Assembly (NCBI GenBank): GCA_023265175.1
Contig: JAHFUI010000003.1
Span: 1 to 59,725 of the forward strand
Direction: 5' to 3'
DNA length: 59,725 nt
DNA from: Acidobacteriota bacterium
GTDB lineage: Bacteria > Acidobacteriota > Vicinamibacteria > Vicinamibacterales > CAVVIG01
Shown: piece by piece, positions 1-59,725 of the stretch
Layout of the letters: the number at the start of each line of letters is the position of its first letter
Position numbering within the stretch: position 1 is the stretch's first letter
The notes under the pieces: generated by a model
The model's database searches: none
The model's input: only the letters and a program-made list of their open reading frames with translations
Told to the model about the DNA's origin: nothing
Made by a program: the position numbers and the translations under genes

Positions 1-130
1 CGCGATGCCGCCTGAGCATGCCAGCGACTTTCCTCGCCGGGTGGAGCCGCGAACGAGTGGCCCACGGACGATAGGGACGATAGGCGGCATTGTCAAGTGA
101 TCAGTCCGGAAGTGAGTGCATGAACCACGG

Positions 131-1000
131 TCAGAACGTGCCCTTCGTTTCGACCATCGCCTTGCCGGCGATGTATCCGAGGACCAGCGTGAGCGCCACG
201 CCGATCGCGCCGGAGGGCAGACCGCTCCAGTGGCCGCTGCCGAAGATGAATGCGCTGGCAACGAGGGCGTGCTGCGTTCCGAATTGCGGCCGGATGGCCG
301 GGATAAGCGCGTTGCGGTAGAGAAACTCTTCGGTGAACGCATTGAGCGAGCCGAACACGACGGCCCAGGGCGCCATCACAAACGACCGCGGCAGCGACGG
401 GTTGGCCGGGCTTACCACGAGCCAGACGGAGAGTGCGCCAATCGCTCCAACGACCGGTCCGGCAACAGTCCAGCGTACCGGCAGACTTTGAATCCAGATC
501 CACGCGGGCTCGACCGTCGCCGATAGATTCCCGATGCGGAAATAGAATCAATCCCGCTGCCGGAGGAACCACACGATGGCTGGAGCCAGCATTGCGAACG
601 TCACGGCTTTCAGGAGCAACGTGCTGCCGACGAAGCCGTCTCGCGCGACAAGAGCCTGATAGAAATTGGAGTCGCTGATCGCTCTGAGCACGGCGACCAC
701 AATCAACTGGAAGCCATACGCCAGGCAGAATGCCCGCAACGTGCGAGCACTTGCATCGATGACGCCGATGGCCAGCACGGCGGCAAGTACGCCGATTCTG
801 AACCAGAGCAGCGAGCCAGGCACGGCTCCGGCCGAAAGCTGGAGCACGAGCTCGCTACTCGGCGACACGACGGCGACGAGCGCCCAGAGCGCGAGGGTCG
901 CGGCGCGCTCGTGAGGCGCGCCCTCACGCGGTCTGTTGTCCACAGCCAGCATTGAGACCCTGCATTTCGGCGACGTTCGAGGTGACGAGGGTCGCGCCAC
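131..1000 (-). pseudogene. CPBP family intramembrane glutamic endopeptidase (CAAX-protease-like) whose single reading frame is broken by an in-frame TGA at 548-550
   Basis: ORFs 548-1000 and 131-418 share one frame (1000-418=582=3x194). Hand translation of 419-547 is stop-free and hydrophobic (FYFRIGNLSATVEPAWIWIQSLPVRWTVAGPVVGAIGALSVWL). The downstream part carries CPBP motifs EEFLYR (EExxxR) and FIFGSGH (FxxxH). The 289-codon total fits the family. Confidence 0.6.
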
Positions 1001-1079
1001 GACGTCGCGTGTTCGCCGTGCCAGCGGCTTCGTCCTATCGCCGCGGGGTGTGCTGGCAACTGGTTTTCACGCCGGAAAT

Positions 1080-1982
1080 TCAATTCTCTTCCGGCGGCTC
1101 GATATGATCGATGACCATCACGTCCATGGAAAGCTTTTTCGGCTCCAGCTTCAGACCGAGTTGCTCCTGAACCGCCGTGTACAGGGACGGCCCGTTCGCG
1201 TCGACGCCACCGATTGGGGGTGGCGCTCCCGGATCCGGCCGCGACGCGAGTGCCGAGGCGGAGAGCGCGTCGGGCGTGTAGGTCAGGTCGATGTCGTACC
1301 CGCCTGTCAAGCCGGTCTGGTCGATCACCTGGCGGCCGCCGGTCGTCAGCGAGAGCACGGCCGTGAAGGCGTTCATGTTGAATCCGGCGGCGACAATGTG
1401 GCCCGGCCCCGACGGGATGATGCCGCAGGCGGGCCGCTCGCCTGGCTGTGGCGGCGTCAGCGTGTTCCGTGGCGCTGCGCCGAGCACGGCGCAGTCGGTG
1501 GCCGATTGCTTCAGGCGCGGCCCCAGCGTTCCGTCTTTCTTCGCGAGCACGAGCATGAAGACATCGAGGTCGCGCATCTCATGGTGGAAGGCCAGCTTGA
1601 AGCGCTCGACGAGCAGCGGCTGCAACATGGTCTGGAGCTGCTGGAACGAGAAGATGGGGTCGGCCTTCGCGACGATGTCCACGCGCATGGTGTTGACCCA
1701 TCCGGGCACGTTGACGAGCTGGTTCGCCCGTATCCGGTAGGCCGACTGGATGATGCCGCGCAGCTGCATGTTCGTGACCGAGATGCGGCCGCCGGCGCCA
1801 CCCAACTGCGTCTGCGTGCCCCCAGACTTATTGATTTTCACGGTCGCGACTTCGAACTCCGGAATGCGATCCGTCGAAGTGGCGGGTGCCGCTTGGGCCG
1901 CGAGCGGCGGAGCCGTTGATGCCGTCAGGGAGATGGCCATCACGAGCGCGATGATCGCCAGCGGTCTCTTCATACTCGACAC
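1080..1982 (-). CDS. TIGR03435 family secreted protein (Acidobacteria-typical)
   Basis: 300-aa ORF with a signal peptide (MKRPLAIIALVMAISLTASTA). It has the PEFEVATVK...ISVTNMQLRGIIQSAY block and the C-terminal EQLGLKLEP...VMVIDHIE block typical of this family. Confidence 0.8.
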   Translation of the reverse strand: MSSMKRPLAIIALVMAISLTASTAPPLAAQAAPATSTDRIPEFEVATVKINKSGGTQTQLGGAGGRISVTNMQLRGIIQSAYRIRANQLVNVPGWVNTMRVDIVAKADPIFSFQQLQTMLQPLLVERFKLAFHHEMRDLDVFMLVLAKKDGTLGPRLKQSATDCAVLGAAPRNTLTPPQPGERPACGIIPSGPGHIVAAGFNMNAFTAVLSLTTGGRQVIDQTGLTGGYDIDLTYTPDALSASALASRPDPGAPPPIGGVDANGPSLYTAVQEQLGLKLEPKKLSMDVMVIDHIEPPEEN

Positions 1983-2115
1983 ACCTTCATCATGCCTGCG
2001 AGCCGCCTCTTCTCGACAGCGCGGCGCTCGTTCTCAACCTTAGACGCGCCAGTCCTGACAGAAGATCCTCGACCGGAAGAACGCCATTCTCGGACGCTCG
2101 CCGTGCAGTAACATC

Positions 2116-2964
2116 ATGACCATGAAAATGCGTACCAGCGCCGCTCTCACACTCACTCTCGCGGTCATCGTCGCGCCGTCGCTCTCGGCGCAGTGGCCCG
2201 CGTATGTTCCACCCGGAGTGCCGAAGGCGGCCGACGGCAAACCGAATCTGGACGCGCCCACGCCCCTCATGGCCGACGGCAAGCCGGACTTCTCCGGCAT
2301 CTGGGAAAACCGCGCCCCTGGGGGCGGTGGAGGCGGAAGACGAGGCGCGCCGCCGGCACTGCCGGCCGACGGCACGCCGCCGCTCGCGAGCTTCTTCAAC
2401 GTCGGTGCCGGCTTCACCGACGGCCTGCCGTTTCAGCCGTGGGCCAAGGTGCTCCTCGACCAGCGCCGCGCCGACAACGACAAGGACAACCCCGACGCCC
2501 ACTGCCTGCCGATGGGCCTGCTCCAGTTTCACGAGCATATTCAGCCGCGCAAGATCGTCCAGACGAAGGACCTGATCGTCATTATCTACGAAGCAAATTA
2601 CGGCCTGCGTCAGATCTTCATGGACGGCCGTCCGCTGCCGAACAACGACCCGACGCCGTGGTGGTACGGCTACTCGGTCGGCCACTGGGAAGGCGACACG
2701 CTCGTGGTCGAGACGACGAACCTGCGCGACGGCGGGTGGCTCGACATCTGGGGCAGCCCGCTCACCGATAAGGCGAAGATTACCGAGCGGTTCCGCCGGA
2801 CGAATTACGGCACGCTCGTCATCGACGTCACGATCGACGATCCGAAAGCGTACACGAAGCCGTTCACGGTGCGCTTCAACCAGCGTCTGGCACCGTCAGA
2901 CGAGCTGATTGAATTCATCTGCAACGAGAACGAACGCTCCGACGCGCACCTGGTCGGCAGGTAA
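2116..2964 (+). CDS. secreted hypothetical protein
   Basis: 282-aa ORF with a clear signal peptide (MRTSAALTLTLAVIVAPSLSAQ), a Gly/Pro-rich linker and normal high GC3. No family recognised. Confidence 0.6.
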   Translation: MTMKMRTSAALTLTLAVIVAPSLSAQWPAYVPPGVPKAADGKPNLDAPTPLMADGKPDFSGIWENRAPGGGGGGRRGAPPALPADGTPPLASFFNVGAGFTDGLPFQPWAKVLLDQRRADNDKDNPDAHCLPMGLLQFHEHIQPRKIVQTKDLIVIIYEANYGLRQIFMDGRPLPNNDPTPWWYGYSVGHWEGDTLVVETTNLRDGGWLDIWGSPLTDKAKITERFRRTNYGTLVIDVTIDDPKAYTKPFTVRFNQRLAPSDELIEFICNENERSDAHLVGR

Positions 2965-2977
2965 GGACCCGTCCTAA

Positions 2978-3631
2978 CTATGCCCGCGCCAGGCCTCGAT
3001 CGATGAAGTCGGTGACTTGCGCCCAGGTCTCCGGCTCCATCTGATAGAGCGACGCGACGTAACGCTTCAGTCTGGGCGGCCAAGTCCGGCGCCCGGCCCA
3101 CACGCATTTCATCCGTGTCTTCACCGCTTCGTCGCCCTCGGTCTCGTCGTCGATGATGGCGCGCCAACGCGCGATGAGCGCCCGAGCGCGGTCAGTCGTC
3201 ACGTCCTCGTCCAGTGCGGCCGCGATGTCGCGGTAGAGCGTGACGCGCGATTCGTAGAACCGATCGGGCGCCCGCTCGATGCCGGCGCTCGCGGCCTGCC
3301 GTCTGGCTTCGTACAGCTCCCAGTCGGTGGCGGCAATGGCGCGATCCAGGCGCTCGCGTTGTCCTTCGAGCGTCCGGCGCTGCGCAGCCATCGCGGCAGC
3401 ACGCACCGCCGCGCCGCTGTCGAGCAGCCGTTTGACTTGCCGGAGCGGCAAGCCGATGAACTTGAGCGCCATGATCTGCTCGAGGCGCTCCTGATCGCTC
3501 GACGCATACAGCCGGTAGCCTGCGTGCGTACGTCGCGGCTTCAGCAGTCCCAGCCGGTCGTAGTAGTGAAGCGCCTTGACCGTGACGCCGGTCAGCCTGG
3601 CGAATTCCTGTACCTGATACAGCTTGCTCAC
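2978..3631 (-). CDS. MerR family transcriptional regulator with TipAS-like C-terminal domain
   Basis: HTH block YQVQEFARLTGVTVKALHYYDRLGLLKP. I place the start at GTG 3629-3631, which is preceded by GGAGG. The longer ORF to 3748 has an Arg/Trp-rich non-native-looking N-terminus. Confidence 0.8.
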   Translation of the reverse strand: MSKLYQVQEFARLTGVTVKALHYYDRLGLLKPRRTHAGYRLYASSDQERLEQIMALKFIGLPLRQVKRLLDSGAAVRAAAMAAQRRTLEGQRERLDRAIAATDWELYEARRQAASAGIERAPDRFYESRVTLYRDIAAALDEDVTTDRARALIARWRAIIDDETEGDEAVKTRMKCVWAGRRTWPPRLKRYVASLYQMEPETWAQVTDFIDRGLARA

Positions 3632-3793
3632 GCGGCCTCCGCTCACACGCGATCGTGCGGCCTGACCTTGGGGGAGAGTCCAGCGCGCCCATGGCCGGGA
3701 CGCCGCTACGGGCCGAGTGGCCTGGAGGTACACGAACGTGGTCGTCACAGACTCCGTGCCGGACGACAGGGACGAGACGATCGAATGACGTTC

Positions 3794-4246
3794 CTATGGA
3801 TGGACGACGGCGACTGCCCACGCGACGGGGCCCAACTGGCTGGTTGCGTCTGATACCTGCACGCAGTAGGAGCCCGCCGCCAGACTGCCCGAGAGCTGCG
3901 CGGTGCTGCCCCCCTGGGCCGTGATAGAGGGGGGAAAAATGGTGCACGTCGTTCCGCTCAGTGTTCCGACGGCCAGACCCATGGTGACCGTCGTGAGCAG
4001 GCTTCCTCCAGGAAGCGTTTCCACGGCGGACGTCAGCGTCACGCTCACTTGCCCGCCACCTTGCCCGACCGCAAAAGATTTGAAATCGCTTTGCAAGACA
4101 CCGTTCACCGGCGGAGGCACGGTCCCCACGAGTATGTCCGTCCCGAGCGTCTGTGATGGGGTGGTCGGCGTCGTGCTACTACTACCGTTGTCGCACGCGA
4201 CCGCTGTCAACGCCAGGAAGAGCGCGATCAGCATGGGACGTTTCAT
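3794..4246 (-). CDS. lipoprotein, function unknown
   Basis: 150-aa ORF with signal peptide plus lipobox (LFLALTAVAC), followed by a Ser/Thr/Gly-rich beta-type sequence. Confidence 0.6.
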   Translation of the reverse strand: MKRPMLIALFLALTAVACDNGSSSTTPTTPSQTLGTDILVGTVPPPVNGVLQSDFKSFAVGQGGGQVSVTLTSAVETLPGGSLLTTVTMGLAVGTLSGTTCTIFPPSITAQGGSTAQLSGSLAAGSYCVQVSDATSQLGPVAWAVAVVHP

Positions 4247-4502
4247 ATGAGCCTCTGGGAACAGGCCAGCTTATGCACTGGTTGTGCCACTCCCGCGTGG
4301 TAATCGCTCGAGCATCGCGATCGCCGCAAAGCGTTGCGTTGATGTCATCGAGCGCACCTGGCGCCACGCTCATGCGCCAACGCAAGGGTGACGCGTGGTC
4401 CCACGGCTGTCACCGGTACAGGTCGGATGTCCGTCTCTCATTGCACCATCCTTGCGAACTGCTGCGAAGAGCAACGACAATGATGGCGAGGGTTGCCCCG
4501 AG

Positions 4503-4928
4503 TCAGATGAAGAGCGCGTCGTCGTCTTCGGCGCGGCGCCGGGCGCGCGCGTTTCGCCGCGCCTCGCGGACGACGTCCATCGCCGTGCGCAGCGCGTGCC
4601 AGAGCGCCTTGCCTTCACGCGCGGGCGCGATGAGGCTGTTCTGAACGGCGGTCAGCGCTTCCTCGATTCTCGTCGGCAGATCAGCGAAGAGGCGATCGAC
4701 GCGCTCGACCTGCGCCGTCGCGAGAGCGACGGCCCGCGCGGCGTCGCGGCCGATCGCGTTCACATGGCCGAAGGCCGGCGCCAGCTCGCGCTCGACTTGA
4801 TCCACGAGTCGATCGACGCGGCGCGCCAGACGGCCGGCGGCAATGAGGACGCCGACCTGCACGATGGCCGTCGCAAGTGTCGCGACCGCGATGACGCCGA
4901 GAAAGACCTCGGACCAGACGCTCATCAC
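4503..4928 (-). CDS. DUF948-like membrane-anchored coiled-coil protein
   Basis: N-terminal TM helix (VFLGVIAVATLATAIVQVGVLIAA) followed by a helical Ala/Arg-rich region. It overlaps the upstream YtxH gene by 4 nt. Confidence 0.5.
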   Translation of the reverse strand: MMSVWSEVFLGVIAVATLATAIVQVGVLIAAGRLARRVDRLVDQVERELAPAFGHVNAIGRDAARAVALATAQVERVDRLFADLPTRIEEALTAVQNSLIAPAREGKALWHALRTAMDVVREARRNARARRRAEDDDALFI

Positions 4929-5206
4929 GTCGTTTCCCGCGACCGGGTCTGTTGATACGCCTCGCGCCCGCGCTCGATGGCGGTCGCCAGCGTCTCGCGC
5001 CCTTCGTTGATCACCTGACGTCCCTTCTCGGCCGCGGCGGTCGCCCGTTCCCGTCCTTCGCGGGCCTTGTCGCCCAGGAATTCGCGGGTCTCACGCCCCG
5101 GCGCCGGCGCATAGAGCAGCGCCACGGCCGCGCCGCTCACCGCGCCCAGCAGGAACGCCAACAGCACGCTCCCCGCACCCGCTCCTTCATCTCTCGCCAT
5201 TGTCAT
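4925..5206 (-). CDS. YtxH domain-containing protein
   Basis: GSVLLAFLLGAVSGAAVALLYAPAPGRETREFL matches the YtxH N-terminal helix plus the APKSG-like motif. Confidence 0.65.
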   Translation of the reverse strand: MTMARDEGAGAGSVLLAFLLGAVSGAAVALLYAPAPGRETREFLGDKAREGRERATAAAEKGRQVINEGRETLATAIERGREAYQQTRSRETT

Positions 5207-5214
5207 GCTCCCTA

Positions 5215-6255
5215 CTAGAAGATGCTGACTTTCACGTTCAAGTATTTCCTCGGATCCTTCCGAATGTCGGCGACCAGCGTCCGCAGATCGGTCACCACGC
5301 CGTTCATGTTCTCATATAATTGCTTATCTTTCAGCAACTGCCCCATCGTGCCCTGACCGTCGTTCAACCGCGTGAGCAGCTGGTCGAACCGGTCGCTCAA
5401 GGAATTGAGCCGGTTGTACAAGGCCGTGTCGGTCATCAGCTTGCCGGCCGTGCCTTCGCCCCGATTCAACTTGCCGGTCAGCTCCTTCAGGTTGGACGTC
5501 GTGTCCGTCAACGCCAAGGCAAACGCGTCGTCTTTCAGCAGCTTGCCGAGGCTGCCTTCGCCGGCATTGATGCGAGTGGTCATCGTCTCGAGATTCTTGA
5601 GCGACGCCTCGAGCGAGTTCGCGATCTTCGGGTCTTTCATAAACCGCCCGATCGATCCCTGACCCTGCTGAATGCCTCGGGTGACCTCGGCGGCCGCCGC
5701 CACGAACTTGTGAAGCTCCACGTACAACTGATCGTCAGTCATCAGCTTGCCGACCGTTCCGCGACCCTGACGGATGTCCTGTACCAGCTTGCTGATCTCC
5801 TGCACCCCCTGATTCGCCTGCGTCGCAAGGTCGGAGAATTGCGCGGGCGCCGGTCCAGCCGGCACGTAGCCCCATTCCGGAATGGAGGTCCCCCGCCGAG
5901 ACAGCGTGATATCCACGGCGCCGGTCCCGAGCAGCGACACCGAGCCGAGGGTGGCGACCGATCCAGTGGTGATGCTGTCGCGCACGCTCCGATTGACCTC
6001 GAAGATCACCTCGACCTGCTCACCGGAGAACTGGACGTCGCTGACAGCGCCGACTTCCTTGCCGGCCACCCGTACAGGCGACCCCGGCTTGAGACCGGCC
6101 ACGTTGCCGAACCGTGTCTTCAACGAGTACCGCTGCCAGAAGAACCCGCGGCCGCCCATCACCATGAAGACCGTGACCGAGGCGACGATGATGGCGACGA
6201 TCGTCAGAACGCCGAGCTTCAGTTCCGACCACGCGAGCGAACGTGTTCGAGGCAT
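5215..6255 (-). CDS. mlaD: MlaD/MCE family substrate-binding protein with five C-terminal 35-aa repeats
   Basis: N-terminal TM helix followed by an MCE fold block (GLKPGSPVRVAGKEVGAVSDV). It is the last gene of the mlaE-mlaF-mlaD order. Confidence 0.85.
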   Translation of the reverse strand: MPRTRSLAWSELKLGVLTIVAIIVASVTVFMVMGGRGFFWQRYSLKTRFGNVAGLKPGSPVRVAGKEVGAVSDVQFSGEQVEVIFEVNRSVRDSITTGSVATLGSVSLLGTGAVDITLSRRGTSIPEWGYVPAGPAPAQFSDLATQANQGVQEISKLVQDIRQGRGTVGKLMTDDQLYVELHKFVAAAAEVTRGIQQGQGSIGRFMKDPKIANSLEASLKNLETMTTRINAGEGSLGKLLKDDAFALALTDTTSNLKELTGKLNRGEGTAGKLMTDTALYNRLNSLSDRFDQLLTRLNDGQGTMGQLLKDKQLYENMNGVVTDLRTLVADIRKDPRKYLNVKVSIF

Positions 6256-6264
6256 AACGGGTCC

Positions 6265-7095
6265 TCAGGACAAAAACGCCTTCAGATACGGATCACTCGA
6301 GCGCCGGAGCTCTTCGGCGTTGCCTTCAAAACAGATGAAGCCGTCTTTGAGCATAATGAACTCGGCTTCGTCCGCCTTTTCCGGCGTGGCCGGCACCACC
6401 CGCACCGCGCCCGACCCGTCGCGCACGGCCATGTGCGTGGCAATGTAGAACGCGTCGCGCAGCTGGTGGGTCACGACGATCGAGGTCACGCCTTCCAGAT
6501 CCCTCAACTTGATGATCTCGTCGTCGACCGTGGTGGCCGTGATCGGATCGAGCCCGGTCGTCGCCTCGTCGTAGAGCAGGATGCCCGGCTTGAAGGCCAT
6601 GGCGCGGGCAATCGCGACGCGGCGGCGCTGCCCGCCAGAGAGCTCCGACGGCATCTTGTAGATGTGCTCGCTCAAACCGATGAACCCGAGCACTTCCTCG
6701 ACGCGCCGATCCACCTGCTCGATCGGCATGTCGGTTTCCTCGAAGTACTTGTAGCCGACGTTTTCCCGGACGGTCAGCGAATCGAACAGCGCGCCTTCCT
6801 GAAAGATCATGCCGAGGTCGGCTCGCACGGACATGAGCTGCCGCTCGGTCATCTGGTCGACGCGCTCCCCGTTCACCCACACGACACCGGCATCCGAGCG
6901 CAGCAGCCCCACGATGATCTTCAAGACCGTCGACTTCCCCGATCCGCTCGCCCCGAGAATGATCTTCGTGTGGCCCTTGATGAGCGTGAAGCTCAGGTCG
7001 TCGAGCACGACCTTCTCGTCGAACGCGAGACGCACGTGGTCGAACACGACGGCCGGCGCGCCGGGTTTCCCGAGGACTTCCCGCGCGGTCGCCAT
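6265..7095 (-). CDS. mlaF: ABC transporter ATP-binding protein MlaF-like
   Basis: Walker A GASGSGKST, signature LSGGQRRRV, Walker B ILLYDEATTGLD. Confidence 0.9.
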   Translation of the reverse strand: MATAREVLGKPGAPAVVFDHVRLAFDEKVVLDDLSFTLIKGHTKIILGASGSGKSTVLKIIVGLLRSDAGVVWVNGERVDQMTERQLMSVRADLGMIFQEGALFDSLTVRENVGYKYFEETDMPIEQVDRRVEEVLGFIGLSEHIYKMPSELSGGQRRRVAIARAMAFKPGILLYDEATTGLDPITATTVDDEIIKLRDLEGVTSIVVTHQLRDAFYIATHMAVRDGSGAVRVVPATPEKADEAEFIMLKDGFICFEGNAEELRRSSDPYLKAFLS

Positions 7096-7868
7096 CAGTA
7101 GATCGTCCAGACCAGAATCTGCGTCACGAAGAAGTCGGCCGCGATCACGGCGACCGATCCCCCGACCACGGCCACGGTCGTCGCCCTGCCGACACCCTGC
7201 GTCCCACCGCTCGTGCGCAGGCCGACGTGACAGGCAATGGTCACGATGAGGAAGCCGAGGACGAACGGCTTGATCAGGCCCTGTTCGATGTCCTGCACGA
7301 ACAGCACGTCGGTCACCGACGACCAGTACAGGCTGCTCGCCACCTGCAGCTGAAACCGGGCCACGACCCAGCCGCCGAAGATCCCGACAAAGTCGGAGAC
7401 GATCGTCAAGACCGGCGCCATGAAAATGCCCGCGAGCATCCGCGGCACCACGAGCTTGCGAACCGGGTCGGTGCCGAGCGCCCGGAGCGCGTTGATCTGA
7501 TCCGTCACGACCATCGAGCCGAGCTCGGCGGCGATGCCCGACCCGATGCGGCCCGTCAGCATGAGCGCCGTCAGCACGGGGCCGAGCTCAATCACCATCG
7601 ACGTGCTCACGAGCCGGCCCACCACCGGCCGCGCACCGAACTGGTCAAGCGTCAGGCCGGTCTGCGACGCCAGCGCCGCACCGGTGAAGAGCCCCGTCAG
7701 GAGCACCACCGTCAGCGATCCCCAGCCAAGCGCGTCGAACTGCTCGATGATGTCGTGGCCGTAGATCGGGGGCGTGACGATGCCTCGGAACGCCGCGCCG
7801 ACGAGGCGGACGTACTCCTGCACCTCGAGCGCGGCTTTCTTCAACCACTCTTCGATCGCGTGCAACAC
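7095..7868 (-). CDS. mlaE: MlaE family ABC permease
   Basis: Multi-pass permease with typical MlaE blocks (QFDALGWGSLTVVLLTG, INALRALGTDPVRKLV). I place the start at GTG 7866-7868, 5 nt after the uvrB stop. The ORF extension to 8012 overlaps uvrB and is Gly/Ala/Arg junk. Confidence 0.85.
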   Translation of the reverse strand: MLHAIEEWLKKAALEVQEYVRLVGAAFRGIVTPPIYGHDIIEQFDALGWGSLTVVLLTGLFTGAALASQTGLTLDQFGARPVVGRLVSTSMVIELGPVLTALMLTGRIGSGIAAELGSMVVTDQINALRALGTDPVRKLVVPRMLAGIFMAPVLTIVSDFVGIFGGWVVARFQLQVASSLYWSSVTDVLFVQDIEQGLIKPFVLGFLIVTIACHVGLRTSGGTQGVGRATTVAVVGGSVAVIAADFFVTQILVWTIY

Positions 7869-7873
7869 GCGCG

Positions 7874-9892
<2,019 letters not shown>

Positions 9893-10035
9893 GTGAACTT
9901 GCCATCGTACTACAGCCACCGTTTGGCAAGGAGATGCGAGCAGACTGGAGGTTGAGAGGCCAGAGGCCAGCGCCGCGGGCTCGGCGCTCGATCGGCTGAC
10001 ATCTTCCATCTGGAGCTCAGCGGCGGACTTCGATT

Positions 10036-10076
10036 GACCGCGGTCGGCCCCGCGGTCCGGTCGGACCCGACCGCGG
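10036..10076 (-). terminator. GC-rich alternative hairpins downstream of the ABC permease gene (possible terminator, no U-tract)
   Basis: CCGCGGTC occurs at 10038-10045 and 10050-10057, and its complement GACCGCGG at 10069-10076. GACCGCGGTC (10036-10045) is itself a palindrome. The site lies 20-60 nt after the stop at 10096. Confidence 0.3.
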
Positions 10077-10095
10077 CATTGCGCGCGGAATAAGG

Positions 10096-11577
10096 CTAGA
10101 ACAATGACAGCCGAGAGAGCGCAGCCGCGCTGGCGAGCAGCGTGACGCCGATCGTCACGCAGAAGACCATCCAGATCACCTGCGTCCACACCCGAGCGGC
10201 GGTGCGATCGGCCGACTGATGATTCGTCAGCGCGAGACGAAGCACCATCACGAGGAAGCCGACCGAGAGAAGGAGCCGCAGCCAACCCATCAGACGGAGT
10301 TGGGTCGTCCTGATGGCGACTGGCGCCGCCACACCGCTGAACTGACGCGAGATGATCGCGAACACCGCGGCCCCCGGATATTCGAACAGGAATTCGAGAA
10401 ACAGCACGGCCACAACGATTGCCGGCAGCGACACGAGCAACGCCCGGAGTCCGCTGGTGTTGAGAGAAGAAACATAGAGGCTGCCGATCGTGAGCACGGC
10501 CACGGCGGCCGCGGGCTCCGGCCGGACGAAGCGTCCCATGTCCAGCGCGGGATTGGCGAACGCCAGCATCGCCGGTACGCCGAACGCCAGCAGCAGCGCC
10601 AGGGCGAGCACCGTTCCGACCTTCACGGCCCACTGCTTCCAGGCCGCGACGGGCAGGAGCAGCTGCCACTCGAGCGTGCCGAGCTGCCGTTCGTCGGCGC
10701 TGGCAAGCGAGCCAATCAGCATCGAGAGCATGGCGCCGTAGAAGACCGTGAGCACGTTGAACGCATCGTCCACATCGTGGACGCGAGGTCTCACGAGCGT
10801 GAGCCAGCCGACCAGATAGAGTCCAGCCACCACCGGCGCCATCTGCTGCAGGTGAATTTCCTTCCTGACGAGCAACCAGATGCGATGCTGTTTCGTGACG
10901 GATACGATCTCGCTCGCCGTGAATCGCACGCGCAGCCACTGAGGCAGGCGCACATCCGGACCGCGACCGTCAATCGCCTCGAGCCGCATGAACATGCGCC
11001 AGCTCATGACGGCTCCGATCGCGCACAGGACCAGCATTCCGCGCCACAGCACGGCCATCTCGAAGTCCGTCGAGGGCTCGCGCCCGTATGCCACGACGTA
11101 CAGCCGTTGGCTCACCGTCACCAACACACCCGGCACCGCGATGGTGAAGACGGTGCCGGCGATCGGGCTGCGGCACACCATCGTGAGCCACGGCGCAACG
11201 AACAGACCGCCGAGCATCGGTAGCAGGGCAAACGCCAGCCTCTGCGACGGCGCGAGAACATGGGGGAAGGCGACGCCCGCGACCTGACCCAGGGCCAGCA
11301 GCATGGCGGCGAGCACGCCCAGTTTCACGAGAAGAAGACGTTGGCGCCGCGCCGGTTGCGAGAGCAACAGGCTGACGGTTCGGTGACTGTACTCGTGGCC
11401 AATGGACAGCGCGCCGAGCGCCGCCGCTCCGAGGAAGTACGCGGCAATCACCAACCCGTTGTATCGCCGGAACACGATGGCGGCGACCATCGCGACGACA
11501 GACGCCAGAAAGCCGAGCGACAGCGCCCCAATCTCCTTCGTGATGGAGTGAAACGCAAACTGCGCGGAGGGCGTCAT
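10096..11577 (-). CDS. multi-pass membrane protein, probable permease partner of the adjacent ABC ATPase
   Basis: 493-aa ORF with about 12 hydrophobic segments. It overlaps the upstream ATPase gene by 4 nt. Confidence 0.6.
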
Positions 11578-12491
11578 ACCATCGCTCCCCCGGGCTGGAG
11601 CGTCGTGACGAAGATCTCTTCCAGGGTGAGCGCTTCGGTGGTCAGCGTTTCGGGCGACCGCAGCCGCAAGCGCTCCATGACGTCCGCCGAGTCGCCGTTG
11701 ACGACGACTTCCACGTCGCGTCCTCGCTGGCGAAACACATGAGCGCCGCCAAGATCGAGCGTCCCCGGTTCATCGGAAAAGTGGGCGTAGATCTTCTGAT
11801 AACGCGCGCGTGCGGCGTCGGCCTCCAGCGTAAGCACCTCGCGTCCGTGCTCGATGATCGTGAACTCGTCGATCAACCCCTCGAACTCTGAGATCAGGTG
11901 GGTCGAGACGAACACCGTCCGGCGCCCCGGGTCGCCGTCCTGGTAGGCGCCGATCACCGTCTGAATGAACTCGCGGCGGACGATGGGATCGAGGCCCGAG
12001 GTCGGTTCGTCGAGTACGAGCAACTCCGGCTCCGGGCAGATGGCCGCGATGAGGGCCAACTGCGTGCGCTGCCCTTTGGACAGATGGCTGGTCTTCTGGC
12101 GAAGATCGAGCCGGAACTGATCGACCAGCGCCGCTTCGGTGCGCTGGTTCCAGCGCTCGCGGAACGACGCGAAGTAGTCGAGCGTGCCGCGCACGGTCAT
12201 CCAGGGATAGAAAGCGACGGCGTCCGGCACGTATGCGAGCCGCGATTTGACGGCGACTTCGTCACGCGCAGGATCCAGGCCGAAGACCTTCACCCGGCCG
12301 CTCGTCGGCCGCAGCAGATTCAACAGACATTTGATCGTCGTCGTCTTGCCGGCGCCGTTGCGGCCGAAGAAGCCGTAGCAGCGTCCCAGTTGCACGCGCA
12401 GGCTGAGGCCGTTCACGGCGTCGGCGCTGCCGAAGCGGCGAACCAGATTGTCGATGTCGATGACGGTGTTTTCGGGATTCATAGGCCTCAT
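11574..12491 (-). CDS. ABC transporter ATP-binding protein (ABC-2/YtrB-like)
   Basis: Walker A GRNGAGKTT, signature LSKGQRTQL, Walker B LLVLDEPTSGLD. Confidence 0.9.
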   Translation of the reverse strand: MRPMNPENTVIDIDNLVRRFGSADAVNGLSLRVQLGRCYGFFGRNGAGKTTTIKCLLNLLRPTSGRVKVFGLDPARDEVAVKSRLAYVPDAVAFYPWMTVRGTLDYFASFRERWNQRTEAALVDQFRLDLRQKTSHLSKGQRTQLALIAAICPEPELLVLDEPTSGLDPIVRREFIQTVIGAYQDGDPGRRTVFVSTHLISEFEGLIDEFTIIEHGREVLTLEADAARARYQKIYAHFSDEPGTLDLGGAHVFRQRGRDVEVVVNGDSADVMERLRLRSPETLTTEALTLEEIFVTTLQPGGAMV

Positions 12492-12892
12492 GACGTCGCG
12501 GCGCGATCGCGCTTGTCCTGGAACGCGTCGAATCGATCTTCCGCCAGGCGCAGAAACTCCGCTTTGCCGACCTGGAGGTGGTGAGCCTGAATCACCGCGG
12601 TATCAATCTCCTGCGCCAACAGCTCGAGACGCACGGCTTTCTTCAAGGGCGAGTTGTTCGCGCTGACGAAGGAGCCTTTGCCGGCGACGGTCTCGATCAC
12701 GCCCTGGCTTTCGAGCTCCGCGTAGGCCTTGGCCACGGTATTGCGGTTGACGCGCAGTTCCTCCGCGAGCGGACGGATGGACGGCAACGGCTCGCCGGCC
12801 TGGATCGACCCCGAGGCGGCGGCGACTTTCACCTGGTCGACCACCTGCAGGTAGACCGGCTTGCCGGATTTGAAGTTCAACTTGAAGCGCAT
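12488..12892 (-). CDS. GntR family transcriptional regulator, YtrA subfamily
   Basis: The winged-helix block LPSIRPLAEELRVNRNTVAKAYAELESQGVIETVAGKGSFV and the short 134-aa size fit. It is the first gene of a GntR-ATPase-permease operon. Confidence 0.85.
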   Translation of the reverse strand: MRFKLNFKSGKPVYLQVVDQVKVAAASGSIQAGEPLPSIRPLAEELRVNRNTVAKAYAELESQGVIETVAGKGSFVSANNSPLKKAVRLELLAQEIDTAVIQAHHLQVGKAEFLRLAEDRFDAFQDKRDRAATS

Positions 12893-12906
12893 CGCCAGCT
12901 CTTACC

Positions 12907-12924
12907 GTCCTATGACAGTAGGAC
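12907..12924. promoter_or_regulatory. 18-bp palindrome GTCCTA-N6-TAGGAC overlapping the -10 box (candidate autoregulatory operator)
   Basis: gtcctatgacagtaggac is a perfect 6+6 inverted repeat placed over the predicted -10 and transcription start site of the GntR gene. Confidence 0.45.
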
Positions 12925-12943
12925 AGTTAGGGCCGTGTGTCAA
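12915..12943 (-). promoter_or_regulatory. sigma70-type promoter of the GntR-ABC operon (TTGACA-17-TACTGT)
   Basis: The minus strand reads TTGACA (12943-12938), a 17-nt spacer, then TACTGT (12920-12915), 22 nt upstream of the ATG at 12892. Confidence 0.55.
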
Positions 12944-12966
12944 GGCTCCCCTATCCGCGCGGCTTT

Positions 12967-13011
12967 GCTCCTAGAAGCGTGTCTGAGTAACCGGAACACG
13001 CTCCTAGTAGG
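12967..13011 (+). repeat. REP/BIME-like hairpin unit A (CCTAGAAGC-stem-loop GAGTAA-stem-GCTCCTAGTAGG)
   Basis: 7-bp stem AGCGTGT/ACACGCT with a 13-nt loop. It is homologous to the inverted unit at 13064-13107. Confidence 0.6.
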
Positions 13012-13063
13012 CCGGCTTCGCCGGCGAAAAAGCCAATGATGGAACGGACGCGCGCGCAGCGCG

Positions 13064-13107
13064 CCTACTAGGAGCCCGTTTCGGCATTACTCGGACGGGC
13101 TCCTAGG
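13064..13107 (-). repeat. REP/BIME-like hairpin unit B (inverted copy of unit A)
   Basis: 9-bp stem GGAGCCCGT/ACGGGCTCC. It shares the same 12-nt tail GCTCCTAGTAGG and the GAGTAA loop core. It overlaps the VWA gene stop codon. Confidence 0.6.
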
Positions 13108-14089
13108 GCTTGGCGGGCTTATAGGGGGCGAAATAGCCTTTGCGGGAACGGATGCGTAAATCTCTGCTGTCTTTCGTCGCGATCTTGATCTCGACCTTTC
13201 GCCAACTGCCGTCGGTCTTCTCGTTGGTCGACAGATACCCAATCGTGTATTGCGCGCGGATCTCGGCCAGGACCTTGTCGTACATCTGCTCGAGCTCCTT
13301 GACCGAGCTCGGGAAAAACGCCTGGCCGCCGGTGGTCTGGGCGATGGTCTGCAGCAACGATCGCGCGCGCTCGCGCGCGGACGAGGACTGATGCTCGAGC
13401 TCACCGATGGCGTAGACGGTCGCGTCGGACGCCTTCAGCAGATCGATCAGCTCGCTCAGCCGCAGCGAGCTGCGCGTATCGCCGCCGTCGGTATAGAGCA
13501 GCATGATCTTGCGGCCGTCCTGCGCCGACGCGCCGTCCAAATAAACGCCGATGGCGTCGTACAGCGCCGTCATGCCGGTCGTCTTCTGCTGACGGATGCG
13601 TTCAATCAGGCGCGCGAACTCGTTCTGACTGTATCGGGCGGCCCGCACTTCCGTGTCGAAATCGACGACCGTGACATCGACCGCATCGAGGAGCGTGTTC
13701 AGGAACTTGATCGCCGCGGTCCTGGTGAATTTGATGTCTTCGCCCATGCTCTCGCTGACGTCGAGCAAGAGGCCGAGGTGCATCTCGGAACCGGCCTGAT
13801 CGTGGCCGTCGCCGGCGGCAAAATAACGGACCGCCTGCTTCTGCCCGTCCTCGTATACCTCGAAATCGCCGGCCGTCAGACCGGTCATCAGCCGGCCTTT
13901 CCTGTCCGTCACCGTGACGCCCACGTTGACCAGGTCGACCGCGGTCCGGAAGACGGGCACCTGCTGTGCCGCCGGCCGCGCGAAGGTCGCGGCGATCAAG
14001 GCGAGCGCACACGCCAGCAGACGGCAGCGGCGATTCACAGCTCTGCACTCTAACACCACCACGGGCAGGCCTGAAGGCCTGCACTGCAA
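13103..14089 (-). CDS. VWA domain-containing protein (TIGR03436 acidobacterial VWFA-related family)
   Basis: FRTAVDLVNVGVTVTDRKGRLMTGLTAGDFEVYEDGQKQAV is followed by a VWA MIDAS-type block LLLDVSESM. The start is more likely GTG 14038 (signal peptide VNRRCRLLACALALIAA) than TTG 14089. Confidence 0.8.
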   Translation of the reverse strand: MQCRPSGLPVVVLECRAVNRRCRLLACALALIAATFARPAAQQVPVFRTAVDLVNVGVTVTDRKGRLMTGLTAGDFEVYEDGQKQAVRYFAAGDGHDQAGSEMHLGLLLDVSESMGEDIKFTRTAAIKFLNTLLDAVDVTVVDFDTEVRAARYSQNEFARLIERIRQQKTTGMTALYDAIGVYLDGASAQDGRKIMLLYTDGGDTRSSLRLSELIDLLKASDATVYAIGELEHQSSSARERARSLLQTIAQTTGGQAFFPSSVKELEQMYDKVLAEIRAQYTIGYLSTNEKTDGSWRKVEIKIATKDSRDLRIRSRKGYFAPYKPAKP

Positions 14090-14140
14090 CTTGCCTGTCG
14101 GTGGTGCAGACCTTTGTCTGCCCGGTAACTCTGCGGGACG

Positions 14141-14146
14141 TATAAT
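14141..14146 (+). promoter_or_regulatory. perfect TATAAT hexamer 18 nt upstream of the DHH gene ATG (possible -10 box, short leader)
   Basis: A perfect tataat sits in a GC-rich divergent intergenic region. No good -35 is present at 17-nt spacing, so confidence is low. Confidence 0.3.
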
Positions 14147-14163
14147 CGTGGGTTGATAATCCG

Positions 14164-15609
14164 ATGCGGTGCCTAGCTGTCTGCCAGGACGAGCTGGTGA
14201 TCGGGATGCTCAACGAGATCCTGCTCCCCGGATTCGAAGTCGAATTCATTGTCGAAGGCCGGCCGGTCGCGAGGCGCCTCCATGACGCCGGCGTCAACGT
14301 GGTGGCTGGCGATCCCCGCCGCGCCGACACCTACGTCAAAGCCGATCTCGGCCCCAGCACCTGCGTCATCATCGAAGACAATGCCCGCCGCAGTCTGAAA
14401 AAGATCCTCGAAGCGGTCCGCGACGCCGGCGGGACGCTCGTGTACGTGCTGGGCATCGGCGCGACCGCGACGGCCAGGCGCGCGGAGGAGCTGCACACCG
14501 ACTTCCCTGACGTCTCGTACCTGGCGATGTCGGAGCTGTTCGGTGGGCCGCTGCTGACCGAGCTCAGTCGATCGCTGACCCGCGCGCGCGTCCAGCAGTA
14601 TCAGCGATATCTCAGCGACGCCGATCGCGTCCTGATCATGCTCCACAACGATCCGGACCCGGACGCGATGGCGAGCGGATTGGCGCTCAGAAACATTCTC
14701 CGCCGCACGAAAGCGACAGCCATCATCGGCACGATCCAGGGCGTCACACGGCCGGAAAACCTTCGGATGGTCAACCTCCTCGACATCCACGTGGAGGCCG
14801 TCACGCCGGAATCGCTCAAGGAGTACGACCGCATCGCGATGGTCGACGTGCAGCCGAACTATTTCGGCGGCCTCATCGACCGCGTGGATCTCGTCATCGA
14901 CCATCATCCCGAACAACCGGGCTACACCGCCATCTTCAAGGACATCCGCGCCGATTACGGGTCGACCTCCACCATCCTCACCGAGCACCTCCGCGCGGTC
15001 GACGTGAACATCTCGGAGCGAACCGCCACCGCGATGCTCTACGCGATCAAGTCCGACACGCTGTTCTTCAGCCGCCACACCAATCGCGTCGACCTCGAGG
15101 CGTTCTCGTACCTCTATCCGCTCGCGGACGCCGCGCTCATCCGGAAGATGGAAGGCGCGGAAATCACCCTCGAGCGCCTGGAATATGTGCTGAAGGCGCA
15201 CCGCGGCGGGACCCTGACCGGGCAGGTGTTCTGCGCCTTCCTCGGTCCTTCTCCCCGGGAGGATTTCATTCCGTACGTGGCCGATTTCTTTCTGCAGGTC
15301 GAGGACGTCAAATGGACGGTCGTCGCCGGCATCGTAAAGGATCTGCTGGTGATCTCAGTCCGCAACCTCGGTTACTCGAAGAACGCCGGTGAGTTCGTGC
15401 GGCGGTTCTTCGCCGACATCGGCAGCGCGGGCGGCCATCGTGCGATGGCCAAGGCGGTCGTGCCCGTCCAACGATTCCGTGACAAGTTCGGCGATCTGGA
15501 GGGCGGCGATGTCACGGCGCGGCTGCACGAGCTCGTGGCGCAATTCCTCCACGACACCAAAGAAGTTAAGAGTCAAAAGTTAGAAGGCAAAAGTGAAGTC
15601 GCCTCATAA
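14164..15609 (+). CDS. DHH family phosphoesterase (NrnA-like DHH/DHHA1) with extra N-terminal Rossmann-like domain
   Basis: Motifs HNDPDPDAMAS, VDVQPN, LVIDHHPE and GSAGGHRAMA (DHHA1 GGH). The last 14 codons lie in the AT-rich terminator repeat. Confidence 0.8.
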   Translation: MRCLAVCQDELVIGMLNEILLPGFEVEFIVEGRPVARRLHDAGVNVVAGDPRRADTYVKADLGPSTCVIIEDNARRSLKKILEAVRDAGGTLVYVLGIGATATARRAEELHTDFPDVSYLAMSELFGGPLLTELSRSLTRARVQQYQRYLSDADRVLIMLHNDPDPDAMASGLALRNILRRTKATAIIGTIQGVTRPENLRMVNLLDIHVEAVTPESLKEYDRIAMVDVQPNYFGGLIDRVDLVIDHHPEQPGYTAIFKDIRADYGSTSTILTEHLRAVDVNISERTATAMLYAIKSDTLFFSRHTNRVDLEAFSYLYPLADAALIRKMEGAEITLERLEYVLKAHRGGTLTGQVFCAFLGPSPREDFIPYVADFFLQVEDVKWTVVAGIVKDLLVISVRNLGYSKNAGEFVRRFFADIGSAGGHRAMAKAVVPVQRFRDKFGDLEGGDVTARLHELVAQFLHDTKEVKSQKLEGKSEVAS

Positions 15610-15642
15610 CTTTCAACTTTTGACTTTTGCCTTTTAACTTTC
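15563..15642. terminator. AT-rich bidirectional hairpin between convergent DHH and patatin-like genes
   Basis: The left arm AAGTTAAGAGTCAAAAGTTAGAAGGCAAAAGTGAAGT pairs with the right arm AACTTTCAACTTTTGACTTTTGCCTTTTAACTT through three 7-bp helices (CAAAAGT/ACTTTTG twice, AAGTTAA/TTAACTT). It contains T-runs and overlaps both stop codons. Confidence 0.6.
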
Positions 15643-17232
15643 TATCTGTCCGACCCGCTCGCCGCTCGCGCCGACGATCGGCTCGATGAACTGGCGGTAC
15701 GCGTCCTCGTAGCCGCGCGCCATCAGCTCCTCGAGCGGCTGCACCCGGTCCGAGCGGTCGTCGAACGCCCCGGCGAAGTCAAACGGCCCGATGGGATTAT
15801 GGGCTGGCCGAATCGGAAAGATGCGCACGGATCTACGAACCGCCGCGCGCGTCGCGTCGCGAACCGCGGCGGCCTCCGCTGACTGAAGGTATTGACCAAA
15901 TCGTCCGCGGCCGTCGAGCCGCGGCGGTGACAGCGCGTGCGGTCCGTGCGCCTCCGGCGCCGCAGACACCAGCAGCACCTGCCCGGCCCCAAGCTGCGTG
16001 ACCTCTTCGATCACGCGCGCCACACTCGCCGGCCTGTCGCACACCCGATGCGTTTCACCACGCCAGAACGCATCCGCGGCAAACCGCACCGCGCCCGGTT
16101 CGCTCGCGACGGGAATGGCCAGGGCCCCGGCGACGATGTCCGGCAGATAGTCGCGCGCGACGCCAGACAAATCGAAGACCTCGGCTCGACGCTCCTCGGC
16201 CTCGGCGAGCGTCGTGCCTGGCCCGCCATGAAGGGCGTGCCCTGCAGTCGACTGTAGGGGACGGTCTTCCGCCTCCGCGTAAAGCTTCGGCGGACCGCCG
16301 TAGTCTTGGCGGAGGCGGTCAGACCGTCCCGCAGCCCGACGGTAGAGATCCCGGCGCCGCGACTCCGGCACCAGTGTGAAGATCAGGTCGCGATGCGCGT
16401 CCAGATCGTGAACCGCCAGGACCAGTTCCCGAAAACCCGGCTGGCCCAGGTTCTCACCGACAAGTTCGATGAACCGCCGACCCAGCTCAATGGGCGTCGG
16501 CTCCTTCAACTGCGCCGCGCCGCGCAGCAGATCCCACATCACGCTCCAACAATAATGCGCCGCTTGCGCCGACGACAGCGGCGGCCGCAGGATGCGCCAC
16601 CACCACGGTCCCCGATGCCGCCGGATGTCGCGACTCGCCGACCCACTCACAAAGGCCATGACACCGACTAGTCCGAGCACGAGCACGACGAGCCGCGGAA
16701 GCCACGTCGGAAGCGCCTCGGCCGCGAACGCGGTCTGTGTGAACCGGGAATACGCGCCGATTAGATTCCCTGCGCCGCCCAATCCCATCATCTTCAACAG
16801 GAAATCAATCGGATACACGACAAGTCCGAGCGCGATCGCGCCAATGGGGATCGCGACGATGGCGATCGACAGGGCCACCGCCCAAGCAAAGATGCGCAGC
16901 ATCGTCCGCCAGGGATAGAGGTTGCGTATCGCGGGTGAGGACCAGAAACCCTTCTCGTCCCACAACCGCTGCGCCCCGTCACAGGCCGCAAATAACGCGC
17001 CCACCACGCCGATGCCGTGACCGGCGACGATGTCAATTTTCACGCCGGCTTCGTGCAACGCACGGAGCACGCCTGCGTGGTACGCACCGGCAGTACCGGT
17101 ACCGGTCAAGACGAGGGCCGTGCGGAGTTGCGGAGAGTACGGTTCGGCGAGCGCGTGCGAGGCAGATTCGGGGTCGCCGGCGCCGAGGTGCTGGCGGGCC
17201 TCCGCGGCTGAAGCCGAAGGCGGGTCCATCAT
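15634..17232 (-). CDS. patatin-like phospholipase family membrane protein with degenerate catalytic motifs
   Basis: An N-terminal patatin block LVLTGTGTAGAYHAGVLRALHEAGVKIDIVAGHGIGVVGALFAA is followed by about four TM helices and a long C-terminal region. Confidence 0.65.
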   Translation of the reverse strand: MMDPPSASAAEARQHLGAGDPESASHALAEPYSPQLRTALVLTGTGTAGAYHAGVLRALHEAGVKIDIVAGHGIGVVGALFAACDGAQRLWDEKGFWSSPAIRNLYPWRTMLRIFAWAVALSIAIVAIPIGAIALGLVVYPIDFLLKMMGLGGAGNLIGAYSRFTQTAFAAEALPTWLPRLVVLVLGLVGVMAFVSGSASRDIRRHRGPWWWRILRPPLSSAQAAHYCWSVMWDLLRGAAQLKEPTPIELGRRFIELVGENLGQPGFRELVLAVHDLDAHRDLIFTLVPESRRRDLYRRAAGRSDRLRQDYGGPPKLYAEAEDRPLQSTAGHALHGGPGTTLAEAEERRAEVFDLSGVARDYLPDIVAGALAIPVASEPGAVRFAADAFWRGETHRVCDRPASVARVIEEVTQLGAGQVLLVSAAPEAHGPHALSPPRLDGRGRFGQYLQSAEAAAVRDATRAAVRRSVRIFPIRPAHNPIGPFDFAGAFDDRSDRVQPLEELMARGYEDAYRQFIEPIVGASGERVGQIES

Positions 17233-17702
17233 CCTTGCGCGACGTCGTGAATGGTGACGAGCTTCACGATCTCGAACTGGCGCGACCCGCCGGGCGTGGC
17301 GACCTTCACCGTATCGCCGGATTCTTTGTTCAGAAACGCGCGGCCAATGGGCGAGGTGGTGGAGATAAGTCCTTTCGCCGCATCGGCGTCCTCCGGCATC
17401 ACGAGCGTGAAGATCAGCAGCTCGCCGGTGCTTTCGACGACGTGGACTTGCGAACCGAACCCGGCCCGGTCCCGGGGAATGCGCTCGACGTTGATCAGCG
17501 CGATCTCGGCGACTCGCTTCTTCAGCATGCTGATGCGGGATTCGACGAGACGCTGCCGCTCCTTCGCCGCCGAATACTCGGCGTTCTCGCGCAGATCGCC
17601 CAGCTCACGCGCGCGCTTGATTTCTTTCGGCAACTCGAGCTTGAGCTCGCGGTCCAGCGCGGCGATCTCGTCTTCGAACTTCTTGATTAAACGATCCTTC
17701 AT
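17229..17702 (-). CDS. greA: transcription elongation factor GreA
   Basis: ELGDLRENAEYSAAKERQ is the GreA signature. The ORF is 157 aa. Confidence 0.95.
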   Translation of the reverse strand: MKDRLIKKFEDEIAALDRELKLELPKEIKRARELGDLRENAEYSAAKERQRLVESRISMLKKRVAEIALINVERIPRDRAGFGSQVHVVESTGELLIFTLVMPEDADAAKGLISTTSPIGRAFLNKESGDTVKVATPGGSRQFEIVKLVTIHDVAQG

Positions 17703-17796
17703 CGTCTCGATGACCCAACGTCACTCGTAAGGAGCGGGCCTGATCGTACCACAGTGTTATCCTTCGGAGGTCTGGGCACGAACGTCCAGCGCTGAG

Positions 17797-17885
17797 TCAC
17801 CACAAAGGACACAATGGGCACCAAGGCTCGGGCCTGTTTCCCGTACACGTTTGAGCCCTTGTGTCCTTCGAGTCCATTGTGGTGA
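17797..17885. promoter_or_regulatory. imperfect hairpin in the greA/trmH-family divergent region built from ..CACAA words
   Basis: TCACCACAA and AGGACACAA (17797-17814) pair with TTGTGTCCT and TTGTGGTGA (17859-17885). Confidence 0.4.
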
Positions 17886-17905
17886 TTCAGCGTTCGTCCC
17901 GGGCG

Positions 17906-18694
17906 ATGCCACCGACAATCACGAGTCGCCAGAACCCGGTCGTGGCCCGCTGCCGAGAGGCCGCCCGCGGCGATGCGCCAGGCGTGTTGTTGCTCGACGG
18001 CGCTCATCTGGTATCCGAAGCGCTTGCGGCCAATATCCGGCTTCAACAGGTCGTCGTCTCGTCCGATGCGCTGGAGAATCCCTACATCCAACCGATCGTC
18101 GATGTGGCCGCCAGACGTGGCGTCGACGTCGTCACCGCCAGCGCGTCCGTGATGGACGCGGTCAGCCCGATGCGTTCGGCAAGCCGGATCGTCGCCATCG
18201 GCGAGCGACCGGTCCACGACGTTTCGCGGATCTACGGCGGCGCCTCGCCGCTCGTCATCATCGCGATTGACGTGCAGGACCCGGGGAACGTCGGCGCCAT
18301 CGTTCGCGTGGCGGAGGCCGGCGGTGCAACCGGTGTGATCGCGGCGGGCGCCAGCGCCAACCCGTTTGGCTGGAAGGCGCTCAGAGGGTCCATGGGCAGC
18401 GCGCTGCGGTTGCCGGTCGGGATCGATTCGCACGCGGACCATGCCGTGGACGACGCCCGCCGGCAGGGCTGCCGGCTGGTCGCGACGGTGCCGCGGGGTG
18501 GGCAATCACATGTCGAGGTTGACCTTCGTGGCCCCCTCGCGGTGCTGGTGGGGGGCGAAGGCGCCGGAATCGCCCATGGTCTCGTCGAGGCCGCGGACGT
18601 GCGCGTCACGATTCCGATGGAAGACCCGGTCGAATCGCTCAACGCCGCGGTCACGGCGGCGCTGCTGGTGTACGAAGCGCGACGGCAACGCTAG
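17906..18694 (+). CDS. TrmH/SpoU family RNA 2'-O-methyltransferase
   Basis: Motifs DVQDPGNVGAIVRVAEAGG, LVGGEGAGI and PMEDPVESLNAAVTAALLVYE. I place the start at ATG 17906, downstream of the leader hairpin. Confidence 0.85.
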   Translation: MPPTITSRQNPVVARCREAARGDAPGVLLLDGAHLVSEALAANIRLQQVVVSSDALENPYIQPIVDVAARRGVDVVTASASVMDAVSPMRSASRIVAIGERPVHDVSRIYGGASPLVIIAIDVQDPGNVGAIVRVAEAGGATGVIAAGASANPFGWKALRGSMGSALRLPVGIDSHADHAVDDARRQGCRLVATVPRGGQSHVEVDLRGPLAVLVGGEGAGIAHGLVEAADVRVTIPMEDPVESLNAAVTAALLVYEARRQR

Positions 18695-18857
18695 GGCTTC
18701 ACGCGCCGAACTCCCCAAGCGCTCGTGGGTGAAAATCAGCCATTGTGGTAGCTTTCGATCTTCCAGACTGTAGAAGAAGAACCTACTAGTAGAGCAGCAT
18801 GAGCTTTGAGCGGTTTCAATCTTTGTTAAGTTACGTGTGCCAAGTTCTGAGCTGAAC

Positions 18858-20198
18858 ATGGAGTCGCTGTTCCCCGATGAAGCGCCGCCTGCACACGCAC
18901 CGCCGGTGCCTCTGGCCGAGCGGATGCGGCCGCGCACCTTCGACGAGTTCGTCGGACAGGAAGAACTGCTGGCGCGAGGCAAACCGCTCCGCGAAGCGAT
19001 CGAGCGCGATCTGCTGCAGTCGATCATCCTGTGGGGACCGCCAGGGACGGGCAAGACCACGCTCGCGCGGATCATCGCGGACACGACGAAAGCACGGTTC
19101 GTGTCGTTCAGCGCCGTCCTCGCCGGCATCAAGGAGATCCGCGACGTGATGGCCGAAGCCGAGCGGCTCCGCCGGTCCACAGGCCGACGGACGATCGTCT
19201 TCATCGACGAAATTCACCGGTTCAACAAAGCCCAGCAGGACGCGTTCCTGCCCCGCGTCGAAGCCGGCGACATCGTGCTCGTGGGCGCGACGACCGAGAA
19301 TCCGTCGTTCGAAGTCAATGCTGCGCTCCTGTCGCGTTCCAAAGTCTTCGTGCTCCGCGGGCTCACCACAGACGAGGTGGCCGCGATTCTGGACCGGGCC
19401 GTGAACGACGCCTCTCGTGGCCTCGCGTCACAATCTCCGGAGGTGGACCCGGAGGCGCTGCGCGCGATCGCGCTGTATGCGAACGGCGACGCCAGGGTCG
19501 CGTTGAACCTGCTGGAGCTGAGCGTCGCCGCCGCTCCATCCATCGACGGGAAACGCCAGGTCGACGCCACGCGCGTCGCGCAGGCGATCCAGCGGCGCGC
19601 GCTCCTCTACGACAAGTCGGGCGAAGAGCACTACAACCTGATCTCCGCGCTGCACAAGTCGATGCGCAACAGCGATCCCGACGCGGCCGTCTACTGGCTC
19701 GCACGGATGGTCGAAGCCGGCGAGGATCCGCTCTACATCGCGCGGCGCCTCGTGCGGTTCGCCTCCGAAGACATCGGCAACGCCGATCCACAGGCGCTCG
19801 CGATCGCCGTCGCGGCCAAGGACGCGGTCCACTTCATCGGCATGCCGGAGGGAAACACCGCGCTCGCGCAGGCCGCGATTTACCTGGCGACCGCGCCAAA
19901 GAGCAACGCGGTCTACGAGGCCTACAACCGCGCAGCAACGGACGCGCACAACGACGTCGCCCAACCGGTGCCGCTGCATCTTCGCAACGCGCCGACCAGG
20001 CTGATGAAGGATCTTGCCTACGGAAAGGGATACCAGTACGCACACGACCAAGCGGACGGCGTCGCCGACATGCCGTGTCTGCCCGACGCGCTCGTGGGAC
20101 ACAAGTACTACGAGCCGACGGAACGCGGGTTCGAGAAAGAGATCAAACGCCGGCTCGATGGCTGGGAAGCGATCAAGAAGAAACGACGCGGCGCGTAG
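18858..20198 (+). CDS. rarA: replication-associated recombination protein A (AAA ATPase)
   Basis: LAERMRPRTFDEFVGQEELL, Walker A GPPGTGKTT and the C-terminal MgsA block YQYAHD. Confidence 0.95.
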   Translation: MESLFPDEAPPAHAPPVPLAERMRPRTFDEFVGQEELLARGKPLREAIERDLLQSIILWGPPGTGKTTLARIIADTTKARFVSFSAVLAGIKEIRDVMAEAERLRRSTGRRTIVFIDEIHRFNKAQQDAFLPRVEAGDIVLVGATTENPSFEVNAALLSRSKVFVLRGLTTDEVAAILDRAVNDASRGLASQSPEVDPEALRAIALYANGDARVALNLLELSVAAAPSIDGKRQVDATRVAQAIQRRALLYDKSGEEHYNLISALHKSMRNSDPDAAVYWLARMVEAGEDPLYIARRLVRFASEDIGNADPQALAIAVAAKDAVHFIGMPEGNTALAQAAIYLATAPKSNAVYEAYNRAATDAHNDVAQPVPLHLRNAPTRLMKDLAYGKGYQYAHDQADGVADMPCLPDALVGHKYYEPTERGFEKEIKRRLDGWEAIKKKRRGA

Positions 20199-20222
20199 GC
20201 CGGCGCGGTGCACATCGCCGTG

Positions 20223-20393
20223 CTACGACCGACCGACGACGCGCGTCAAACCCCAGCCTGCCAGAAACACGGCGACTCCGACGCCGAACAACCGTGAATT
20301 CGGTCCGAGCGGACCTGCCGTGACGACGTCGACCAGCAGAATCCACATACCGACGATCTGTCCGAAGCGACCGAGGTAATACAGCGCGCGCAT
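20223..20393 (-). CDS. small (56-aa) two-TM membrane protein, unknown family
   Basis: Hand translation gives MRALYYLGRFGQIVGMWILLVDVVTAGPLGPNSRLFGVGVAVFLAGWGLTRVVGRS. It is below the ORF-track size cut-off, has high GC3, and its ATG abuts octamer element 1. Confidence 0.4.
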   Translation of the reverse strand: MRALYYLGRFGQIVGMWILLVDVVTAGPLGPNSRLFGVGVAVFLAGWGLTRVVGRS

Positions 20394-20523
20394 CTGGTTA
20401 TCTGGTTATCTGGTTATTTGGTTATTTGGTTATTTGGTTATTTGGTTATTGATTGTTCAATTGATCAACAGATGACCGCCTCACCAGATAACCAGATAAC
20501 CAAATAACCAGACAACCAGATAA
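20394..20523. repeat. octamer-array palindromic element, copy 1 (7 + 5 units of TGGTTAT(C/T))
   Basis: (CTGGTTAT)x3 (TTGGTTAT)x4, a 34-nt spacer beginning TGATTG, then CCAGATAA CCAGATAA CCAAATAA CCAGACAA CCAGATAA. It fills the mutL-stop to small-ORF-ATG gap exactly. Confidence 0.9.
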
Positions 20524-22233
20524 CTACATCCGCTCGAAGTTCTTTTCGATCTCGCGGCGCGTCAACCGCAGCATCACCGGTCGTCCGTGCGGGCAGACGG
20601 TGGAGTAGGCGGTCGCCCTGAGCTCGTCGAGGATGTGCGTCATCTTCTCGTATGTGAGCGGATAGTTCGCCTTGACCGCCCCGTGACACGCCGTCGTCGC
20701 CGCAATCCTCCGCAACGCTTCCTGCACCTGTGCGCCTTTGTCCAGGCCTTCGAGGTCTTCGGCCAGGGCCAGCAGCGCGTTCGAGCTGTCTTCCGTTTTC
20801 AGCAACGCCGGCACCGCCGAGACTTTGATCGTTCCCTCGCCGAAGCCGTCGATCTCGAACCCCAGCCGCTCGAGCTCGGATGCGCGGCCGACCAGCGCCT
20901 GGTGCGCGGACGGCGCGACCTCGATGACGAGCGGCACGAGGAGCCGTTGCGATTCGAGCGGTCCGGCGGCGAGCCGCTCCATCACGCGCTCGAACAGCAC
21001 CCGTTCGTGCGCGACGTGCTGATCGATGATCGCCACACCCTCATCGTCGATGGCGATGATGAAGGTGTCGCGAAATTGCCCGAGCGGAATCATCGGGCGG
21101 ATGTCGGACGAACGCGTATCGGACGTGTGCGAATCGTAGGTGGGAGGCATCCAACGATTGGGGTACGCACCGCCGCCGAGGACGCCGGGAATCGACATCG
21201 CGACCGGTGATTGAGACTCGATCTCCGGACGCAATTGCAACTGCGGGACGCCGCCGTGCCCGAGCGCATCCATCAGCGCTCGACGCACGACCTCATGAAC
21301 GAGCGACTGGTCGCGGAAGCGTACCTCCGCTTTCGTGGGGTGAACGTTGACATCGACGGCGTCCGGCGGCATCTCGATGAACAGATGCACTTCCGGGCTT
21401 CGTTCCTTGATCGACGCGACGCTGTAGGAGTCGATGATCGCGTGCGCGATCGTCCGGTCCTTGACGATGCGGCGGTTGATGAAGACGTTCTGAGGTCCGC
21501 GGGTGGGGCCGTGCTCCGCCAGCGCCGCGATGCAGCCGGACACGCGCAGGCCGCCGGCATCTTTTCTCACCTCGATCAAATCGATGCGCTCGCCGTACAC
21601 CTGATACAACCGATCGTGCAACGACGCCGCGGGAGGACACTCGATCACCTTCCGGCCGCCGCTGGTCAACGTGAAGCCGACCTCGGGATGGGCCAGCGAC
21701 AGCTGCGTGACGATCCGCGACACCTGCGCGGACTCCGCGCTGTCGGATTTGAGGAATTTTCGCCGCGCCGGAAGGTTGTAAAACAGATCGTCGACCTGGA
21801 CGACCGTGCCTTTGGCCATCCCGACTTCGACGACGGATGTCACCGCGCCGCCGTTGACCCGGATTTCGGTGCCGCTGTCCTGGGCCTGCACGCGCGATCG
21901 CAGGAGGAAGTGCGAGACCGACGCGATCGACGGCAGCGCCTCGCCCCGAAACCCCAGCGTCGTGATCGCGGCCAGATCGCCGGCGCGCCGGATCTTGCTC
22001 GTCGCATGCCGCTCGATGGCCAGCCGCACGTCGGCGGGGTCCATCCCCTCGCCGTCATCTTCGACCCGGACCTGCTTCTTGCCGCCCAGCTCGACGTGAA
22101 TTGTGAGCCGGCGGGCGCCGGCGTCGATCGCGTTCTCGGCGAGTTCCTTGACCACCGACGCCGGCCGCTCCACGACCTCGCCGGCCGCTATCTGGTTCGC
22201 GAGATCCGGCGCTAAACGGCTGATTCGACCCAC
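20524..22233 (-). CDS. mutL: DNA mismatch repair protein MutL
   Basis: IAAGEVVERPASVVKELAENAIDAG...VEDDGEGM is the GHKL ATPase signature. A C-terminal CPHGRP motif is present. Confidence 0.95.
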   Translation of the reverse strand: MGRISRLAPDLANQIAAGEVVERPASVVKELAENAIDAGARRLTIHVELGGKKQVRVEDDGEGMDPADVRLAIERHATSKIRRAGDLAAITTLGFRGEALPSIASVSHFLLRSRVQAQDSGTEIRVNGGAVTSVVEVGMAKGTVVQVDDLFYNLPARRKFLKSDSAESAQVSRIVTQLSLAHPEVGFTLTSGGRKVIECPPAASLHDRLYQVYGERIDLIEVRKDAGGLRVSGCIAALAEHGPTRGPQNVFINRRIVKDRTIAHAIIDSYSVASIKERSPEVHLFIEMPPDAVDVNVHPTKAEVRFRDQSLVHEVVRRALMDALGHGGVPQLQLRPEIESQSPVAMSIPGVLGGGAYPNRWMPPTYDSHTSDTRSSDIRPMIPLGQFRDTFIIAIDDEGVAIIDQHVAHERVLFERVMERLAAGPLESQRLLVPLVIEVAPSAHQALVGRASELERLGFEIDGFGEGTIKVSAVPALLKTEDSSNALLALAEDLEGLDKGAQVQEALRRIAATTACHGAVKANYPLTYEKMTHILDELRATAYSTVCPHGRPVMLRLTRREIEKNFERM

Positions 22234-22358
22234 AGTCCCTTACCTACACCGAAAGGCACTTGGCTTGACGATCCGCAACGGGGCCGGTGGAAACCACACA
22301 GGCGGTCACTCGAACCCCCAGTCCCGCTGCGGAGCGTCAAGGCAAGTGCCCATCAGAA

Positions 22359-23324
22359 CTAGACCCACCGCTTGCGACGGAACAGCGCGAGCATCAGCAC
22401 GACCACGACGATCGTGATTCCGGAGAGCCACCAGAACTGCGCGGTGGCGCCACCAGGGAAATGCGGCAGCTCCACATTCATGCCATAAATGCCGGCCAGC
22501 AGCGTCGGCGGCATGAAGATCGTCGCGACGAGGGTCAGGACCTTCATGACCTCGTTCAGGCGGTTGCTGACGTTCGAGAGATGGGCGTCCAGCATGCCGG
22601 TGATGCGATCCTGAAACAGCATCCCATCGTCCGCGATCCGCACGAGGTGGTCGTACACGTCCCTGAAACGGAACGCCATTTCGTTGCTGATGTCGACGAA
22701 CTCGCGCCGCGCCAGCCGCGCGATCACATCGCGCTGCGGCGTGGTGACGCGGCGAAGCGACGACACGTCGCGCTTCTCGTCCAGGATCTCCCGTACGAGA
22801 GCCGGCGTCGGATCGTCGAAGATGGCTTTCTCGAGCTCGTCGAGCCGATCCTCCAGCTTGTCGATCTCGGGCCGGTAGTGATCGACCATCATGTCGACGA
22901 TGCGATGGAAGAGCGGCACCGGGCCGTCGGCCATGATTTGTGGATTGCGGGGGCAATGCTCCAGGAGATCCGTGATGGAGCGCGCCTGGCCGTCGTGAAC
23001 GGTGACGAGGTAGCCGGGTCCGAGAAAAAAGTCGACGTCGTGGGTCTTGAAGCCCCGCCCGCCGGCCGCGAAGTCGATGCCGTGCAGCACGACGTACAGA
23101 TAGCCTTCGTACGACTCGACCTTCGGGTACTGGACCTCGCTCATCGCGTCTTCGACCGACAACGGATGGAACGCCATCGTATCGCTGAGGATGAGCGACT
23201 CGGGAATGGACGGCGAGGCGAGGTCGACCCAGAGCGTGACGCCGGCCGCGGGGTTGAGCCATGCGCGATCGATACTGGTGACTTTTTCGGTCTTCCCGTC
23301 ACGATGAACGAAGATGGTGATCAC
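22359..23324 (-). CDS. corA: magnesium/cobalt transporter CorA
   Basis: YGMNV (GMN motif) lies between two C-terminal TM helices. The ORF is 321 aa. Confidence 0.9.
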   Translation of the reverse strand: MITIFVHRDGKTEKVTSIDRAWLNPAAGVTLWVDLASPSIPESLILSDTMAFHPLSVEDAMSEVQYPKVESYEGYLYVVLHGIDFAAGGRGFKTHDVDFFLGPGYLVTVHDGQARSITDLLEHCPRNPQIMADGPVPLFHRIVDMMVDHYRPEIDKLEDRLDELEKAIFDDPTPALVREILDEKRDVSSLRRVTTPQRDVIARLARREFVDISNEMAFRFRDVYDHLVRIADDGMLFQDRITGMLDAHLSNVSNRLNEVMKVLTLVATIFMPPTLLAGIYGMNVELPHFPGGATAQFWWLSGITIVVVVLMLALFRRKRWV

Positions 23325-23339
23325 GGGAAATCGCGGACG

Positions 23340-26147
23340 TCAGTCCCCGACCTTGACCGCGAGCGCCGCCTGCGCGGCGGCCAGCCTCGCCACCGGAATT
23401 CGGTACGGAGACGCGCTTACGTAGTCGAGGCCCGCTCTCTCGAAGAAGTGAATCGACGCCGTATCTCCGCCGTGCTCGCCGCAGATGCCGATCTTGAGCG
23501 ACGGCCGGGTTTTGCGGCCCCGCTCGACGCCGATGCGCACCAGCTCGCCGACACCCTCGACATCGATCGACGCGAACGGATCCTTTTCGAGGATCTTCTT
23601 GTCCTGATAGATCTTCAGGAACTTTCCGGCATCGTCCCGTGAGAAGCCGAAGGTGAGCTGCGTCAAATCGTTCGTGCCGAAGGAGAAGAACTCCGCTTCC
23701 TGGGCGATCTGACCGGCGGCCAGCGAGCCGCGCGGCACCTCGATCATCGTGCCGACCAGATACTTGACCCTGATGCCCTGTTCCTCCATCGTCTCGGCGG
23801 CGACGCGATCGACGACCGCCTTCTGATCCCGAAGCTCCTTCACGAGACCGACCAGCGGAATCATGATCTCGGGCACCACCTTGACGCCTTCCTTGTTCAG
23901 CCGGCACGCCGCCTCGATGATGGCGCGCGTCTGCATCTCCGTGATCTCCGGATACGTGATGCCCAGGCGGACGCCGCGCTGGCCGAGCATCGGATTGAAC
24001 TCGTGAAGCTGTTCGACCCGCTGCAGCAGCGCTCTCGCTCTCTCCAGATCCGAGTCGGCGCCGGAAACCAACGCCAGGGATTTCTGAATCTCCTCGTTCG
24101 CGGTGGAGCTCTTGCCGGTCGTCTCCATGCGGGAGATCTCGACCATCAGCTCCTCGCGCTTCGGCAGGAACTCGTGGAGCGGCGGATCGATCGTTCGGAT
24201 AGTCACCGGACAGCCGCGCATCGCCTTGAAGACGCCGTAGAAGTCCTCGCGCTGCAACGGCAGCAGCTCGTTCAAGGCCTTTCTGCGATCGGCTTCGGTG
24301 TCGGCGAGAATCATCCGCTGCACGATCGGAATGCGCCCCTCGCCGAAGAACATGTGCTCGGTCCGGCACAGGCCGATCCCGCGCGCGCCGAACGCGTACG
24401 CGGTCGCCGCCTGATCCGGCAGGTCGGCGTTGGCGTATACGCCGAGTCGCCTGTATTTGTCGGCCCACGTCAGCAGCCGGTCGAAGCGCTGATAGATGTC
24501 CGACTTCTTCGCCGGCAGCGTCCCGGCCACGACCTGCAGGATCTCGCTCGGCTTCGACGCGACCTGCGCGATCTTGACTTCACCGGTCAACCCGTCGAAT
24601 GAGATGAAGTCGCCCTCTTTGACGGTGCGGCCGCCGACGCGGAACTGCTTCGCGTGCTCGTCGATTTCGAGCGCGCCGGCGCCCACCACCGACGGCTTCC
24701 CCATTTGCCGTCCGACAACGGCCGCGTGCGAGGTCATGCCGCCGGTGGCCGTGAGGATGCCTTGCGCGACGAACATGCCGTGGATGTCGTCGGGGACCGT
24801 CTCGCGGCGAACCAGAATCACCTGCCTGCCCTGCCGGGTCCACTCGACGGCGTGGTCGGCCGAAAACACGACCTGTCCGCTGGCCGCGCCAGGCGACGCG
24901 GGAAGACCCGTGGCGGCCGTCGGAATCTTCTGCCACTCGTCGGGATCGAATCCGGGCGCCAGGAGCTGATTGAGCGCCTCGGGATCGACCAGCAGGATGG
25001 CCTCCCTCGGCGAGACGAGTTTCTCGGCGGCCAGGTCGGTCGCGATGACGACGGCGGCGTACCCCGTGCGTTTGCCGCTTCGCGTCTGGAGCATGAACAA
25101 CCGTTCGTCCTGGATGGTGAACTCGAAGTCCTGGACGTCCTTATAGTGCTTCTCGAGCCTCGTGGTGATCTCACGTAGTTGCTTGTACGCCTTCGGCAGC
25201 ACCCGCTCGAGCTCTCGAATCGGCTGCGGGGTCCGGACGCCAGAGACGACGTCCTCGCCCTGCGCGTTGATCAGGAACTCGCCGTAGAACTCCTTCTTGC
25301 CGTTCGCGGGGTTCCTGGTGAAGCCGACCCCGGTCGCCGAGCGCTCGCCGGTATTCCCGAACACCATCATCTGCACGTTGACCGCCGTGCCGATGTGATC
25401 CGGGATGTCGTAGATGCGGCGATACTCGCGCGCGCGCGGATTCATCCACGACCGGAACACCGCGTCGCGCGCCATCGTGAGCTGCCGATTCGGATCCTGC
25501 GGGAACGCCTTGCCGCTCCCCTGCTGCACGACGCTCTTGTAGCGCTCCACGACCTCCCGCAGCGCGTTCTCGTCGAGGCCGGTATCCAGCTTCGCGTGAC
25601 GCGTGGTCTTGACCGCTTCGAACTCGTGCTCGAAGGCAGCCTTCGGGATCTCGAGCACGACGTTCCCGAACATCTGGATGAAGCGGCGGTAACTGTCGAA
25701 CGCGAAACGGCCGTTCTGCGTCTGCCGTTTCAACCCTTCGACCGCATCGTCGTTGAGGCCGAGGTTGAGAATCGTGTCCATCATGCCCGGCATCGAGAAC
25801 CTCGCCCCCGAGCGGACCGACACGAGCAGCGGGTTCTCGTTCGAGCCCAATGTGACGCCGGCGACCTTCTCGAGCTTCTTCAGGTTGTCGGCGATCTCGC
25901 GATCGACCGCCGCGGGAATCTTCGCCTTCTCCTGGTAGTAAATGTTGCAGACGTCCGTGGAGATGGTGAACCCGGGCGGCACGGGCAGGCCCGCATTGGT
26001 CATCTCGGCGAGCCCCGAGCCTTTGCCGCCGAGCAGATCCTTCATGTTGCGGTTGCCGTCGGCCTTACCGCCGCCGAAAAAGTACACATACTTCTTCGCT
26101 TTGCCGGATGTCTTGACTGCTTTCTTCGCTGTCGGTCGCTTGGCCAT
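23340..26147 (-). CDS. ppdK: pyruvate, phosphate dikinase
   Basis: 935 aa, with LLGGKGSGLAEM, the GGMTSHAAVV phosphohistidine motif and the C-terminal PEP-utilising block. Confidence 0.95.
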   Translation of the reverse strand: MAKRPTAKKAVKTSGKAKKYVYFFGGGKADGNRNMKDLLGGKGSGLAEMTNAGLPVPPGFTISTDVCNIYYQEKAKIPAAVDREIADNLKKLEKVAGVTLGSNENPLLVSVRSGARFSMPGMMDTILNLGLNDDAVEGLKRQTQNGRFAFDSYRRFIQMFGNVVLEIPKAAFEHEFEAVKTTRHAKLDTGLDENALREVVERYKSVVQQGSGKAFPQDPNRQLTMARDAVFRSWMNPRAREYRRIYDIPDHIGTAVNVQMMVFGNTGERSATGVGFTRNPANGKKEFYGEFLINAQGEDVVSGVRTPQPIRELERVLPKAYKQLREITTRLEKHYKDVQDFEFTIQDERLFMLQTRSGKRTGYAAVVIATDLAAEKLVSPREAILLVDPEALNQLLAPGFDPDEWQKIPTAATGLPASPGAASGQVVFSADHAVEWTRQGRQVILVRRETVPDDIHGMFVAQGILTATGGMTSHAAVVGRQMGKPSVVGAGALEIDEHAKQFRVGGRTVKEGDFISFDGLTGEVKIAQVASKPSEILQVVAGTLPAKKSDIYQRFDRLLTWADKYRRLGVYANADLPDQAATAYAFGARGIGLCRTEHMFFGEGRIPIVQRMILADTEADRRKALNELLPLQREDFYGVFKAMRGCPVTIRTIDPPLHEFLPKREELMVEISRMETTGKSSTANEEIQKSLALVSGADSDLERARALLQRVEQLHEFNPMLGQRGVRLGITYPEITEMQTRAIIEAACRLNKEGVKVVPEIMIPLVGLVKELRDQKAVVDRVAAETMEEQGIRVKYLVGTMIEVPRGSLAAGQIAQEAEFFSFGTNDLTQLTFGFSRDDAGKFLKIYQDKKILEKDPFASIDVEGVGELVRIGVERGRKTRPSLKIGICGEHGGDTASIHFFERAGLDYVSASPYRIPVARLAAAQAALAVKVGD

Positions 26148-26217
26148 GAGTCAGTAACTCCGAATCTGATAATTGGGTAATCTTACATTCCTGTGGCGGG
26201 CACGCCTTGGGCAACCT

Positions 26218-28467
26218 TTAGGCCTGCCTCTCCTCCGCCACGATCTCCGAGATATTCGCAAGCTTCAACATTAACTGTTCAAGGCGACGCAACAGCCTTA
26301 GGCGAGCCATCTTCAGGTTCGTGTCGTCAGTCATGACCAACACCTGATCGAAAAACCGATCCACTGCCGGACCGAACCTAGACGCCTCCGCGAAGGCAGC
26401 TCGGGAGTTTGAACCCGATGCGGCGGCTTCCTCGATAACAGGAGTTCGCTGTTTGAGCTCGGCCAGTAGATCAAGTTCGGCCGGCTCCTTGAGAGCGCCA
26501 TCGAGCGCCATGCCACCGGGGAGTTCCATAACGTTGAAGTCGTGCAACGGAAGTTCTTTGGCAATGTTCTGAACGCGCTTGAAGGCACTAGCGAGCTTTT
26601 GAAAGTCTTCAGAATTCGTGAATTCCGGAAGTACGTCAAGCTTCTTCAGCTCGTCACTCGGTCGAATGGTTGAGAGTGGGCGACCGCGCGTGATGGCTCT
26701 GACATTCCGTACGTCAAAGCCACGGCTTTCGAGCACGTATTCAAAGCGCTCCAGCATGAAAGCGAGAAGATGAATGAGCTGACTCATGTCCCAATCGCTC
26801 GCCGGGTAGTTACTCTTCGCAGCATCCAACAACGGCTGAACGAACGGCGCTCGAATACCGGCCAACGTCGGCAAATCGACCAGAACCTTGAACACGCCAT
26901 GAGCCGCGCGCCGTAGGCCGTACGGATCCCGCGAGCCGGTCGGCTTTTCCCCCGCCGCAAACAGACCAACGATCGTGTCCAGCTTGTCCGCCAGGGACAC
27001 CGCCGCCCAGGTGACCGCCGCGTTCCCCAGTTGCGCGCGCGTGGGCGGCGCGGTCGCTTCGACGCCGACCGGCAAATAGTGAAAGTAAATCGCCTTCCAG
27101 ACCTCGTCCGGCAATCGTTCCTCGCGCGCGTAGATGCCGCCCATCGTGCCCTGCAGTTCGGTGAATTCGCGGACCATGTCGGTCGTCAGGTCCGCCTTCG
27201 CCAGCCGGGCGGCCCGGGCGGCGTGTGTCGCGGTGACCTCGGATCCACCAAACGCGTGACGCGCGATCCATGCCGCCAGTCGCTCGATGCGCTCCGCCTT
27301 CTCCTTGTACGTCCCGAGCCTCTTGTGAAACAGCAGCGTGGACAGGCGCTCGATCCGCGATTCGAGCGTGACTCGTCGATCGGCCTCCCAGAAGAACATC
27401 GCGTCGCGCAGCCGCGCGGTGACGACTCGCTCGGCGTTGCGGGCGATCGTGCGCTCGTTGTCCGGCTCGGTATTGATGACGGCAAGGAACGCCGGCTTCA
27501 GCTTCCCGTCCTCGCTCTCGACCGGAAAATAGTGCTGGTGATGAATCAGCGTGGTCGTCAGTACCTCGTCGGGCAGCACATCGGTGAACTCCGACGCGAA
27601 GGTGCCGGCGATGACGGACGGATACTCCACCAGATCGGGCACTTCCTCGAGCAGGCCGGCGTCGCTGTGCACGGCGCGGCTCACGCGGCCCTTCAGGCGA
27701 AGCGCTTTCGCATCGAGCTCCCGCGCGATCTTGTCGTGCCGCTCGCCGCGCTCGAGGATCACGAAGTTCTCGAGCAGCCTCGCCCGGTACTCGTCGAACG
27801 TCCGCACTTTGATCGCGTGTCCCGCGCGTCCGCTGGTCGTCAGGAATCGATGACCGTAGGTCACCGCTCCCGACGTGACATCCTGGACCTGAACGGTCTG
27901 CGCCGCCGACGTGCGTGTAATCATGAACGGGACGACGCGGCCGCCGTACAGGAACAGAATCCAGCGAATCGGCCGGCCGAAGAGCAACTCGCCGTGGCCG
28001 TCTTCGAGCGTCGCGTCCCAGCGCATCAGCCTGGGAAAGGACAACGTGCGCAAGGTGCCGCGGAGCACATCGGGCAGCACATCAACCGTGGTCTTGCCGC
28101 GTTGCCGCCGGCGAAACGCGAGGTACTTGCCTTTCGGCGTCGTCACCCGCTCGAGCGCGGCCACTTCCACGCCCTGCTTCATGGCAAAGCCGGTGGCCGC
28201 CGGCGTCGCGGTCCCATCGGCCTTGAAGCTTGCGGACACCGGTGGACCGTTGACGAGCTCCTCGAAGTCGGTCTGCCGCTCGGGGACACGACCGACGCGG
28301 ACCGCAAGCCGTCGCGGCGTGCTGAACGTGTCGACCGGAGACTCCGGCGGCAGGCGGTGCTCGCGCAGCTGCTTCGCAACGATCTCGCCGATCTGGTTGG
28401 TCAGTCCCGGCAACCAACTGGCCGGCAGCTCTTCGCAGCCGATTTCGAGGAGCAGTTCGCGATCCAT
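26218..28467 (-). CDS. glyS: glycine--tRNA ligase beta subunit
   Basis: Begins MDRELLLEIGCEELPA. The ATG at 28465-28467 lies 1 nt from the glyQ stop. The ORF-track N-terminal extension was rejected. Confidence 0.95.
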   Translation of the reverse strand: MDRELLLEIGCEELPASWLPGLTNQIGEIVAKQLREHRLPPESPVDTFSTPRRLAVRVGRVPERQTDFEELVNGPPVSASFKADGTATPAATGFAMKQGVEVAALERVTTPKGKYLAFRRRQRGKTTVDVLPDVLRGTLRTLSFPRLMRWDATLEDGHGELLFGRPIRWILFLYGGRVVPFMITRTSAAQTVQVQDVTSGAVTYGHRFLTTSGRAGHAIKVRTFDEYRARLLENFVILERGERHDKIARELDAKALRLKGRVSRAVHSDAGLLEEVPDLVEYPSVIAGTFASEFTDVLPDEVLTTTLIHHQHYFPVESEDGKLKPAFLAVINTEPDNERTIARNAERVVTARLRDAMFFWEADRRVTLESRIERLSTLLFHKRLGTYKEKAERIERLAAWIARHAFGGSEVTATHAARAARLAKADLTTDMVREFTELQGTMGGIYAREERLPDEVWKAIYFHYLPVGVEATAPPTRAQLGNAAVTWAAVSLADKLDTIVGLFAAGEKPTGSRDPYGLRRAAHGVFKVLVDLPTLAGIRAPFVQPLLDAAKSNYPASDWDMSQLIHLLAFMLERFEYVLESRGFDVRNVRAITRGRPLSTIRPSDELKKLDVLPEFTNSEDFQKLASAFKRVQNIAKELPLHDFNVMELPGGMALDGALKEPAELDLLAELKQRTPVIEEAAASGSNSRAAFAEASRFGPAVDRFFDQVLVMTDDTNLKMARLRLLRRLEQLMLKLANISEIVAEERQA

Positions 28468-28468
28468 G

Positions 28469-29344
28469 TCAGGCCATCGCTTCCGGCCGCGTCTCTTCGA
28501 TGTAGGCTTTCGCGATGCCGACGGCAAGCTGTCGCACGCGCAAGATGTAAGCGGTCCGTTCGGTCACCCCGATGCTGTTGCTCGCGTCGAGGATGTTGAA
28601 GAGATGCGAGCACTTCAGGCAGTGCTCGAGCGCCGGCCAGATGAGTCCCGACTTCAGCAGCCCTTCGGTGAAATGGTAGGTGCGTTCGAACATGTCGCGA
28701 TGAAATGCCGCGAACTCGCCCCGCGGCAGATCGACGTGGCCGAACACGTACTTCGACTGCTCGACTTCCTCGCGGAACCGGACGTCGCGGTACTTGACGC
28801 CGGCACCCCACTCGAGCTCATACATGCTGTCGACCCGCTGCAGCGCCATCGCGATCCGCTCGAGCCCGTAGGTCAGCTCGGCGGAAATTGGCGCGAGCTC
28901 GATGCCGCCGGCCTGCTGGAAATACGTGAACTGCGAGATTTCCATGCCGTCGAACATCACCTGCCAGCCGATGCCCCAGGCGCCGAGCGTCGGCGACTCC
29001 CAGTTGTCTTCCTCGAAGCGAACATCGTGTTGCCGCGGATTGATCCCGCAGGCCTCGAGGCTGTCGAGATACAGCTGCTGCACGTCGTCTGGCGCCGGCT
29101 TGAGAATGACCTGGAACTGGAAATGCTTGAATGACCGATTCGGGTTCTCGCCGAAGCGCGCGTCGGCCGGGCGCCGCGACGGCTGCACGTACGCGACGCT
29201 CCAATGGGCCGGCCCCAGCACGCGGAGAAATGTCTCCGGGTGCATGGTGGCGGCACCGACCTCGACGTCGAGCGGCTGTTGGAGCACGCAACCGCGCGAC
29301 GCCCAGAACTCGGACAGCTTCAGGATGAGGTTTTGAAAGGTCAT
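28469..29344 (-). CDS. glyQ: glycine--tRNA ligase alpha subunit
   Basis: [24 protein letters not shown] is a near-invariant GlyQ N-terminus. Confidence 0.95.
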
Positions 29345-29354
29345 GATCGGAAAT

Positions 29355-29423
29355 GCTAATTGCAGAGTGCTGATTTATTGAACATTGTTCAAATAAATGC
29401 GCACTGAGCATTTTGCAATTAGC
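29355..29423. promoter_or_regulatory. 69-nt AT-rich near-perfect palindrome in the recO-glyQ spacer
   Basis: GCTAATTGCA/TGCAATTAGC (10 bp), AGTGC/GCACT (5 bp) and ATTTATT-GAAC/GTTC-AATAAAT (11 bp). GC is about 36%, and it overlaps the recO stop. Confidence 0.6.
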
Positions 29424-30099
29424 ACTGCTCTCTCCTGATTTCCCTGAGCACGCGCGCCGACTTGAGATCCTTCTCCAAGTGCATCGAGATGAGCGCGCGA
29501 TGCGCCGCCTCGATCTCGCGCAAGGCGCCGTTCGACACGGTCAGCCGTCCCAGCGTGAACGGACTGCACGTGCGCGCCGAGACCAGAAACGTCTTTGCGT
29601 CTGCCGAGATCCGGTCGTCGACCTCGTACACGCCCTGCAACCGGAGCAGCCAGTACTCGAAATAGCGCGCGAGGCGCTCGATCGGCACGCCCTCGGCGAT
29701 CGCCTCCACCATCGACGCGCCCAACCGGAACAGCGGCTCGTTCGGGTCGGCTTCCTGCGCCCATTCGTCGATCAGCTCGGCGAAATAGCCGACGTAGCCG
29801 AGCGCATCGCCATCGACCGCCGACATCGGGGATCGCGTCTGCTCGACGTAATCGACCCGGACCAGATCGCGCCGTTCGCGCTCGACGTACGTGATGCGGC
29901 CGCACGTGAGCGGCTCGAGCGCGCCACCGAAACGCCGCCGGCTCTGGCGCGCGTTCTTGGCCACACCGCGCTTCTTGCCGCGATCGCTCGTCAGAAAGAC
30001 GACGATGCGGTCGGACTCACCGAGCTTGTAGCAGCGGAGAATCAACGCGTCGGTGGTATACAGCGGCATGCGGAGGGCAGACTCATCACCGTACCACAT
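29419..30099 (-). CDS. recO: DNA repair protein RecO
   Basis: TDALILRCYKLGESDRIVVFLTSDRGKKRGVAKNAR is the RecO OB-fold block. The true start may be the second Met at 30069. Confidence 0.85.
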   Translation of the reverse strand: MWYGDESALRMPLYTTDALILRCYKLGESDRIVVFLTSDRGKKRGVAKNARQSRRRFGGALEPLTCGRITYVERERRDLVRVDYVEQTRSPMSAVDGDALGYVGYFAELIDEWAQEADPNEPLFRLGASMVEAIAEGVPIERLARYFEYWLLRLQGVYEVDDRISADAKTFLVSARTCSPFTLGRLTVSNGALREIEAAHRALISMHLEKDLKSARVLREIRREQC

Positions 30100-30187
30100 C
30101 TGGTCATTTGGTTATCTGGTTATCTGGTTATCTGGTCATTGATTGATCCAAATGACTAGATAACCAGATGACCAGATGTCCAAATTC
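30100..30187. repeat. octamer-array palindromic element, copy 2 (5 + 5 units)
   Basis: CTGGTCAT TTGGTTAT CTGGTTAT CTGGTTAT CTGGTCAT, loop TGATTGATCCAA, then ATGACTAG ATAACCAG ATGACCAG ATGTCCAA. It lies between the era stop and the recO ATG. Confidence 0.9.
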
Positions 30188-31094
30188 AGGAGTCGGTGCG
30201 GTTCATGCCGATCTCGCCCAGCACGCGCTCGTCCTCGCGCCACTCGGATTTCACGCGGACGTGGAGATCGAGAAACACCCGGGTCCCGAAGAATCGCTCG
30301 AGCTCTTCGCGCGCCGCCGTGCCGATCCGCTTGATCATCTCGCCGCCCTTGCCAATCACAATCGGTTTCTGGGATTCGCGGTCGACGACAATCGTGCAAT
30401 ACAGGCGCATGATGGGCGACTTGGCGTCAGGATCCTCGGATGCTTCTTCGAAACGATCGATGATGACGGCGCTCGAAAACGGAATCTCGGCGTGCGTGAA
30501 CTGGAGCAGCTTTTCACGGACGATCTCAGCCGCAAAGAACCGTTCGGGCTGATCGGTAAGGTAGTCGTCCGGGTACAACCGCTCGCCCTCGGGCAGCCGA
30601 TCGATGATGGCCCGCTCCAGGCGGTCCACGTTGTCGCCCGTCGCCGCCGAAATCGGCACGATCTCCGCGAAGTCGGCGAGCTTCGAGTACTCGTCCATCA
30701 TCGGCAGCAGCCGCGACTTCCGGATCAGATCGATCTTGTTGAGAATCAAAAAGACCGGCGCAGCGGCGTTCTTCACCAGATCGAGCATGAAGTCGTCGCC
30801 CTTGCCGCGACGCTCGCTCGCATCCACCACCAGGCCAAGCAGGTCGACTTCGCGAATGGTATCGACCGCCGTGTTGACCATCCGCACGTTCATCCTGTGC
30901 AACGGGCGGTGAATGCCGGGCGTATCGAGAAAGACCACCTGCGCGTCCGGATAATTGCGCACGCCAAGAATCCTCGTCCTCGTCGTCTGCGGCTTGTCCG
31001 AGACGATGGCCAGCTTCGTTCCGACAAGACGATTGAGCAGCGTCGACTTGCCAGCATTGGGCCGGCCGATGAGCGAAACGAAGCCAGACTTCAT
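30186..31094 (-). CDS. era: GTPase Era
   Basis: G1 GRPNAGKST, G3 DTPG, G4 NKID and a C-terminal KH domain. Confidence 0.95.
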   Translation of the reverse strand: MKSGFVSLIGRPNAGKSTLLNRLVGTKLAIVSDKPQTTRTRILGVRNYPDAQVVFLDTPGIHRPLHRMNVRMVNTAVDTIREVDLLGLVVDASERRGKGDDFMLDLVKNAAAPVFLILNKIDLIRKSRLLPMMDEYSKLADFAEIVPISAATGDNVDRLERAIIDRLPEGERLYPDDYLTDQPERFFAAEIVREKLLQFTHAEIPFSSAVIIDRFEEASEDPDAKSPIMRLYCTIVVDRESQKPIVIGKGGEMIKRIGTAAREELERFFGTRVFLDLHVRVKSEWREDERVLGEIGMNRTDS

Positions 31095-31118
31095 AGACAG
31101 CAGTGCACGTGTGACGTT

Positions 31119-32378
31119 TTACATTGACGGGCGTGTTTCCACATCCGACGCCTCCAGTCGAGCGATTCTCACTTTGTTCACACGCCGGCGCTCGGCGTCG
31201 AGGACCTCGACCGATAAGCCGTCGACGTCGAACCGCTCCCCGACCGCCGGCACGCGCCCCAGATGGGACATCAAATAGCCGCCAACGGTCTCAAAGCCGG
31301 CCCGCTCGATCTGGACGTTCAACCGCTGTACCACCTCGTCGATGTCGACTTTCCCGCTGAACACGAACCGGCCGTTGCCTTCGTCGACGATCCGCTCCGA
31401 CTCGACATCGTACTCGTCGCGGATCTCGCCGACGATCTCCTCGAGCAGATCTTCAATGGTCACGAGGCCGGCAGTGCCGCCGTACTCGTCGACCACGATG
31501 GCGCACTGCGTCTGCTGGCGCTGAAACTGCTTCAACAGCTCCGGCACGCGCTTGGTCTCTGGCACGACCACCGCCGGGCGCACGAAGGCTTTGAGCGGCC
31601 GGCCATCGTCGGCGGAATCCAGGAGGACGAGGTCTTTGATGAAGACGAAGCCGGCGATGTTGTCGAGGCTCTCTTTGTAGACCGGAAAGCGCGAGTACTC
31701 CTGCTCCCGAAAGAGCGCGCGCAAGTTGCCGATCGTCGCCGTCTCCGGAATCGCGACGATATCGGGACGCGGCGTCATGACCTCGCGGACGAGCGTGTCG
31801 CCGAAGTCCACGATGCTCTGCAGCAGCCGCCGTTCCTCGCCTTCGATGAGGCCTTCCTGTTCAGCCCCTTCGCTGTACGCCTTGGCGGCCTCGTTGGCAT
31901 CCTGCGCCTCTTCGTCCGGCGTCGGCGGCGTCCCCTGCTCCCGCTTCCTCGCGGCCACCTTCCGAGCGACAAACCGGGCGATCGGTCCGAACGCGTTCGC
32001 GAGCGGCGCAAAGGAAGGCAGCAGGAGCTCGAGCACGTGTTCGGGATCGCGGACGACAATCGCGATCGGCAACACCAGCTCGCAGATGATCACGAACGCC
32101 GCCACGCTGAACACGACCAGCGTGACCGTGTGCGCGCCCTCGATGCCGAATGCCCGCGCCAGCAACGCGGTGGCCGTCGCGGTCACGAGCCCGAGCAAGA
32201 AGCGAACGGGCACGAAGAGGAGCAGCGGATCGTCCAGATAGGCCCCCAGCGCGCCGGGGCGATCGCTGCGCTCGGCGATGAGTCGCAGCGACAGCCGCAT
32301 CAGCGCGCTGAACGCGGCCTCGATTGTCCCGAGGTACACGGCGGCGCAGGCGAGCAGAAAAATCGCGAGCGGGATCAT
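31119..32378 (-). CDS. hemolysin family protein (CNNM/DUF21 + CBS pair + CorC_HlyC)
   Basis: An N-terminal DUF21 TM region, the CBS block [14 protein letters not shown] and the C-terminal [12 protein letters not shown]...V fit. It occupies the ybeY-corC-like position. Confidence 0.85.
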
Positions 32379-33064
32379 TTTTTACTCGCGCGGGGCCCCA
32401 CCCCCGCGCGCTGGCCGAGCTTCGCTTTCCCTCGGCCTCGAGCGTAGACTCTCGGCCTCGAGTGACTGTGAGCCGGCCCCACCCGCGCGCGCCGGCCGGG
32501 CTTCGCTCCCCCTCGGCCTCGAGCGTAGACTCTCGGCCCCGGGTGACTGTGATCCTTCGCTGCGGCCCGCTCGATCAAGCCTTCCCGCAGGCCGCCCTTG
32601 CGGCGCAGTCGCTGCTCGAGCCGTTGCATACGTCCGTGATCGCGCTCGTGATCGTAGCCAGCCAGATGGAGAAGACCATGTAGTGCCAGGACGCGAAGCT
32701 CGGTGCGCTCCGAATGGCCGGCCACGCGGGCCTGGCGCCTCGCTACGCCTCGCGCGATGACGATGTCTCCCAGAAAGAGGCTGGAGGCTGGGGACTTGGG
32801 ACCGGAGGACTCTCCTGCCGGGAATGACAACACATCGGTCGCGTAGTCGCGATGGCGGTAGCGACGATTGAGCGCGCGGATCCGCGCGTCGCTGATCATC
32901 GCGATACTCACCGTTCCGGCCACGCCGCCAGGCGCGACGCTCGCCAGCCAGCGCGCCAGGCCGGGCGCAGCCACCGCCCGTCCTCGCTCGTCGCCGACGA
33001 CCACTCGAAGCGCCACGGGGCCGCGTGGCCCGACACGCTCACGGCGTTGTCGTTCAGGATCCAT
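32375..33064 (-). CDS. ybeY: rRNA maturation RNase YbeY with an approximately 60-aa repeat-derived C-terminal extension
   Basis: The zinc motif ALHGLLHLAGYDHE is present. The ORF continues through two 81-nt tandem repeats and ends in an ATGA overlap with the next gene. Confidence 0.85.
   Translation of the reverse strand: MDPERQRRERVGPRGPVALRVVVGDERGRAVAAPGLARWLASVAPGGVAGTVSIAMISDARIRALNRRYRHRDYATDVLSFPAGESSGPKSPASSLFLGDIVIARGVARRQARVAGHSERTELRVLALHGLLHLAGYDHERDHGRMQRLEQRLRRKGGLREGLIERAAAKDHSHPGPRVYARGRGGAKPGRRARVGPAHSHSRPRVYARGRGKAKLGQRAGVGPRASKK
32392..32553. repeat. tandem 81-nt repeat x2 (GGGGCCCCACCC... family)
   Basis: Units 32392-32472 and 32473-32553 match at 71/81 positions by hand alignment without gaps. 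A related copy lies at 51375-51455. Confidence 0.85.
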
Positions 33065-33067
33065 GCG

Positions 33068-34045
33068 TCAGGACGACTGGGTCGAGGGACGGCCGGCCCC
33101 GTTGCCGTTCGAGAATGCCTCGTACGCCCTGACGATCTGCTGCACGAGCTTGTGGCGAACGACGTCACGCTCGTCGAAGAGGACGAAGGAGATGCCGTCG
33201 ATTCCGCCGACGACTTTCATCGCTTCGATGAGACCGGAGGTGCGGCCGCTCGGCAGGTCGATCTGCGTGATGTCGCCGGTGATGACCGCCTTGGTGCCGA
33301 ACCCGAGGCGCGTCAGGAACATCTTCATCTGCTCGGCCGTGGTGTTCTGCGCCTCGTCGAGGATCACGAACGAATCGTTGAGCGTGCGGCCGCGCATGAA
33401 CGCAATCGGCGCAATCTCAATCGTGCCGCGCTCGATGTAGCGCGCCACGCGTTCGGTGTCGAGCATGTCGTAGAGGGCGTCGTACAACGGCCGCAGGTAC
33501 GGGTTAACCTTTTCCTGCAGATCGCCCGGCAGAAATCCCAGCTTCTCCCCTGCTTCGACCGCCGGGCGCGCGAGAATGATGCGACTCACCTTCTTCGCCA
33601 CCAGAAACGAGACCGCTTGCGCCATCGCGAGATAGGTCTTCCCGGTTCCGGCCGGTCCGATCCCGAACACGATGTCGTTCTGCTCGATCGCGTCGAGGTA
33701 TTTGCGCTGCGTGACGGTCTTCGGCGCGACGCGGCGCTTGCCCGCCGACGTCAGGCTGCCTTTGAGAAAGTGATCGCGCAGATCGACCGACTCGTCCTGC
33801 GCGACCAGCTCGGACGCGGTTTTCACATCGGCGTTCGACAACTTGTAGCCGTCGCGCATCAGGGATGAGAGCTGCCCAACCACGCGATCGACGCGCTCGA
33901 GGGCGGGCGAGTCGCCGTCCACGAGCAGCTCGTGGCCTTGCGTGCGGATGCGGACGTTGAAGAGCGATTCGAGGTGCTTGAGGTTCTCGTCGTAGGAGCC
34001 GAACAGCGTTTCGATCCCCTCTTCGGGGACGGTGATGCGTTTCAT
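33068..34045 (-). CDS. phoH: PhoH family ATPase (YbeZ-like)
   Basis: Walker [17 protein letters not shown] and GDITQIDLP. Confidence 0.9.
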
Positions 34046-34104
34046 TGAGGGGCGCGGCCGGTAACTCCTTTTATCTTGTTGTGTTACAAAGACTTAAGAC
34101 AACA

Positions 34105-34133
34105 ATTATAGCGCATCGCGCCCGAAGCGACAA
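34105..34133 (-). promoter_or_regulatory. sigma70-type promoter of the phoH-ybeY-CNNM-era-recO cluster (TTGTCG-17-TATAAT)
   Basis: The minus strand reads TTGTCG (34133-34128), the 17-nt spacer CTTCGGGCGCGATGCGC, then TATAAT (34110-34105). The approximately 53-nt leader carries a TTGTTGT...ACAACAA inverted repeat and AAGGAG. Confidence 0.6.
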
Positions 34134-34149
34134 GGGGCCGCGTCCGCAG

Positions 34150-34911
34150 TCAATGGCGCGCCGGCTCGGTTCGTTTGGGCGCGTCCACCAGCGCCCGGTA
34201 GACGAGGGTCGGGAACTTCTCCCGGATGTCGGTCGTGTTCGGCAGAAGCTGGATCATCAGGACGATGACCAGCCGCGCTTCGGGATCCACTCGATAGAGG
34301 GTGCCGTACGCTCCACCCCACCCGAACGCGCCGACTGAATCCATTCCGTTGGCGCCGTAGCGGTCCGTCGTCTCGAAGCCGAGCCCGAACCCGAGACCGG
34401 CGGCCGAGTGGAGCGAGCCCACCTGATTCGTGGTCATGAACGCGACGGTACGCGGCGCCAGAATGCGAACGGTTCCCAGCGCACCGCCATTGCGAATCAT
34501 TTCAAGGAAGCGCGAGTAGTCGCGTGCCGTCGACAACAGGCCCGCGCCGCCCGCAAAGCTTCGCTTCGGGCCGTCGACGTAGGCGCCTTGTCCCTTCGCG
34601 CCGTCCGGCGCACGGAGGATCCGCCCGTCGTTCCCGCTCGCGTACACCGCGGCCAATCGATCGCGCTGCTCGGCGGGCAGGAAGAATCTCGTGTCCGTCA
34701 TGCCCAGCGGGCCGGTGATGCGCGTGCGCACGAATTCATCGAGGGGCAACCCGGACGCCCGCTCGACCACGCAGCCCAGGATGTCGGTGTTGTAGCCGTA
34801 CACCCACGCGTCGCCGGGCTGGGCGACGAATGGCAGCGAGGCCAGGCGCCCCATCGTCTCGCAGATCGGCTCGTTCTTGTCGGCCGTGAACCATCCCAAA
34901 TGCCAGTATCC
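34150..34911 (-). pseudogene. 5'-truncated serine hydrolase (beta-lactamase/PBP4* family) remnant
   Basis: The C-terminal two-thirds is present (PGDAWVYGYNTDILGCVVE, PLGMTDTRFF, GGAGLLSTARDYSRFL). The SxxK-containing N-terminal ~130 aa are absent, an in-frame TGA lies at 34912-34914, and a TA module sits where the 5' part should be. Confidence 0.6.
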
Positions 34912-34985
34912 TCAATTCAGCGACGAATCGGCGGCCCTACCGAAGTCAGATCGCGTACCCGCCGACGCACCGCGCCTCGACCACG

Positions 34986-35348
34986 TCATCGTTGATCGTG
35001 CGTCACTCCAGGGGTGGGATGCATTCGATGTGCACCAACGTGCTCGACCTTGCCAGGACCGATGCCATTCAGCGTCTCAAGCATACCGTCCACGAGTGGG
35101 AGAAGATCCGGTACGCGGTTCGAACGAGCGCCGACCACGACGACGCCGAACGGAAGCACGGATAGGTCGTGCTCGTGTTCGAGCTTTCGATCCATGGTGA
35201 CGAACGCATCGATTCGGCCGCTCACGCGCCCCAGCAAGTCGCCATTCTTCGCGCCCGCCAAACCGAGGCCCTGCACGGTCAGCACATCGTGGCCCGACAG
35301 CTTCGCGATCAGGTCGTGTGGCAGGTTCTCGTCAAGCAGAACGCGCAC
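34986..35348 (-). CDS. DUF5615 family PIN-like putative toxin
   Basis: MRVLLDENLPHDLIAKLSGHDV...VTMDRKL is the typical DUF5615 pattern. It overlaps the DUF433 gene by 17 nt. Confidence 0.7.
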   Translation of the reverse strand: MRVLLDENLPHDLIAKLSGHDVLTVQGLGLAGAKNGDLLGRVSGRIDAFVTMDRKLEHEHDLSVLPFGVVVVGARSNRVPDLLPLVDGMLETLNGIGPGKVEHVGAHRMHPTPGVTHDQR

Positions 35349-35556
35349 TGGTCAGCAGCGTGTCGCGTGCGAGATCGAGCGCGGCAATAGCCTGGTCGCG
35401 TGTGACAGATGGAAACTGGCGGAGGAACTCGTCGAGGGTGTCGCCGCCCTCGATGTAGTCAAAAAGTGATTGGACCGGCACGCGCGTGCCAACGAACACA
35501 GGCGTACCGCTCAAGATCTCCGGGTCGCTGTGAACCACCGAGGACGTAGTGGGCAT
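35332..35556 (-). CDS. DUF433 domain-containing putative antitoxin
   Basis: DPEILSGTPVFVGTRVPVQSLFDYIEGGDTLDEFLRQFPSVTRDQAIAAL is a textbook DUF433 sequence. Confidence 0.75.
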   Translation of the reverse strand: MPTTSSVVHSDPEILSGTPVFVGTRVPVQSLFDYIEGGDTLDEFLRQFPSVTRDQAIAALDLARDTLLTSARSA

Positions 35557-35672
35557 GGGTAATCTTCCGCCGTCTTCGAGTATACCGCCACCCCACCCGC
35601 TGTCGTGTCACGGAACGCGGATCGTGACGTGGTGGTCGGCAGCCGGCGGGCACCCGGCGCCAGCGAGCGCTT

Positions 35673-36079
35673 TCATGACCTGCCCCGAGCATCACGCGCG
35701 AACACGACGACGGAGTAATCCTTGACGGTCTGGCCGCGCGCGTCGGTCACCATGCCGGAAAGCTCGCTCTGTTGTGTTGTGAGCTCAACCTCCAAGCCGG
35801 TGACATCCTGGTTGGGCCGGAAGTCGATACCGAAATCAGTGACGTCGACGCCGTTGAGGCGCACGGCCTTCAACGAGACGCCCGGCGCCTGCGGTCCGAG
35901 ACGAATCAACCGCTGACCGGGCTGGACTTTCATCTCAAACGTGAAATCGTCGTTCACCTTGTTCAGTCCGCCACCGCCCAAGGCCGCGGCGAGATCGGGC
36001 GCGGCGACGGCGCCACTTGCGCGAACGCCGACGAGGACAGCAACAGGAAAGCCACGAGATACGCAGGGAATCTCGCCAT
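35673..36079 (-). pseudogene. remnant secreted protein: intact RBS, ATG and signal peptide fused out of frame to a C-terminal Ig/carboxypeptidase-regulatory-like fragment
   Basis: GGAGG-N6-ATG at 36079 encodes MARFPAYLVAFLLLSSSAFAQ... and stops after 38 codons. The frame shifted by one continues as GGGGLNKVNDDFTFEMKVQPGQRLIRLGP... Confidence 0.5.
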
Positions 36080-36144
36080 CGCGACCTCCGCCCGGTATCC
36101 TACACCTTCATGCTGGTAACCGGCCCCTGCTACACTCCCCCGCC

Positions 36145-37230
36145 ATGTTCAGTGCCTCAACCGCTCGATTGTCGGTCGCCGTCTTTCTTCTGACCGCCGC
36201 TTCCTGGATGGCGTCCGCGCAGACGCCGGCCGGACCCGCCTTGAGAATCGAGAAGCTGGATCCCGCCCTGGACGAGATCGTCTCATCCGACGCGACGCTT
36301 GAAACGTTGGGCGATCGCTTCGCGCTCACCGAAGGGCCGGTGTGGATCCCCGAGGGGCCGGACGGGTATCTGCTCTTCAGCGACAACGCGGCAAACGTCA
36401 TTTACAAGTGGGCACGGAACAGACCGCTTTCCGTGTTCCTGGAAAAGAGCGGCTTTACAGGCACGGACACCTCCAACGCCGGCTCACAGACGATTGCCGG
36501 CCGGGTGGCGATCCTGCTCATCGGGTCGAATGGCCTCGCGCTGGATCCGCAAGGCCGGCTCGTCGTCACCGCCATGACCGATCGGACGGTGTATCGGCTG
36601 GAGAAAGACGGCACGCGCACGCTTCTCGCCGATCGCTACGACGGCAAACGCTTCAACGGGCCCAACGACATCGTCGTCAAGTCGAACGGCGCCGTGTACT
36701 TCACGGACAGCGTGTGGGGGATGCGAGGCGCGGACAAGAGTCCCGCGCGGGAGTTGCCGTTCAACGGGTTCTATCTCGTGAAGAACGGCCAGGTGACGCT
36801 GCTCGGCGGCGACCGCGATTCACCCGGCGCATCGCCCAACGGCATCACGCTGTCGCCGGACGAAAAGTACCTCTACGTGACAGCCGGATTCCAGCGCACC
36901 ATGCGTTATGAGATCCGTCCCGACGACACCGTCGCCAATGGCAAGCTGTTCGTCGCGCACGGCAGCGACGGCATGAGGGTCGATCGACACGGGAACCTGT
37001 ACACGACGAGCGGCGGAACTCCCGGCGTGATTCAGATTACGTCACCGGAGGGAAAGCCGCTCGGCCGACTTCACCTGCCGCAGCTGACCGGCGAACCCAG
37101 GCCGCGCGTCTGCGCCACGAACGTGGCGTTCGGCGACGCCGACAGTCGCGGGCTCTACATCACGGCGTGCACGCACCTCTTCAAGGTCAGAGTGAAGACG
37201 CCGGGAGTCCGTCCAGGCCAGAAGAACTGA
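36145..37230 (+). CDS. SMP-30/gluconolactonase/LRE family protein (secreted)
   Basis: Signal peptide MFSASTARLSVAVFLLTAASWMASAQ, then the blocks LTEGPVW, NGPNDIVV, PNGITLSPD and LYITA. Confidence 0.85.
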   Translation: MFSASTARLSVAVFLLTAASWMASAQTPAGPALRIEKLDPALDEIVSSDATLETLGDRFALTEGPVWIPEGPDGYLLFSDNAANVIYKWARNRPLSVFLEKSGFTGTDTSNAGSQTIAGRVAILLIGSNGLALDPQGRLVVTAMTDRTVYRLEKDGTRTLLADRYDGKRFNGPNDIVVKSNGAVYFTDSVWGMRGADKSPARELPFNGFYLVKNGQVTLLGGDRDSPGASPNGITLSPDEKYLYVTAGFQRTMRYEIRPDDTVANGKLFVAHGSDGMRVDRHGNLYTTSGGTPGVIQITSPEGKPLGRLHLPQLTGEPRPRVCATNVAFGDADSRGLYITACTHLFKVRVKTPGVRPGQKN

Positions 37231-37232
37231 CC

Positions 37233-37361
37233 TACTACGAGCTCGAGGACATCGACCAGATCCTTGAGGCGATGGAGCGCCGTCACGCCCGAGGCCAGCT
37301 TGAGCTCGGCCTGAAAGGCGGTGGGTTGAAACCCGGCACGTGGGCACTCAAACCGCCGAGG
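37233..37361 (-). pseudogene. C-terminal gene fragment (..ECPRAGFQPTAFQAELKLASGVTALHRLKDLVDVLEL), paralogous to the fragment at 44520-44615
   Basis: The KLASG..HRLKDL.DV.EL pattern recalls nucleotidyltransferase-fold/AbiEii-like C-termini, but this assignment is tentative. No start and no N-terminal part are present. Confidence 0.3.
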
Positions 37362-37373
37362 AATTGACGATAG

Positions 37374-37511
37374 GAGACATTCGGCACCGATTTCGGGTTC
37401 CCGATCCCCAGCAGCACGCCGGTCGACACGGTGTTGCAGGCGCCTGGTCTCACGGCCGATCAGCAGATCGCGATTCTCGGCGGGAACGCCGCGAAACTGT
37501 TGAAGCTCTGA
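37374..37511 (+). pseudogene. amidohydrolase-2 family C-terminal fragment (46 codons)
   Basis: ETFGTDFGFP...GLTADQQIAILGGNAAKLLKL* matches the family's C-terminal end (lfGSDfP ... il.gNA.rl). A TAG lies immediately upstream. Confidence 0.5.
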
Positions 37512-37538
37512 ACAGATCAATCCATCGTGCGCTGAAGC

Positions 37539-37901
37539 GTGTGCTTGATCAAGGGACCAGGCTCCGTGCTGTACGGGTCGAACGCCTTTTCCGCGGGCGA
37601 AGCGCTGTATGCCCAAGTTGACCACGAGCTGTTCGAAAACGTGAAGTTGATTGGTGGCCTTCAGGCGAACAAGATCGGGACGCTCGCCTTCAACGTCGTG
37701 CCGCGGGCGGGTGTGGTCTGGGATCCTGCCAGTCAATGGACCGTGAAGACTCTCTACAGCGAGGCGTTCAGGGCGCCCAGCATCAACGAGACCCTCATCG
37801 CCTACGGCCCGCCGCCGACGGTTCCGGGGCCCAGTCTGACCGGCAACCCCAACCTGTCTCCGGAGAAGGTGTCGACGATCGACGTCGGCTTGAGCGCCTG
37901 A
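37539..37901 (+). pseudogene. TonB-dependent receptor remnant with internal deletion
   Basis: The plug end IKGPGSVLYGSNAF is joined directly to late barrel blocks (YSEAFRAPSINE, LTGNPNLSPEKVSTIDVG). Only 120 aa remain of an expected 700 or more. Confidence 0.55.
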
Positions 37902-37971
37902 CCATCGCGATGGCGGGTGAAGCAGTGCGCGACTTCGCGAGAGACGTGGGGTTCGAGGGCTTCTCGAACCA

Positions 37972-38103
37972 TTCAGGGACAACAAGAACGTCCACGGGGA
38001 CGTGTCGCGCATGATCGAGCTCGGGCTGATCGAGCGCCGCGCTGACCAACGCGTCGTCGTCGGCTGGGACATTGTGACCGCAGAGATGCGCCTGGCTGTG
38101 TAG
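37972..38103 (+). pseudogene. winged-helix DNA-binding (antitoxin-like) C-terminal fragment
   Basis: FRDNKNVHGDVSRMIELGLIERRADQRVVVGWDIVTAEMRLAV* has no credible start or N-terminus. Confidence 0.35.
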
Positions 38104-38104
38104 G

Positions 38105-39196
38105 TTACTGGTTCGGCCTGGGCGGCGCCGCCTGAAGGAGCACGAAGAAGAGCCCGTTGGGGTCCGGCATGATGGCGGCGCGAATGCCTCCGTTCAGGGT
38201 CGCCGGCTCTCCCCCAGTCGAGACGACCGTGGATCCCGCCGTCTTCAACTTGCCGATCGTCGAATCGAGATCGCGGAGACGAAGCTGCAGTCTCGTCGCG
38301 CCCGGATCTTGAAGCCGCGGATGAATCGGCGTGCCGGTCACGCCTTTCAACTCGATGAACTCCAGGCCCAGCGGCGAACCGGGCACTTGGGCGTTGGTCA
38401 AGCGTAGCTGCGCCCCTTTCAACCCCATCAAGTCCAGCAAGGGGATATCCCGGAATTCTCCGATCCGTGGCTGGAATTGCAGCACATCGCGGTACACCTT
38501 CATCGTCTGCTCCGTGTCGGCAACGGTCAGGCGCACGCGCGCGCCGATGACGTTGCTGTCGGCCGGCGCCGTCGTCTCCGGAATCGGATTGGGCTGCAGC
38601 AACTCGACGAAGTGGCCGTCGGGATCGCTGATGATGACGCCGCGCACGCCGTTGTTCGCACCGAAGGCGAGCGGCTCGCCGCCTGGCGTCACGACAGAAA
38701 CGCCGGCGCGTTTGAGCGGCGCGAACGCCGCGTCGATGTCGCGCACGAGCAGGATCAAGGTCGTGCTGCCGGGATCCTGCGGGCGCGGACGGACCGCTTT
38801 TCGATCGAGACCCTTGACCTCGACCATCTCGACACCAACGGTGGCGCCGGGAATCCGTGCGGTGACGTACCTCATCTGCGCGCCGGGCATGCCGAACATT
38901 TTCAGGAGCGCCGGATCGGCGCCGTAGGGACGAGGGCCAGGCGCCGGCGGCGGCGGAACGGTCAGGCCCAACAACCCGCCGTAGAACTCGATAGCTTTGT
39001 CGAGATCGTTGACGATCGGGCTGTAGCTCCCCGAGCCGACGACGACCTCGCCCGCCGGCGCGGCGCCTGGCGGAGCCGCCGCCGGTGTCGGCGCCTGCGC
39101 AACGGTCACCTCTGCGCGCGCGAGCACAAGCAACACGCCCGCGGCCGCGCAGACCACAAGGGGAGTTCGCAACCAGTAACTTGTCATCATGGTCAA
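38105..39196 (-). CDS. secreted VOC (glyoxalase/bleomycin-resistance/dioxygenase) family protein, duplicated domain
   Basis: A signal peptide is followed by two VOC halves (DLDKAIEFYGGLLGL...DPDGHFVELLQ and MKVYRDVLQF...DPNGLFFVLLQ). Confidence 0.8.
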   Translation of the reverse strand: MTMMTSYWLRTPLVVCAAAGVLLVLARAEVTVAQAPTPAAAPPGAAPAGEVVVGSGSYSPIVNDLDKAIEFYGGLLGLTVPPPPAPGPRPYGADPALLKMFGMPGAQMRYVTARIPGATVGVEMVEVKGLDRKAVRPRPQDPGSTTLILLVRDIDAAFAPLKRAGVSVVTPGGEPLAFGANNGVRGVIISDPDGHFVELLQPNPIPETTAPADSNVIGARVRLTVADTEQTMKVYRDVLQFQPRIGEFRDIPLLDLMGLKGAQLRLTNAQVPGSPLGLEFIELKGVTGTPIHPRLQDPGATRLQLRLRDLDSTIGKLKTAGSTVVSTGGEPATLNGGIRAAIMPDPNGLFFVLLQAAPPRPNQ

Positions 39197-39796
39197 TTCT
39201 CCGGGTGCAGAATCAACTTCTGCACGCGCCAGTTGTTGAGATCCGCAACGTACAACTCATTTTCAGACGGACACGCGATGCTGTGCAGCCAGTTGAACTG
39301 TTTCAGCTGCCGGCCGGCCGTCCCGAGCATCCCCACCACCTTCCCGTCGAGCGTCAGCTTGTAGATGCGTCCCGGGTACGCATTCGACGCGTAGAGATAC
39401 TGGGTCGGGCCGATGTGATGCAAATCGTTGAGCGCCAGGCAGTCTTCGCCATCGGGCAAGAGACCATCGCCGGCCACGGTCAGCCGTGCAGGCGCGAGCT
39501 GAGCGTCAGGATTGCGCTGCGGCGCGCTCGGCCCGTACGACAGCGCGTCGCGCACGCCGGTCCATGCCGCGGGGTTGGCGGGAGGCATGAACCGATTCTT
39601 TCCTCCCGTGCTCGCGCCGTAGGGGATGCCCTTGAACGTCTTGATGCCCTGCACGTCAACGCCGCGAATCCTGCCGAAGGCCGTTTCGACGGTCACGGTC
39701 CCGGCCCTCGGCGGCCCGGACCCTGTGGAGCATGCCGCCCCACGCGACCGCCGACAGGGATCCCTGCGTGATGAATTGACGGCGATTCATGGTCAT
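39193..39796 (-). pseudogene. chimeric remnant: Tat signal (frameshifted), carboxylesterase type-B N-terminus, and NHL-repeat C-terminus
   Basis: MTMNRRQFITQGSLSAVAWGG lies one frame off from TAFGRIRGVDVQGIKTFKGIPYGA...EDCLALN. The latter is fused in frame to YPGRIYKLTLDGKVVG...LYVADLNNWRVQKL. Confidence 0.5.
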
Positions 39797-39893
39797 GGGA
39801 GATTCCCTCGCAGTGGCGCCATTGTAGCAACGATTCCGGGTGTTCTACGCGCCCAAGGTTTACTCGGTCGGGGCGATCACGTATGGTGTGGTG

Positions 39894-40916
39894 ATGGTCG
39901 ATCCAGTTATTCAAGTGGCACCCCTTGGGTCTCGGTGGCAGACGGCCGATCCGTTTCTGTTTTGTGTTCACCACCTCGATCACTTCCCCCCCGGCAACGA
40001 GCGTCTCGGCCCAGCGGCGTCGCTCGAGGGTCGGGACATCGGACAGGACTTCGCCGGGAAGGATGGCTGGAGCATGTACCACGGTGACGAGGTGCCCGGC
40101 TTTCCGCAGCACCCGCACCGAGGATTCGAAACCGTCACCATCGTGCGACACGGTTATATCGACCACTCGGATTCGGCGGGCGCGACCGCCCGCTATGGCA
40201 TAGGAGACGTGCAGTGGCTGACGGCGGGGGCCGGCGTCCTGCACTCGGAGATGTTCCCGTTGGTCAACGCCAGGGGCCCGAACATGCTGGAGCTCTTCCA
40301 GATCTGGCTGAACCTCCCGAGCAAGGACAAGCTCGTGGATCCTTACTTCACGATGTTCTGGGACCGTGAGATTCCACGGCTTCGTCTGACGGACGCTGGT
40401 GGGCACCGCGTCGAGGTCAGGCTGATTGCGGGAGCGCTGGACGACCTCAACCCGCTGCCGCCGCCTCCGCATTCGTGGGCAGCGAGAGACGAAGCCGACG
40501 TCGCAATCTGGTCGATTGCCATGGATGCCGGCGCGCAGTGGACCGTGCCGCCCGCCCGCGACGATCGGACGATTCGGACGCTCCACGTCTTCGCCGGCTC
40601 CGCGCTGCGCGTCGCCGGCCGCGTCGTCCCATGTCCAGCGGCGATCCAAGTCCATGCGGACCAGCCGGCGCCGATCGAGGCCGTCGACGGTCCGGTGGAG
40701 ATTCTGTTGCTGCAGGGACGCCCCATTGGCGAGCCTGTCGCTCAGTACGGTCCGTTCGTGATGAACACCCGAGCCGAGCTGGAGCAGGCGTTTGCCGACT
40801 ACCGGCGCACGCAGTTCGGCGGCTGGCCGTGGCCGGGGAATGATCCTGTGCATCCCCGCGAGCAGGGTCGTTTCGCGCGACACCCCGACGGCCGAGTCGA
40901 ACAGGCTCCCGACTGA
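39894..40916 (+). CDS. pirin family protein
   Basis: FPQHPHRGFETVTIVRHGYIDHSDSAGA...GDVQWLTAGAGVLHSEMF is the pirin cupin signature. I place the start at ATG 39894. Confidence 0.85.
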   Translation: MVDPVIQVAPLGSRWQTADPFLFCVHHLDHFPPGNERLGPAASLEGRDIGQDFAGKDGWSMYHGDEVPGFPQHPHRGFETVTIVRHGYIDHSDSAGATARYGIGDVQWLTAGAGVLHSEMFPLVNARGPNMLELFQIWLNLPSKDKLVDPYFTMFWDREIPRLRLTDAGGHRVEVRLIAGALDDLNPLPPPPHSWAARDEADVAIWSIAMDAGAQWTVPPARDDRTIRTLHVFAGSALRVAGRVVPCPAAIQVHADQPAPIEAVDGPVEILLLQGRPIGEPVAQYGPFVMNTRAELEQAFADYRRTQFGGWPWPGNDPVHPREQGRFARHPDGRVEQAPD

Positions 40917-40961
40917 TGAGCCTCCGCGCCCGGTGTTCAGTTGCGTGATAGTCTGTCGCGC

Positions 40962-41417
40962 ATGAGCCTCTTCAAGGTCAGCGTTGTGGCGCGGAACACG
41001 AAAGACGAAAACCAGGTCAGCCAGCCGACCGACGTGCTGGTGGACACCAGTTCCGAGCTGACGTGGTTACCCAGGGACTTGCTGACCAGCATCAACGTGA
41101 CCCCCGTTCGCAAGCGCAATTTCACAACGGCGACCCAGCAGATGGTCACCCGCGATACCGGCTATGCCATCGTCAGCGCTGAAGGCTTCGAGACCGTGGA
41201 CGAAGTGGTGTTCGCGGAACCCGGGGACATGGCCCTGCTCGGCGTCAGAACGTTGGAAGGGTTCGGGGTCATGGTGGACAACGTCGCTCATCGTTTCGTT
41301 GCAACGACAACCATCGTGGCCGCCAATTCGGTCTGGCACGGGCTGAGCAACCGCGTCGCCGACTATCCGCTCGACACCGCAGCGTTCGGCTGCACGACGG
41401 GCTGTAGCGACGCCTGA
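40962..41417 (+). CDS. retropepsin-like (clan AA) aspartic protease family protein
   Basis: DVLVDTSSELTWLP aligns to the DTG(A/S) active-site loop, and ALLGVRTLEGFGVMVD is the typical C-terminal flap/dimer block. GC is lower than in the neighbouring genes. Confidence 0.55.
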   Translation: MSLFKVSVVARNTKDENQVSQPTDVLVDTSSELTWLPRDLLTSINVTPVRKRNFTTATQQMVTRDTGYAIVSAEGFETVDEVVFAEPGDMALLGVRTLEGFGVMVDNVAHRFVATTTIVAANSVWHGLSNRVADYPLDTAAFGCTTGCSDA

Positions 41418-43660
41418 AGATACGCGAAACAGACGCCGCTGCGCAGGTAATTGTCGATCCGTTCGAGGATCGCCGCGCTCCGAAGCCATGCGGGACCGGT
41501 GTCACGCAGCCGGTCCTCGATGAGCGTCGACAGGAATTCGAAACCGGCGGCGATCGCGCGCTCACGCAGCGAGTCCAGCAGATGGTTCTCGAGCTCGACG
41601 GAATTCTGCACCGTGGGCAGCGTCGCCATCGCCTGCAGGTAGAACGTGTTGTTCTCACCAAACCGCGGATCGGAAGCGACGCCTTCCTCATCGTGGTTCT
41701 CGAGTGCGCTGCCGAGAACGTAACCGACGAACCGCCCCGAGACGCGATCGCGCAAGCCGATCCCGATCGCCCGTGTGTTCGTCACCGTCGCTTCGAGCGT
41801 CTCGATCGGGAACTGCAGCAGTGGTCGGTGTCCGGCTCGGAGCACGTCCGCCGGGTACTGGACAGCCGCGCCGTAGCGCTCCCGTTCGACCTCCAGGATC
41901 TGAAGCTTGTACGTCTCGAAGCCTGCTGGCGTCAGATCGACGAGCTCGACCGTGTCGAGCGGGATCGCCAGCGTGCCGACGCGGACCTTCGGGGCTGAAC
42001 CGGCCTCCGCACCGACGCTCCCACCCACGAGGTCATCGATCGCCGCGCGCAATATCGACAGGGCTTCGTCGATCGCGGACGGTTCGGTGTCATAGCGGGG
42101 ATAGAAACGCACGCTGCGCTCCCCGGCCGCCAGGAGCACGAGGCCACGCCGGAAGGCGCGGTCGAGCAACGCATCGCATAGGTCGGTGCGCTGGACGTCG
42201 AATCCGAGCATCACGCCCGCGCCGCGCACGTTTTTCAGGATCTCGGGGTAGTGGTGCGCGAGCGCCTCGATCCCGCTTCGGGCACGCTCACCGGTCCGCC
42301 GCACCTGATCGAGATCCAGTTTGTCCAGGAGCGCGATGAGTCGCACCATCCCCACCGAGTCGCCCTCCCACGTGGTGTTGAACTTCTTCTCTTCCTGAAA
42401 AAACGTCGCGAGCGCCTCGCTCACGAACAGGACTCCGTTCTGAGCCTTCTTGGCCCATGTGACGAGATCGGGCGGGCACGGGAGATCGAACAACTCGTGC
42501 GCCCACAGGCGACCGGTCATGCCCCAACCGGTCTGCACCTCGTCAAAGATGAGCGGCACATCATAGATGCGCGTGAGCAGTCGCAGTTTGCGCATAAAAC
42601 GCGCGCTCGCGATTCGCACGCCACCTTCGCCCTGAATCGGCTCGACGAGTACGGCGGCAACTCGCCGAGAGCGCCGAATGACATCGGGACTCAAGTGCGC
42701 GCGTTGCGCTTCGACGAACGCATTCACCACGTTAATGTCTTGAACGTTGGGCGCCGGCCGTGCCAGAAAGTCGTCGAGTGCGTCCACCTCGCGCCGGTAT
42801 GTGTCCCTGCTCTTGTCGGCGTGGGGCAAACGGCCGGACACCAGCAGATCCCACAACTGTTTCAGGCTGCGCTCCTCGCGTCGTCGTGTCTCCTTCGGCG
42901 AGCGCGCCTCCTCAACCGGAAAGGGAATGTGTGGCCAGTCGAACGTCGGAAAACCCAGTCGCGCCTTTTTCCGATGCGTGACGGCGAGGCTGCCCAGCGT
43001 ACGGCCATGGAACGCACCTTCAAACGACACAATGAAGCCGCCGTCACTGTCGCCCGACGTGATGACGCGGCTCAGAAGAACCGCCTTGATCGCGTTCTCG
43101 ACCGCTTCGGCGCCGGTGTTGACGATGAAGTGGCGGGGCGTACCGGCCGGCGCGATGCGATTCAGTTCCGCTTTGAGGCGCAGTGACAGCGCGGTCTGGT
43201 ATTCCGAATGCGCGTAACGCGATGTGACATAGGGGAACGACTCGAGGACGGCCTGAACCACCGACGGATCGTTCTCGCCGAAGGCGTGCGTGGCGATCAT
43301 GGCGCCCATGTCGAGGAAACGGTACGGCTCGCCAGCAGCATCGCGATCGACGATGGCAAGGTACGGTCCAATAGATTCGGCCGGATCGAAGGCCACGGGC
43401 AGCGAGAAGAACAGGCTGCGCGAGGCAGCCGCGAGCGCCGAATGCGAGGCCGGCAGGTGCTGCTCGACCAGCTCCTCGAGCGACCGCCCGCTGTCGTGCA
43501 GCGCCTCGGGCACGTACGCGTGCACCTCGCCGGCGCGATATCGGGCATTGAGTTGTGCCACGCGCTCGAGGAACTTGGCGACGTGCAGAACAGCGGGGTC
43601 AAACCCGTTCATGAGCAAGTCACCACGCTCACTATATCCGCCACGAGTGACTGGGCTCAA
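41363..43660 (-). CDS. class-III PLP aminotransferase (L-lysine 6-transaminase-like) fused to a C-terminal GNAT-like domain
   Basis: NTGAEAVENAIK, FEGAFHGRT, EPIQGEGG and FDEVQTGWGMTG are present, with the catalytic Lys in TWAKKAQ. About 240 extra C-terminal residues have an acyltransferase-like pattern. Confidence 0.7.
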   Translation of the reverse strand: MSPVTRGGYSERGDLLMNGFDPAVLHVAKFLERVAQLNARYRAGEVHAYVPEALHDSGRSLEELVEQHLPASHSALAAASRSLFFSLPVAFDPAESIGPYLAIVDRDAAGEPYRFLDMGAMIATHAFGENDPSVVQAVLESFPYVTSRYAHSEYQTALSLRLKAELNRIAPAGTPRHFIVNTGAEAVENAIKAVLLSRVITSGDSDGGFIVSFEGAFHGRTLGSLAVTHRKKARLGFPTFDWPHIPFPVEEARSPKETRRREERSLKQLWDLLVSGRLPHADKSRDTYRREVDALDDFLARPAPNVQDINVVNAFVEAQRAHLSPDVIRRSRRVAAVLVEPIQGEGGVRIASARFMRKLRLLTRIYDVPLIFDEVQTGWGMTGRLWAHELFDLPCPPDLVTWAKKAQNGVLFVSEALATFFQEEKKFNTTWEGDSVGMVRLIALLDKLDLDQVRRTGERARSGIEALAHHYPEILKNVRGAGVMLGFDVQRTDLCDALLDRAFRRGLVLLAAGERSVRFYPRYDTEPSAIDEALSILRAAIDDLVGGSVGAEAGSAPKVRVGTLAIPLDTVELVDLTPAGFETYKLQILEVERERYGAAVQYPADVLRAGHRPLLQFPIETLEATVTNTRAIGIGLRDRVSGRFVGYVLGSALENHDEEGVASDPRFGENNTFYLQAMATLPTVQNSVELENHLLDSLRERAIAAGFEFLSTLIEDRLRDTGPAWLRSAAILERIDNYLRSGVCFAYLQASLQPVVQPNAAVSSG

Positions 43661-43696
43661 ACAGATGGATAAGAACCATTCAGGCCCTGTGGCTGC

Positions 43697-43808
43697 ATTG
43701 CCTGATTACCGGTGAATCAGGAACAAGACGTCGCCCGAGTTCTGGATGGGCCTTCAGGCCGACTGGGATCTCTGGCACGCGGCGCACGCGCTGCGAAAGG
43801 CCGGCTAG
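43697..43808 (+). pseudogene. HigA-family antitoxin remnant (internal deletion/frameshift)
   Basis: LITGESGT lies in one frame, then TSPEFWMGLQADWDLWHAAHALRKAG* in another (43728-43808). FGTSPEFWLNLQ..YDLW is the HigA C-terminal signature. Confidence 0.5.
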
Positions 43809-43826
43809 TTTGCGACCAAGGTCCGC

Positions 43827-43967
43827 ATGGCGAGCCCAAACCTCCTGCGTACGCTCAACCCGCGTCATAACCCGACGCAGGAAACATTGAACAGGCTCCT
43901 CAAGCCGTTCCGTCTGAAGCTCAGCCTCGCCCCGATCGACCGACCCAAGGGTCGGCACGCAGCATAG
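43827..43967 (+). pseudogene. addiction-module antidote protein (TIGR02684-like) C-terminal fragment, 46 codons
   Basis: NLLRTLNPRHNPTQETLNRLLKPFRLKLSLAP resembles the ..gnPtl.tl.kvl.alGlkLsv.p block. The HTH N-terminal half is missing. Confidence 0.4.
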
Positions 43968-43977
43968 GTGAAGAACC

Positions 43978-44082
43978 ATGAAATCTGTCACCGCGACTGA
44001 AGCCCACAACCGACTGGGAGAGATCCTCGACGAGGCTCAACGAGAACCCATCGTGATTCGGCACAGGCCGCCGATCAGCAGA
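43978..44082 (+). pseudogene. Phd/YefM family antitoxin truncated after 34 codons
   Basis: AGGTGA-N6-ATG leads into MKSVTATEAHNRLGEILDEAQREPIVIRH, then a premature TGA. No toxin gene follows. Confidence 0.55.
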
Positions 44083-44089
44083 TGATTCC

Positions 44090-44451
44090 ATGAGCCAGTT
44101 CCCGACGAGCGCACAGACACGCGGTACGACGCGACAACCCGCCCCTGACCTGGCGGCCCCCACGGCACTCGCGCGGGCGGACCATCTCCCGAATATCGAG
44201 ACCGCAACGCTTCCCGTCAAGCACGCGCAGGCCCATGCGGCCCTCGCGGCATGTGCCCGGATTGACGAGTGTCACGACTGGGCGAACAAGATGGCGGCGA
44301 TGGCCAGCTACGCGCGAAGCAGACGAACGATGACGAGTTGCAGAAGTTGTGCTGTCGAAGGAGGCGAGGGGGTGTCCGAGAACGCTCTTCTGTTGAGCCG
44401 CCCGGGCACACCACGCCAATGGCGGCTATCGTCAGTTGCTGCGGCTTGTAG
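44090..44451 (+). pseudogene. frameshifted remnant of a prophage/plasmid-type hypothetical protein
   Basis: LPVKHAQAHAALAACARIDECHDWANKMAAMASYAR continues in another frame as AKQTNDDELQKL. I recall the pattern from phage-borne proteins but have not verified it. Confidence 0.25.
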
Positions 44452-44488
44452 TCGGTCATCAGGCTTGATCCATTGCGCCTTTACGTTT

Positions 44489-44519
44489 AGGGACGGTCGA
44501 AATCTAAAGACCGTCCCCT
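44489..44519 (-). terminator. strong hairpin downstream of the HDAC-family gene (weak U-tract)
   Basis: AGGGACGGTC, the 10-nt loop gaaatctaaa, then GACCGTCCCCT, located 90 nt after the stop at 44609. Confidence 0.35.
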
Positions 44520-44615
44520 ATCGACGTCGCCCGAAGCCGCCGATCAGATCGGTCCAGCTCAAAGCTGACCGGCTGAAAGCCGGTGGGATCAAACCTGGCC
44601 CGTGGGCACTAAAGC
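44520..44615 (-). pseudogene. paralogous copy of the 37233-37361 gene fragment (CPRARFDPTGFQP..)
   Basis: 44573-44615 matches 37311-37353 at 36/43 positions in the same orientation. The encoded peptides align (CPRA-F-PT-FQ). Confidence 0.35.
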
Positions 44616-45640
44616 TTCCAGAACGGCGCGAGCGCCCTTTTCGTTGCGTCCGCCGATGCGCGGCCACGGGTCGAGGCGACTTCGCTCTTCGGCCAGCGTG
44701 CGGGACCGACCGGGCCGGCGAGCGTCTGGACGACAGCGTCGAGCGACGCGGCCAGCGCATGGAGGTCGTACCCGCCTTCCGTCACGAGCGCCATGCGCCC
44801 ATCGCAGCACTCCGCGGCGACCTTTCTCAACTCCATGGTCATCGCCGCGAATACCTCGGTGGTCAGCCGCATGTGGGCGAGCGGATCGCGCTCGTGCGCG
44901 TCGAAGCCGGCCGACACCAGCAGAAGATTCGGCTTGAACTGACCCAGCACCGGAAGCACGACTTCCCCGAACACGCGGTGGTAATCCTCGCTCACCGCAC
45001 CGGCGTCCAGCGGAAGATTGACCGTAAAGCCTCCGCCCGCGCCCACACCGATCTCATCCGCGGCCCCCGTTCCCGGATAAAACGGAAACTGGTGGAGCGA
45101 CACATACAGCACGCGTGGACTTGATTCGAACATGTGCTGCGTGCCGTTGCCGTGATGGGCGTCGTAATCGACGATCGCCACACGCTCGGCCCCGATCGTC
45201 CGCGCATGCGCCGCGGCCACCGCCACATTGTTATAGAGGCAAAAGCCCATCGCCCGACCGCGCTCGGCGTGGTGCCCAGGCGGCCTGACGAGCGCGAGCG
45301 CGCTGCGGGACGAACCGCTCATCACGCGTTCAACCGTATCGATGGCGGCGCCGGCGGCCAGCAGCGCGATCTCGTGCGTCTCAGGCGACGTATACGTATC
45401 GGGATCCAGCGCGACCACCTGGCCGGCAGTTTCAGAGATTCGCCGGAGGTACTCGCCGTCGTGCACGCGCGCGAGCTGCTCGTGGGTGGCAGCCCGCGGC
45501 GCGACGACCTCGCCCCGCTCGTCGCGCCAACGGGCCGCAATCACGTCCATCACCTCGGCGCGCTCGGGGCGCTCGGGGTGACCGGGTGGGGTCTGATGTT
45601 CAGCGAAGCGAGGACTTGAAATCAGGATGAGGTCGTTCAT
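44609..45640 (-). CDS. histone deacetylase family protein (acetylpolyamine/acetoin-utilisation type)
   Basis: RPPGHHAE, DYDAHHGNGTQ and the FPFYPGTG blocks are present. Confidence 0.9.
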   Translation of the reverse strand: MNDLILISSPRFAEHQTPPGHPERPERAEVMDVIAARWRDERGEVVAPRAATHEQLARVHDGEYLRRISETAGQVVALDPDTYTSPETHEIALLAAGAAIDTVERVMSGSSRSALALVRPPGHHAERGRAMGFCLYNNVAVAAAHARTIGAERVAIVDYDAHHGNGTQHMFESSPRVLYVSLHQFPFYPGTGAADEIGVGAGGGFTVNLPLDAGAVSEDYHRVFGEVVLPVLGQFKPNLLLVSAGFDAHERDPLAHMRLTTEVFAAMTMELRKVAAECCDGRMALVTEGGYDLHALAASLDAVVQTLAGPVGPARWPKSEVASTRGRASADATKRALAPFWKL

Positions 45641-46323
45641 CAGCTTCGAATGAGCTCGAGGGCGCGCTGTTCGAGCGCGGTCAAGCGCTGTTCAAGGGTC
45701 AATCGCGCGCGCTCGATGGCGGCATCGTCCGCGTCTGAGGCGACCTCGAACGGCTCGCCCATCGCAATGGACACGGTCGCGAACGGCTTCGGGATCTGCG
45801 TGCGATCCCAACTGCGGAGCGTCCAGTGACGATTCGCTTCCACGTGGAATGGCAGCACCGGGTTGCCGGTCGCCTTGGCGAGCCACACAGCGCCCGGCTG
45901 GGCGACACGCGCCGGACCGCGCGGGCCGTCGACGGTGAATCCGGCCGGCTTTCCCTCCGCCATATCACGTGTCAACTGGAGCAACGCCTTGCGGGCGCCC
46001 CGCGACGTCGATCCGCGGGCGGTTCCGTAGCCGAACCGTTCGATGATGCCCGCAATCCACTCGCCGTCGAAGTTCTCGCTCGTGATGACGACGATTCCGC
46101 GGCGGCGAAAGTAGTAGGTGGCAGGGAGGATGCGTCCGTGCCAGAACGCCATGATCGGCTGGCGCCCGCCGGCGATGATCTGATCGAGGTGCCCGAGTCC
46201 GTCGGTCCGCCAGCGCAGCGTCGACCCAAGAACCGCAATCAGCCGATACCCGACCGCGGCAATCAGCTTCGCCTGCAGGCGTTTGCTCACAGACCCGCGC
46301 CAGTCGGCCGCTGCCCTCACCAC
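45640..46323 (-). CDS. DUF374 domain-containing lysophospholipid acyltransferase-like protein
   Basis: MAFWHGRILP...SENFDGEWIAGIIERFGYGTARGSTSRGA...FTVDGPRGP is the typical DUF374 pattern. Confidence 0.7.
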   Translation of the reverse strand: MVRAAADWRGSVSKRLQAKLIAAVGYRLIAVLGSTLRWRTDGLGHLDQIIAGGRQPIMAFWHGRILPATYYFRRRGIVVITSENFDGEWIAGIIERFGYGTARGSTSRGARKALLQLTRDMAEGKPAGFTVDGPRGPARVAQPGAVWLAKATGNPVLPFHVEANRHWTLRSWDRTQIPKPFATVSIAMGEPFEVASDADDAAIERARLTLEQRLTALEQRALELIRS

Positions 46324-46361
46324 TTCACCAACTCACCACGTCATCAACGCTCACATCCTCC

Positions 46362-48188
46362 TCACATCCTCTCCTTGACGTACGTCATGAGGTCGACGAA
46401 TTGAACGTCGCCGCCCTCCGGCCCGGCGCTCGCATGCGCGCCCTTCAGCATGATCGAGCAGAACGGGCACGCGGTCACCACCGTGCCGGCGCCTGTCGCG
46501 CGGAGCTGCTTGAAGCGAACGTCGCTGATCCGCGAGCCCGGCTCCTCCTCCTTGTCCGCGAACAGCAGACCGCCACCAGCACCGCAGCAGAACGGGTTCT
46601 TCCGGTTTCGCTCCGGCTCCGAGATGTCACCGCCAAATCGCGTCAGCAGCCGCCGCGGTTCGTCCACCTTCCTGGCGTAGCGCCCGAGATAGCACGGATC
46701 GTGAAAGGCAACAGAGCCGTCTGTGGCCGTCGCCGTGCTGGAGACGCCGCGCAACAGCTCGTCGACGAACACCGCCGAGTGCACGATCTCGACGTCGTAC
46801 CCGAAATTGCGATAGTCGTCGCCGATCGTTTTCACGCAGTGCGGGCATGACGTCAGGATCGTCTTTGGACCCGCGGCCCTCAGATCGTCGATGTTGCCCT
46901 TGGCCAGTTCCTGAAACATATATTCATTGCCGGTGCGCTTGGCCGGATCCCCGGTGCAGCGCTCCTTCGACAGGACGCCGAACCTCACGCCGCGGGCCCG
47001 TAGGATGGCGAACAGCGACCGCATCGACTTCTGATAGTCGGCCTCGAACGCGCCCGCGCACCCGAGCCAGACGAGCACATCGTGCTTCGACGGATCGAAG
47101 ATCTCGAGTGCCGACGATTCGACGAACTTCTGCCGCTGATCGTAGCCGAGACCCCAGATGTTGCCGCGCCGCTCGAGGTGATTGTAGACGGCGCCGAGAT
47201 GCTCCGGCGCCTCGCCGCTAGAGACCAGCCCTCGCCGGGATCCAATCAAGATCGGCAGCTGCTCGATGCCGACCGGACACTGATTTTCGCACGCACCGCA
47301 CGTCGTGCACTGCCACAGCACCTTCTCGGAGTACACGGCGGCGAGCCGCGCCTCGCGGTTGCCCGCGAGCAACGCCTCCTGCGTCTGCAGGATGATCTCC
47401 TTGGGATTCAGCTCCTTTCCCGCCCCCCAAGCGGGACAGTTCACCTGGCAGCGGCCGCACTCGACGCACGTGAAGGCGTCGAGCACCATCTTGCTGCCGA
47501 GGTCCTTCACCTCCTCCAGCCCGACTTCCTCCTTCTCGAAATCCAGGTTCGGGAGATTGCCGAGCGTCCGCGACTTGAGAAAGACCGTGACGGGCGAAAG
47601 GAGGAGGTGGAAGTGTTTGGACGCCGGAATCAGCGCGAGGAACGCGAGGACGACCATCGCGTGCACCCACCAGTTCACGCGTCCCGCCGTGCTGTCCTCG
47701 GGCAGACGGTAGGTCAGCAGAAAGGTCACCATCAGCGTCGCGATCAGCAGGCCGATGACGATCGATTCAATCGATACGTGTGTGCCAAGCCCGACCGGCC
47801 GTACGATGGCGCGGCGCACGAGGAGATAAAGGATGCCGGCAAGTACGGCCCCGGCAAATCCCGTGAGCACGAGGCCATAGGTGTGGAACCACGCCGTGTG
47901 AGTCAGATCGACGATGCCGAGCCCATACAGAAACTCCGTTGTCGTATAGCCCGCGAACGCGACGAAGCCCCAGAAGACGAACGCGTGCGCAATTCCAGCA
48001 ACGGGACGCTCAGCAATCGTCTGGCGCTGGCAGAGGACGTCGACGCAAAACCGGCGGATGCGGAAGCCGATGCGGTCGATGGAAAACGTGTTCGGCGCGG
48101 CGGCGATCAGGCGGACGCGTGTCGCCACCTGCGCAGCGAACACACCGAGGGACACGATGACGAGCACCCACAACACGAGTGTTTCCAT
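46362..48188 (-). CDS. membrane-anchored (Fe-S)-binding oxidoreductase, ETF-associated (HdrD/GlpC-like with cytochrome-b-like N-terminus)
   Basis: About 5 N-terminal TM helices, two 4Fe-4S motifs (CVECGRCQVNCP, CTTCGACENQCP), two CCG-type Cys motifs (CPHCVKT, CCGAGGG), and a position adjacent to etfAB. Confidence 0.8.
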   Translation of the reverse strand: METLVLWVLVIVSLGVFAAQVATRVRLIAAAPNTFSIDRIGFRIRRFCVDVLCQRQTIAERPVAGIAHAFVFWGFVAFAGYTTTEFLYGLGIVDLTHTAWFHTYGLVLTGFAGAVLAGILYLLVRRAIVRPVGLGTHVSIESIVIGLLIATLMVTFLLTYRLPEDSTAGRVNWWVHAMVVLAFLALIPASKHFHLLLSPVTVFLKSRTLGNLPNLDFEKEEVGLEEVKDLGSKMVLDAFTCVECGRCQVNCPAWGAGKELNPKEIILQTQEALLAGNREARLAAVYSEKVLWQCTTCGACENQCPVGIEQLPILIGSRRGLVSSGEAPEHLGAVYNHLERRGNIWGLGYDQRQKFVESSALEIFDPSKHDVLVWLGCAGAFEADYQKSMRSLFAILRARGVRFGVLSKERCTGDPAKRTGNEYMFQELAKGNIDDLRAAGPKTILTSCPHCVKTIGDDYRNFGYDVEIVHSAVFVDELLRGVSSTATATDGSVAFHDPCYLGRYARKVDEPRRLLTRFGGDISEPERNRKNPFCCGAGGGLLFADKEEEPGSRISDVRFKQLRATGAGTVVTACPFCSIMLKGAHASAGPEGGDVQFVDLMTYVKERM

Positions 48189-48232
48189 CTACCGAGGGAT
48201 GGTCTTTTCAGAACCACACTTCGTGGTTCGGT

Positions 48233-49197
<965 letters not shown>

Positions 49198-49201
<4 letters not shown>

Positions 49202-49959
49202 ATGACGCGCGCCTCTTCGCGAAGCCGTCGAACCAGTTCCTTTGCGGCGTCGGCGGCCGAACCGTCGATGAGCTGCGTTTTCTTGGTTTTCTCAGGCACA
49301 TAGAGCCCGGCGATCTTCTGCGTGCGCGCCGACAGTGAAGAAGGCGTGACCTTCCGAATCTCTTTTTTCTTCGCCGCCATGATGCCCTTGAGCGTCGCAT
49401 AGCGGAGCTGATTGATGCCGCTTTGGATCGCCAGGACCGCCGGCATCGGCATCGTGACCCACTGAAACCAGCCGCCTTCGAGCTCGCGCTTCACACGCAC
49501 CGATGAGGTCTCGACGACGACTTCCATGATGATCGTCGCGTGCGGGAGACCGAGCCGCTCTGCCAGTACGACGCCCGTCTGCCCGAAGCCCTGGTCGTCT
49601 GACTGGAGACCCGTGAGGATGATGTCGAAGCGCTCCACCGTCATCGCCCCGGCAAGCGCCTCGGCGACGACGAACGCGTCGGCACTGGCGAGCGCTTCGT
49701 CTTCGACGTGGATGGCGCGATCGGCGCCGCGGGCGAGCGCTTCGCGGAGCACCTGCGCGACCCGCGCGGGACCGGCCGAGCAGACGACGACCTCGCCGCC
49801 GTGTTTCTCCTTGAGGCGCAGCGCCTCCTCGAGCGCGTAGGCGTCGGGCTCGTTCATTTCGTGGCTGGCGTCCGACTCACGGATCCAGGTTTTCGTCTCG
49901 TCGAGGCGCGGTTGCCAGTCTCTGGTGGGAACTTGCTTGAGGCAGACGGCAATCTTCAT
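49198..49959 (-). CDS. etfB: electron transfer flavoprotein subunit beta
   Basis: MKIAVCLKQVP...NEPDAYALEEALRLKE is the typical ETF-beta N-terminus. Confidence 0.9.
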
Positions 49960-50087
49960 TTGGTTATCTGGTTATCTGGTTATCTGGTTATTTGGCGACT
50001 TGGCGATTTGGTCATCTGGCGGGACGCGACATACCAATCAATAACCAGACAAATAACCAGAGAACCAAATGACCAGATAACCAAATA
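49960..50087. repeat. octamer-array palindromic element, copy 3 (8 + 5 units, core inverted)
   Basis: TTGGTTAT (CTGGTTAT)x3 TTGGCGAC TTGGCGAT TTGGTCAT CTGGCGGG ... CCAATCA ATAACCAG acaa ATAACCAG AGAACCAA ATGACCAG ATAACCAA. It lies between the fabF stop and the etfB ATG. Confidence 0.9.
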
Positions 50088-51338
50088 TCATGCGTTGCTG
50101 TCGTACCTCTTGAAGAGCAACGCGGCATTGGTGCCGCCGAAGCCGAACGAGTTCGAGAGCGCGTACTCGATGGCGATCGTGCGCTTGGCGTTCGGCACGT
50201 AGTCGAGGTCGCACTCGGGATCCGGTTGGTCCAGGTTAATCGTCGGCGGCACCATCTGATGATGCACCGCCAGCACCGTGATGCCGGCTTCGAGGCCTCC
50301 GGCGGCGCCGAGAAGATGCCCCGTCATCGATTTGGTCGAGGAGACGGCGACCTTCTTCGCGTGCTCTCCGAAGCAGCGCTTGATCGCGATGGTCTCGACC
50401 TTGTCGCCGTGCGGCGTTGACGTGCCGTGCGCGTTGATGTACGCCACCCGATCGGGACGAATGCCGCCGCTCTTGAGCGCCGTGCCCATGACTCGGAACG
50501 GGCCGTCGCCGTCCTCGGAGGGCGCGGTGATGTGATACGCATCCGCCGACATGCCGTAGCCGACCAGCTCGGCATAGATCCGCGCGCCCCGGCGGCGGGC
50601 CAGCTCGTATTCCTCAAGAATCAGCACGCCGGCACCTTCGCCGACGACGAAGCCGTCGCGATCCTTGTCGAAGGGGCGGCTCGCCCGCTGCGGTTCGTCG
50701 TTGCGCGTCGAGAGCGCGCGCATCGCGCCGAAGCCGCCGATGCCCATCGGCGTGATGGCCGCTTCCGAGCCGCCGGCAATCATCACGTCGGCGGCGTCGC
50801 GCCGGATGATTTCGAAGGCATCGCCGATGGCATGGGCGGAGGCAGAACAGGCGGTGCAGGTCGCCGAGTTGGGTCCGCGCGCGCCAAACCGGATCGAGAC
50901 CTGGCCGGCCGCCAGGTTGATGATCGCCGAGGGAATGAAGAAAGGTGAGATCTTGTGCGGCCCGCCTTCGAGCAGCGCCTTATGCTCCCGTTCGATCGTG
51001 GTGAACCCGCCGATGCCGGATGCAATGAACACCCCGACGCGCGGGCCCAGCTCCCGCGTCACCACCAGGCTGGCATCGTCGACGGCGAACTGCGAGGCCG
51101 CAATCGCGTACTGGATGAAGACGTCCATCTTCTTGACGTCTTTCTTCTCGACGAAGCGCAGCGGATCGAATCCTTTGACCTCGCCCGCGATCTGGGTCGA
51201 GAAGGCCGATGCGTCGAACTTGGTAATCGTGCCGACGCCGCATTGCCCGGCCGTGAGCGCCCGCCAGTTGGCATCGGTACCGATCCCGAGCGGCGACACC
51301 AATCCGATGCCCGTGACGACGACTCGCCTGTTCACCAT
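50088..51338 (-). CDS. fabF: beta-ketoacyl-ACP synthase II
   Basis: MVNRRVVVTGIGLVSPLG and the active-site block ATCTACSASAHAIG are present. The ORF is 416 aa. Confidence 0.95.
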   Translation of the reverse strand: MVNRRVVVTGIGLVSPLGIGTDANWRALTAGQCGVGTITKFDASAFSTQIAGEVKGFDPLRFVEKKDVKKMDVFIQYAIAASQFAVDDASLVVTRELGPRVGVFIASGIGGFTTIEREHKALLEGGPHKISPFFIPSAIINLAAGQVSIRFGARGPNSATCTACSASAHAIGDAFEIIRRDAADVMIAGGSEAAITPMGIGGFGAMRALSTRNDEPQRASRPFDKDRDGFVVGEGAGVLILEEYELARRRGARIYAELVGYGMSADAYHITAPSEDGDGPFRVMGTALKSGGIRPDRVAYINAHGTSTPHGDKVETIAIKRCFGEHAKKVAVSSTKSMTGHLLGAAGGLEAGITVLAVHHQMVPPTINLDQPDPECDLDYVPNAKRTIAIEYALSNSFGFGGTNAALLFKRYDSNA

Positions 51339-51374
51339 TGTTCTATGCTCGCGGAGCCCTGCATCTCCCTGTCG

Positions 51375-51455
51375 CGCCGGGGCCCCACCCCCGGCGCTTG
51401 CCGCTTCGTGCGTTCGCGCTCAGCGGCAGATGAAGGCTCTCGCTCGCCCTGCTGG
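51375..51455. repeat. third, diverged copy of the GGGGCCCCACCCCC repeat family in the acpP-fabF spacer
   Basis: It shares the 14-mer GGGGCCCCACCCCC (51379-51392) and roughly 65% of about 80 nt with the ybeY-tail units. It has a 9-bp GC stem around the loop CCCCAC. Confidence 0.6.
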
Positions 51456-51457
51456 GT

Positions 51458-51700
51458 CTATTTTTTTGATTTGGCGTGGGATTCGATGTACTCGACCGCT
51501 TCCTTCACGCGAGTGATCTTCTCGGCATCCTCGTCGGGGATCTCGATGCCGAACTCTTCCTCGAATGCCATCACGAGCTCGACGGTGTCCAGCGAGTCGG
51601 CGCCGAGGTCGTCAACGAACGATGCGTCCGGTGTGACTTCTTCCTCGTCGACCCCGAGCTGCTCCACGATGATGCTCTTCACTTTGTCGGATACCGCCAT
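51458..51700 (-). CDS. acpP: acyl carrier protein
   Basis: [20 protein letters not shown] contains the phosphopantetheine-attachment Ser. Confidence 0.97.
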
Positions 51701-51709
51701 TCAGCCCTC

Positions 51710-52456
51710 CTACATGTACATCCCGCCGTTGACGGCCAGGACGTGCCCAGTAATATACGCTGCCTCGTCGGCTGCAAGAAAGCACACTGCGGCCGCCACA
51801 TCCTCGGGGGTGCCGAGTCGACCGAGCGGAATCTCCACCGCCCAGTCGATTTGCACCTTCTCGGCGATCGCGCGCGTCATGTCCGTGTCGATCATGCCGG
51901 GTGCCACGACGTTCACCGTGATGCCCCGGGACGCGACTTCTCGCGCGAGCGCCTTCGCGAAGCCGATCAGCCCGGCCTTCGACGCGGCATAACTCGTCTG
52001 CCCCGCGTTGCCGGTTTGCCCCACCACCGAGCTGATCGCGATGATCCGTCCGCCGCGCTGCTTCAGCATCGGCCGGATCGCCGCCTGCGCGAGGCTGAAG
52101 GTCGCCGTCAGGTTCGTGCCGATGACGGCGTCCCAGTCCTCGCGCTTCATCCGCGCCAGCAACTGGTCGCGCGTGATGCCGGCGTTGCTGACCACGATGT
52201 CGAGGCGGCCGTGACGCCGCACGATGTCGCCGGGCAACTGTGCGATCGCGGCCGCGTCCGTCACGTCGATGGCCGCCGCCTCTGCGCGATAGCCCCTAGA
52301 CGTCAGCTCGGCGGCCACCGCGAGGGCATGGTCGCCGCGCGCGGCCGCGACCACCATTGCGCCTCGTCCCGCCAGCGCGCACGCAATCCCACGTCCGATG
52401 CCACGCGACGCGCCGGTCACCAGTGCGACCTTGCCGGTCAGATCGAACATCGGCAC
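51710..52456 (-). CDS. fabG: 3-oxoacyl-ACP reductase FabG
   Basis: GKVALVTGASRGIG and YAASKAG form the SDR signature. The start may be ATG 52450 (MFDLTGK). Confidence 0.93.
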   Translation of the reverse strand: MPMFDLTGKVALVTGASRGIGRGIACALAGRGAMVVAAARGDHALAVAAELTSRGYRAEAAAIDVTDAAAIAQLPGDIVRRHGRLDIVVSNAGITRDQLLARMKREDWDAVIGTNLTATFSLAQAAIRPMLKQRGGRIIAISSVVGQTGNAGQTSYAASKAGLIGFAKALAREVASRGITVNVVAPGMIDTDMTRAIAEKVQIDWAVEIPLGRLGTPEDVAAAVCFLAADEAAYITGHVLAVNGGMYM

Positions 52457-52463
52457 ATCACAT

Positions 52464-52605
52464 TTGGTTATCTGGTTATCTGGTTATCTCGTTATCTGGT
52501 TATCTGGTTATCTGGTTATCTCGTTATCTGGTTATCTGGTCATTGATTGAGACATTGGTCAGCAAATAACCAAATAACCAGATAACGAGATAACCAGATT
52601 TAGCC
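52464..52605. repeat. octamer-array palindromic element, copy 4 (10 + 4 units, 32-nt higher-order repeat)
   Basis: TTGGTTAT CTGGTTAT CTGGTTAT CTCGTTAT (CTGGTTAT)x3 CTCGTTAT CTGGTTAT CTGGTCAT, then TGATTGAGACATTGGTCAGCA, then ATAACCAA ATAACCAG ATAACGAG ATAACCAG. Confidence 0.9.
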
Positions 52606-53530
52606 GTTGAATCAGAGGCGCGATCGCCTCGAGATCCTCCGGAGCACCAAAGCTCAATACGGTCGCGTCGCGATGAATCTTCCGTACCAATCCGGCCAAC
52701 ACCGAGCCAGGACCCACCTCAACATACGTTGTGACGCCTTCTGACGCAAGACGCCGGACGACCGCCTCCCACCGCACGGCCGATGACACCTGCGCGATGA
52801 GCGCCTCGACGGCGGCCTTCGCGTCGCGTTTGACCTCGGCGTCCACGTTGGCGACGATCGGCACACGCGGATCGCGTGTATCCACGGCACGCAGTTCAGG
52901 CGCCAGCCGGTCCGCTGCGGGTTGCATCAACGCGCAGTGGAAGGGTGCACTGACCGGCAGCGGCACGACGCGCCTGGCGCCCAAGGCCTTGGCACGGTCG
53001 CCCGCGCGCGTCACGGCGTCGCGCGTGCCGGCAATCACCACCTGCCCGCCACCGTTCAAGTTCGCCGGGCTGACGACCTCGCCCTGCGCCGCCTCCTCGC
53101 ATGCCTGCGCAACCTGGCCGGCGTCCAGGCCGAGGATGGCGGCCATGGCGCCCGCGCCCACGGGCACCGCCTCCTGCATGTACCGGCCACGCCGCCGCAC
53201 CAGCCGTAACGCATCAGCAAAAGAAAACGTGCCGGCGGCGACGTTGGCCGAGTATTCCCCGAGCGAATGCCCGGCGACGAAGCCCGGCATGATGCGCCGC
53301 GACGCCAGCAGACGGTACGCGGCGATGCTGACCGCAAGAATTGCGGGTTGGGTGTTTTCGGTCAGGGTGAGTTGGTCGTCCGGACCTTCGAAGCAGAGCC
53401 TGCTGAGCGGTTCGCCGAGCGCCGCGTCAGCTTCGGCGAATGTGTCGCGACAGACCGGGAAGGCGTCGGCGAGCGCCTTCCCCATGCCGACTTTCTGCGA
53501 CGCCTGCCCGGGGAAGATGAACGCGATCAA
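52559..53530 (-). CDS. fabD: ACP S-malonyltransferase FabD, with the last ~12 codons encoded by octamer element 4
   Basis: IAFIFPGQASQ and the GHSLGEYSA active site are present. The TTG start at 53528-53530 overlaps the plsX stop. The C-terminus ..LIQRLNLVISLSGYLVIC reads through the repeat arm. Confidence 0.9.
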   Translation of the reverse strand: MIAFIFPGQASQKVGMGKALADAFPVCRDTFAEADAALGEPLSRLCFEGPDDQLTLTENTQPAILAVSIAAYRLLASRRIMPGFVAGHSLGEYSANVAAGTFSFADALRLVRRRGRYMQEAVPVGAGAMAAILGLDAGQVAQACEEAAQGEVVSPANLNGGGQVVIAGTRDAVTRAGDRAKALGARRVVPLPVSAPFHCALMQPAADRLAPELRAVDTRDPRVPIVANVDAEVKRDAKAAVEALIAQVSSAVRWEAVVRRLASEGVTTYVEVGPGSVLAGLVRKIHRDATVLSFGAPEDLEAIAPLIQRLNLVISLSGYLVIC

Positions 53531-54537
53531 CGGTTCGGCACTGCGGCGGCGGCGATGTCCTGCTCGACGCGTTCGATGAAACGGTTGGTGGCGAAGCGGT
53601 ACGCCATGGCGACGGCGTTGCGCACGGCCCGCGCGCTGGACCGGCCGTGACCGACGATCGTGACGCCGGCGACCCCGAGCAGCGGCGCGCCCCCGTACTC
53701 CGAGTAATCGACACGCCGGCGAAAACGCCGCAGCGCGCGCTTCGTGAACAGCGATCCGACGCGCATCGGCACGGTGCTCGACAGTTCCTCGCTCAACAAC
53801 GCCTCCATCACGTCGACGAGTCCCTCGCTGGTCTTGAGCACGACGTTGCCCGTGAAGCCGTCGCAGACGATGACGTCCGCGTCGCCGCTGTAGATGTCGC
53901 GCGCTTCGATGTTGCCCACGAACGCGACGGGCGATCCCTTGAGCAGCCGGTGCGCCTCTCGGGTCAGCTCGTTGCCTTTGGTTTCCTCTTTGCCGATCGA
54001 CAGCAGGCCGACGCGCGGCGAGGCGATGTCGAACGCCAGACGCGCGTACACGGTGCCCATCACCGCGAACTGCAGCAGGTGATGAGGCCGGCACTCGACG
54101 CTCGCGCCCGCGTCAAGCAGGATGGCCGGCCGGCGTCGCGTCGGAATGGTGACCGCCAGGGCCGGACGATCGACGCCTGGTAGCGTACCGAACGCGCTGT
54201 AGGCCGCCATGACGGTCGCACCCGTGTGCCCCATGCTGACGAGCGCCGAACACTCGCCGCGAGCCACCAATTCGGCGGCGACTGTGATCGACGCCTCTGG
54301 CTTTCGCCGCAGAGCGGCGGCGGGCGATTCCGCCATCGCGACCACGTCGGTCGCGTCGACGGTGCGCACCCGCGACGCATCGACGTGAGGGTGGCGGGCA
54401 ATCTCCGCCTTGAGGACCGGTCGCGGGCCGGCCAGCACGACCCCGAGATCGAAGTGCCGTACCGCCGCCAGGACGCCGTCGACGATCTGACGTGGGGCGT
54501 AATCGCCGCCCAGGGCGTCGACGGCTATCCAAATCAT
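53527..54537 (-). CDS. plsX: phosphate acyltransferase PlsX
   Basis: MIWIAVDALGGDYAP is the typical PlsX start, and the GNVVLK block is present. The ORF-track extension through the upstream repeat was rejected. Confidence 0.9.
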   Translation of the reverse strand: MIWIAVDALGGDYAPRQIVDGVLAAVRHFDLGVVLAGPRPVLKAEIARHPHVDASRVRTVDATDVVAMAESPAAALRRKPEASITVAAELVARGECSALVSMGHTGATVMAAYSAFGTLPGVDRPALAVTIPTRRRPAILLDAGASVECRPHHLLQFAVMGTVYARLAFDIASPRVGLLSIGKEETKGNELTREAHRLLKGSPVAFVGNIEARDIYSGDADVIVCDGFTGNVVLKTSEGLVDVMEALLSEELSSTVPMRVGSLFTKRALRRFRRRVDYSEYGGAPLLGVAGVTIVGHGRSSARAVRNAVAMAYRFATNRFIERVEQDIAAAAVPNR

Positions 54538-54627
54538 GCTCGGTGCTCCAGTGCTGGTGCTCAGTGCTCGGTGCTGGTGCTCGGACCAGCACGGAGCCGA
54601 AGCACCCAGCACGAAGCACTCAGCACT
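54538..54627. repeat. imperfect palindrome built from GCT(C/G)(N)GT words filling the rpmF-plsX spacer
   Basis: Left arm: GCTCGGT GCTCCAGT GCTGGT GCTCAGT GCTCGGT GCTGGT GCTCGG. Right arm: ACCAGC ACGGAGC CGAAGC ACCCAGC ACGAAGC ACTCAGC. Confidence 0.7.
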
Positions 54628-54639
54628 CAACAAGAATCG

Positions 54640-54822
54640 TTAGTCTTCGTCAACCGCCTTCACCTGGCGTCCCCGGTAGTACGCGCAGTTGGCGCACACG
54701 CGATGGGGTTGCTTGGGCTCGTGGCAGTGCGGGCATTCGCCGAGGCCGGAGGCCTTGAGCGCGTCGTGCGTCCGACGCTTCGCCGTCCGCGTCTTGGAAT
54801 GTCGTCGTTTTGGATTTGGCAT
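54640..54822 (-). CDS. rpmF: 50S ribosomal protein L32
   Basis: MPNPKRRHSKTRTAKRRTHDAL and CPHCHEPKQPHRVCANC are present. The protein is 60 aa. Confidence 0.9.
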   Translation of the reverse strand: MPNPKRRHSKTRTAKRRTHDALKASGLGECPHCHEPKQPHRVCANCAYYRGRQVKAVDED

Positions 54823-54872
54823 GATGTCAGCTCTTACGTTTTGAACGGTTAGCAACCACAGAGGACGTGTCC

Positions 54873-55406
54873 TTAGCTTCCTTTGTGTTTGTCGTTTCTT
54901 AGCTTCTCCAGCACCGCGAGCCTCGGATCCTCCCATTCGCGCTTGCAGCCGCACGTCTCGCGGTTCAAGTTCGTTCCGCAGTCGGGGCACAGCCCGCGAC
55001 AGTCCGCACGGCACAGCGGCTTCATCGGGAGCGCCAGATAGAACTGTTCGCGCATCAACTGACCAAGGTCGATCGTCTCGTCTTCATAAAACGCCGTGGT
55101 CAGATCGTCTGCCTCAATCTCACGCTCACCCTCGCCCGTGTTCGCCGCGTGCGGTTGGTACCGCAGATCGAACGACGCGTCGAGGGGTAAAGTGAACGGC
55201 TCCAGACATCGGCTGCAGGACAACTCCAGGGTCGTCTGCACGCCGCCGACGAGCCGAAACTGCGCCTTGTCCTTGAAGATGTCGAAGGAGAGCGGCACCT
55301 GTTCGATGACCCGGAAGCTGTCGCGATCGTTGGCGAACGCCTCCGGTCCGTAGACCTTCTCGTACCGCTCGTGCGCGGTCCGAATCTTCCTGAGATTCAG
55401 CAGCAT
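54873..55406 (-). CDS. yceD: DUF177/YceD family protein (23S rRNA accumulation protein)
   Basis: It has the conserved position upstream of rpmF and the C-terminal Cys-rich CRADCRGLCPDCGTNLN. Confidence 0.8.
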   Translation of the reverse strand: MLLNLRKIRTAHERYEKVYGPEAFANDRDSFRVIEQVPLSFDIFKDKAQFRLVGGVQTTLELSCSRCLEPFTLPLDASFDLRYQPHAANTGEGEREIEADDLTTAFYEDETIDLGQLMREQFYLALPMKPLCRADCRGLCPDCGTNLNRETCGCKREWEDPRLAVLEKLRNDKHKGS

Positions 55407-55430
55407 GAATCCCTCAATGTACCACGGGAG

Positions 55431-56468
55431 TCACTCCATGGCCCAAGGTTTCGGAATGAATAGCTGCTCGAACAGTCGCACGGCATAGCGGTCGGTCATG
55501 CCCGCGACGAAGTCCCGGGCGGCCGCATCGATGCCCTCGTGCTCGATCGTTCGCCGGTCGAGAAACTCGTCGGGGCGTTCGCAGACTTTTTCCCAGAGAC
55601 CGGAAAGGATGCCTGATGCCTTCTTGAATTCGGCTGTCGCGATGGTGTTCTCGTACACGGCGTCGAACAGAAACGTGCGCAGATCGAGGACCGCTTGCAG
55701 CACCGGCTGGCTCATGCGGATTTCGGTCATGCCGCCGGCGAGCGTTTCCGTGACCACGTCTTTCACCAGTGATCCGATGCGGGCGGATGAGGAGTCGCCC
55801 AGCGTTCGCACGGGCTCACGCGGCAAATCCTCCGGCCGCAGGAGTCCCGCACGCGTGGCGTCGTCGATGTCGTGGTTGACGTAGGCGATGAGATCGGCGA
55901 CCCGCATGATCTGACCTTCCATCGTGCTCGCGCGCAGCGCATCGCCCACAACGACCGGGGCGCCCGACTTCCCTTTCGAGTGCTTCGCGATGCCGTCGCG
56001 CACTTCCCACGTCAGATTCAGTCCGCGGCCATCGTTCTCCAGCACGTCGACGATCCGCAGGCTCTGCTCGTAGTGGCTGAAGCCGCCAGGCATGAGGCCG
56101 TCGATGACACGCTCACCGGCGTGACCGAACGGCGTATGCCCCAAATCGTGACCGAGGGTGATGGCCTCGGTGAGCTCCTCGTGCAGTCGCAGGACCTTCG
56201 CGATCGTGCGGGCGATCTGCGAGACCTCGAGCGTGTGCGTCAGACGAGTGCGGTAGTGGTCGCCGGTGGGCGCAAAAAACACCTGCGTCTTGTGCTTCAG
56301 CCGCCGAAACGCCTTGCAGTGAATAATCCGATCGCGGTCGCGCTGGAAGGCCGGACGGACCTCGTCCTCTTCTTCCCGACGGAGGCGGCCCCGCGAATCG
56401 CCGCTCTTGGCCGCCTGCGGCGCGAGGACTTCCCGCTCGCGCGCCTCGAGCTGCTCTCGTAGGGTCAT
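55431..56468 (-). CDS. dgt: dGTP triphosphohydrolase-like HD-domain protein
   Basis: FQRDRDRIIHCKAFRRLKHKTQVF and the HD motif LGHDLGHTPFGH are present. Confidence 0.85.
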   Translation of the reverse strand: MTLREQLEAREREVLAPQAAKSGDSRGRLRREEEDEVRPAFQRDRDRIIHCKAFRRLKHKTQVFFAPTGDHYRTRLTHTLEVSQIARTIAKVLRLHEELTEAITLGHDLGHTPFGHAGERVIDGLMPGGFSHYEQSLRIVDVLENDGRGLNLTWEVRDGIAKHSKGKSGAPVVVGDALRASTMEGQIMRVADLIAYVNHDIDDATRAGLLRPEDLPREPVRTLGDSSSARIGSLVKDVVTETLAGGMTEIRMSQPVLQAVLDLRTFLFDAVYENTIATAEFKKASGILSGLWEKVCERPDEFLDRRTIEHEGIDAAARDFVAGMTDRYAVRLFEQLFIPKPWAME

Positions 56469-57640
56469 GCGGTGATCTCGCCGAGAAAGCTCGTGCCGTG
56501 CGCGAGGCGACCGACGTTGAATATCTCCGCAAGAGTCTGACCCACATCGGCGAACGTACGACGCGTGCCGAGGTCCGCACCGGCGCGGACGTGCGCGCCG
56601 GTCGCGAGAAGCGGCACGTACTCTCGCGCATGATCCGTGCTCGGCGTCGTCGGATCGTTTCCATGGTCGGCTGTGAGAACCAGCATGTCGTCGTCAGCGA
56701 GTTGAGACAGCAGGCCCGCGAGACGGTGATCGAACTGCTCGAGATTGCGGGCGTAGCCTTCGACGTCGTTGCGATGGCCGTACAGGGTGTCGAAGTCGAC
56801 GAGGTTGGCGAAGATCACGCCGCGATCGATATTCACCAGTTGCCGCTCGACATGATCCATGCCTTCATCGTCGCTCGCCGTATGAATCGCGCGCGTGATG
56901 CCGCGGCCGGCGAACAGATCCTCGATCTTGCCGATGGCCACGACCGGCAAGCTCGCGGCCTTCACGCGATCGAGCAGCGTTTCGCCCGACGGCGGGAGCG
57001 CGTAATCGTGGCGGTTGGCCGTTCGCCTGAAGCGGCCGGGCGCCCCGACGAACGGACGCGCGATGACGCGGCCGACACCCAGTCCTTCTCCGACCAGCTT
57101 GTACGCGATCTCGCAGGCGCGATAGAGCTGCGTCACGGGCACGACGTCTTCGTGGGCGGCAATCTGAAAAACGCTGTCTGCCGACGTGTAGACGATGAGC
57201 GAGCCCGTCCGCATCTGCTCGGGACCGAGCTCCGCGATGATCTCGGTGCCGGACGCCGCCTTGTTGCCAATGACGGCGCGCCCCGTCTGCCGCGAGAACT
57301 CTCGAATGACCTCTGGCGAAAACCCGTCCGGAAAGACGGGAAACGGATGGCTGAGCACGATGCCCATCATCTCCCAATGACCGGTCACCGAGTCTTTGCC
57401 CGGGGATGCTTCGGCCATTCTGCCGATCGCTGCCGCGGGCGCCGCAGGAGGCAGCGGATCACCAATGACGGCGACCCGTCCCAGGCCGAGGCGGCGCAGC
57501 GTCGGTAACCGCAGCGGGATGATCCGAGCGATGTTGCCGAGGGTGTTGCTGCCTTCGTCGCCATAGGCGGACGCATCCGGCAATCCGCCGATGCCGACGC
57601 CGTCCATGACGATGACGATGGCGCGGGTGAAGGAAGGCAT
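56465..57640 (-). CDS. deoB: phosphopentomutase
   Basis: VIVMDGVGIG and the TADHGNDPT metal-binding blocks are present. The ORF is 391 aa. Confidence 0.93.
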   Translation of the reverse strand: MPSFTRAIVIVMDGVGIGGLPDASAYGDEGSNTLGNIARIIPLRLPTLRRLGLGRVAVIGDPLPPAAPAAAIGRMAEASPGKDSVTGHWEMMGIVLSHPFPVFPDGFSPEVIREFSRQTGRAVIGNKAASGTEIIAELGPEQMRTGSLIVYTSADSVFQIAAHEDVVPVTQLYRACEIAYKLVGEGLGVGRVIARPFVGAPGRFRRTANRHDYALPPSGETLLDRVKAASLPVVAIGKIEDLFAGRGITRAIHTASDDEGMDHVERQLVNIDRGVIFANLVDFDTLYGHRNDVEGYARNLEQFDHRLAGLLSQLADDDMLVLTADHGNDPTTPSTDHAREYVPLLATGAHVRAGADLGTRRTFADVGQTLAEIFNVGRLAHGTSFLGEITA

Positions 57641-58593
57641 CAGCGAAGCGGGGGCTCTCGACGGAATCGTTCGCCGATCAAGCGGTGTGCCTCGGCGATG
57701 GTCGCGGAGGACTCGCCGGGACCGTCGAGCCAGATTAGATTAGGCTCTTTGCGAAACCAGATCAACTGGCGCCTGGCGTACTGCCGGTTCTCTTGCGCGA
57801 TCAATGCGCGCGTGGACGCCTCATCGCGCACGCCGTGCAGATGCTCGAGCGCCTGGCGGTAGACGAGACCGCCAAATGGCCGGGCCGTCTCGGGGACGCC
57901 ACGCGCCAGGAGCGCGCGGATCTCATCGAGAAGTCCGCGCGCAAATTGGCCGGCCGCGCGCCGCACAACCCGTTCGGAGATCTGCGCCGCGGGCAGACGG
58001 ACACCGATCGGCAGGAAGTCGACATCGGGAAGCGGCGATCGGGTGTCCGCGAAATGCGCGGTCAGCGGCCGGCCGGTCAGAAAGAACACTTCCAGCGCTC
58101 GAACCATCCGTTTCCTGTCACGCGGCTGAATGCGCGCGGCGGACGCCGCATCCACCCGCTTCAGCAGGCGGTGGAGCGCCGCGCCGCCACGGCGCGCGGC
58201 GATTGCTTCGAGTCGCGCTCGTAAGGCCGCATCCCGGCCGGGACCGGGAAACAGCCCGCGCGTGAGGGCGCGGAAATAGAAACCGGTGCCGCCGACGACA
58301 AGCGGCAGGCGTCCGCGCTCGTGGACGGCCCGAATGGCCGCGGCCGCGTCCTGCGCGTACTGCGCGGCCGTGTATTCGCCGGTCGGCTCGACGATGTCGA
58401 TGAGGTGATGCGGGATGCCGCGCCGTTCATCGAGCGGAACCTTGTCGGTACCGATGTCGAAGCCGCGATAGACCGCAGTGGAATCGCAGTTGATGATCTC
58501 GCCCTGATGACGCTCGGCGAGCGCAAGGGCGAGCGCGCTCTTGCCGGTCGCGGTCGGTCCGAGAATCGCGACGACGAGCGGTTTCGATCCCAC
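57640..58593 (-). CDS. miaA: tRNA dimethylallyltransferase
   Basis: P-loop GPTATGKS and INCDSTAVYRGFDIGTDK are present. I place the start at GTG 58591-58593, giving 317 aa. Confidence 0.9.
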   Translation of the reverse strand: MGSKPLVVAILGPTATGKSALALALAERHQGEIINCDSTAVYRGFDIGTDKVPLDERRGIPHHLIDIVEPTGEYTAAQYAQDAAAAIRAVHERGRLPLVVGGTGFYFRALTRGLFPGPGRDAALRARLEAIAARRGGAALHRLLKRVDAASAARIQPRDRKRMVRALEVFFLTGRPLTAHFADTRSPLPDVDFLPIGVRLPAAQISERVVRRAAGQFARGLLDEIRALLARGVPETARPFGGLVYRQALEHLHGVRDEASTRALIAQENRQYARRQLIWFRKEPNLIWLDGPGESSATIAEAHRLIGERFRREPPLR

Positions 58594-58716
58594 TGTCTCA
58601 GCTATCGCAACCGCACGATCACATAGACGATGAAGACGCCGAGAATGATGAGGAGGCCGAGTTGCTGTGAACGCGTCACCGGGTTCTCTTATGAACCACA
58701 AAGGTTCCGAGGTTGT

Positions 58717-59682
58717 TCACCGTGGCGGCGCTTCGTTATAAAAAAACGTGACGGTAAAAAACGCACTGTCGGAAGGATAGGCCGGCGGCAACGGCGTGGT
58801 CGGGTTCGACGCCTTCAGCGCGCCGAATGCCGCGGTGTTGAACGAGCCGATGGGACACGGGCCGATCACCGTGACATCCGTGAGCGAACCGTCCTTGTGG
58901 ACGTAGAACGTGATGACCACGTGCCCCCTCAACGACATCGCGGCGTACGGGATCATCGGCAGCCAATTGCGCTTGACCTGCGCGATGAAGCGACGGACCC
59001 AGGGACCGAACTCGATCCCTTTCGTGTCGAACTGAATCTCCGGACCGAATTGACCGCCGCCGCCCTGCGGGTTGTCGAAGGTTTCGTTCTGCGTGAAACG
59101 CTGCAGATTTTTCAACGCCTCGCCAAGTCCTCCGCCAGGGGCCATGACGCGGCCGTTTTGGGCGGAGGGTGGACGCGCCGGGAACTGCAGCGACGCGGGT
59201 GACTCCGGCAACTTCACCGGTGACCCGCCGGCTCCTTCGGCGTCCGCCTGACGCCGGTCTTCGGCTTGTCGTGCTTCTGCCGGATCCGGCCCACGCGCAG
59301 CGGGTTGTTCCACAGTCTCCACGCGTTCGGGAGAATTGCCGCGCGAGAACGGAAGTGGATCGGGCAATTTCGGCGATTGGATCGGCGTCCGCGCCGTGCG
59401 GTCCTTGTCCGACGCTTCGCCGCGATCCGGCGGTTTGGGCGCGGTTCGATCGATCCGAGGCTGCACGAAGACGAACCGAGGCGCCCGGTCGTTCGATTCC
59501 GGTGCCAACAACGCGCGTTGGCGAGCCGCCTCCGCGTCAAAGGGAAAGAATCCAGGCAGCATCAGAATCGCGATCACCGCCATCAGGTGGACGATGATGG
59601 AGATGAGGACACCTTCGCGCCATGAGATCGCGCGCCCGATCGGCTGAATATCGGGTCGGTATTCGTCGAAATCGAGATACAT
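58717..59682 (-). CDS. energy transducer TonB-like protein
   Basis: An N-terminal TM anchor, a long Pro/Arg-rich linker and a C-terminal TonB fold (GHVVITFYVHKDGSLTDVTVIGP...AFGALKAS) are present. Confidence 0.7.
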   Translation of the reverse strand: MYLDFDEYRPDIQPIGRAISWREGVLISIIVHLMAVIAILMLPGFFPFDAEAARQRALLAPESNDRAPRFVFVQPRIDRTAPKPPDRGEASDKDRTARTPIQSPKLPDPLPFSRGNSPERVETVEQPAARGPDPAEARQAEDRRQADAEGAGGSPVKLPESPASLQFPARPPSAQNGRVMAPGGGLGEALKNLQRFTQNETFDNPQGGGGQFGPEIQFDTKGIEFGPWVRRFIAQVKRNWLPMIPYAAMSLRGHVVITFYVHKDGSLTDVTVIGPCPIGSFNTAAFGALKASNPTTPLPPAYPSDSAFFTVTFFYNEAPPR

Positions 59683-59725
59683 CAGGAGGTTACAAGCAGT
59701 ATACCAGTCGGGGGCTGGGGCCTAG

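Follow-up and report, generated by a model that had tools for sequence, protein, structure and literature searches.

The palindrome beside mutL, probably an expanded copy of a hairpin repeat dispersed among gene boundaries in a few soil Acidobacteria

Introduction

What fills the 130 nt between the stop codon of mutL and the start of the next gene in this acidobacterial contig, and how did it come to lie there? The stretch analysed here (the window, 59,725 nt in length) had been predicted from its letters to carry, at positions 20394–20523, a palindrome of YTGGTTAT/ATAACCAR octamers, and we find the junction between mutL and a small open reading frame (ORF) filled in exactly this way. Catalogues of tandem arrays of 7–9-nt units beside bacterial genes go back to 1990, yet neither the origin nor the function of such arrays is agreed, and the locus gives an unusually clean view of one such family, with a bounded 84-bp master sequence, filled and empty sites, no target-site duplication, stop- and start-like termini, slippage, and a palindrome that has been kept. 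The palindrome (copy 1) is an expanded copy of a hairpin repeat which, in a small group of soil Acidobacteria, has come to occupy gene boundaries. Four roles had been offered for it: an RNA hairpin controlling translational coupling or processing, a protein-binding array, a slippage-prone spacer, and a non-autonomous mobile element. The last fits best, and we think it likely that copy 1 belongs to a dispersed DNA repeat, short, palindromic and without coding capacity, which is MITE- or REPIN-like and builds its arms from tandem octamers.

The palindrome and its companions in the window

Read along the plus strand, copy 1 runs from CAT (20391–20393), the minus-strand start of the small ORF, through three CTGGTTAT and four TTGGTTAT units (20394–20449), a 34-nt spacer (20450–20483) and five ATAACCAR-type units (20484–20523), to CTA (20524–20526), the mutL stop. 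The parts of the junction are as follows.

20223..20393, minus strand: small membrane-protein ORF, 56 aa, conserved; its ATG abuts copy 1
20394..20449, minus strand: ATG-proximal arm of copy 1, 7 octamers, (ATAACCAR)7 in mRNA sense; the slippage-prone arm
20450..20483, minus strand: centre of copy 1, TGATTG inner repeat and loop TGATTGTTCAATTGATCAACAGATGACCGCCTCA
20484..20523, minus strand: stop-proximal arm of copy 1, 5 octamers, (YUGGUUAU)5 in mRNA sense
20524..20529, minus strand: last codon and stop of mutL, ATG TAG (ATC TAG in L330)

The exact octamer YTGGTTAT occurs 31 times in the window (0.43 ± 0.66 expected), and all 31 occurrences lie within four clusters: copy 1 and the three further copies claimed at 30100–30187, 49960–50087 and 52464–52605, all of which are present. 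Pfam confirms mutL, era, recO, fabF, ETF-beta, fabG, fabD, plsX and rpmF among the genes of the window. We place the further copies thus.

30097..30188, minus strand: copy 2 (era/recO), near-canonical with 5+4 units, termini CAT... and ...AATTCA
49957..50090, minus strand: copy 3 (fabF/etfB), flanked as ATGA...ATGA; orientation opposite to that of copies 1, 2 and 4
52461..52602, minus strand: copy 4 (inside the 3' end of fabD, before fabG), 10+4 units

Each copy consists of two arrays in convergent orientation around a loop of 16–34 nt and is capable of forming a stem-loop. TRF reports a period of 8 with 4.2–9.5 copies per arm, so that the arms are long SSRs in the sense of a head-to-tail unit of 5–11 nt present at least three times. 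All four copies fold far more stably than shuffled sequence, with energies for copies 1–4 of −70.2, −45.0, −59.9 and −62.6 kcal/mol (z = −12.1, −6.3, −8.1 and −11.9). Tandem-unit hairpins built of other units are also found in the window.

54538..54629, minus strand: other-unit hairpin of the same architecture (GTGCTNN-type heptamers), filling the junction between the rpmF stop and the plsX ATG
15563..15641, no strand assigned: hairpin of tandem units (AAGTTA.. / ..TAACTT), with convergent ORFs on either side
17788..17897, no strand assigned: 110-nt palindrome of CACAANGG-type units in a divergent intergenic region

A family with an 84-bp canonical form

That copy 1 belongs to a repeat family and is not a one-off has held up; that it is the archetype of a family of four has not. 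A strict 22-nt signature covering arm and core, for which about 0.5 chance matches are expected by calculation, matched 53 loci, all of them in Acidobacteriota and about 45 in a single related MAG, CAVVNL01. Among 65 elements the modal length is 84 bp and the modal arrangement 4+4 units. The canonical form, about 84 bp long and the same on both strands, is (TGA)ATY-(TGGTYATC)x4-TGATTG-short loop-CAATCA-(ATRACCAG)x4-RAT(TCA), and copy 1 is an expanded derivative of it. The TGATTG core reported beside the long arm is indeed present, but in canonical copies it is matched by CAATCA, the two making up a symmetric inner repeat.

What recurs from locus to locus is more than the octamer. Twelve 84-bp copies at unrelated loci have a mean identity of 88.5%, with 90% in the arms and core, 63% in the loop and 46% in the flanks. 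Canonical copies at unrelated loci share the non-repeat core, loop motifs, the order of TTAT and TCAT unit variants and the terminal sequence, and ATTGATTGTTC(A/G)ATTGA from the centre of copy 1 is also found in the L190 element, which lies at a different locus. A defined 84-bp element with a non-repeat core, a loop and termini of its own implies that a master sequence was copied. Its orientation is intrinsic and independent of gene orientation, as a comparison of copy 3 with copies 1, 2 and 4 makes plain, and in its terminal inverted repeats, small size, lack of coding capacity and multiple copies the family has the hallmarks of a MITE.

Protein homology brought together 171 loci, among which the signature was found in the window's species and L190 only. 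The family is restricted to a narrow clade of Vicinamibacteria-like Acidobacteriota, and in one genome it has multiplied to dozens of copies; the window's own genome was sampled over about 60 kb and three short contigs. The octamer alone is not diagnostic: at least 105 loci from different phyla, Bacteroidota above all, contain (YTGGTTAT)3.

Insertion sites and termini

Orthologous junctions in relatives had been proposed as the place to look for empty sites, and such sites exist there as ATGA stop/start overlaps. At fabF/etfB, L107, L109 and L186 read 'gcATGAag', and the window, L190 and L193 read 'gcATGA[element]ATGAag'; this resolved insertion is common to several species and is therefore counted as one event. 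The element is absent from the mutL junction of L198, where the small ORF overlaps mutL by ATGA, and from that of L229, where it follows directly after TGA. Where copies land, relatives have empty sites, typically zero-length ATGA/TGATG junctions or the last codons of genes.

No target-site duplication was detected at boundary offsets 0–7 in 43 copies, the terminal AT being invariant and indistinguishable from the terminal inverted repeat. The ATGA...ATGA around copy 3, which is common to the orthologues in L190, L193, L295 and L286 and so represents a single event, was considered as a duplication of this kind and rejected: here the TGA.../...AT termini of the element meet the ATGA overlap.

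The termini carry an invariant ATY, with A or C at position −4, and read TGAAT.../CAT..., which places stop-like and start-like triplets within the element. Since this consensus spells TGA/TAA and CAT, a copy can provide the upstream stop and the downstream start, or fuse with those already there, and it is for this reason that copies sit flush between genes. The era stop TGA is the terminal TGAAT of copy 2, and the ATG TAG that ends mutL reads as a variant of the terminal unit ATC-TGG-TTAT. Element ends abut TGA, TAA or TAG in 26 of 86 cases, against a background of 2%.

Most of these triplets belong to the terminal consensus of the element and are not the gene signals for which they had been taken: about a third are used by genes (9/25 stop-type and 6/23 CAT-type ends, by coding-like ORFs). 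The terminal CCAR-ATG, proposed as the downstream start, is the true start for copies 1 and 3 but not for copies 2 and 4. The conserved RecO start (MPLYTTD) is at 30069–30067, 30 nt past copy 2, and the conserved FabG start (MFDL) at 52450–52448, 13 nt past copy 4. An exact look-up of the RecO protein returned no record. The fabD reading frame now terminates within the loop of copy 4 (52559–52561), FabD runs 15 extra codons into the element, and the ancestral 'cgg TGA tgtgccg ATG' sits downstream of it. An upstream ORF is extended in the same manner by 9 of 52 other copies, and ORF calls in the window are lengthened by 15 aa for FabD, 10 aa for RecO and about 5 aa for Era.

Maintenance of the palindrome, and a possible role in mRNA

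Five orthologous fabF/etfB copies are 59%–66% identical, at a 4-fold synonymous level of 52%–58%; that comparison was uninformative by itself, and the conservation of pairing was informative. Between 67% and 83% of bases are paired in each of the five, with compensatory unit changes that include CTGGGTAT/ATACCCAG and CGGTAATCG/CGATTACCG. The units diverge while pairing stays, so it is complementarity that is constrained, not sequence, and the palindrome has been kept over long times by paired changes. Its maintenance could reflect functional selection rather than templated homogenisation.

This observation is the natural starting point for the strongest competing account, in which the element is a selected feature of the mRNA: the hairpin would couple termination to initiation or set relative mRNA stability, and (AUAACCAR)n would act as a standby site or enhancer free of a Shine-Dalgarno (SD) sequence, its unit number tuning expression. 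Compensatory changes in five species are what such a role predicts, as is the exact fit of copies 1 and 3 between the stop and the true start, where no SD is present. One-armed arrays adjoin start codons in other Acidobacteriota, every unit-number change we observed falls in the ATG-proximal arm (see below), and translational roles have been proposed for TAACTGA arrays that abut starts (MacGregor 2015, PMC4679880).

The evidence from gene context and strand nevertheless makes this account unlikely. In CAVVNL01, 21 copies are in co-directional, seven in convergent and four in divergent contexts, which are the background proportions of junction types. The preference for co-directional stop/start junctions seen among the first four copies is thus not a property of the octamer family, nor was one found for tandem-unit hairpins as a class, which weakens the reading as an intercistronic device, as the original prediction had itself said such an outcome would. 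The element shows no mRNA-strand preference: a sense-strand test of G:U against C:A gave no consistent bias for tandem-unit hairpins, and copies 1 and 2 fold 10–12 kcal/mol better on the antisense strand. The G:T asymmetry reported for the plus strand is seen in copies 1 and 2 but not in copies 3 and 4, and points away from mRNA structure. An mRNA signal would also have to be reconciled with terminal triplets that mostly go unused, with copies 2 and 4 ending short of the real starts, with the upstream ORFs that run into copies, with an acpP that retains its SD 3' of the hairpin in L106 and L107, and with relatives that cope with empty junctions. Rfam returned no match in the window at the gathering score. 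Scans for terminators and promoters placed no site at any copy, and the copies lack the GC-rich hairpin followed by a U-run.

Changes in unit number

The suggestion that the arrays are prone to slippage is supported, in that unit number differs between near-identical strains. The window and L196 are 99.9% identical, and the only indels between them are of −6 and −2 octamers: the copy 4 site holds 10+4 units in the window and the canonical 4+4 in L196, and copy 3 has two units more in the window. L331 has one octamer fewer in the ATG-proximal arm of copy 1. All changes seen lie in the longer, purer, ATG-proximal arm. Such variation between genomes 99.6%–99.9% identical (−6, −2 and −1) is that of a tandem array, and the differences rest on short-read assemblies, with arrays shorter than k = 141. 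Copy 1 (7+5) and copy 4 (10+4) are therefore best described as what they are, derivatives expanded after insertion. The elements break short-read assemblies, inflate ORF calls and serve as hypervariable strain markers.

Whole-unit polymorphism is also what one would expect if nothing had moved, and the arrays had instead grown in place, as in LSSRs or STRRs, by slippage and fold-back template switching, with a genome-specific mutational or repair bias supplying the shared unit. Units do form genome-specific dialects (junction pairs share a unit in 21.7% of cases within a genome and 3.8% between loci), 7-mers predominate among them as in published LSSR surveys, we found neither a target-site duplication nor a transposase, and heptamer arrays elsewhere show no IS association (Rehm et al. 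2015, PMC4692102). Growth in place is nonetheless improbable given the 88.5% identity of unrelated copies, which extends to their non-repeat parts and stops at their unrelated flanks, and given the burst of copies in one genome, the orientation independent of genes, and discrete insertions facing empty orthologous sites.

Less probable still is a DNA-level binding array for a putative nucleoid-associated or regulatory protein that recognises TGGTYAT repeats. The unit is conserved, regularly spaced and genome-specific, and MacGregor suggested a repeat-binding protein as a possible mobile partner, but we found no protein that could play this part, a spacing of 8 bp is out of register with the helical repeat, and the units diverge with pairing kept. 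An assembly or sequencing artefact, a concern raised at the outset since short-read assemblies are error-prone at tandem repeats and palindromes, has practically no chance of explaining the elements, because four independent assemblies from different samples, 99.6%–99.9% identical to the window, also carry them (L196 for copies 3 and 4; L330, L331 and a third contig for copy 1), and orthologous copies occur in at least five species.

Comparison with described repeat classes

The element had been considered impossible to assign to a described class, which was too strong: intergenic tandem arrays of 7–9-nt units are already known, including inverted pairs in Xanthomonas, and what we have is therefore a new family or variant and not a new kind. 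STRR arrays and REP/MITE palindromes were reasonable analogues to name. The closest published case is that of intergenic 7-nt arrays near stops and starts, which vary in unit number and, in Xanthomonas, include some 70 inverted pairs of convergent orientation in each genome (Rehm et al. 2015, PMC4692102). The heptamers of Xanthomonas (GGGAATC) and Nostoc (GGGGAYT) lie for the most part in gaps between aligned ORFs, no more than 50 bp from a stop or start, and some overlap the stop (PMC4692102). Our family resembles these arrays in its 7–8-nt head-to-tail units, intergenic position, variable unit number and convergent stem-loop pairs. It differs in that their G-tract heptamers are interpreted as G-quadruplex formers, whereas the octamers here have no G-runs (TGGTYATC/ATRACCAG contain no GGG), and in being a defined 84-bp element with a non-repeat core, loop and termini.

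STRRs of heterocystous cyanobacteria were reportedly described by Mazel in 1990, and LSSRs are said to have been treated by Mrazek in 2007. TAACTGA direct repeats are found in Beggiatoaceae, Cyanobacteria and Bacteroidetes (MacGregor 2015, PMC4679880). As in all three groups, the units here abut starts where canonical RBSs are rare, change by unit-step indels and include stop codons, the spacers of relatives are shorter and empty, and the phylogenetic spread is patchy. TAACTGA, LSSR and STRR arrays are almost all one-armed and direct (with one indirect repeat in BOGUAY), and, unlike the 84-bp family, they are not known to have a canonical form with defined ends.

REP/REPIN elements are mobilised by RAYT transposases, as Bertels and Rainey reportedly set out in 2011. 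Like REPINs, our elements are extragenic hairpin inverted doublets of about 70–110 bp without target-site duplications, lineage-specific, present in dozens to hundreds of copies and long persistent at orthologous sites. A single REP is in itself a short, imperfect palindrome marked by a conserved 5' tetranucleotide, whereas the arms here are tandem arrays that are not self-complementary. Correia/NEMIS elements of Neisseria and ERIC/IRU elements of enterobacteria are small inverted-repeat MITEs of transcribed intergenic regions that fold into hairpins as RNA; RNase III cleaves Correia elements, which alter the expression of neighbouring genes and have a TA target duplication. These MITEs have non-tandem terminal inverted repeats, unlike the tandem arms here, which come without target-site duplication.

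Intervening sequences (IVSs) of 23S rRNA also have a long stem formed by terminal inverted repeats, a stem that RNase III cleaves (Warrier et al. 2016, PMC4990558). The likeness extends to suspected mobility and to tolerance inside essential transcripts. Unlike IVSs, the window copies contain no ORF and lie at mRNA gene junctions; all copies are at protein-gene boundaries, and none is in helix 25 or 45 of 23S rRNA. We found no description of tandem-unit arms for IVSs in the accessible literature. A full-text search for the repeat sequence itself returned only an unrelated plant paper, and searches of the literature on Acidobacteria SSRs and on the unit sequences of STRRs yielded nothing usable.

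Possible mode of spread and a proposed link to PF05635

A dispersed repeat of this kind would have spread as DNA by a mechanism that leaves no target-site duplication, for which HUH/RAYT-type hairpin enzymes and a PF05635-associated system are candidates. Once in place it would be co-transcribed with its operon, and the 35–45-bp near-perfect RNA stem is a predicted RNase III substrate, by analogy with 23S rRNA intervening sequences and Correia elements. The stem would bring stop and start codons together, so that translational coupling may survive, and gains or losses of units beside the ATG could incidentally modulate translation of the downstream gene.

A crude motif scan, a weak test, found no HUH/Y1 transposase, the type to which RAYTs belong, in the 53 loci. 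Nor did these loci hold a parent IS with matching terminal inverted repeats; in the sole larger composite, L282, the outer arms of the family enclose not a transposase but an IVP (PF05635) pseudogene. PF05635 is the '23S rRNA intervening-sequence protein', its function unsolved since 1993; it is a four-helix bundle (S23p) that we take to be homologous to Avd of diversity-generating retroelements. An intact PF05635 ORF (E = 7e-13) lies in L280 between (TGATTGA)n and (TCAATCA)n arrays, and the full-length relatives with a PF05635 ORF in the loop are L280, L282 (the pseudogene) and L332–L434. The window has no PF05635 gene, and Rfam gave no match at E <= 0.1 at five PF05635 loci.

The tandem-unit hairpin architecture flanks PF05635 genes across phyla. 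Around 69 metagenomic PF05635 genes, scored by TRF and a unit-complement test, arrays of 7, 8, 14 or 16 nt occur in 71% of flanks, compared with 14% of distal and 4% of ORF-internal sequence, and 26 of 35 two-sided arrays are inverted. Because of this association and the L282 composite, to which the TGATTG/CAATCA motif may be added, the 84-bp element is by analogy probably the ORF-less form of an IVS-like cassette. The reverse relation, with PF05635 cassettes targeting pre-existing hairpins, fits equally well.

A wider generalisation is possible, though we think it less likely than not and more doubtful than the mobility of the element itself. Tandem-unit hairpins, the octamer family included, would be the ORF-less, non-autonomous partners of PF05635 cassettes, and perhaps so would the heptamer arrays (STRR, LSSR, TAACTGA and GGGAATC of Cyanobacteria, Bacteroidota, Xanthomonas, Planctomycetota and Acidobacteriota), all forming one IVS class that colonises essential transcripts and depends on PF05635 to spread. 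The transcripts colonised would be 23S rRNA in the classic cases and operon junctions here, and the host would tolerate them given that RNase III would excise or cleave the stem and that the ends bring their own stop and start codons. If true, this would explain how non-coding DNA invades zero-length junctions and the last codons of mutL, era, fabD and fabF in a viable host, and it would turn two old puzzles, the tandem arrays and PF05635, into one testable system. The duplex energy between RNAs of the upstream and downstream flanks of PF05635 genes (−110 against −96 kcal/mol) proved a poor discriminator and was replaced.

Four octamer-armed hairpins and their genes

The palindrome predicted between mutL and the next small ORF, together with three more arrays of the same unit, is present in the sequence at the positions originally assigned. 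Read on the + strand, copy 1 consists of CAT, (CTGGTTAT)3, (TTGGTTAT)4, a 34-nt spacer (TGATTG...CCTCA), a second arm of five ATAACCAR-type octamers, and CTA.

Octamer arrays of the window
20391-20526 (including CAT and CTA), read on the + strand: copy 1, mutL/small ORF
30100-30187: copy 2, further octamer array, era|recO
49960-50087: copy 3, further octamer array, fabF|etfB
52464-52605: copy 4, further octamer array, fabD-fabG

Exact YTGGTTAT occurs 31 times in the window, against 0.43 expected, and a window scan confines these matches to the four array clusters, each of which is predicted to form a long hairpin (-45 to -70 kcal/mol, z -6 to -12). The arrays are not assembly artefacts: they reappear in independent assemblies of other samples (L196, L330, L331 and one further contig; L numbers denote loci or contigs fetched from other assemblies) with 99.6-99.9% identity to the window. 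The octamer palindrome is a real, non-chance feature. Terminator, promoter and Rfam scans of the window returned nothing matching the elements. By Pfam, the flanking genes are mutL, era, recO, fabF, ETF-beta, fabG, fabD, plsX and rpmF, and relatives keep the 56-aa ORF found after mutL.

The original prediction also made the terminal CCAR-ATG the start of the downstream gene. This holds for copies 1 and 3 and fails for copies 2 and 4, where the conserved RecO start (MPLYTTD; 30069-30067) and FabG start (MFDL; 52450-52448) lie 30 nt and 13 nt past the element, respectively. The ancestral 'TGA tgtgccg ATG' (L108, from a relative, as comparison) lies downstream of copy 4, so that FabD takes 15 extra codons from the copy and stops inside its loop (52559-52606). 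In L330 the end of mutL reads 'cgg ATC TAG TTAT', so the last codon and stop of MutL resemble a variant of the terminal unit ATC-TGG-TTAT. Era runs about five codons longer than its counterparts in relatives and stops at the TGA of the element (30186-30200), and the RecO ORF call gains ten N-terminal codons from the element's ATG (30070-30099). Elsewhere, the ybeY ORF (229 aa, with the YbeY domain ending near residue 153) contains, in its 3' part, a tandemly duplicated 81-nt unit (91% match; 32394-32552), which may be another junction filler lengthening an ORF.

A dispersed 84-bp family

A 22-nt signature of arm plus core matched 53 loci, compared to ~0.5 calculated by chance. All 53 are from Acidobacteriota, and a single MAG, CAVVNL01 (~80% identity to the window), accounts for ~45 of them; among 171 loci fetched regardless of repeat, the signature was seen only in the window's species and L190. 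In its canonical form the element measures 84 bp, ATY-(TGGTYATC)4-TGATTG-loop-CAATCA-(ATRACCAG)4-RAT, with modal unit numbers of 4+4. Because twelve such copies at unrelated loci have a mean identity of 88.5% (arms plus core 90%, loop 63%) and their flanks only 46%, the comparison shows that they were copied from a master sequence and are not arrays grown independently. No target-site duplication was found at the family's boundaries at offsets 0 to 7.

Element ends read TGAATY or CATY, and a stop triplet adjoins 30% of them (2% in background). Coding-like ORFs use only 9 of 25 stop-type ends and 6 of 23 ATG-type ends; the terminal triplets therefore belong to the element itself. Gene contexts are co-directional (21), convergent (7) and divergent (4), and a neighbouring ORF continues into the element in 9/52 cases.

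By itself the octamer is spread much more widely than the signature: at least 105 loci of many phyla, Bacteroidota for the most part, contain (YTGGTTAT)3, in some cases as two-armed hairpins (notable arrays among L001-L105 are L057, L042, L045 and L077). One contig of Metamycoplasmataceae carries over 60 units, and Chitinophaga and Saprospiraceae carry long hairpins with outer arms of TTGGTTAT.

Unit number, divergence and folding

L196 differs from the window by 16 SNPs in 18 kb, and the sole indels are -48 nt (six units, copy 4) and -16 nt (two units, copy 3), both in the ATG-proximal arm; copy 4 in L196 has the canonical 4+4 units. In L331, copy 1 is without one unit. Estimated from mismatch positions, the element has a ~10-fold excess of SNPs. 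At least five species have orthologues of the fabF|etfB copy, at only 59-66% identity, near the synonymous-site level; these orthologues all pair over 67-83% of their length, some unit changes being compensatory. No consistent mRNA-strand folding advantage was seen among tandem-unit hairpins, and in copies 1 and 2 the antisense strand folds better.

Junctions in relatives

Judged by sequence, the window's host is a Vicinamibacteria-like acidobacterium, with a closest FabF match of 85% identity and relatives that conserve the order rpmF-plsX-fabD-fabG-acpP-fabF-etfB-etfA. Empty junctions in these relatives are a 4-nt ATGA overlap, TGATG, or 'taggaggattgaatg', and filled ones are tandem-unit hairpins built of other units.

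Junction-hairpin units in relatives
L135: AGCTGNN
L114: GGTTCT/AGAACC
L112: TGTGATT
L108: AGAGGTTCC

The fabF|etfB junction is empty ('gcATGAag') in L107, L109 and L186 and filled ('gcATGA[element]ATGAag') in the window, L190 and L193; mutL|sORF in L198 is an ATGA overlap. At fabF|etfB the close relatives L193 and L190 share a similar loop and have wholly different arm units (CGGTAATCG versus TGGTCAT); either the arms were replaced or both changed rapidly and in concert.

Across 1.87 Mb of high-GC acidobacterial loci, 234 junction arrays were counted, with period 7 (108) ahead of period 8 (56) and period 9 (45). One-third have an inverted partner, and co-directional, convergent and divergent junctions occur at about background proportions. 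A unit is shared by 21.7% of same-genome junction pairs versus 3.8% between loci. Five loci labelled Betaproteobacteria, Acidimicrobiia or Bifidobacterium (L106, L121, L200, L202, L203) have 75-85% protein identity to the window and full operon synteny, and are probably mis-binned MAG contigs.

Hairpins of other kinds crowd the intergenic space of the window's genome.

Other hairpins in the window
54538-54629: GTGCTNN-type heptamer hairpin, an exact fit from rpmF stop to plsX ATG; -61.5 kcal/mol
15563-15641: AAGTTA/TAACTT-type unit hairpin between convergent ORFs 14164..15609 (+) and 15634..17232 (-)
17788-17897: long intergenic palindrome of CACAANGG-type units; -64 kcal/mol, z = -8.2
22249-22356: long intergenic palindrome; -70 kcal/mol, z = -7.5
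12985-13090: long intergenic palindrome; -58 kcal/mol, z = -5.7

The first is a second family, unchanged in L196 except for one SNP; the hairpin at 15563-15641 overlaps the end of its + strand ORF.

Known systems and a possible origin

Intergenic GGGAATC arrays of variable unit number lie near stops and starts in Xanthomonas, with ~70 convergent inverted pairs per genome and no IS association (Rehm et al. 2015, PMC4692102). TAACTGA arrays adjoin start codons, show 7-nt indels between strains, and have empty sites in relatives (MacGregor 2015, PMC4679880). The octamer family is a new family or variant within a class already described and unexplained. The best explanation for the window palindrome is that it represents an expanded form of a non-autonomous, dispersed palindromic repeat with slippage-prone octamer arms and with stop and start triplets at its ends. 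Such an element would be co-transcribed with its neighbours; RNase III may cleave its RNA stem, translational coupling would be preserved across it, and unit number could tune expression.

The most interesting lead is that the octamer family was possibly derived from cassettes of PF05635, the S23p or 23S-rRNA intervening-sequence (IVS) protein. Classic IVSs, suspected of mobility since 1993, carry an S23p ORF and are bounded by terminal inverted repeats, and RNase III excises them (PMC4990558). In CAVVNL01 (L282 3004-3501), the family's outer arms and TGATTG/CAATCA inner repeats enclose ~400 nt with a frameshifted four-helix-bundle ORF weakly matching PF05635, and at L280 7150-7665 an intact PF05635 ORF (E = 7e-13) lies between (TGATTGA)n and (TCAATCA)n arrays. 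Typically, a PF05635 gene lies between arrays of 7-8-nt tandem units in inverted orientation (L280, L282, L332-L344, L345-L434). Homologues in Vicinamibacteria, Ca. Solibacter, Planctomycetota and Ignavibacteria have such inverted arrays on both sides, built of lineage-specific short units, and are inserted between operon genes. When 7/8/14/16-nt arrays were scored in 220-nt flanks at 69 metagenomic loci, 71% of ORF-adjacent flanks had one, versus 14% of distal segments and 4% of segments inside the ORF; where both sides carry arrays, upstream and downstream units are reverse complements in 26 of 35 cases.

Boundaries behave as in the window elements: the opening unit directly follows the stop of the upstream gene, and the next array begins with the TGA of the ORF. 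Downstream of some cassettes comes a complete hairpin that lacks an ORF. No PF05635 gene was found in the window, and a literature search found no publication linking PF05635 to tandem-unit arms. At one cassette, present in eight samples (L425-L432), upstream sequence and ORF are identical and the only difference is 4 to 9 downstream CCAATCA units; the (CCAATCA)n array is a VNTR.

Vicinamibacteria-type cassettes at unrelated loci also have a conserved ~65-nt leader (CCTGACCTCATGCnCGGTTAGACC...GGTTAAAAAnnGCGTAC) before the left array, with no Rfam match.

Positions of the ~65-nt leader
L280: 7090-7160
L332: 1030-1100
L333: 1030-1100
L425-L434: upstream regions

Follow-up and report, generated by a model that had tools for sequence, protein, structure and literature searches.

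The spacer between fabD and fabG in the DNA analysed here (59,725 nucleotides of an Acidobacteriota genome, GCA_023265175.1 JAHFUI010000003.1:1-59725; hereafter the window) carries a long octamer array, which we consider probable to be a hypermutable palindromic simple-sequence array in a transcribed spacer, with a likely role in fabG initiation that we infer. Far from being unique, the array is one of a class of short repeats found adjacent to start codons genome-wide and in more than one phylum.

The window has a G+C content of about 64 %, and its FabD homologues place the host as a Vicinamibacterales bacterium (Acidobacteriota); the host is a soil acidobacterium. A fatty-acid operon (plsX-fabD-fabG-acpP-fabF) lies on the minus strand, on which we located yceD (54873-55406), rpmF (54640-54822), plsX (53527-54537), fabD (52559-53530, malonyl-CoA:ACP transacylase, 323 aa with its tail), fabG (51710-52450, 3-oxoacyl-ACP reductase), acpP (51458-51700), fabF (50088-51338) and etfB (49198-49959). 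The initial annotation had proposed ATG 52450 as the likely start of fabG, and this assignment agrees with the orthologues, which begin MFDLTGK. No SD-like motif was found upstream of ATG 52450; in the window as a whole, SD-like 4-mers precede 7 of the 30 gene starts. An exact look-up of the FabG sequence of the window returned no match. FabD contains the Pfam domain Acyl_transf_1 (PF00698; E = 2.5e-36, residues 3-275 of the scanned fragment) and belongs to that family by its domain; the last 48 or so residues ahead of the stop codon lie beyond the match, and the C-terminal end is unconserved.

Read on the plus strand, the fabD-fabG junction consists of ten YTGGTTAT units, a 22-nt loop and four inverted units, and the whole array measures 136 nt. 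The ten units (52464-52543) run TTGGTTAT, CTGGTTAT, CTGGTTAT, CTCGTTAT, CTGGTTAT (units 1-5) and CTGGTTAT, CTGGTTAT, CTCGTTAT, CTGGTTAT, CTGGTCAT (units 6-10), and the right arm (52566-52597) runs ATAACCAA, ATAACCAG, ATAACGAG, ATAACCAG, followed by AT. In gene sense (minus strand), the order begins with the 7 nt CGGCTAA (52600-52606), situated between the FabD Q codon (52607-52609) and the first AT of the array; having no counterpart in relatives or in other arrays, these 7 nt may be filler at the insertion junction. Next comes the fabD-proximal arm, the 5' arm in the mRNA (52566-52599), which reads AT, CTGGTTAT, CTCGTTAT, CTGGTTAT and TTGGTTAT. The loop (52544-52565) contains the present fabD stop (TGA 52559-52561) and a CAATCA motif that also flanks one arm in the sister arrays described below. 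The fabG-proximal arm, the 3' arm in the mRNA (52464-52543), comprises ten units: ATGACCAG, eight copies of ATAACCAG or ATAACGAG, and ATAACCAA. It is followed by ATG-TGA (52458-52463), in which the AT of the ATG continues the repeat.

Several measures set this sequence apart from chance. Allowing at most one mismatch, the unit occurs 50 times in the window versus 10.8 ± 3.4 times in shuffles, and 0 of 100 shuffles reached 50; exact copies all fall within four arrays. TRF reported period 8, 9.5 copies and 94 % matches at the fabD-fabG array. Its head-to-tail short units beyond chance expectation fit the definition of a simple sequence repeat with a unit of 5-11 nt. The 32-nt higher-order repeat described in the initial annotation is real, if thin: self-identity is 46/48 at shift 32 versus 66/72 at shift 8, and the pattern rests on two copies of one variant unit. 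That the variant CTCGTTAT in the left arm is mirrored by ATAACGAG in the right arm was likewise borne out by the plus-strand unit parse.

Other identities for the array were also considered. Rfam 15 gave no family match at the gathering score anywhere in the window. No terminator-like site was found in 52300-52750, and an intrinsic terminator was rejected: the A/U-rich stem leads into AAUGUGAUG, not into a U tract. A sigma-70 promoter in the array was rejected, as none was found. A DnaA box or other operator serving a fab regulator was rejected as well, since the same array is present at the mutL, era-recO and fabF-etfB junctions.

The two arms have opposite coding properties. The (CTGGTTAT)n arm beside fabD is open in all three frames, cycling through L-V-I-W-L-S-G-Y, so that any ORF entering it is extended. 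In the (ATAACCAG)n arm beside fabG, three units suffice to place a TAA in every frame, and the final AT of this arm adjoins a G. The arms can also pair with each other. Units 7-9 pair perfectly with the right arm, as had been noted, and the perfect stretch reaches 26 bp when the flanking AT is counted. Owing to the 32-nt period, there is a second register, 52478-52514 with 52563-52599, and the two are nearly equal (35 nt at 94 % and 37 nt at 95 %, the latter in the second register). RNAfold favoured the second register (-71.5 kcal/mol, z = -10, for RNA in gene sense); folded as DNA, the array gave -36.3 kcal/mol (z = -7.7). The statement that six further units remain unpaired between the hairpin and fabG is for this reason only half true: it applies in one register and fails in the other, and the two are about equally good. 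All other arrays tested also folded strongly, with z from -4.4 to -11, and in two of them (A1 and A3) the predicted stem begins immediately downstream of the stop and ends immediately upstream of the AUG.

The stop-free arm has a direct consequence for FabD. The inserted length is not a multiple of three, so the fabD frame continues into the arm, and because the fabD-side arm is stop-free in every frame, FabD continues for 15 codons to the TGA in the loop (52559-52561). The frame reads ...FGAPEDLEAIAPLIQRLNLVISLSGYLVIC through the four-unit arm, and the protein ends in ...APLIQRLNLVISLSGYLVIC. The read-on past the last conserved Q amounts to 15 codons (RLNLVISLSGYLVIC), with 14-15 extra residues; the tail proper, LNLVISLSGYLVIC, which follows an R and is thus tryptic, has 14 codons (52562-52603, minus strand), of which the last 12 (52562-52597) come from the repeat arm and the start of the loop. 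A comparison of the lengths of FabD orthologues located the native C-terminus: among the 120 best homologues, 113 end 7-9 residues past the P[DE]DL motif and the maximum is 17 residues, compared with 23 in the window. The hydrophobic tail was found in 0 of these 120 homologues, and the relatives L001, L002 and L191 have no array. The claim that the last ~12 residues of FabD are repeat-encoded thus holds. What had been called a rewritten C-terminus is, strictly, an extension, since the native sequence is kept to ...APLIQ; the repeat-encoded end stands and the rewriting does not. The FabD of P0121, identical over 306 residues, stops right after APL, and in the clade the FabD C-terminus varies, with tails of 1-30 aa past the conserved ...L. 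Because very close strains differ in the presence of the tail and in spacer length, we conclude that the FabD tail is dispensable.

We compared the junction with that of the closest repeat-free relatives for which DNA was compared. L001 and L002 (90 % FabD identity) read ...TCA CAA TGA tttc ATG TTC GAT, and L191 (88 % FabD identity) reads ...TCA AAA TAA tctc ATG, all without an array. Aligned to L001 and L002, the window reads ...ATT CAA [CGGCTAA + array + ATG] TGA tgtgccg ATG TTC GAT. As the fabD-fabG spacer in the nearest repeat-free relatives is only 4 nt, the array looks like a recent, lineage-specific gain of 143-146 nt just ahead of the old fabD stop. The initial annotation had pointed out that the repeat-derived ATG (52461-52463) is followed at once by TGA (52458-52460), forming a start-stop 7 nt upstream of ATG 52450, and this arrangement was found as described. 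The TGA aligns with the fabD stop of L001 and L002 (CAA TGA). Removing 146 nt (52461-52606) brings it in frame right after the Q codon, and removing 143 nt, with the ATG taken as ancestral, restores it to frame likewise. Since the frame is thereby restored where L001 stops, the TGA of ATG-TGA is probably a relic of the original fabD stop, displaced by the insertion. Two reports describe termination-reinitiation coupling and reinitiation after mini-ORFs in bacteria (PMC6728339, PMC4833913), and because such events are documented, it is plausible by analogy that ATG-TGA, 7 nt before the fabG AUG, acts as a reinitiation relay.

Close strains carry different alleles of this junction. The window allele combines the 323-aa, tailed FabD with a fabD-fabG gap of 108 nt and the arrangement 4 units/loop/10 units. 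L190 (ENA ERZ27286489, an 18-kb contig) has an identical 323-aa FabD, a gap of 60 nt and 4 units/the same loop/4 units. P0121 (ENA ERZ27297709) has a FabD of 306 aa ending ...EAIAPL, 100 % identical over 306 residues, with a gap of 128 nt by gene calls, and P0001 has a FabD of 309 aa ending ...TSLISG, 95 % identical, with a gap of 80 nt. Over 4,972 nt, L190 and the window are 99.9 % identical, differing by 5 SNPs and one 48-nt indel that corresponds to exactly six units (6 × 8) of the fabG-side arm. The 48 nt missing from L190 can be placed at 52490-52537 (minus strand) and include both ATAACGAG units, the placement within the repeat being arbitrary. Variation in unit number, which the initial annotation had suggested examining, is thus evident from sequence comparison as 10 units in the window versus 4 in L190, a whole-unit change between close relatives seen in two short-read assemblies. 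The shorter L190 allele could be a collapse of the short-read assembly graph; the 5 SNPs indicate that L190 comes from a different population.

The mirrored variant unit is informative about how the arms evolve. L190 keeps CTCGTTAT in the fabD-side arm and has no ATAACGAG in the other arm, so the mirroring is confined to the window allele. A single slippage deletion would turn the window allele into that of L190; conversely, the window allele could have arisen from L190 if the complement of the fabD-side arm was copied and 32 nt were then duplicated. Whichever allele came first, unit number is unstable in 8-nt steps. The earlier suggestion of either arm-to-arm copying or selection for pairing gains direct support from the absence of the ATAACGAG mirror in L190 and from arm co-variation between L114 and the window, detailed below. 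The difference of 4 versus 10 units in near-identical strains argues against tight selection on length.

Three further YTGGTTAT arrays are present in the window, all on the minus strand: from the fabF stop to the etfB ATG (49958-50087), from the era stop to the recO ATG (30098-30182) and from the mutL stop to the ATG of a 56-aa ORF (20394-20524). Each extends all the way from the stop codon of the upstream gene to the ATG of the downstream one and ends ...CCAR|ATG at a true start, so that the AT of the start codon continues the repeat; the fabD-fabG array, unlike these three, ends 10 nt ahead of the fabG ATG. All four arrays are inverted pairs of 85-136 nt, each with CAATCA/TGATTG beside one arm, and their loops differ except for this motif, which in the fabF-etfB array is inverted relative to the other three. 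Other unit families with this architecture occur as well. A GAGCACC-type heptamer array lies from rpmF to plsX (54538-54639), and a AAAGTTAA-like array (15563-15641) lies between convergent genes with no adjoining start codon, both ORFs ending in its arms. The arrays occupy tight operon junctions, not the larger intergenic regions of the window.

Some of these arrays have orthologues. The fabF-etfB array is present in L002, L191 and L114 (78-90 % FabD identity), and L002 and L114 share with the window both the polarity of the array and the position of its TGATTG motif. Unit type changes in step in the two arms: L114 has GGTCAT in one and ATGACC in the other, the window mostly GGTTAT and ATAACC. 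At rpmF-plsX, L002 has only an A/C-rich run beside the ATG, whereas the window has both arms. At fabD-fabG, fabG-acpP and fabF-etfB, the junctions of more distant relatives are occupied by arrays built from quite different units of 7-8 nt, often as inverted pairs; examples are GTGGAAAA/TTTTCCAC, GGTTCCG/CGGAACC, ACGGAGAC/CTCCGTGC, GGTTGGT/ACCAACC, CAATGCC/GAGCATT and (GGGACAA)9. In several of them, the FabD C-terminus is drawn into the first arm (...KWKS*, ...EKVEK*).

Three consecutive units were found in Acidobacteriota, many Bacteroidota, Planctomycetota and others among the matches listed. A phage origin was rejected, as only 11 of 2.9 million viral contigs contained three consecutive units. 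We then considered orientation at 106 genome loci. An ATG-initiated ORF of at least 100 aa lay within 10 nt of the ATAACCAR-sense side in 26/160 cases and within 10 nt of the YTGGTTAT-sense side in 3/129 (p = 1e-4), with crude ORF calling and with most array sides in other phyla having no ORF start within 10 nt. The T/G-rich arm came first in 19 of 20 two-arm arrays, a measure independent of the strand read. At the high-G+C loci, the arm on the start-codon side was at least as long as the other arm in all ten arrays with a called gene, and strictly longer in eight. L007 and L101 have an ATAACCAR run only, with no partner arm.

The closest described relatives of these arrays are the TAACTGA heptamer direct repeats of Beggiatoaceae, Cyanobacteria and some Bacteroidetes, for which binding of S1, Csp or CsrA has been proposed (MacGregor 2015, PMC4679880). 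Both kinds are scattered across phyla, Bacteroidetes included, and consist of short tandem units whose "forward" side lies within a few nt of start codons. The units themselves are alike (TAACTGA versus TAACCAGA, which is ATAACCAR in the same register). In both, the forward sense has stops in all frames and the reverse is translatable (LSVISYQ versus LVIWLSGY). SD frequency in the TAACTGA-bearing Beggiatoa genome is 25 %, similar to the 7/30 of the window. The present arrays thus share with the TAACTGA type a stop-rich orientation beside start codons lacking an SD, and depart from its heptamer unit and its direct-only arrangement. The unit here is an octamer in a 64 % G+C acidobacterial host, and the arrays are inverted runs predicted to form 25-40-bp hairpins; the TAACTGA survey listed 169 direct sets and only one indirect repeat (PMC4679880). 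Here, moreover, the upstream ORF reads into the reverse-sense arm, and one genome holds several unit families, with paired, concertedly evolving arms and near-invariant polarity.

Cyanobacterial STRR-type heptamers offer a second comparison: GAC(C/T)AAT is repeated eight times before Nostoc recO, and deletion constructs suggested a regulatory role (bioRxiv 10.1101/2022.06.06.494920). Those repeats are direct only, with reported effects mainly at the promoter level, no hairpin partner and no ORF extension, unlike the present array. The window also has an array before recO, a coincidental likeness to Nostoc. According to one account, REP/BIME/REPIN elements are high-copy extragenic hairpin repeats in operons, credited with mRNA stabilisation (PMC3733652). 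They are single palindromes of 20-40 nt with a GTAG or CGTC tag and a link to RAYTs, whereas the present arms are tandem octamers in variable number. Membership in this class was rejected, as the arms begin ATCTGG/ATTTGG, have 8-nt units and carry no GTAG or CGTC at either end.

Correia (CREE)-type MITEs are inverted repeats in intergenic and operon spacers that give transcribed hairpins, can alter the ends of neighbouring ORFs and differ in presence among strains. The present array resembles them as an inverted repeat in an operon spacer with an altered ORF end and presence/absence differences. MITEs, however, have a defined length, a conserved core and a target-site duplication, whereas the present arrays change unit by unit. 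The four arrays share neither a common length nor internal sequence, and the one flank they have in common, AT, belongs both to the palindrome and to the ATG. Long simple sequence repeats with units of 5-11 nt form a recognised class (Mrazek 2007, as summarised in PMC4679880), and the same summary mentions phase-variable AGAT repeats in the 5' UTR of Moraxella uspA2. Like such phase-variable loci, the present array changes by whole units between close strains and lies between promoter and start codon. Phase-variable loci as summarised there have units of 1-5 nt at surface or virulence genes of host-adapted pathogens; here the units are octamers, palindromically arranged, in a housekeeping operon of a soil bacterium. 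The literature searched contained no description of such palindromic arrays, and nothing relevant was found there on the unit sequence or on repeats in Vicinamibacteria. The paired hairpin form of start-codon-proximal repeats appears to be undescribed.

Our preferred reading, a hypermutable array probably serving fabG initiation, can be put as a mechanism. Replication slippage, in registers of 8 and 32 nt, would add and remove units, and intrastrand (hairpin) template switching would make, lengthen and homogenise the second arm. Template switching is well established as a source of mutation in imperfect inverted-repeat arms; as known from quasipalindromes, it predicts the pattern observed, with a variant copied as its complement and arms that are homogenised and grow (PMC7202029, PMC8604942, PMC13100816). 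It was described for single imperfect inverted repeats, whereas the arms here are themselves tandem arrays. Such switching would account for the mirrored CTCGTTAT/ATAACGAG units. The presence of the same octamer at four unrelated junctions needs some copying or mobility step beyond slippage. Neither a target-site duplication nor a defined element boundary was found at the arrays, whose palindromic AT ends leave the site ambiguous. In the mRNA, a hairpin of 35-37 bp would be followed by a G-poor AUAACCAR tract right before the start region, and this tract would probably serve as an SD-independent landing or re-initiation region for fabG. The three-frame stops would insulate fabG from upstream reading, the hairpin may hold the upstream stop and the downstream AUG together, and copy number would tune fabG output, leaving the FabD tail as a tolerated by-product. 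The hairpin may instead signal processing of the transcript or affect its stability.

Of the competing explanations, one would dispense with function altogether: the array would be a neutral by-product of slippage and template switching in unconstrained spacers, with no effect on expression. The high turnover of units and lengths among relatives fits this account, as do the array between convergent genes (15563-15641) and the freely varying FabD C-terminus of the clade (tails of 1-30 aa). It sits poorly with the fabF-etfB array, kept at the same junction and with the same polarity at 78-90 % FabD identity, with the strong biases in polarity (19 to 1) and in start-codon orientation (26/160 versus 3/129), and with the location of the arrays in tight operon junctions rather than larger intergenic regions; we regard neutrality as possible but doubtful. 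A somewhat less probable account, and in our judgement an unlikely one, sees a MITE-like non-autonomous mobile element without host function, whose terminal inverted repeats happen to be tandem octamers. Mobility would explain why the same unit with CAATCA/TGATTG beside one arm recurs in other Acidobacteriota genomes and, within 60 kb, at four junctions unrelated to one another, why the fabF-etfB copy is inverted relative to the motif and why presence at fabD-fabG differs between close relatives. Yet no target-site duplication is distinguishable from the AT...AT ends, which are palindromic, the copies lack a common length (85-136 nt) and their loops differ apart from CAATCA. Single-arm arrays (L007, L101 and rpmF-plsX of L002), different 7-8-nt units at the very same junctions in relatives, whole-unit changes between 99.9 %-identical strains and the rarity of the unit triple in viral contigs (11 of 2.9 million) speak against it further.

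The array might instead be chiefly an mRNA-processing or stability element, its duplex being cut by RNase III or blocking exonucleases and so uncoupling fabD and fabG transcript levels. Transcribed Correia hairpins are cleaved by RNase III, and REP elements mediate mRNA stabilisation. The predicted near-perfect duplex of 35-37 bp within the operon transcript, the strong folding of all sister arrays and the fact that the array, lacking a U tract, is not an intrinsic terminator are in keeping with this idea. Hairpin-less single-arm arrays at equivalent positions count against it, and it is the ATAACCAR tract next to the ATG, not the duplex, that the biases in orientation and polarity single out; the processing account is rather improbable as the main explanation. 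That the repeat was misassembled, or a stop codon lost, through an assembly or sequencing artefact is very improbable. Short-unit repeats are difficult to assemble, and L190 and the window do disagree by 48 nt; however, two records with 5 SNPs between them elsewhere agree exactly in the fabD-side arm, loop, tail codons and flanks, the 323-aa protein is present from both NCBI and ENA sources, the same kind of array recurs in dozens of independent assemblies, and the whole array, at 136 nt, is below typical read length.

The wider question is how start codons are found in the many largely SD-less bacteria, and start-abutting short repeats have been noted in Beggiatoaceae, Cyanobacteria and Bacteroidetes. 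The present locus extends this repeat phenomenon to Acidobacteriota, an abundant and little-studied soil phylum, and adds to it a paired hairpin architecture with a strong polarity rule and comparative evidence of concerted arm evolution. More speculatively, and with low confidence, we suggest that palindromic arrays of 7-8-nt units may constitute a so far undescribed class of operon-junction elements in SD-poor bacteria (Vicinamibacteria, Bacteroidota and others), in which the hairpin would join stop and AUG at its base, the G-poor arm with three-frame stops would be an SD-independent pad for landing and re-initiation, and slippage would tune the ratio of cistrons. If true, such arrays would let housekeeping operons adjust their stoichiometry quickly and heritably, in the manner of a dial. 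A repeat generating new C-terminal protein sequence is also cleanly exemplified by the locus. Finally, it provides a natural allelic series, in which relatives have no units, two 99.9 %-identical strains have 4 and 10, and FabD occurs with and without the tail; as this series lies at a housekeeping junction, it makes the function of start-codon-proximal repeats, whether in translation or in mRNA processing, directly testable.

At the corresponding junctions of the fab operon in relatives, we found arrays of very different 7–8-nt units, frequently arranged as inverted pairs. Such arrays with other units lie between fabD and fabG in L131 (1660-1750), L149, L156, L115, L152, and L133, between fabF and etfB in L125, L126, L140, and L152, and between fabG and acpP in L126, L131, L133, L140, L157, and L159. 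In L131, L149, and L156, the first arm is entered by the FabD C-terminus, as in the window.

Upstream of the fab genes, the rpmF-plsX spacer contains a palindromic heptamer-like array (54538-54639), in which GAGTGCT-type units are followed by a loop and GAGCACC-type units. The plsX start abuts this array, the terminal ...GAGC being followed directly by ATG. The predicted fold has an energy of -60.6 kcal/mol (z = -6.3). At the same spacer, L002, a relative lacking the fabD-fabG array, has a single A/C-rich arm only. An SNP within the array, at 54566, separates the window from L190, a 99.9% identical contig with a shorter fabD-fabG array.

Among the 30 gene starts that could be placed with confidence across the whole window, just 7 have a Shine-Dalgarno-like 4-mer upstream. 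The clear exception to this scarcity is acpP, with taGGAGGgctgaATG, a motif kept in relatives. The acpP-fabF spacer (51339-51457) measures 119 nt in the window versus 6 nt in L001 and L002, two relatives without a fabD-fabG array, and contains GGGGTGGGGCCCC (51379-51391). A second copy of GGGGTGGGGCCCC (32392-32404) marks the edge of an 81-nt tandem duplication (32394-32552; two copies, 91%), and the spacer and the 32392-32552 sequence may represent another dispersed G+C-rich element.

Another palindromic array, with AAAGTTAA/TAACTTT-like units (15563-15641), lies where a DHH-family gene (14164-15609) and a gene encoding 532 amino acids (15634-17232) converge. The C-termini of both ORFs fall within its arms (...KEVKSQKLEGKSEVAS and ...GQIES), and the array therefore has no adjoining start codon. 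Given its U-rich 3' arm, the array may terminate transcription in both directions.

Three more long inverted repeats are intergenic (17790-17892, 22255-22350, and 12991-13084), with arms of 36–40 nt that are 78–83% complementary; the arms of the first show a loose 8–9-nt periodicity (CACCACAA AGGACACAA TGGGCACCAA). Direct 8-nt and 11-nt repeats (46315-46371) occupy the junction after the gene ending at 46362, reading GTGGTGAG TTGGTGAA GTGGTGAG and twice GGATGTGAGGA on the gene strand. These repeats are rich in G, not in A and C, and lack an inverted partner. Elsewhere, the Metamycoplasmataceae MAG contig CBDHHR010000629.1 (L064) carries kilobase-scale TGGTTATY arrays (300-6190), whose several blocks together comprise over 300 units and far exceed the arrays of all other loci in size. 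They may be a satellite or may encode a repeat protein.

Two further fabD alleles were identified in sibling samples. The FabD homologue P0121 (ENA ERZ27297709) is 100% identical, with a stop directly after ...APL and 128 nt to fabG, and P0001 (ENA ERZ27297570) is 95% identical, with the C-terminus ...TSLISG and 80 nt to fabG. These alleles probably represent intermediate states of the fabD-fabG array.
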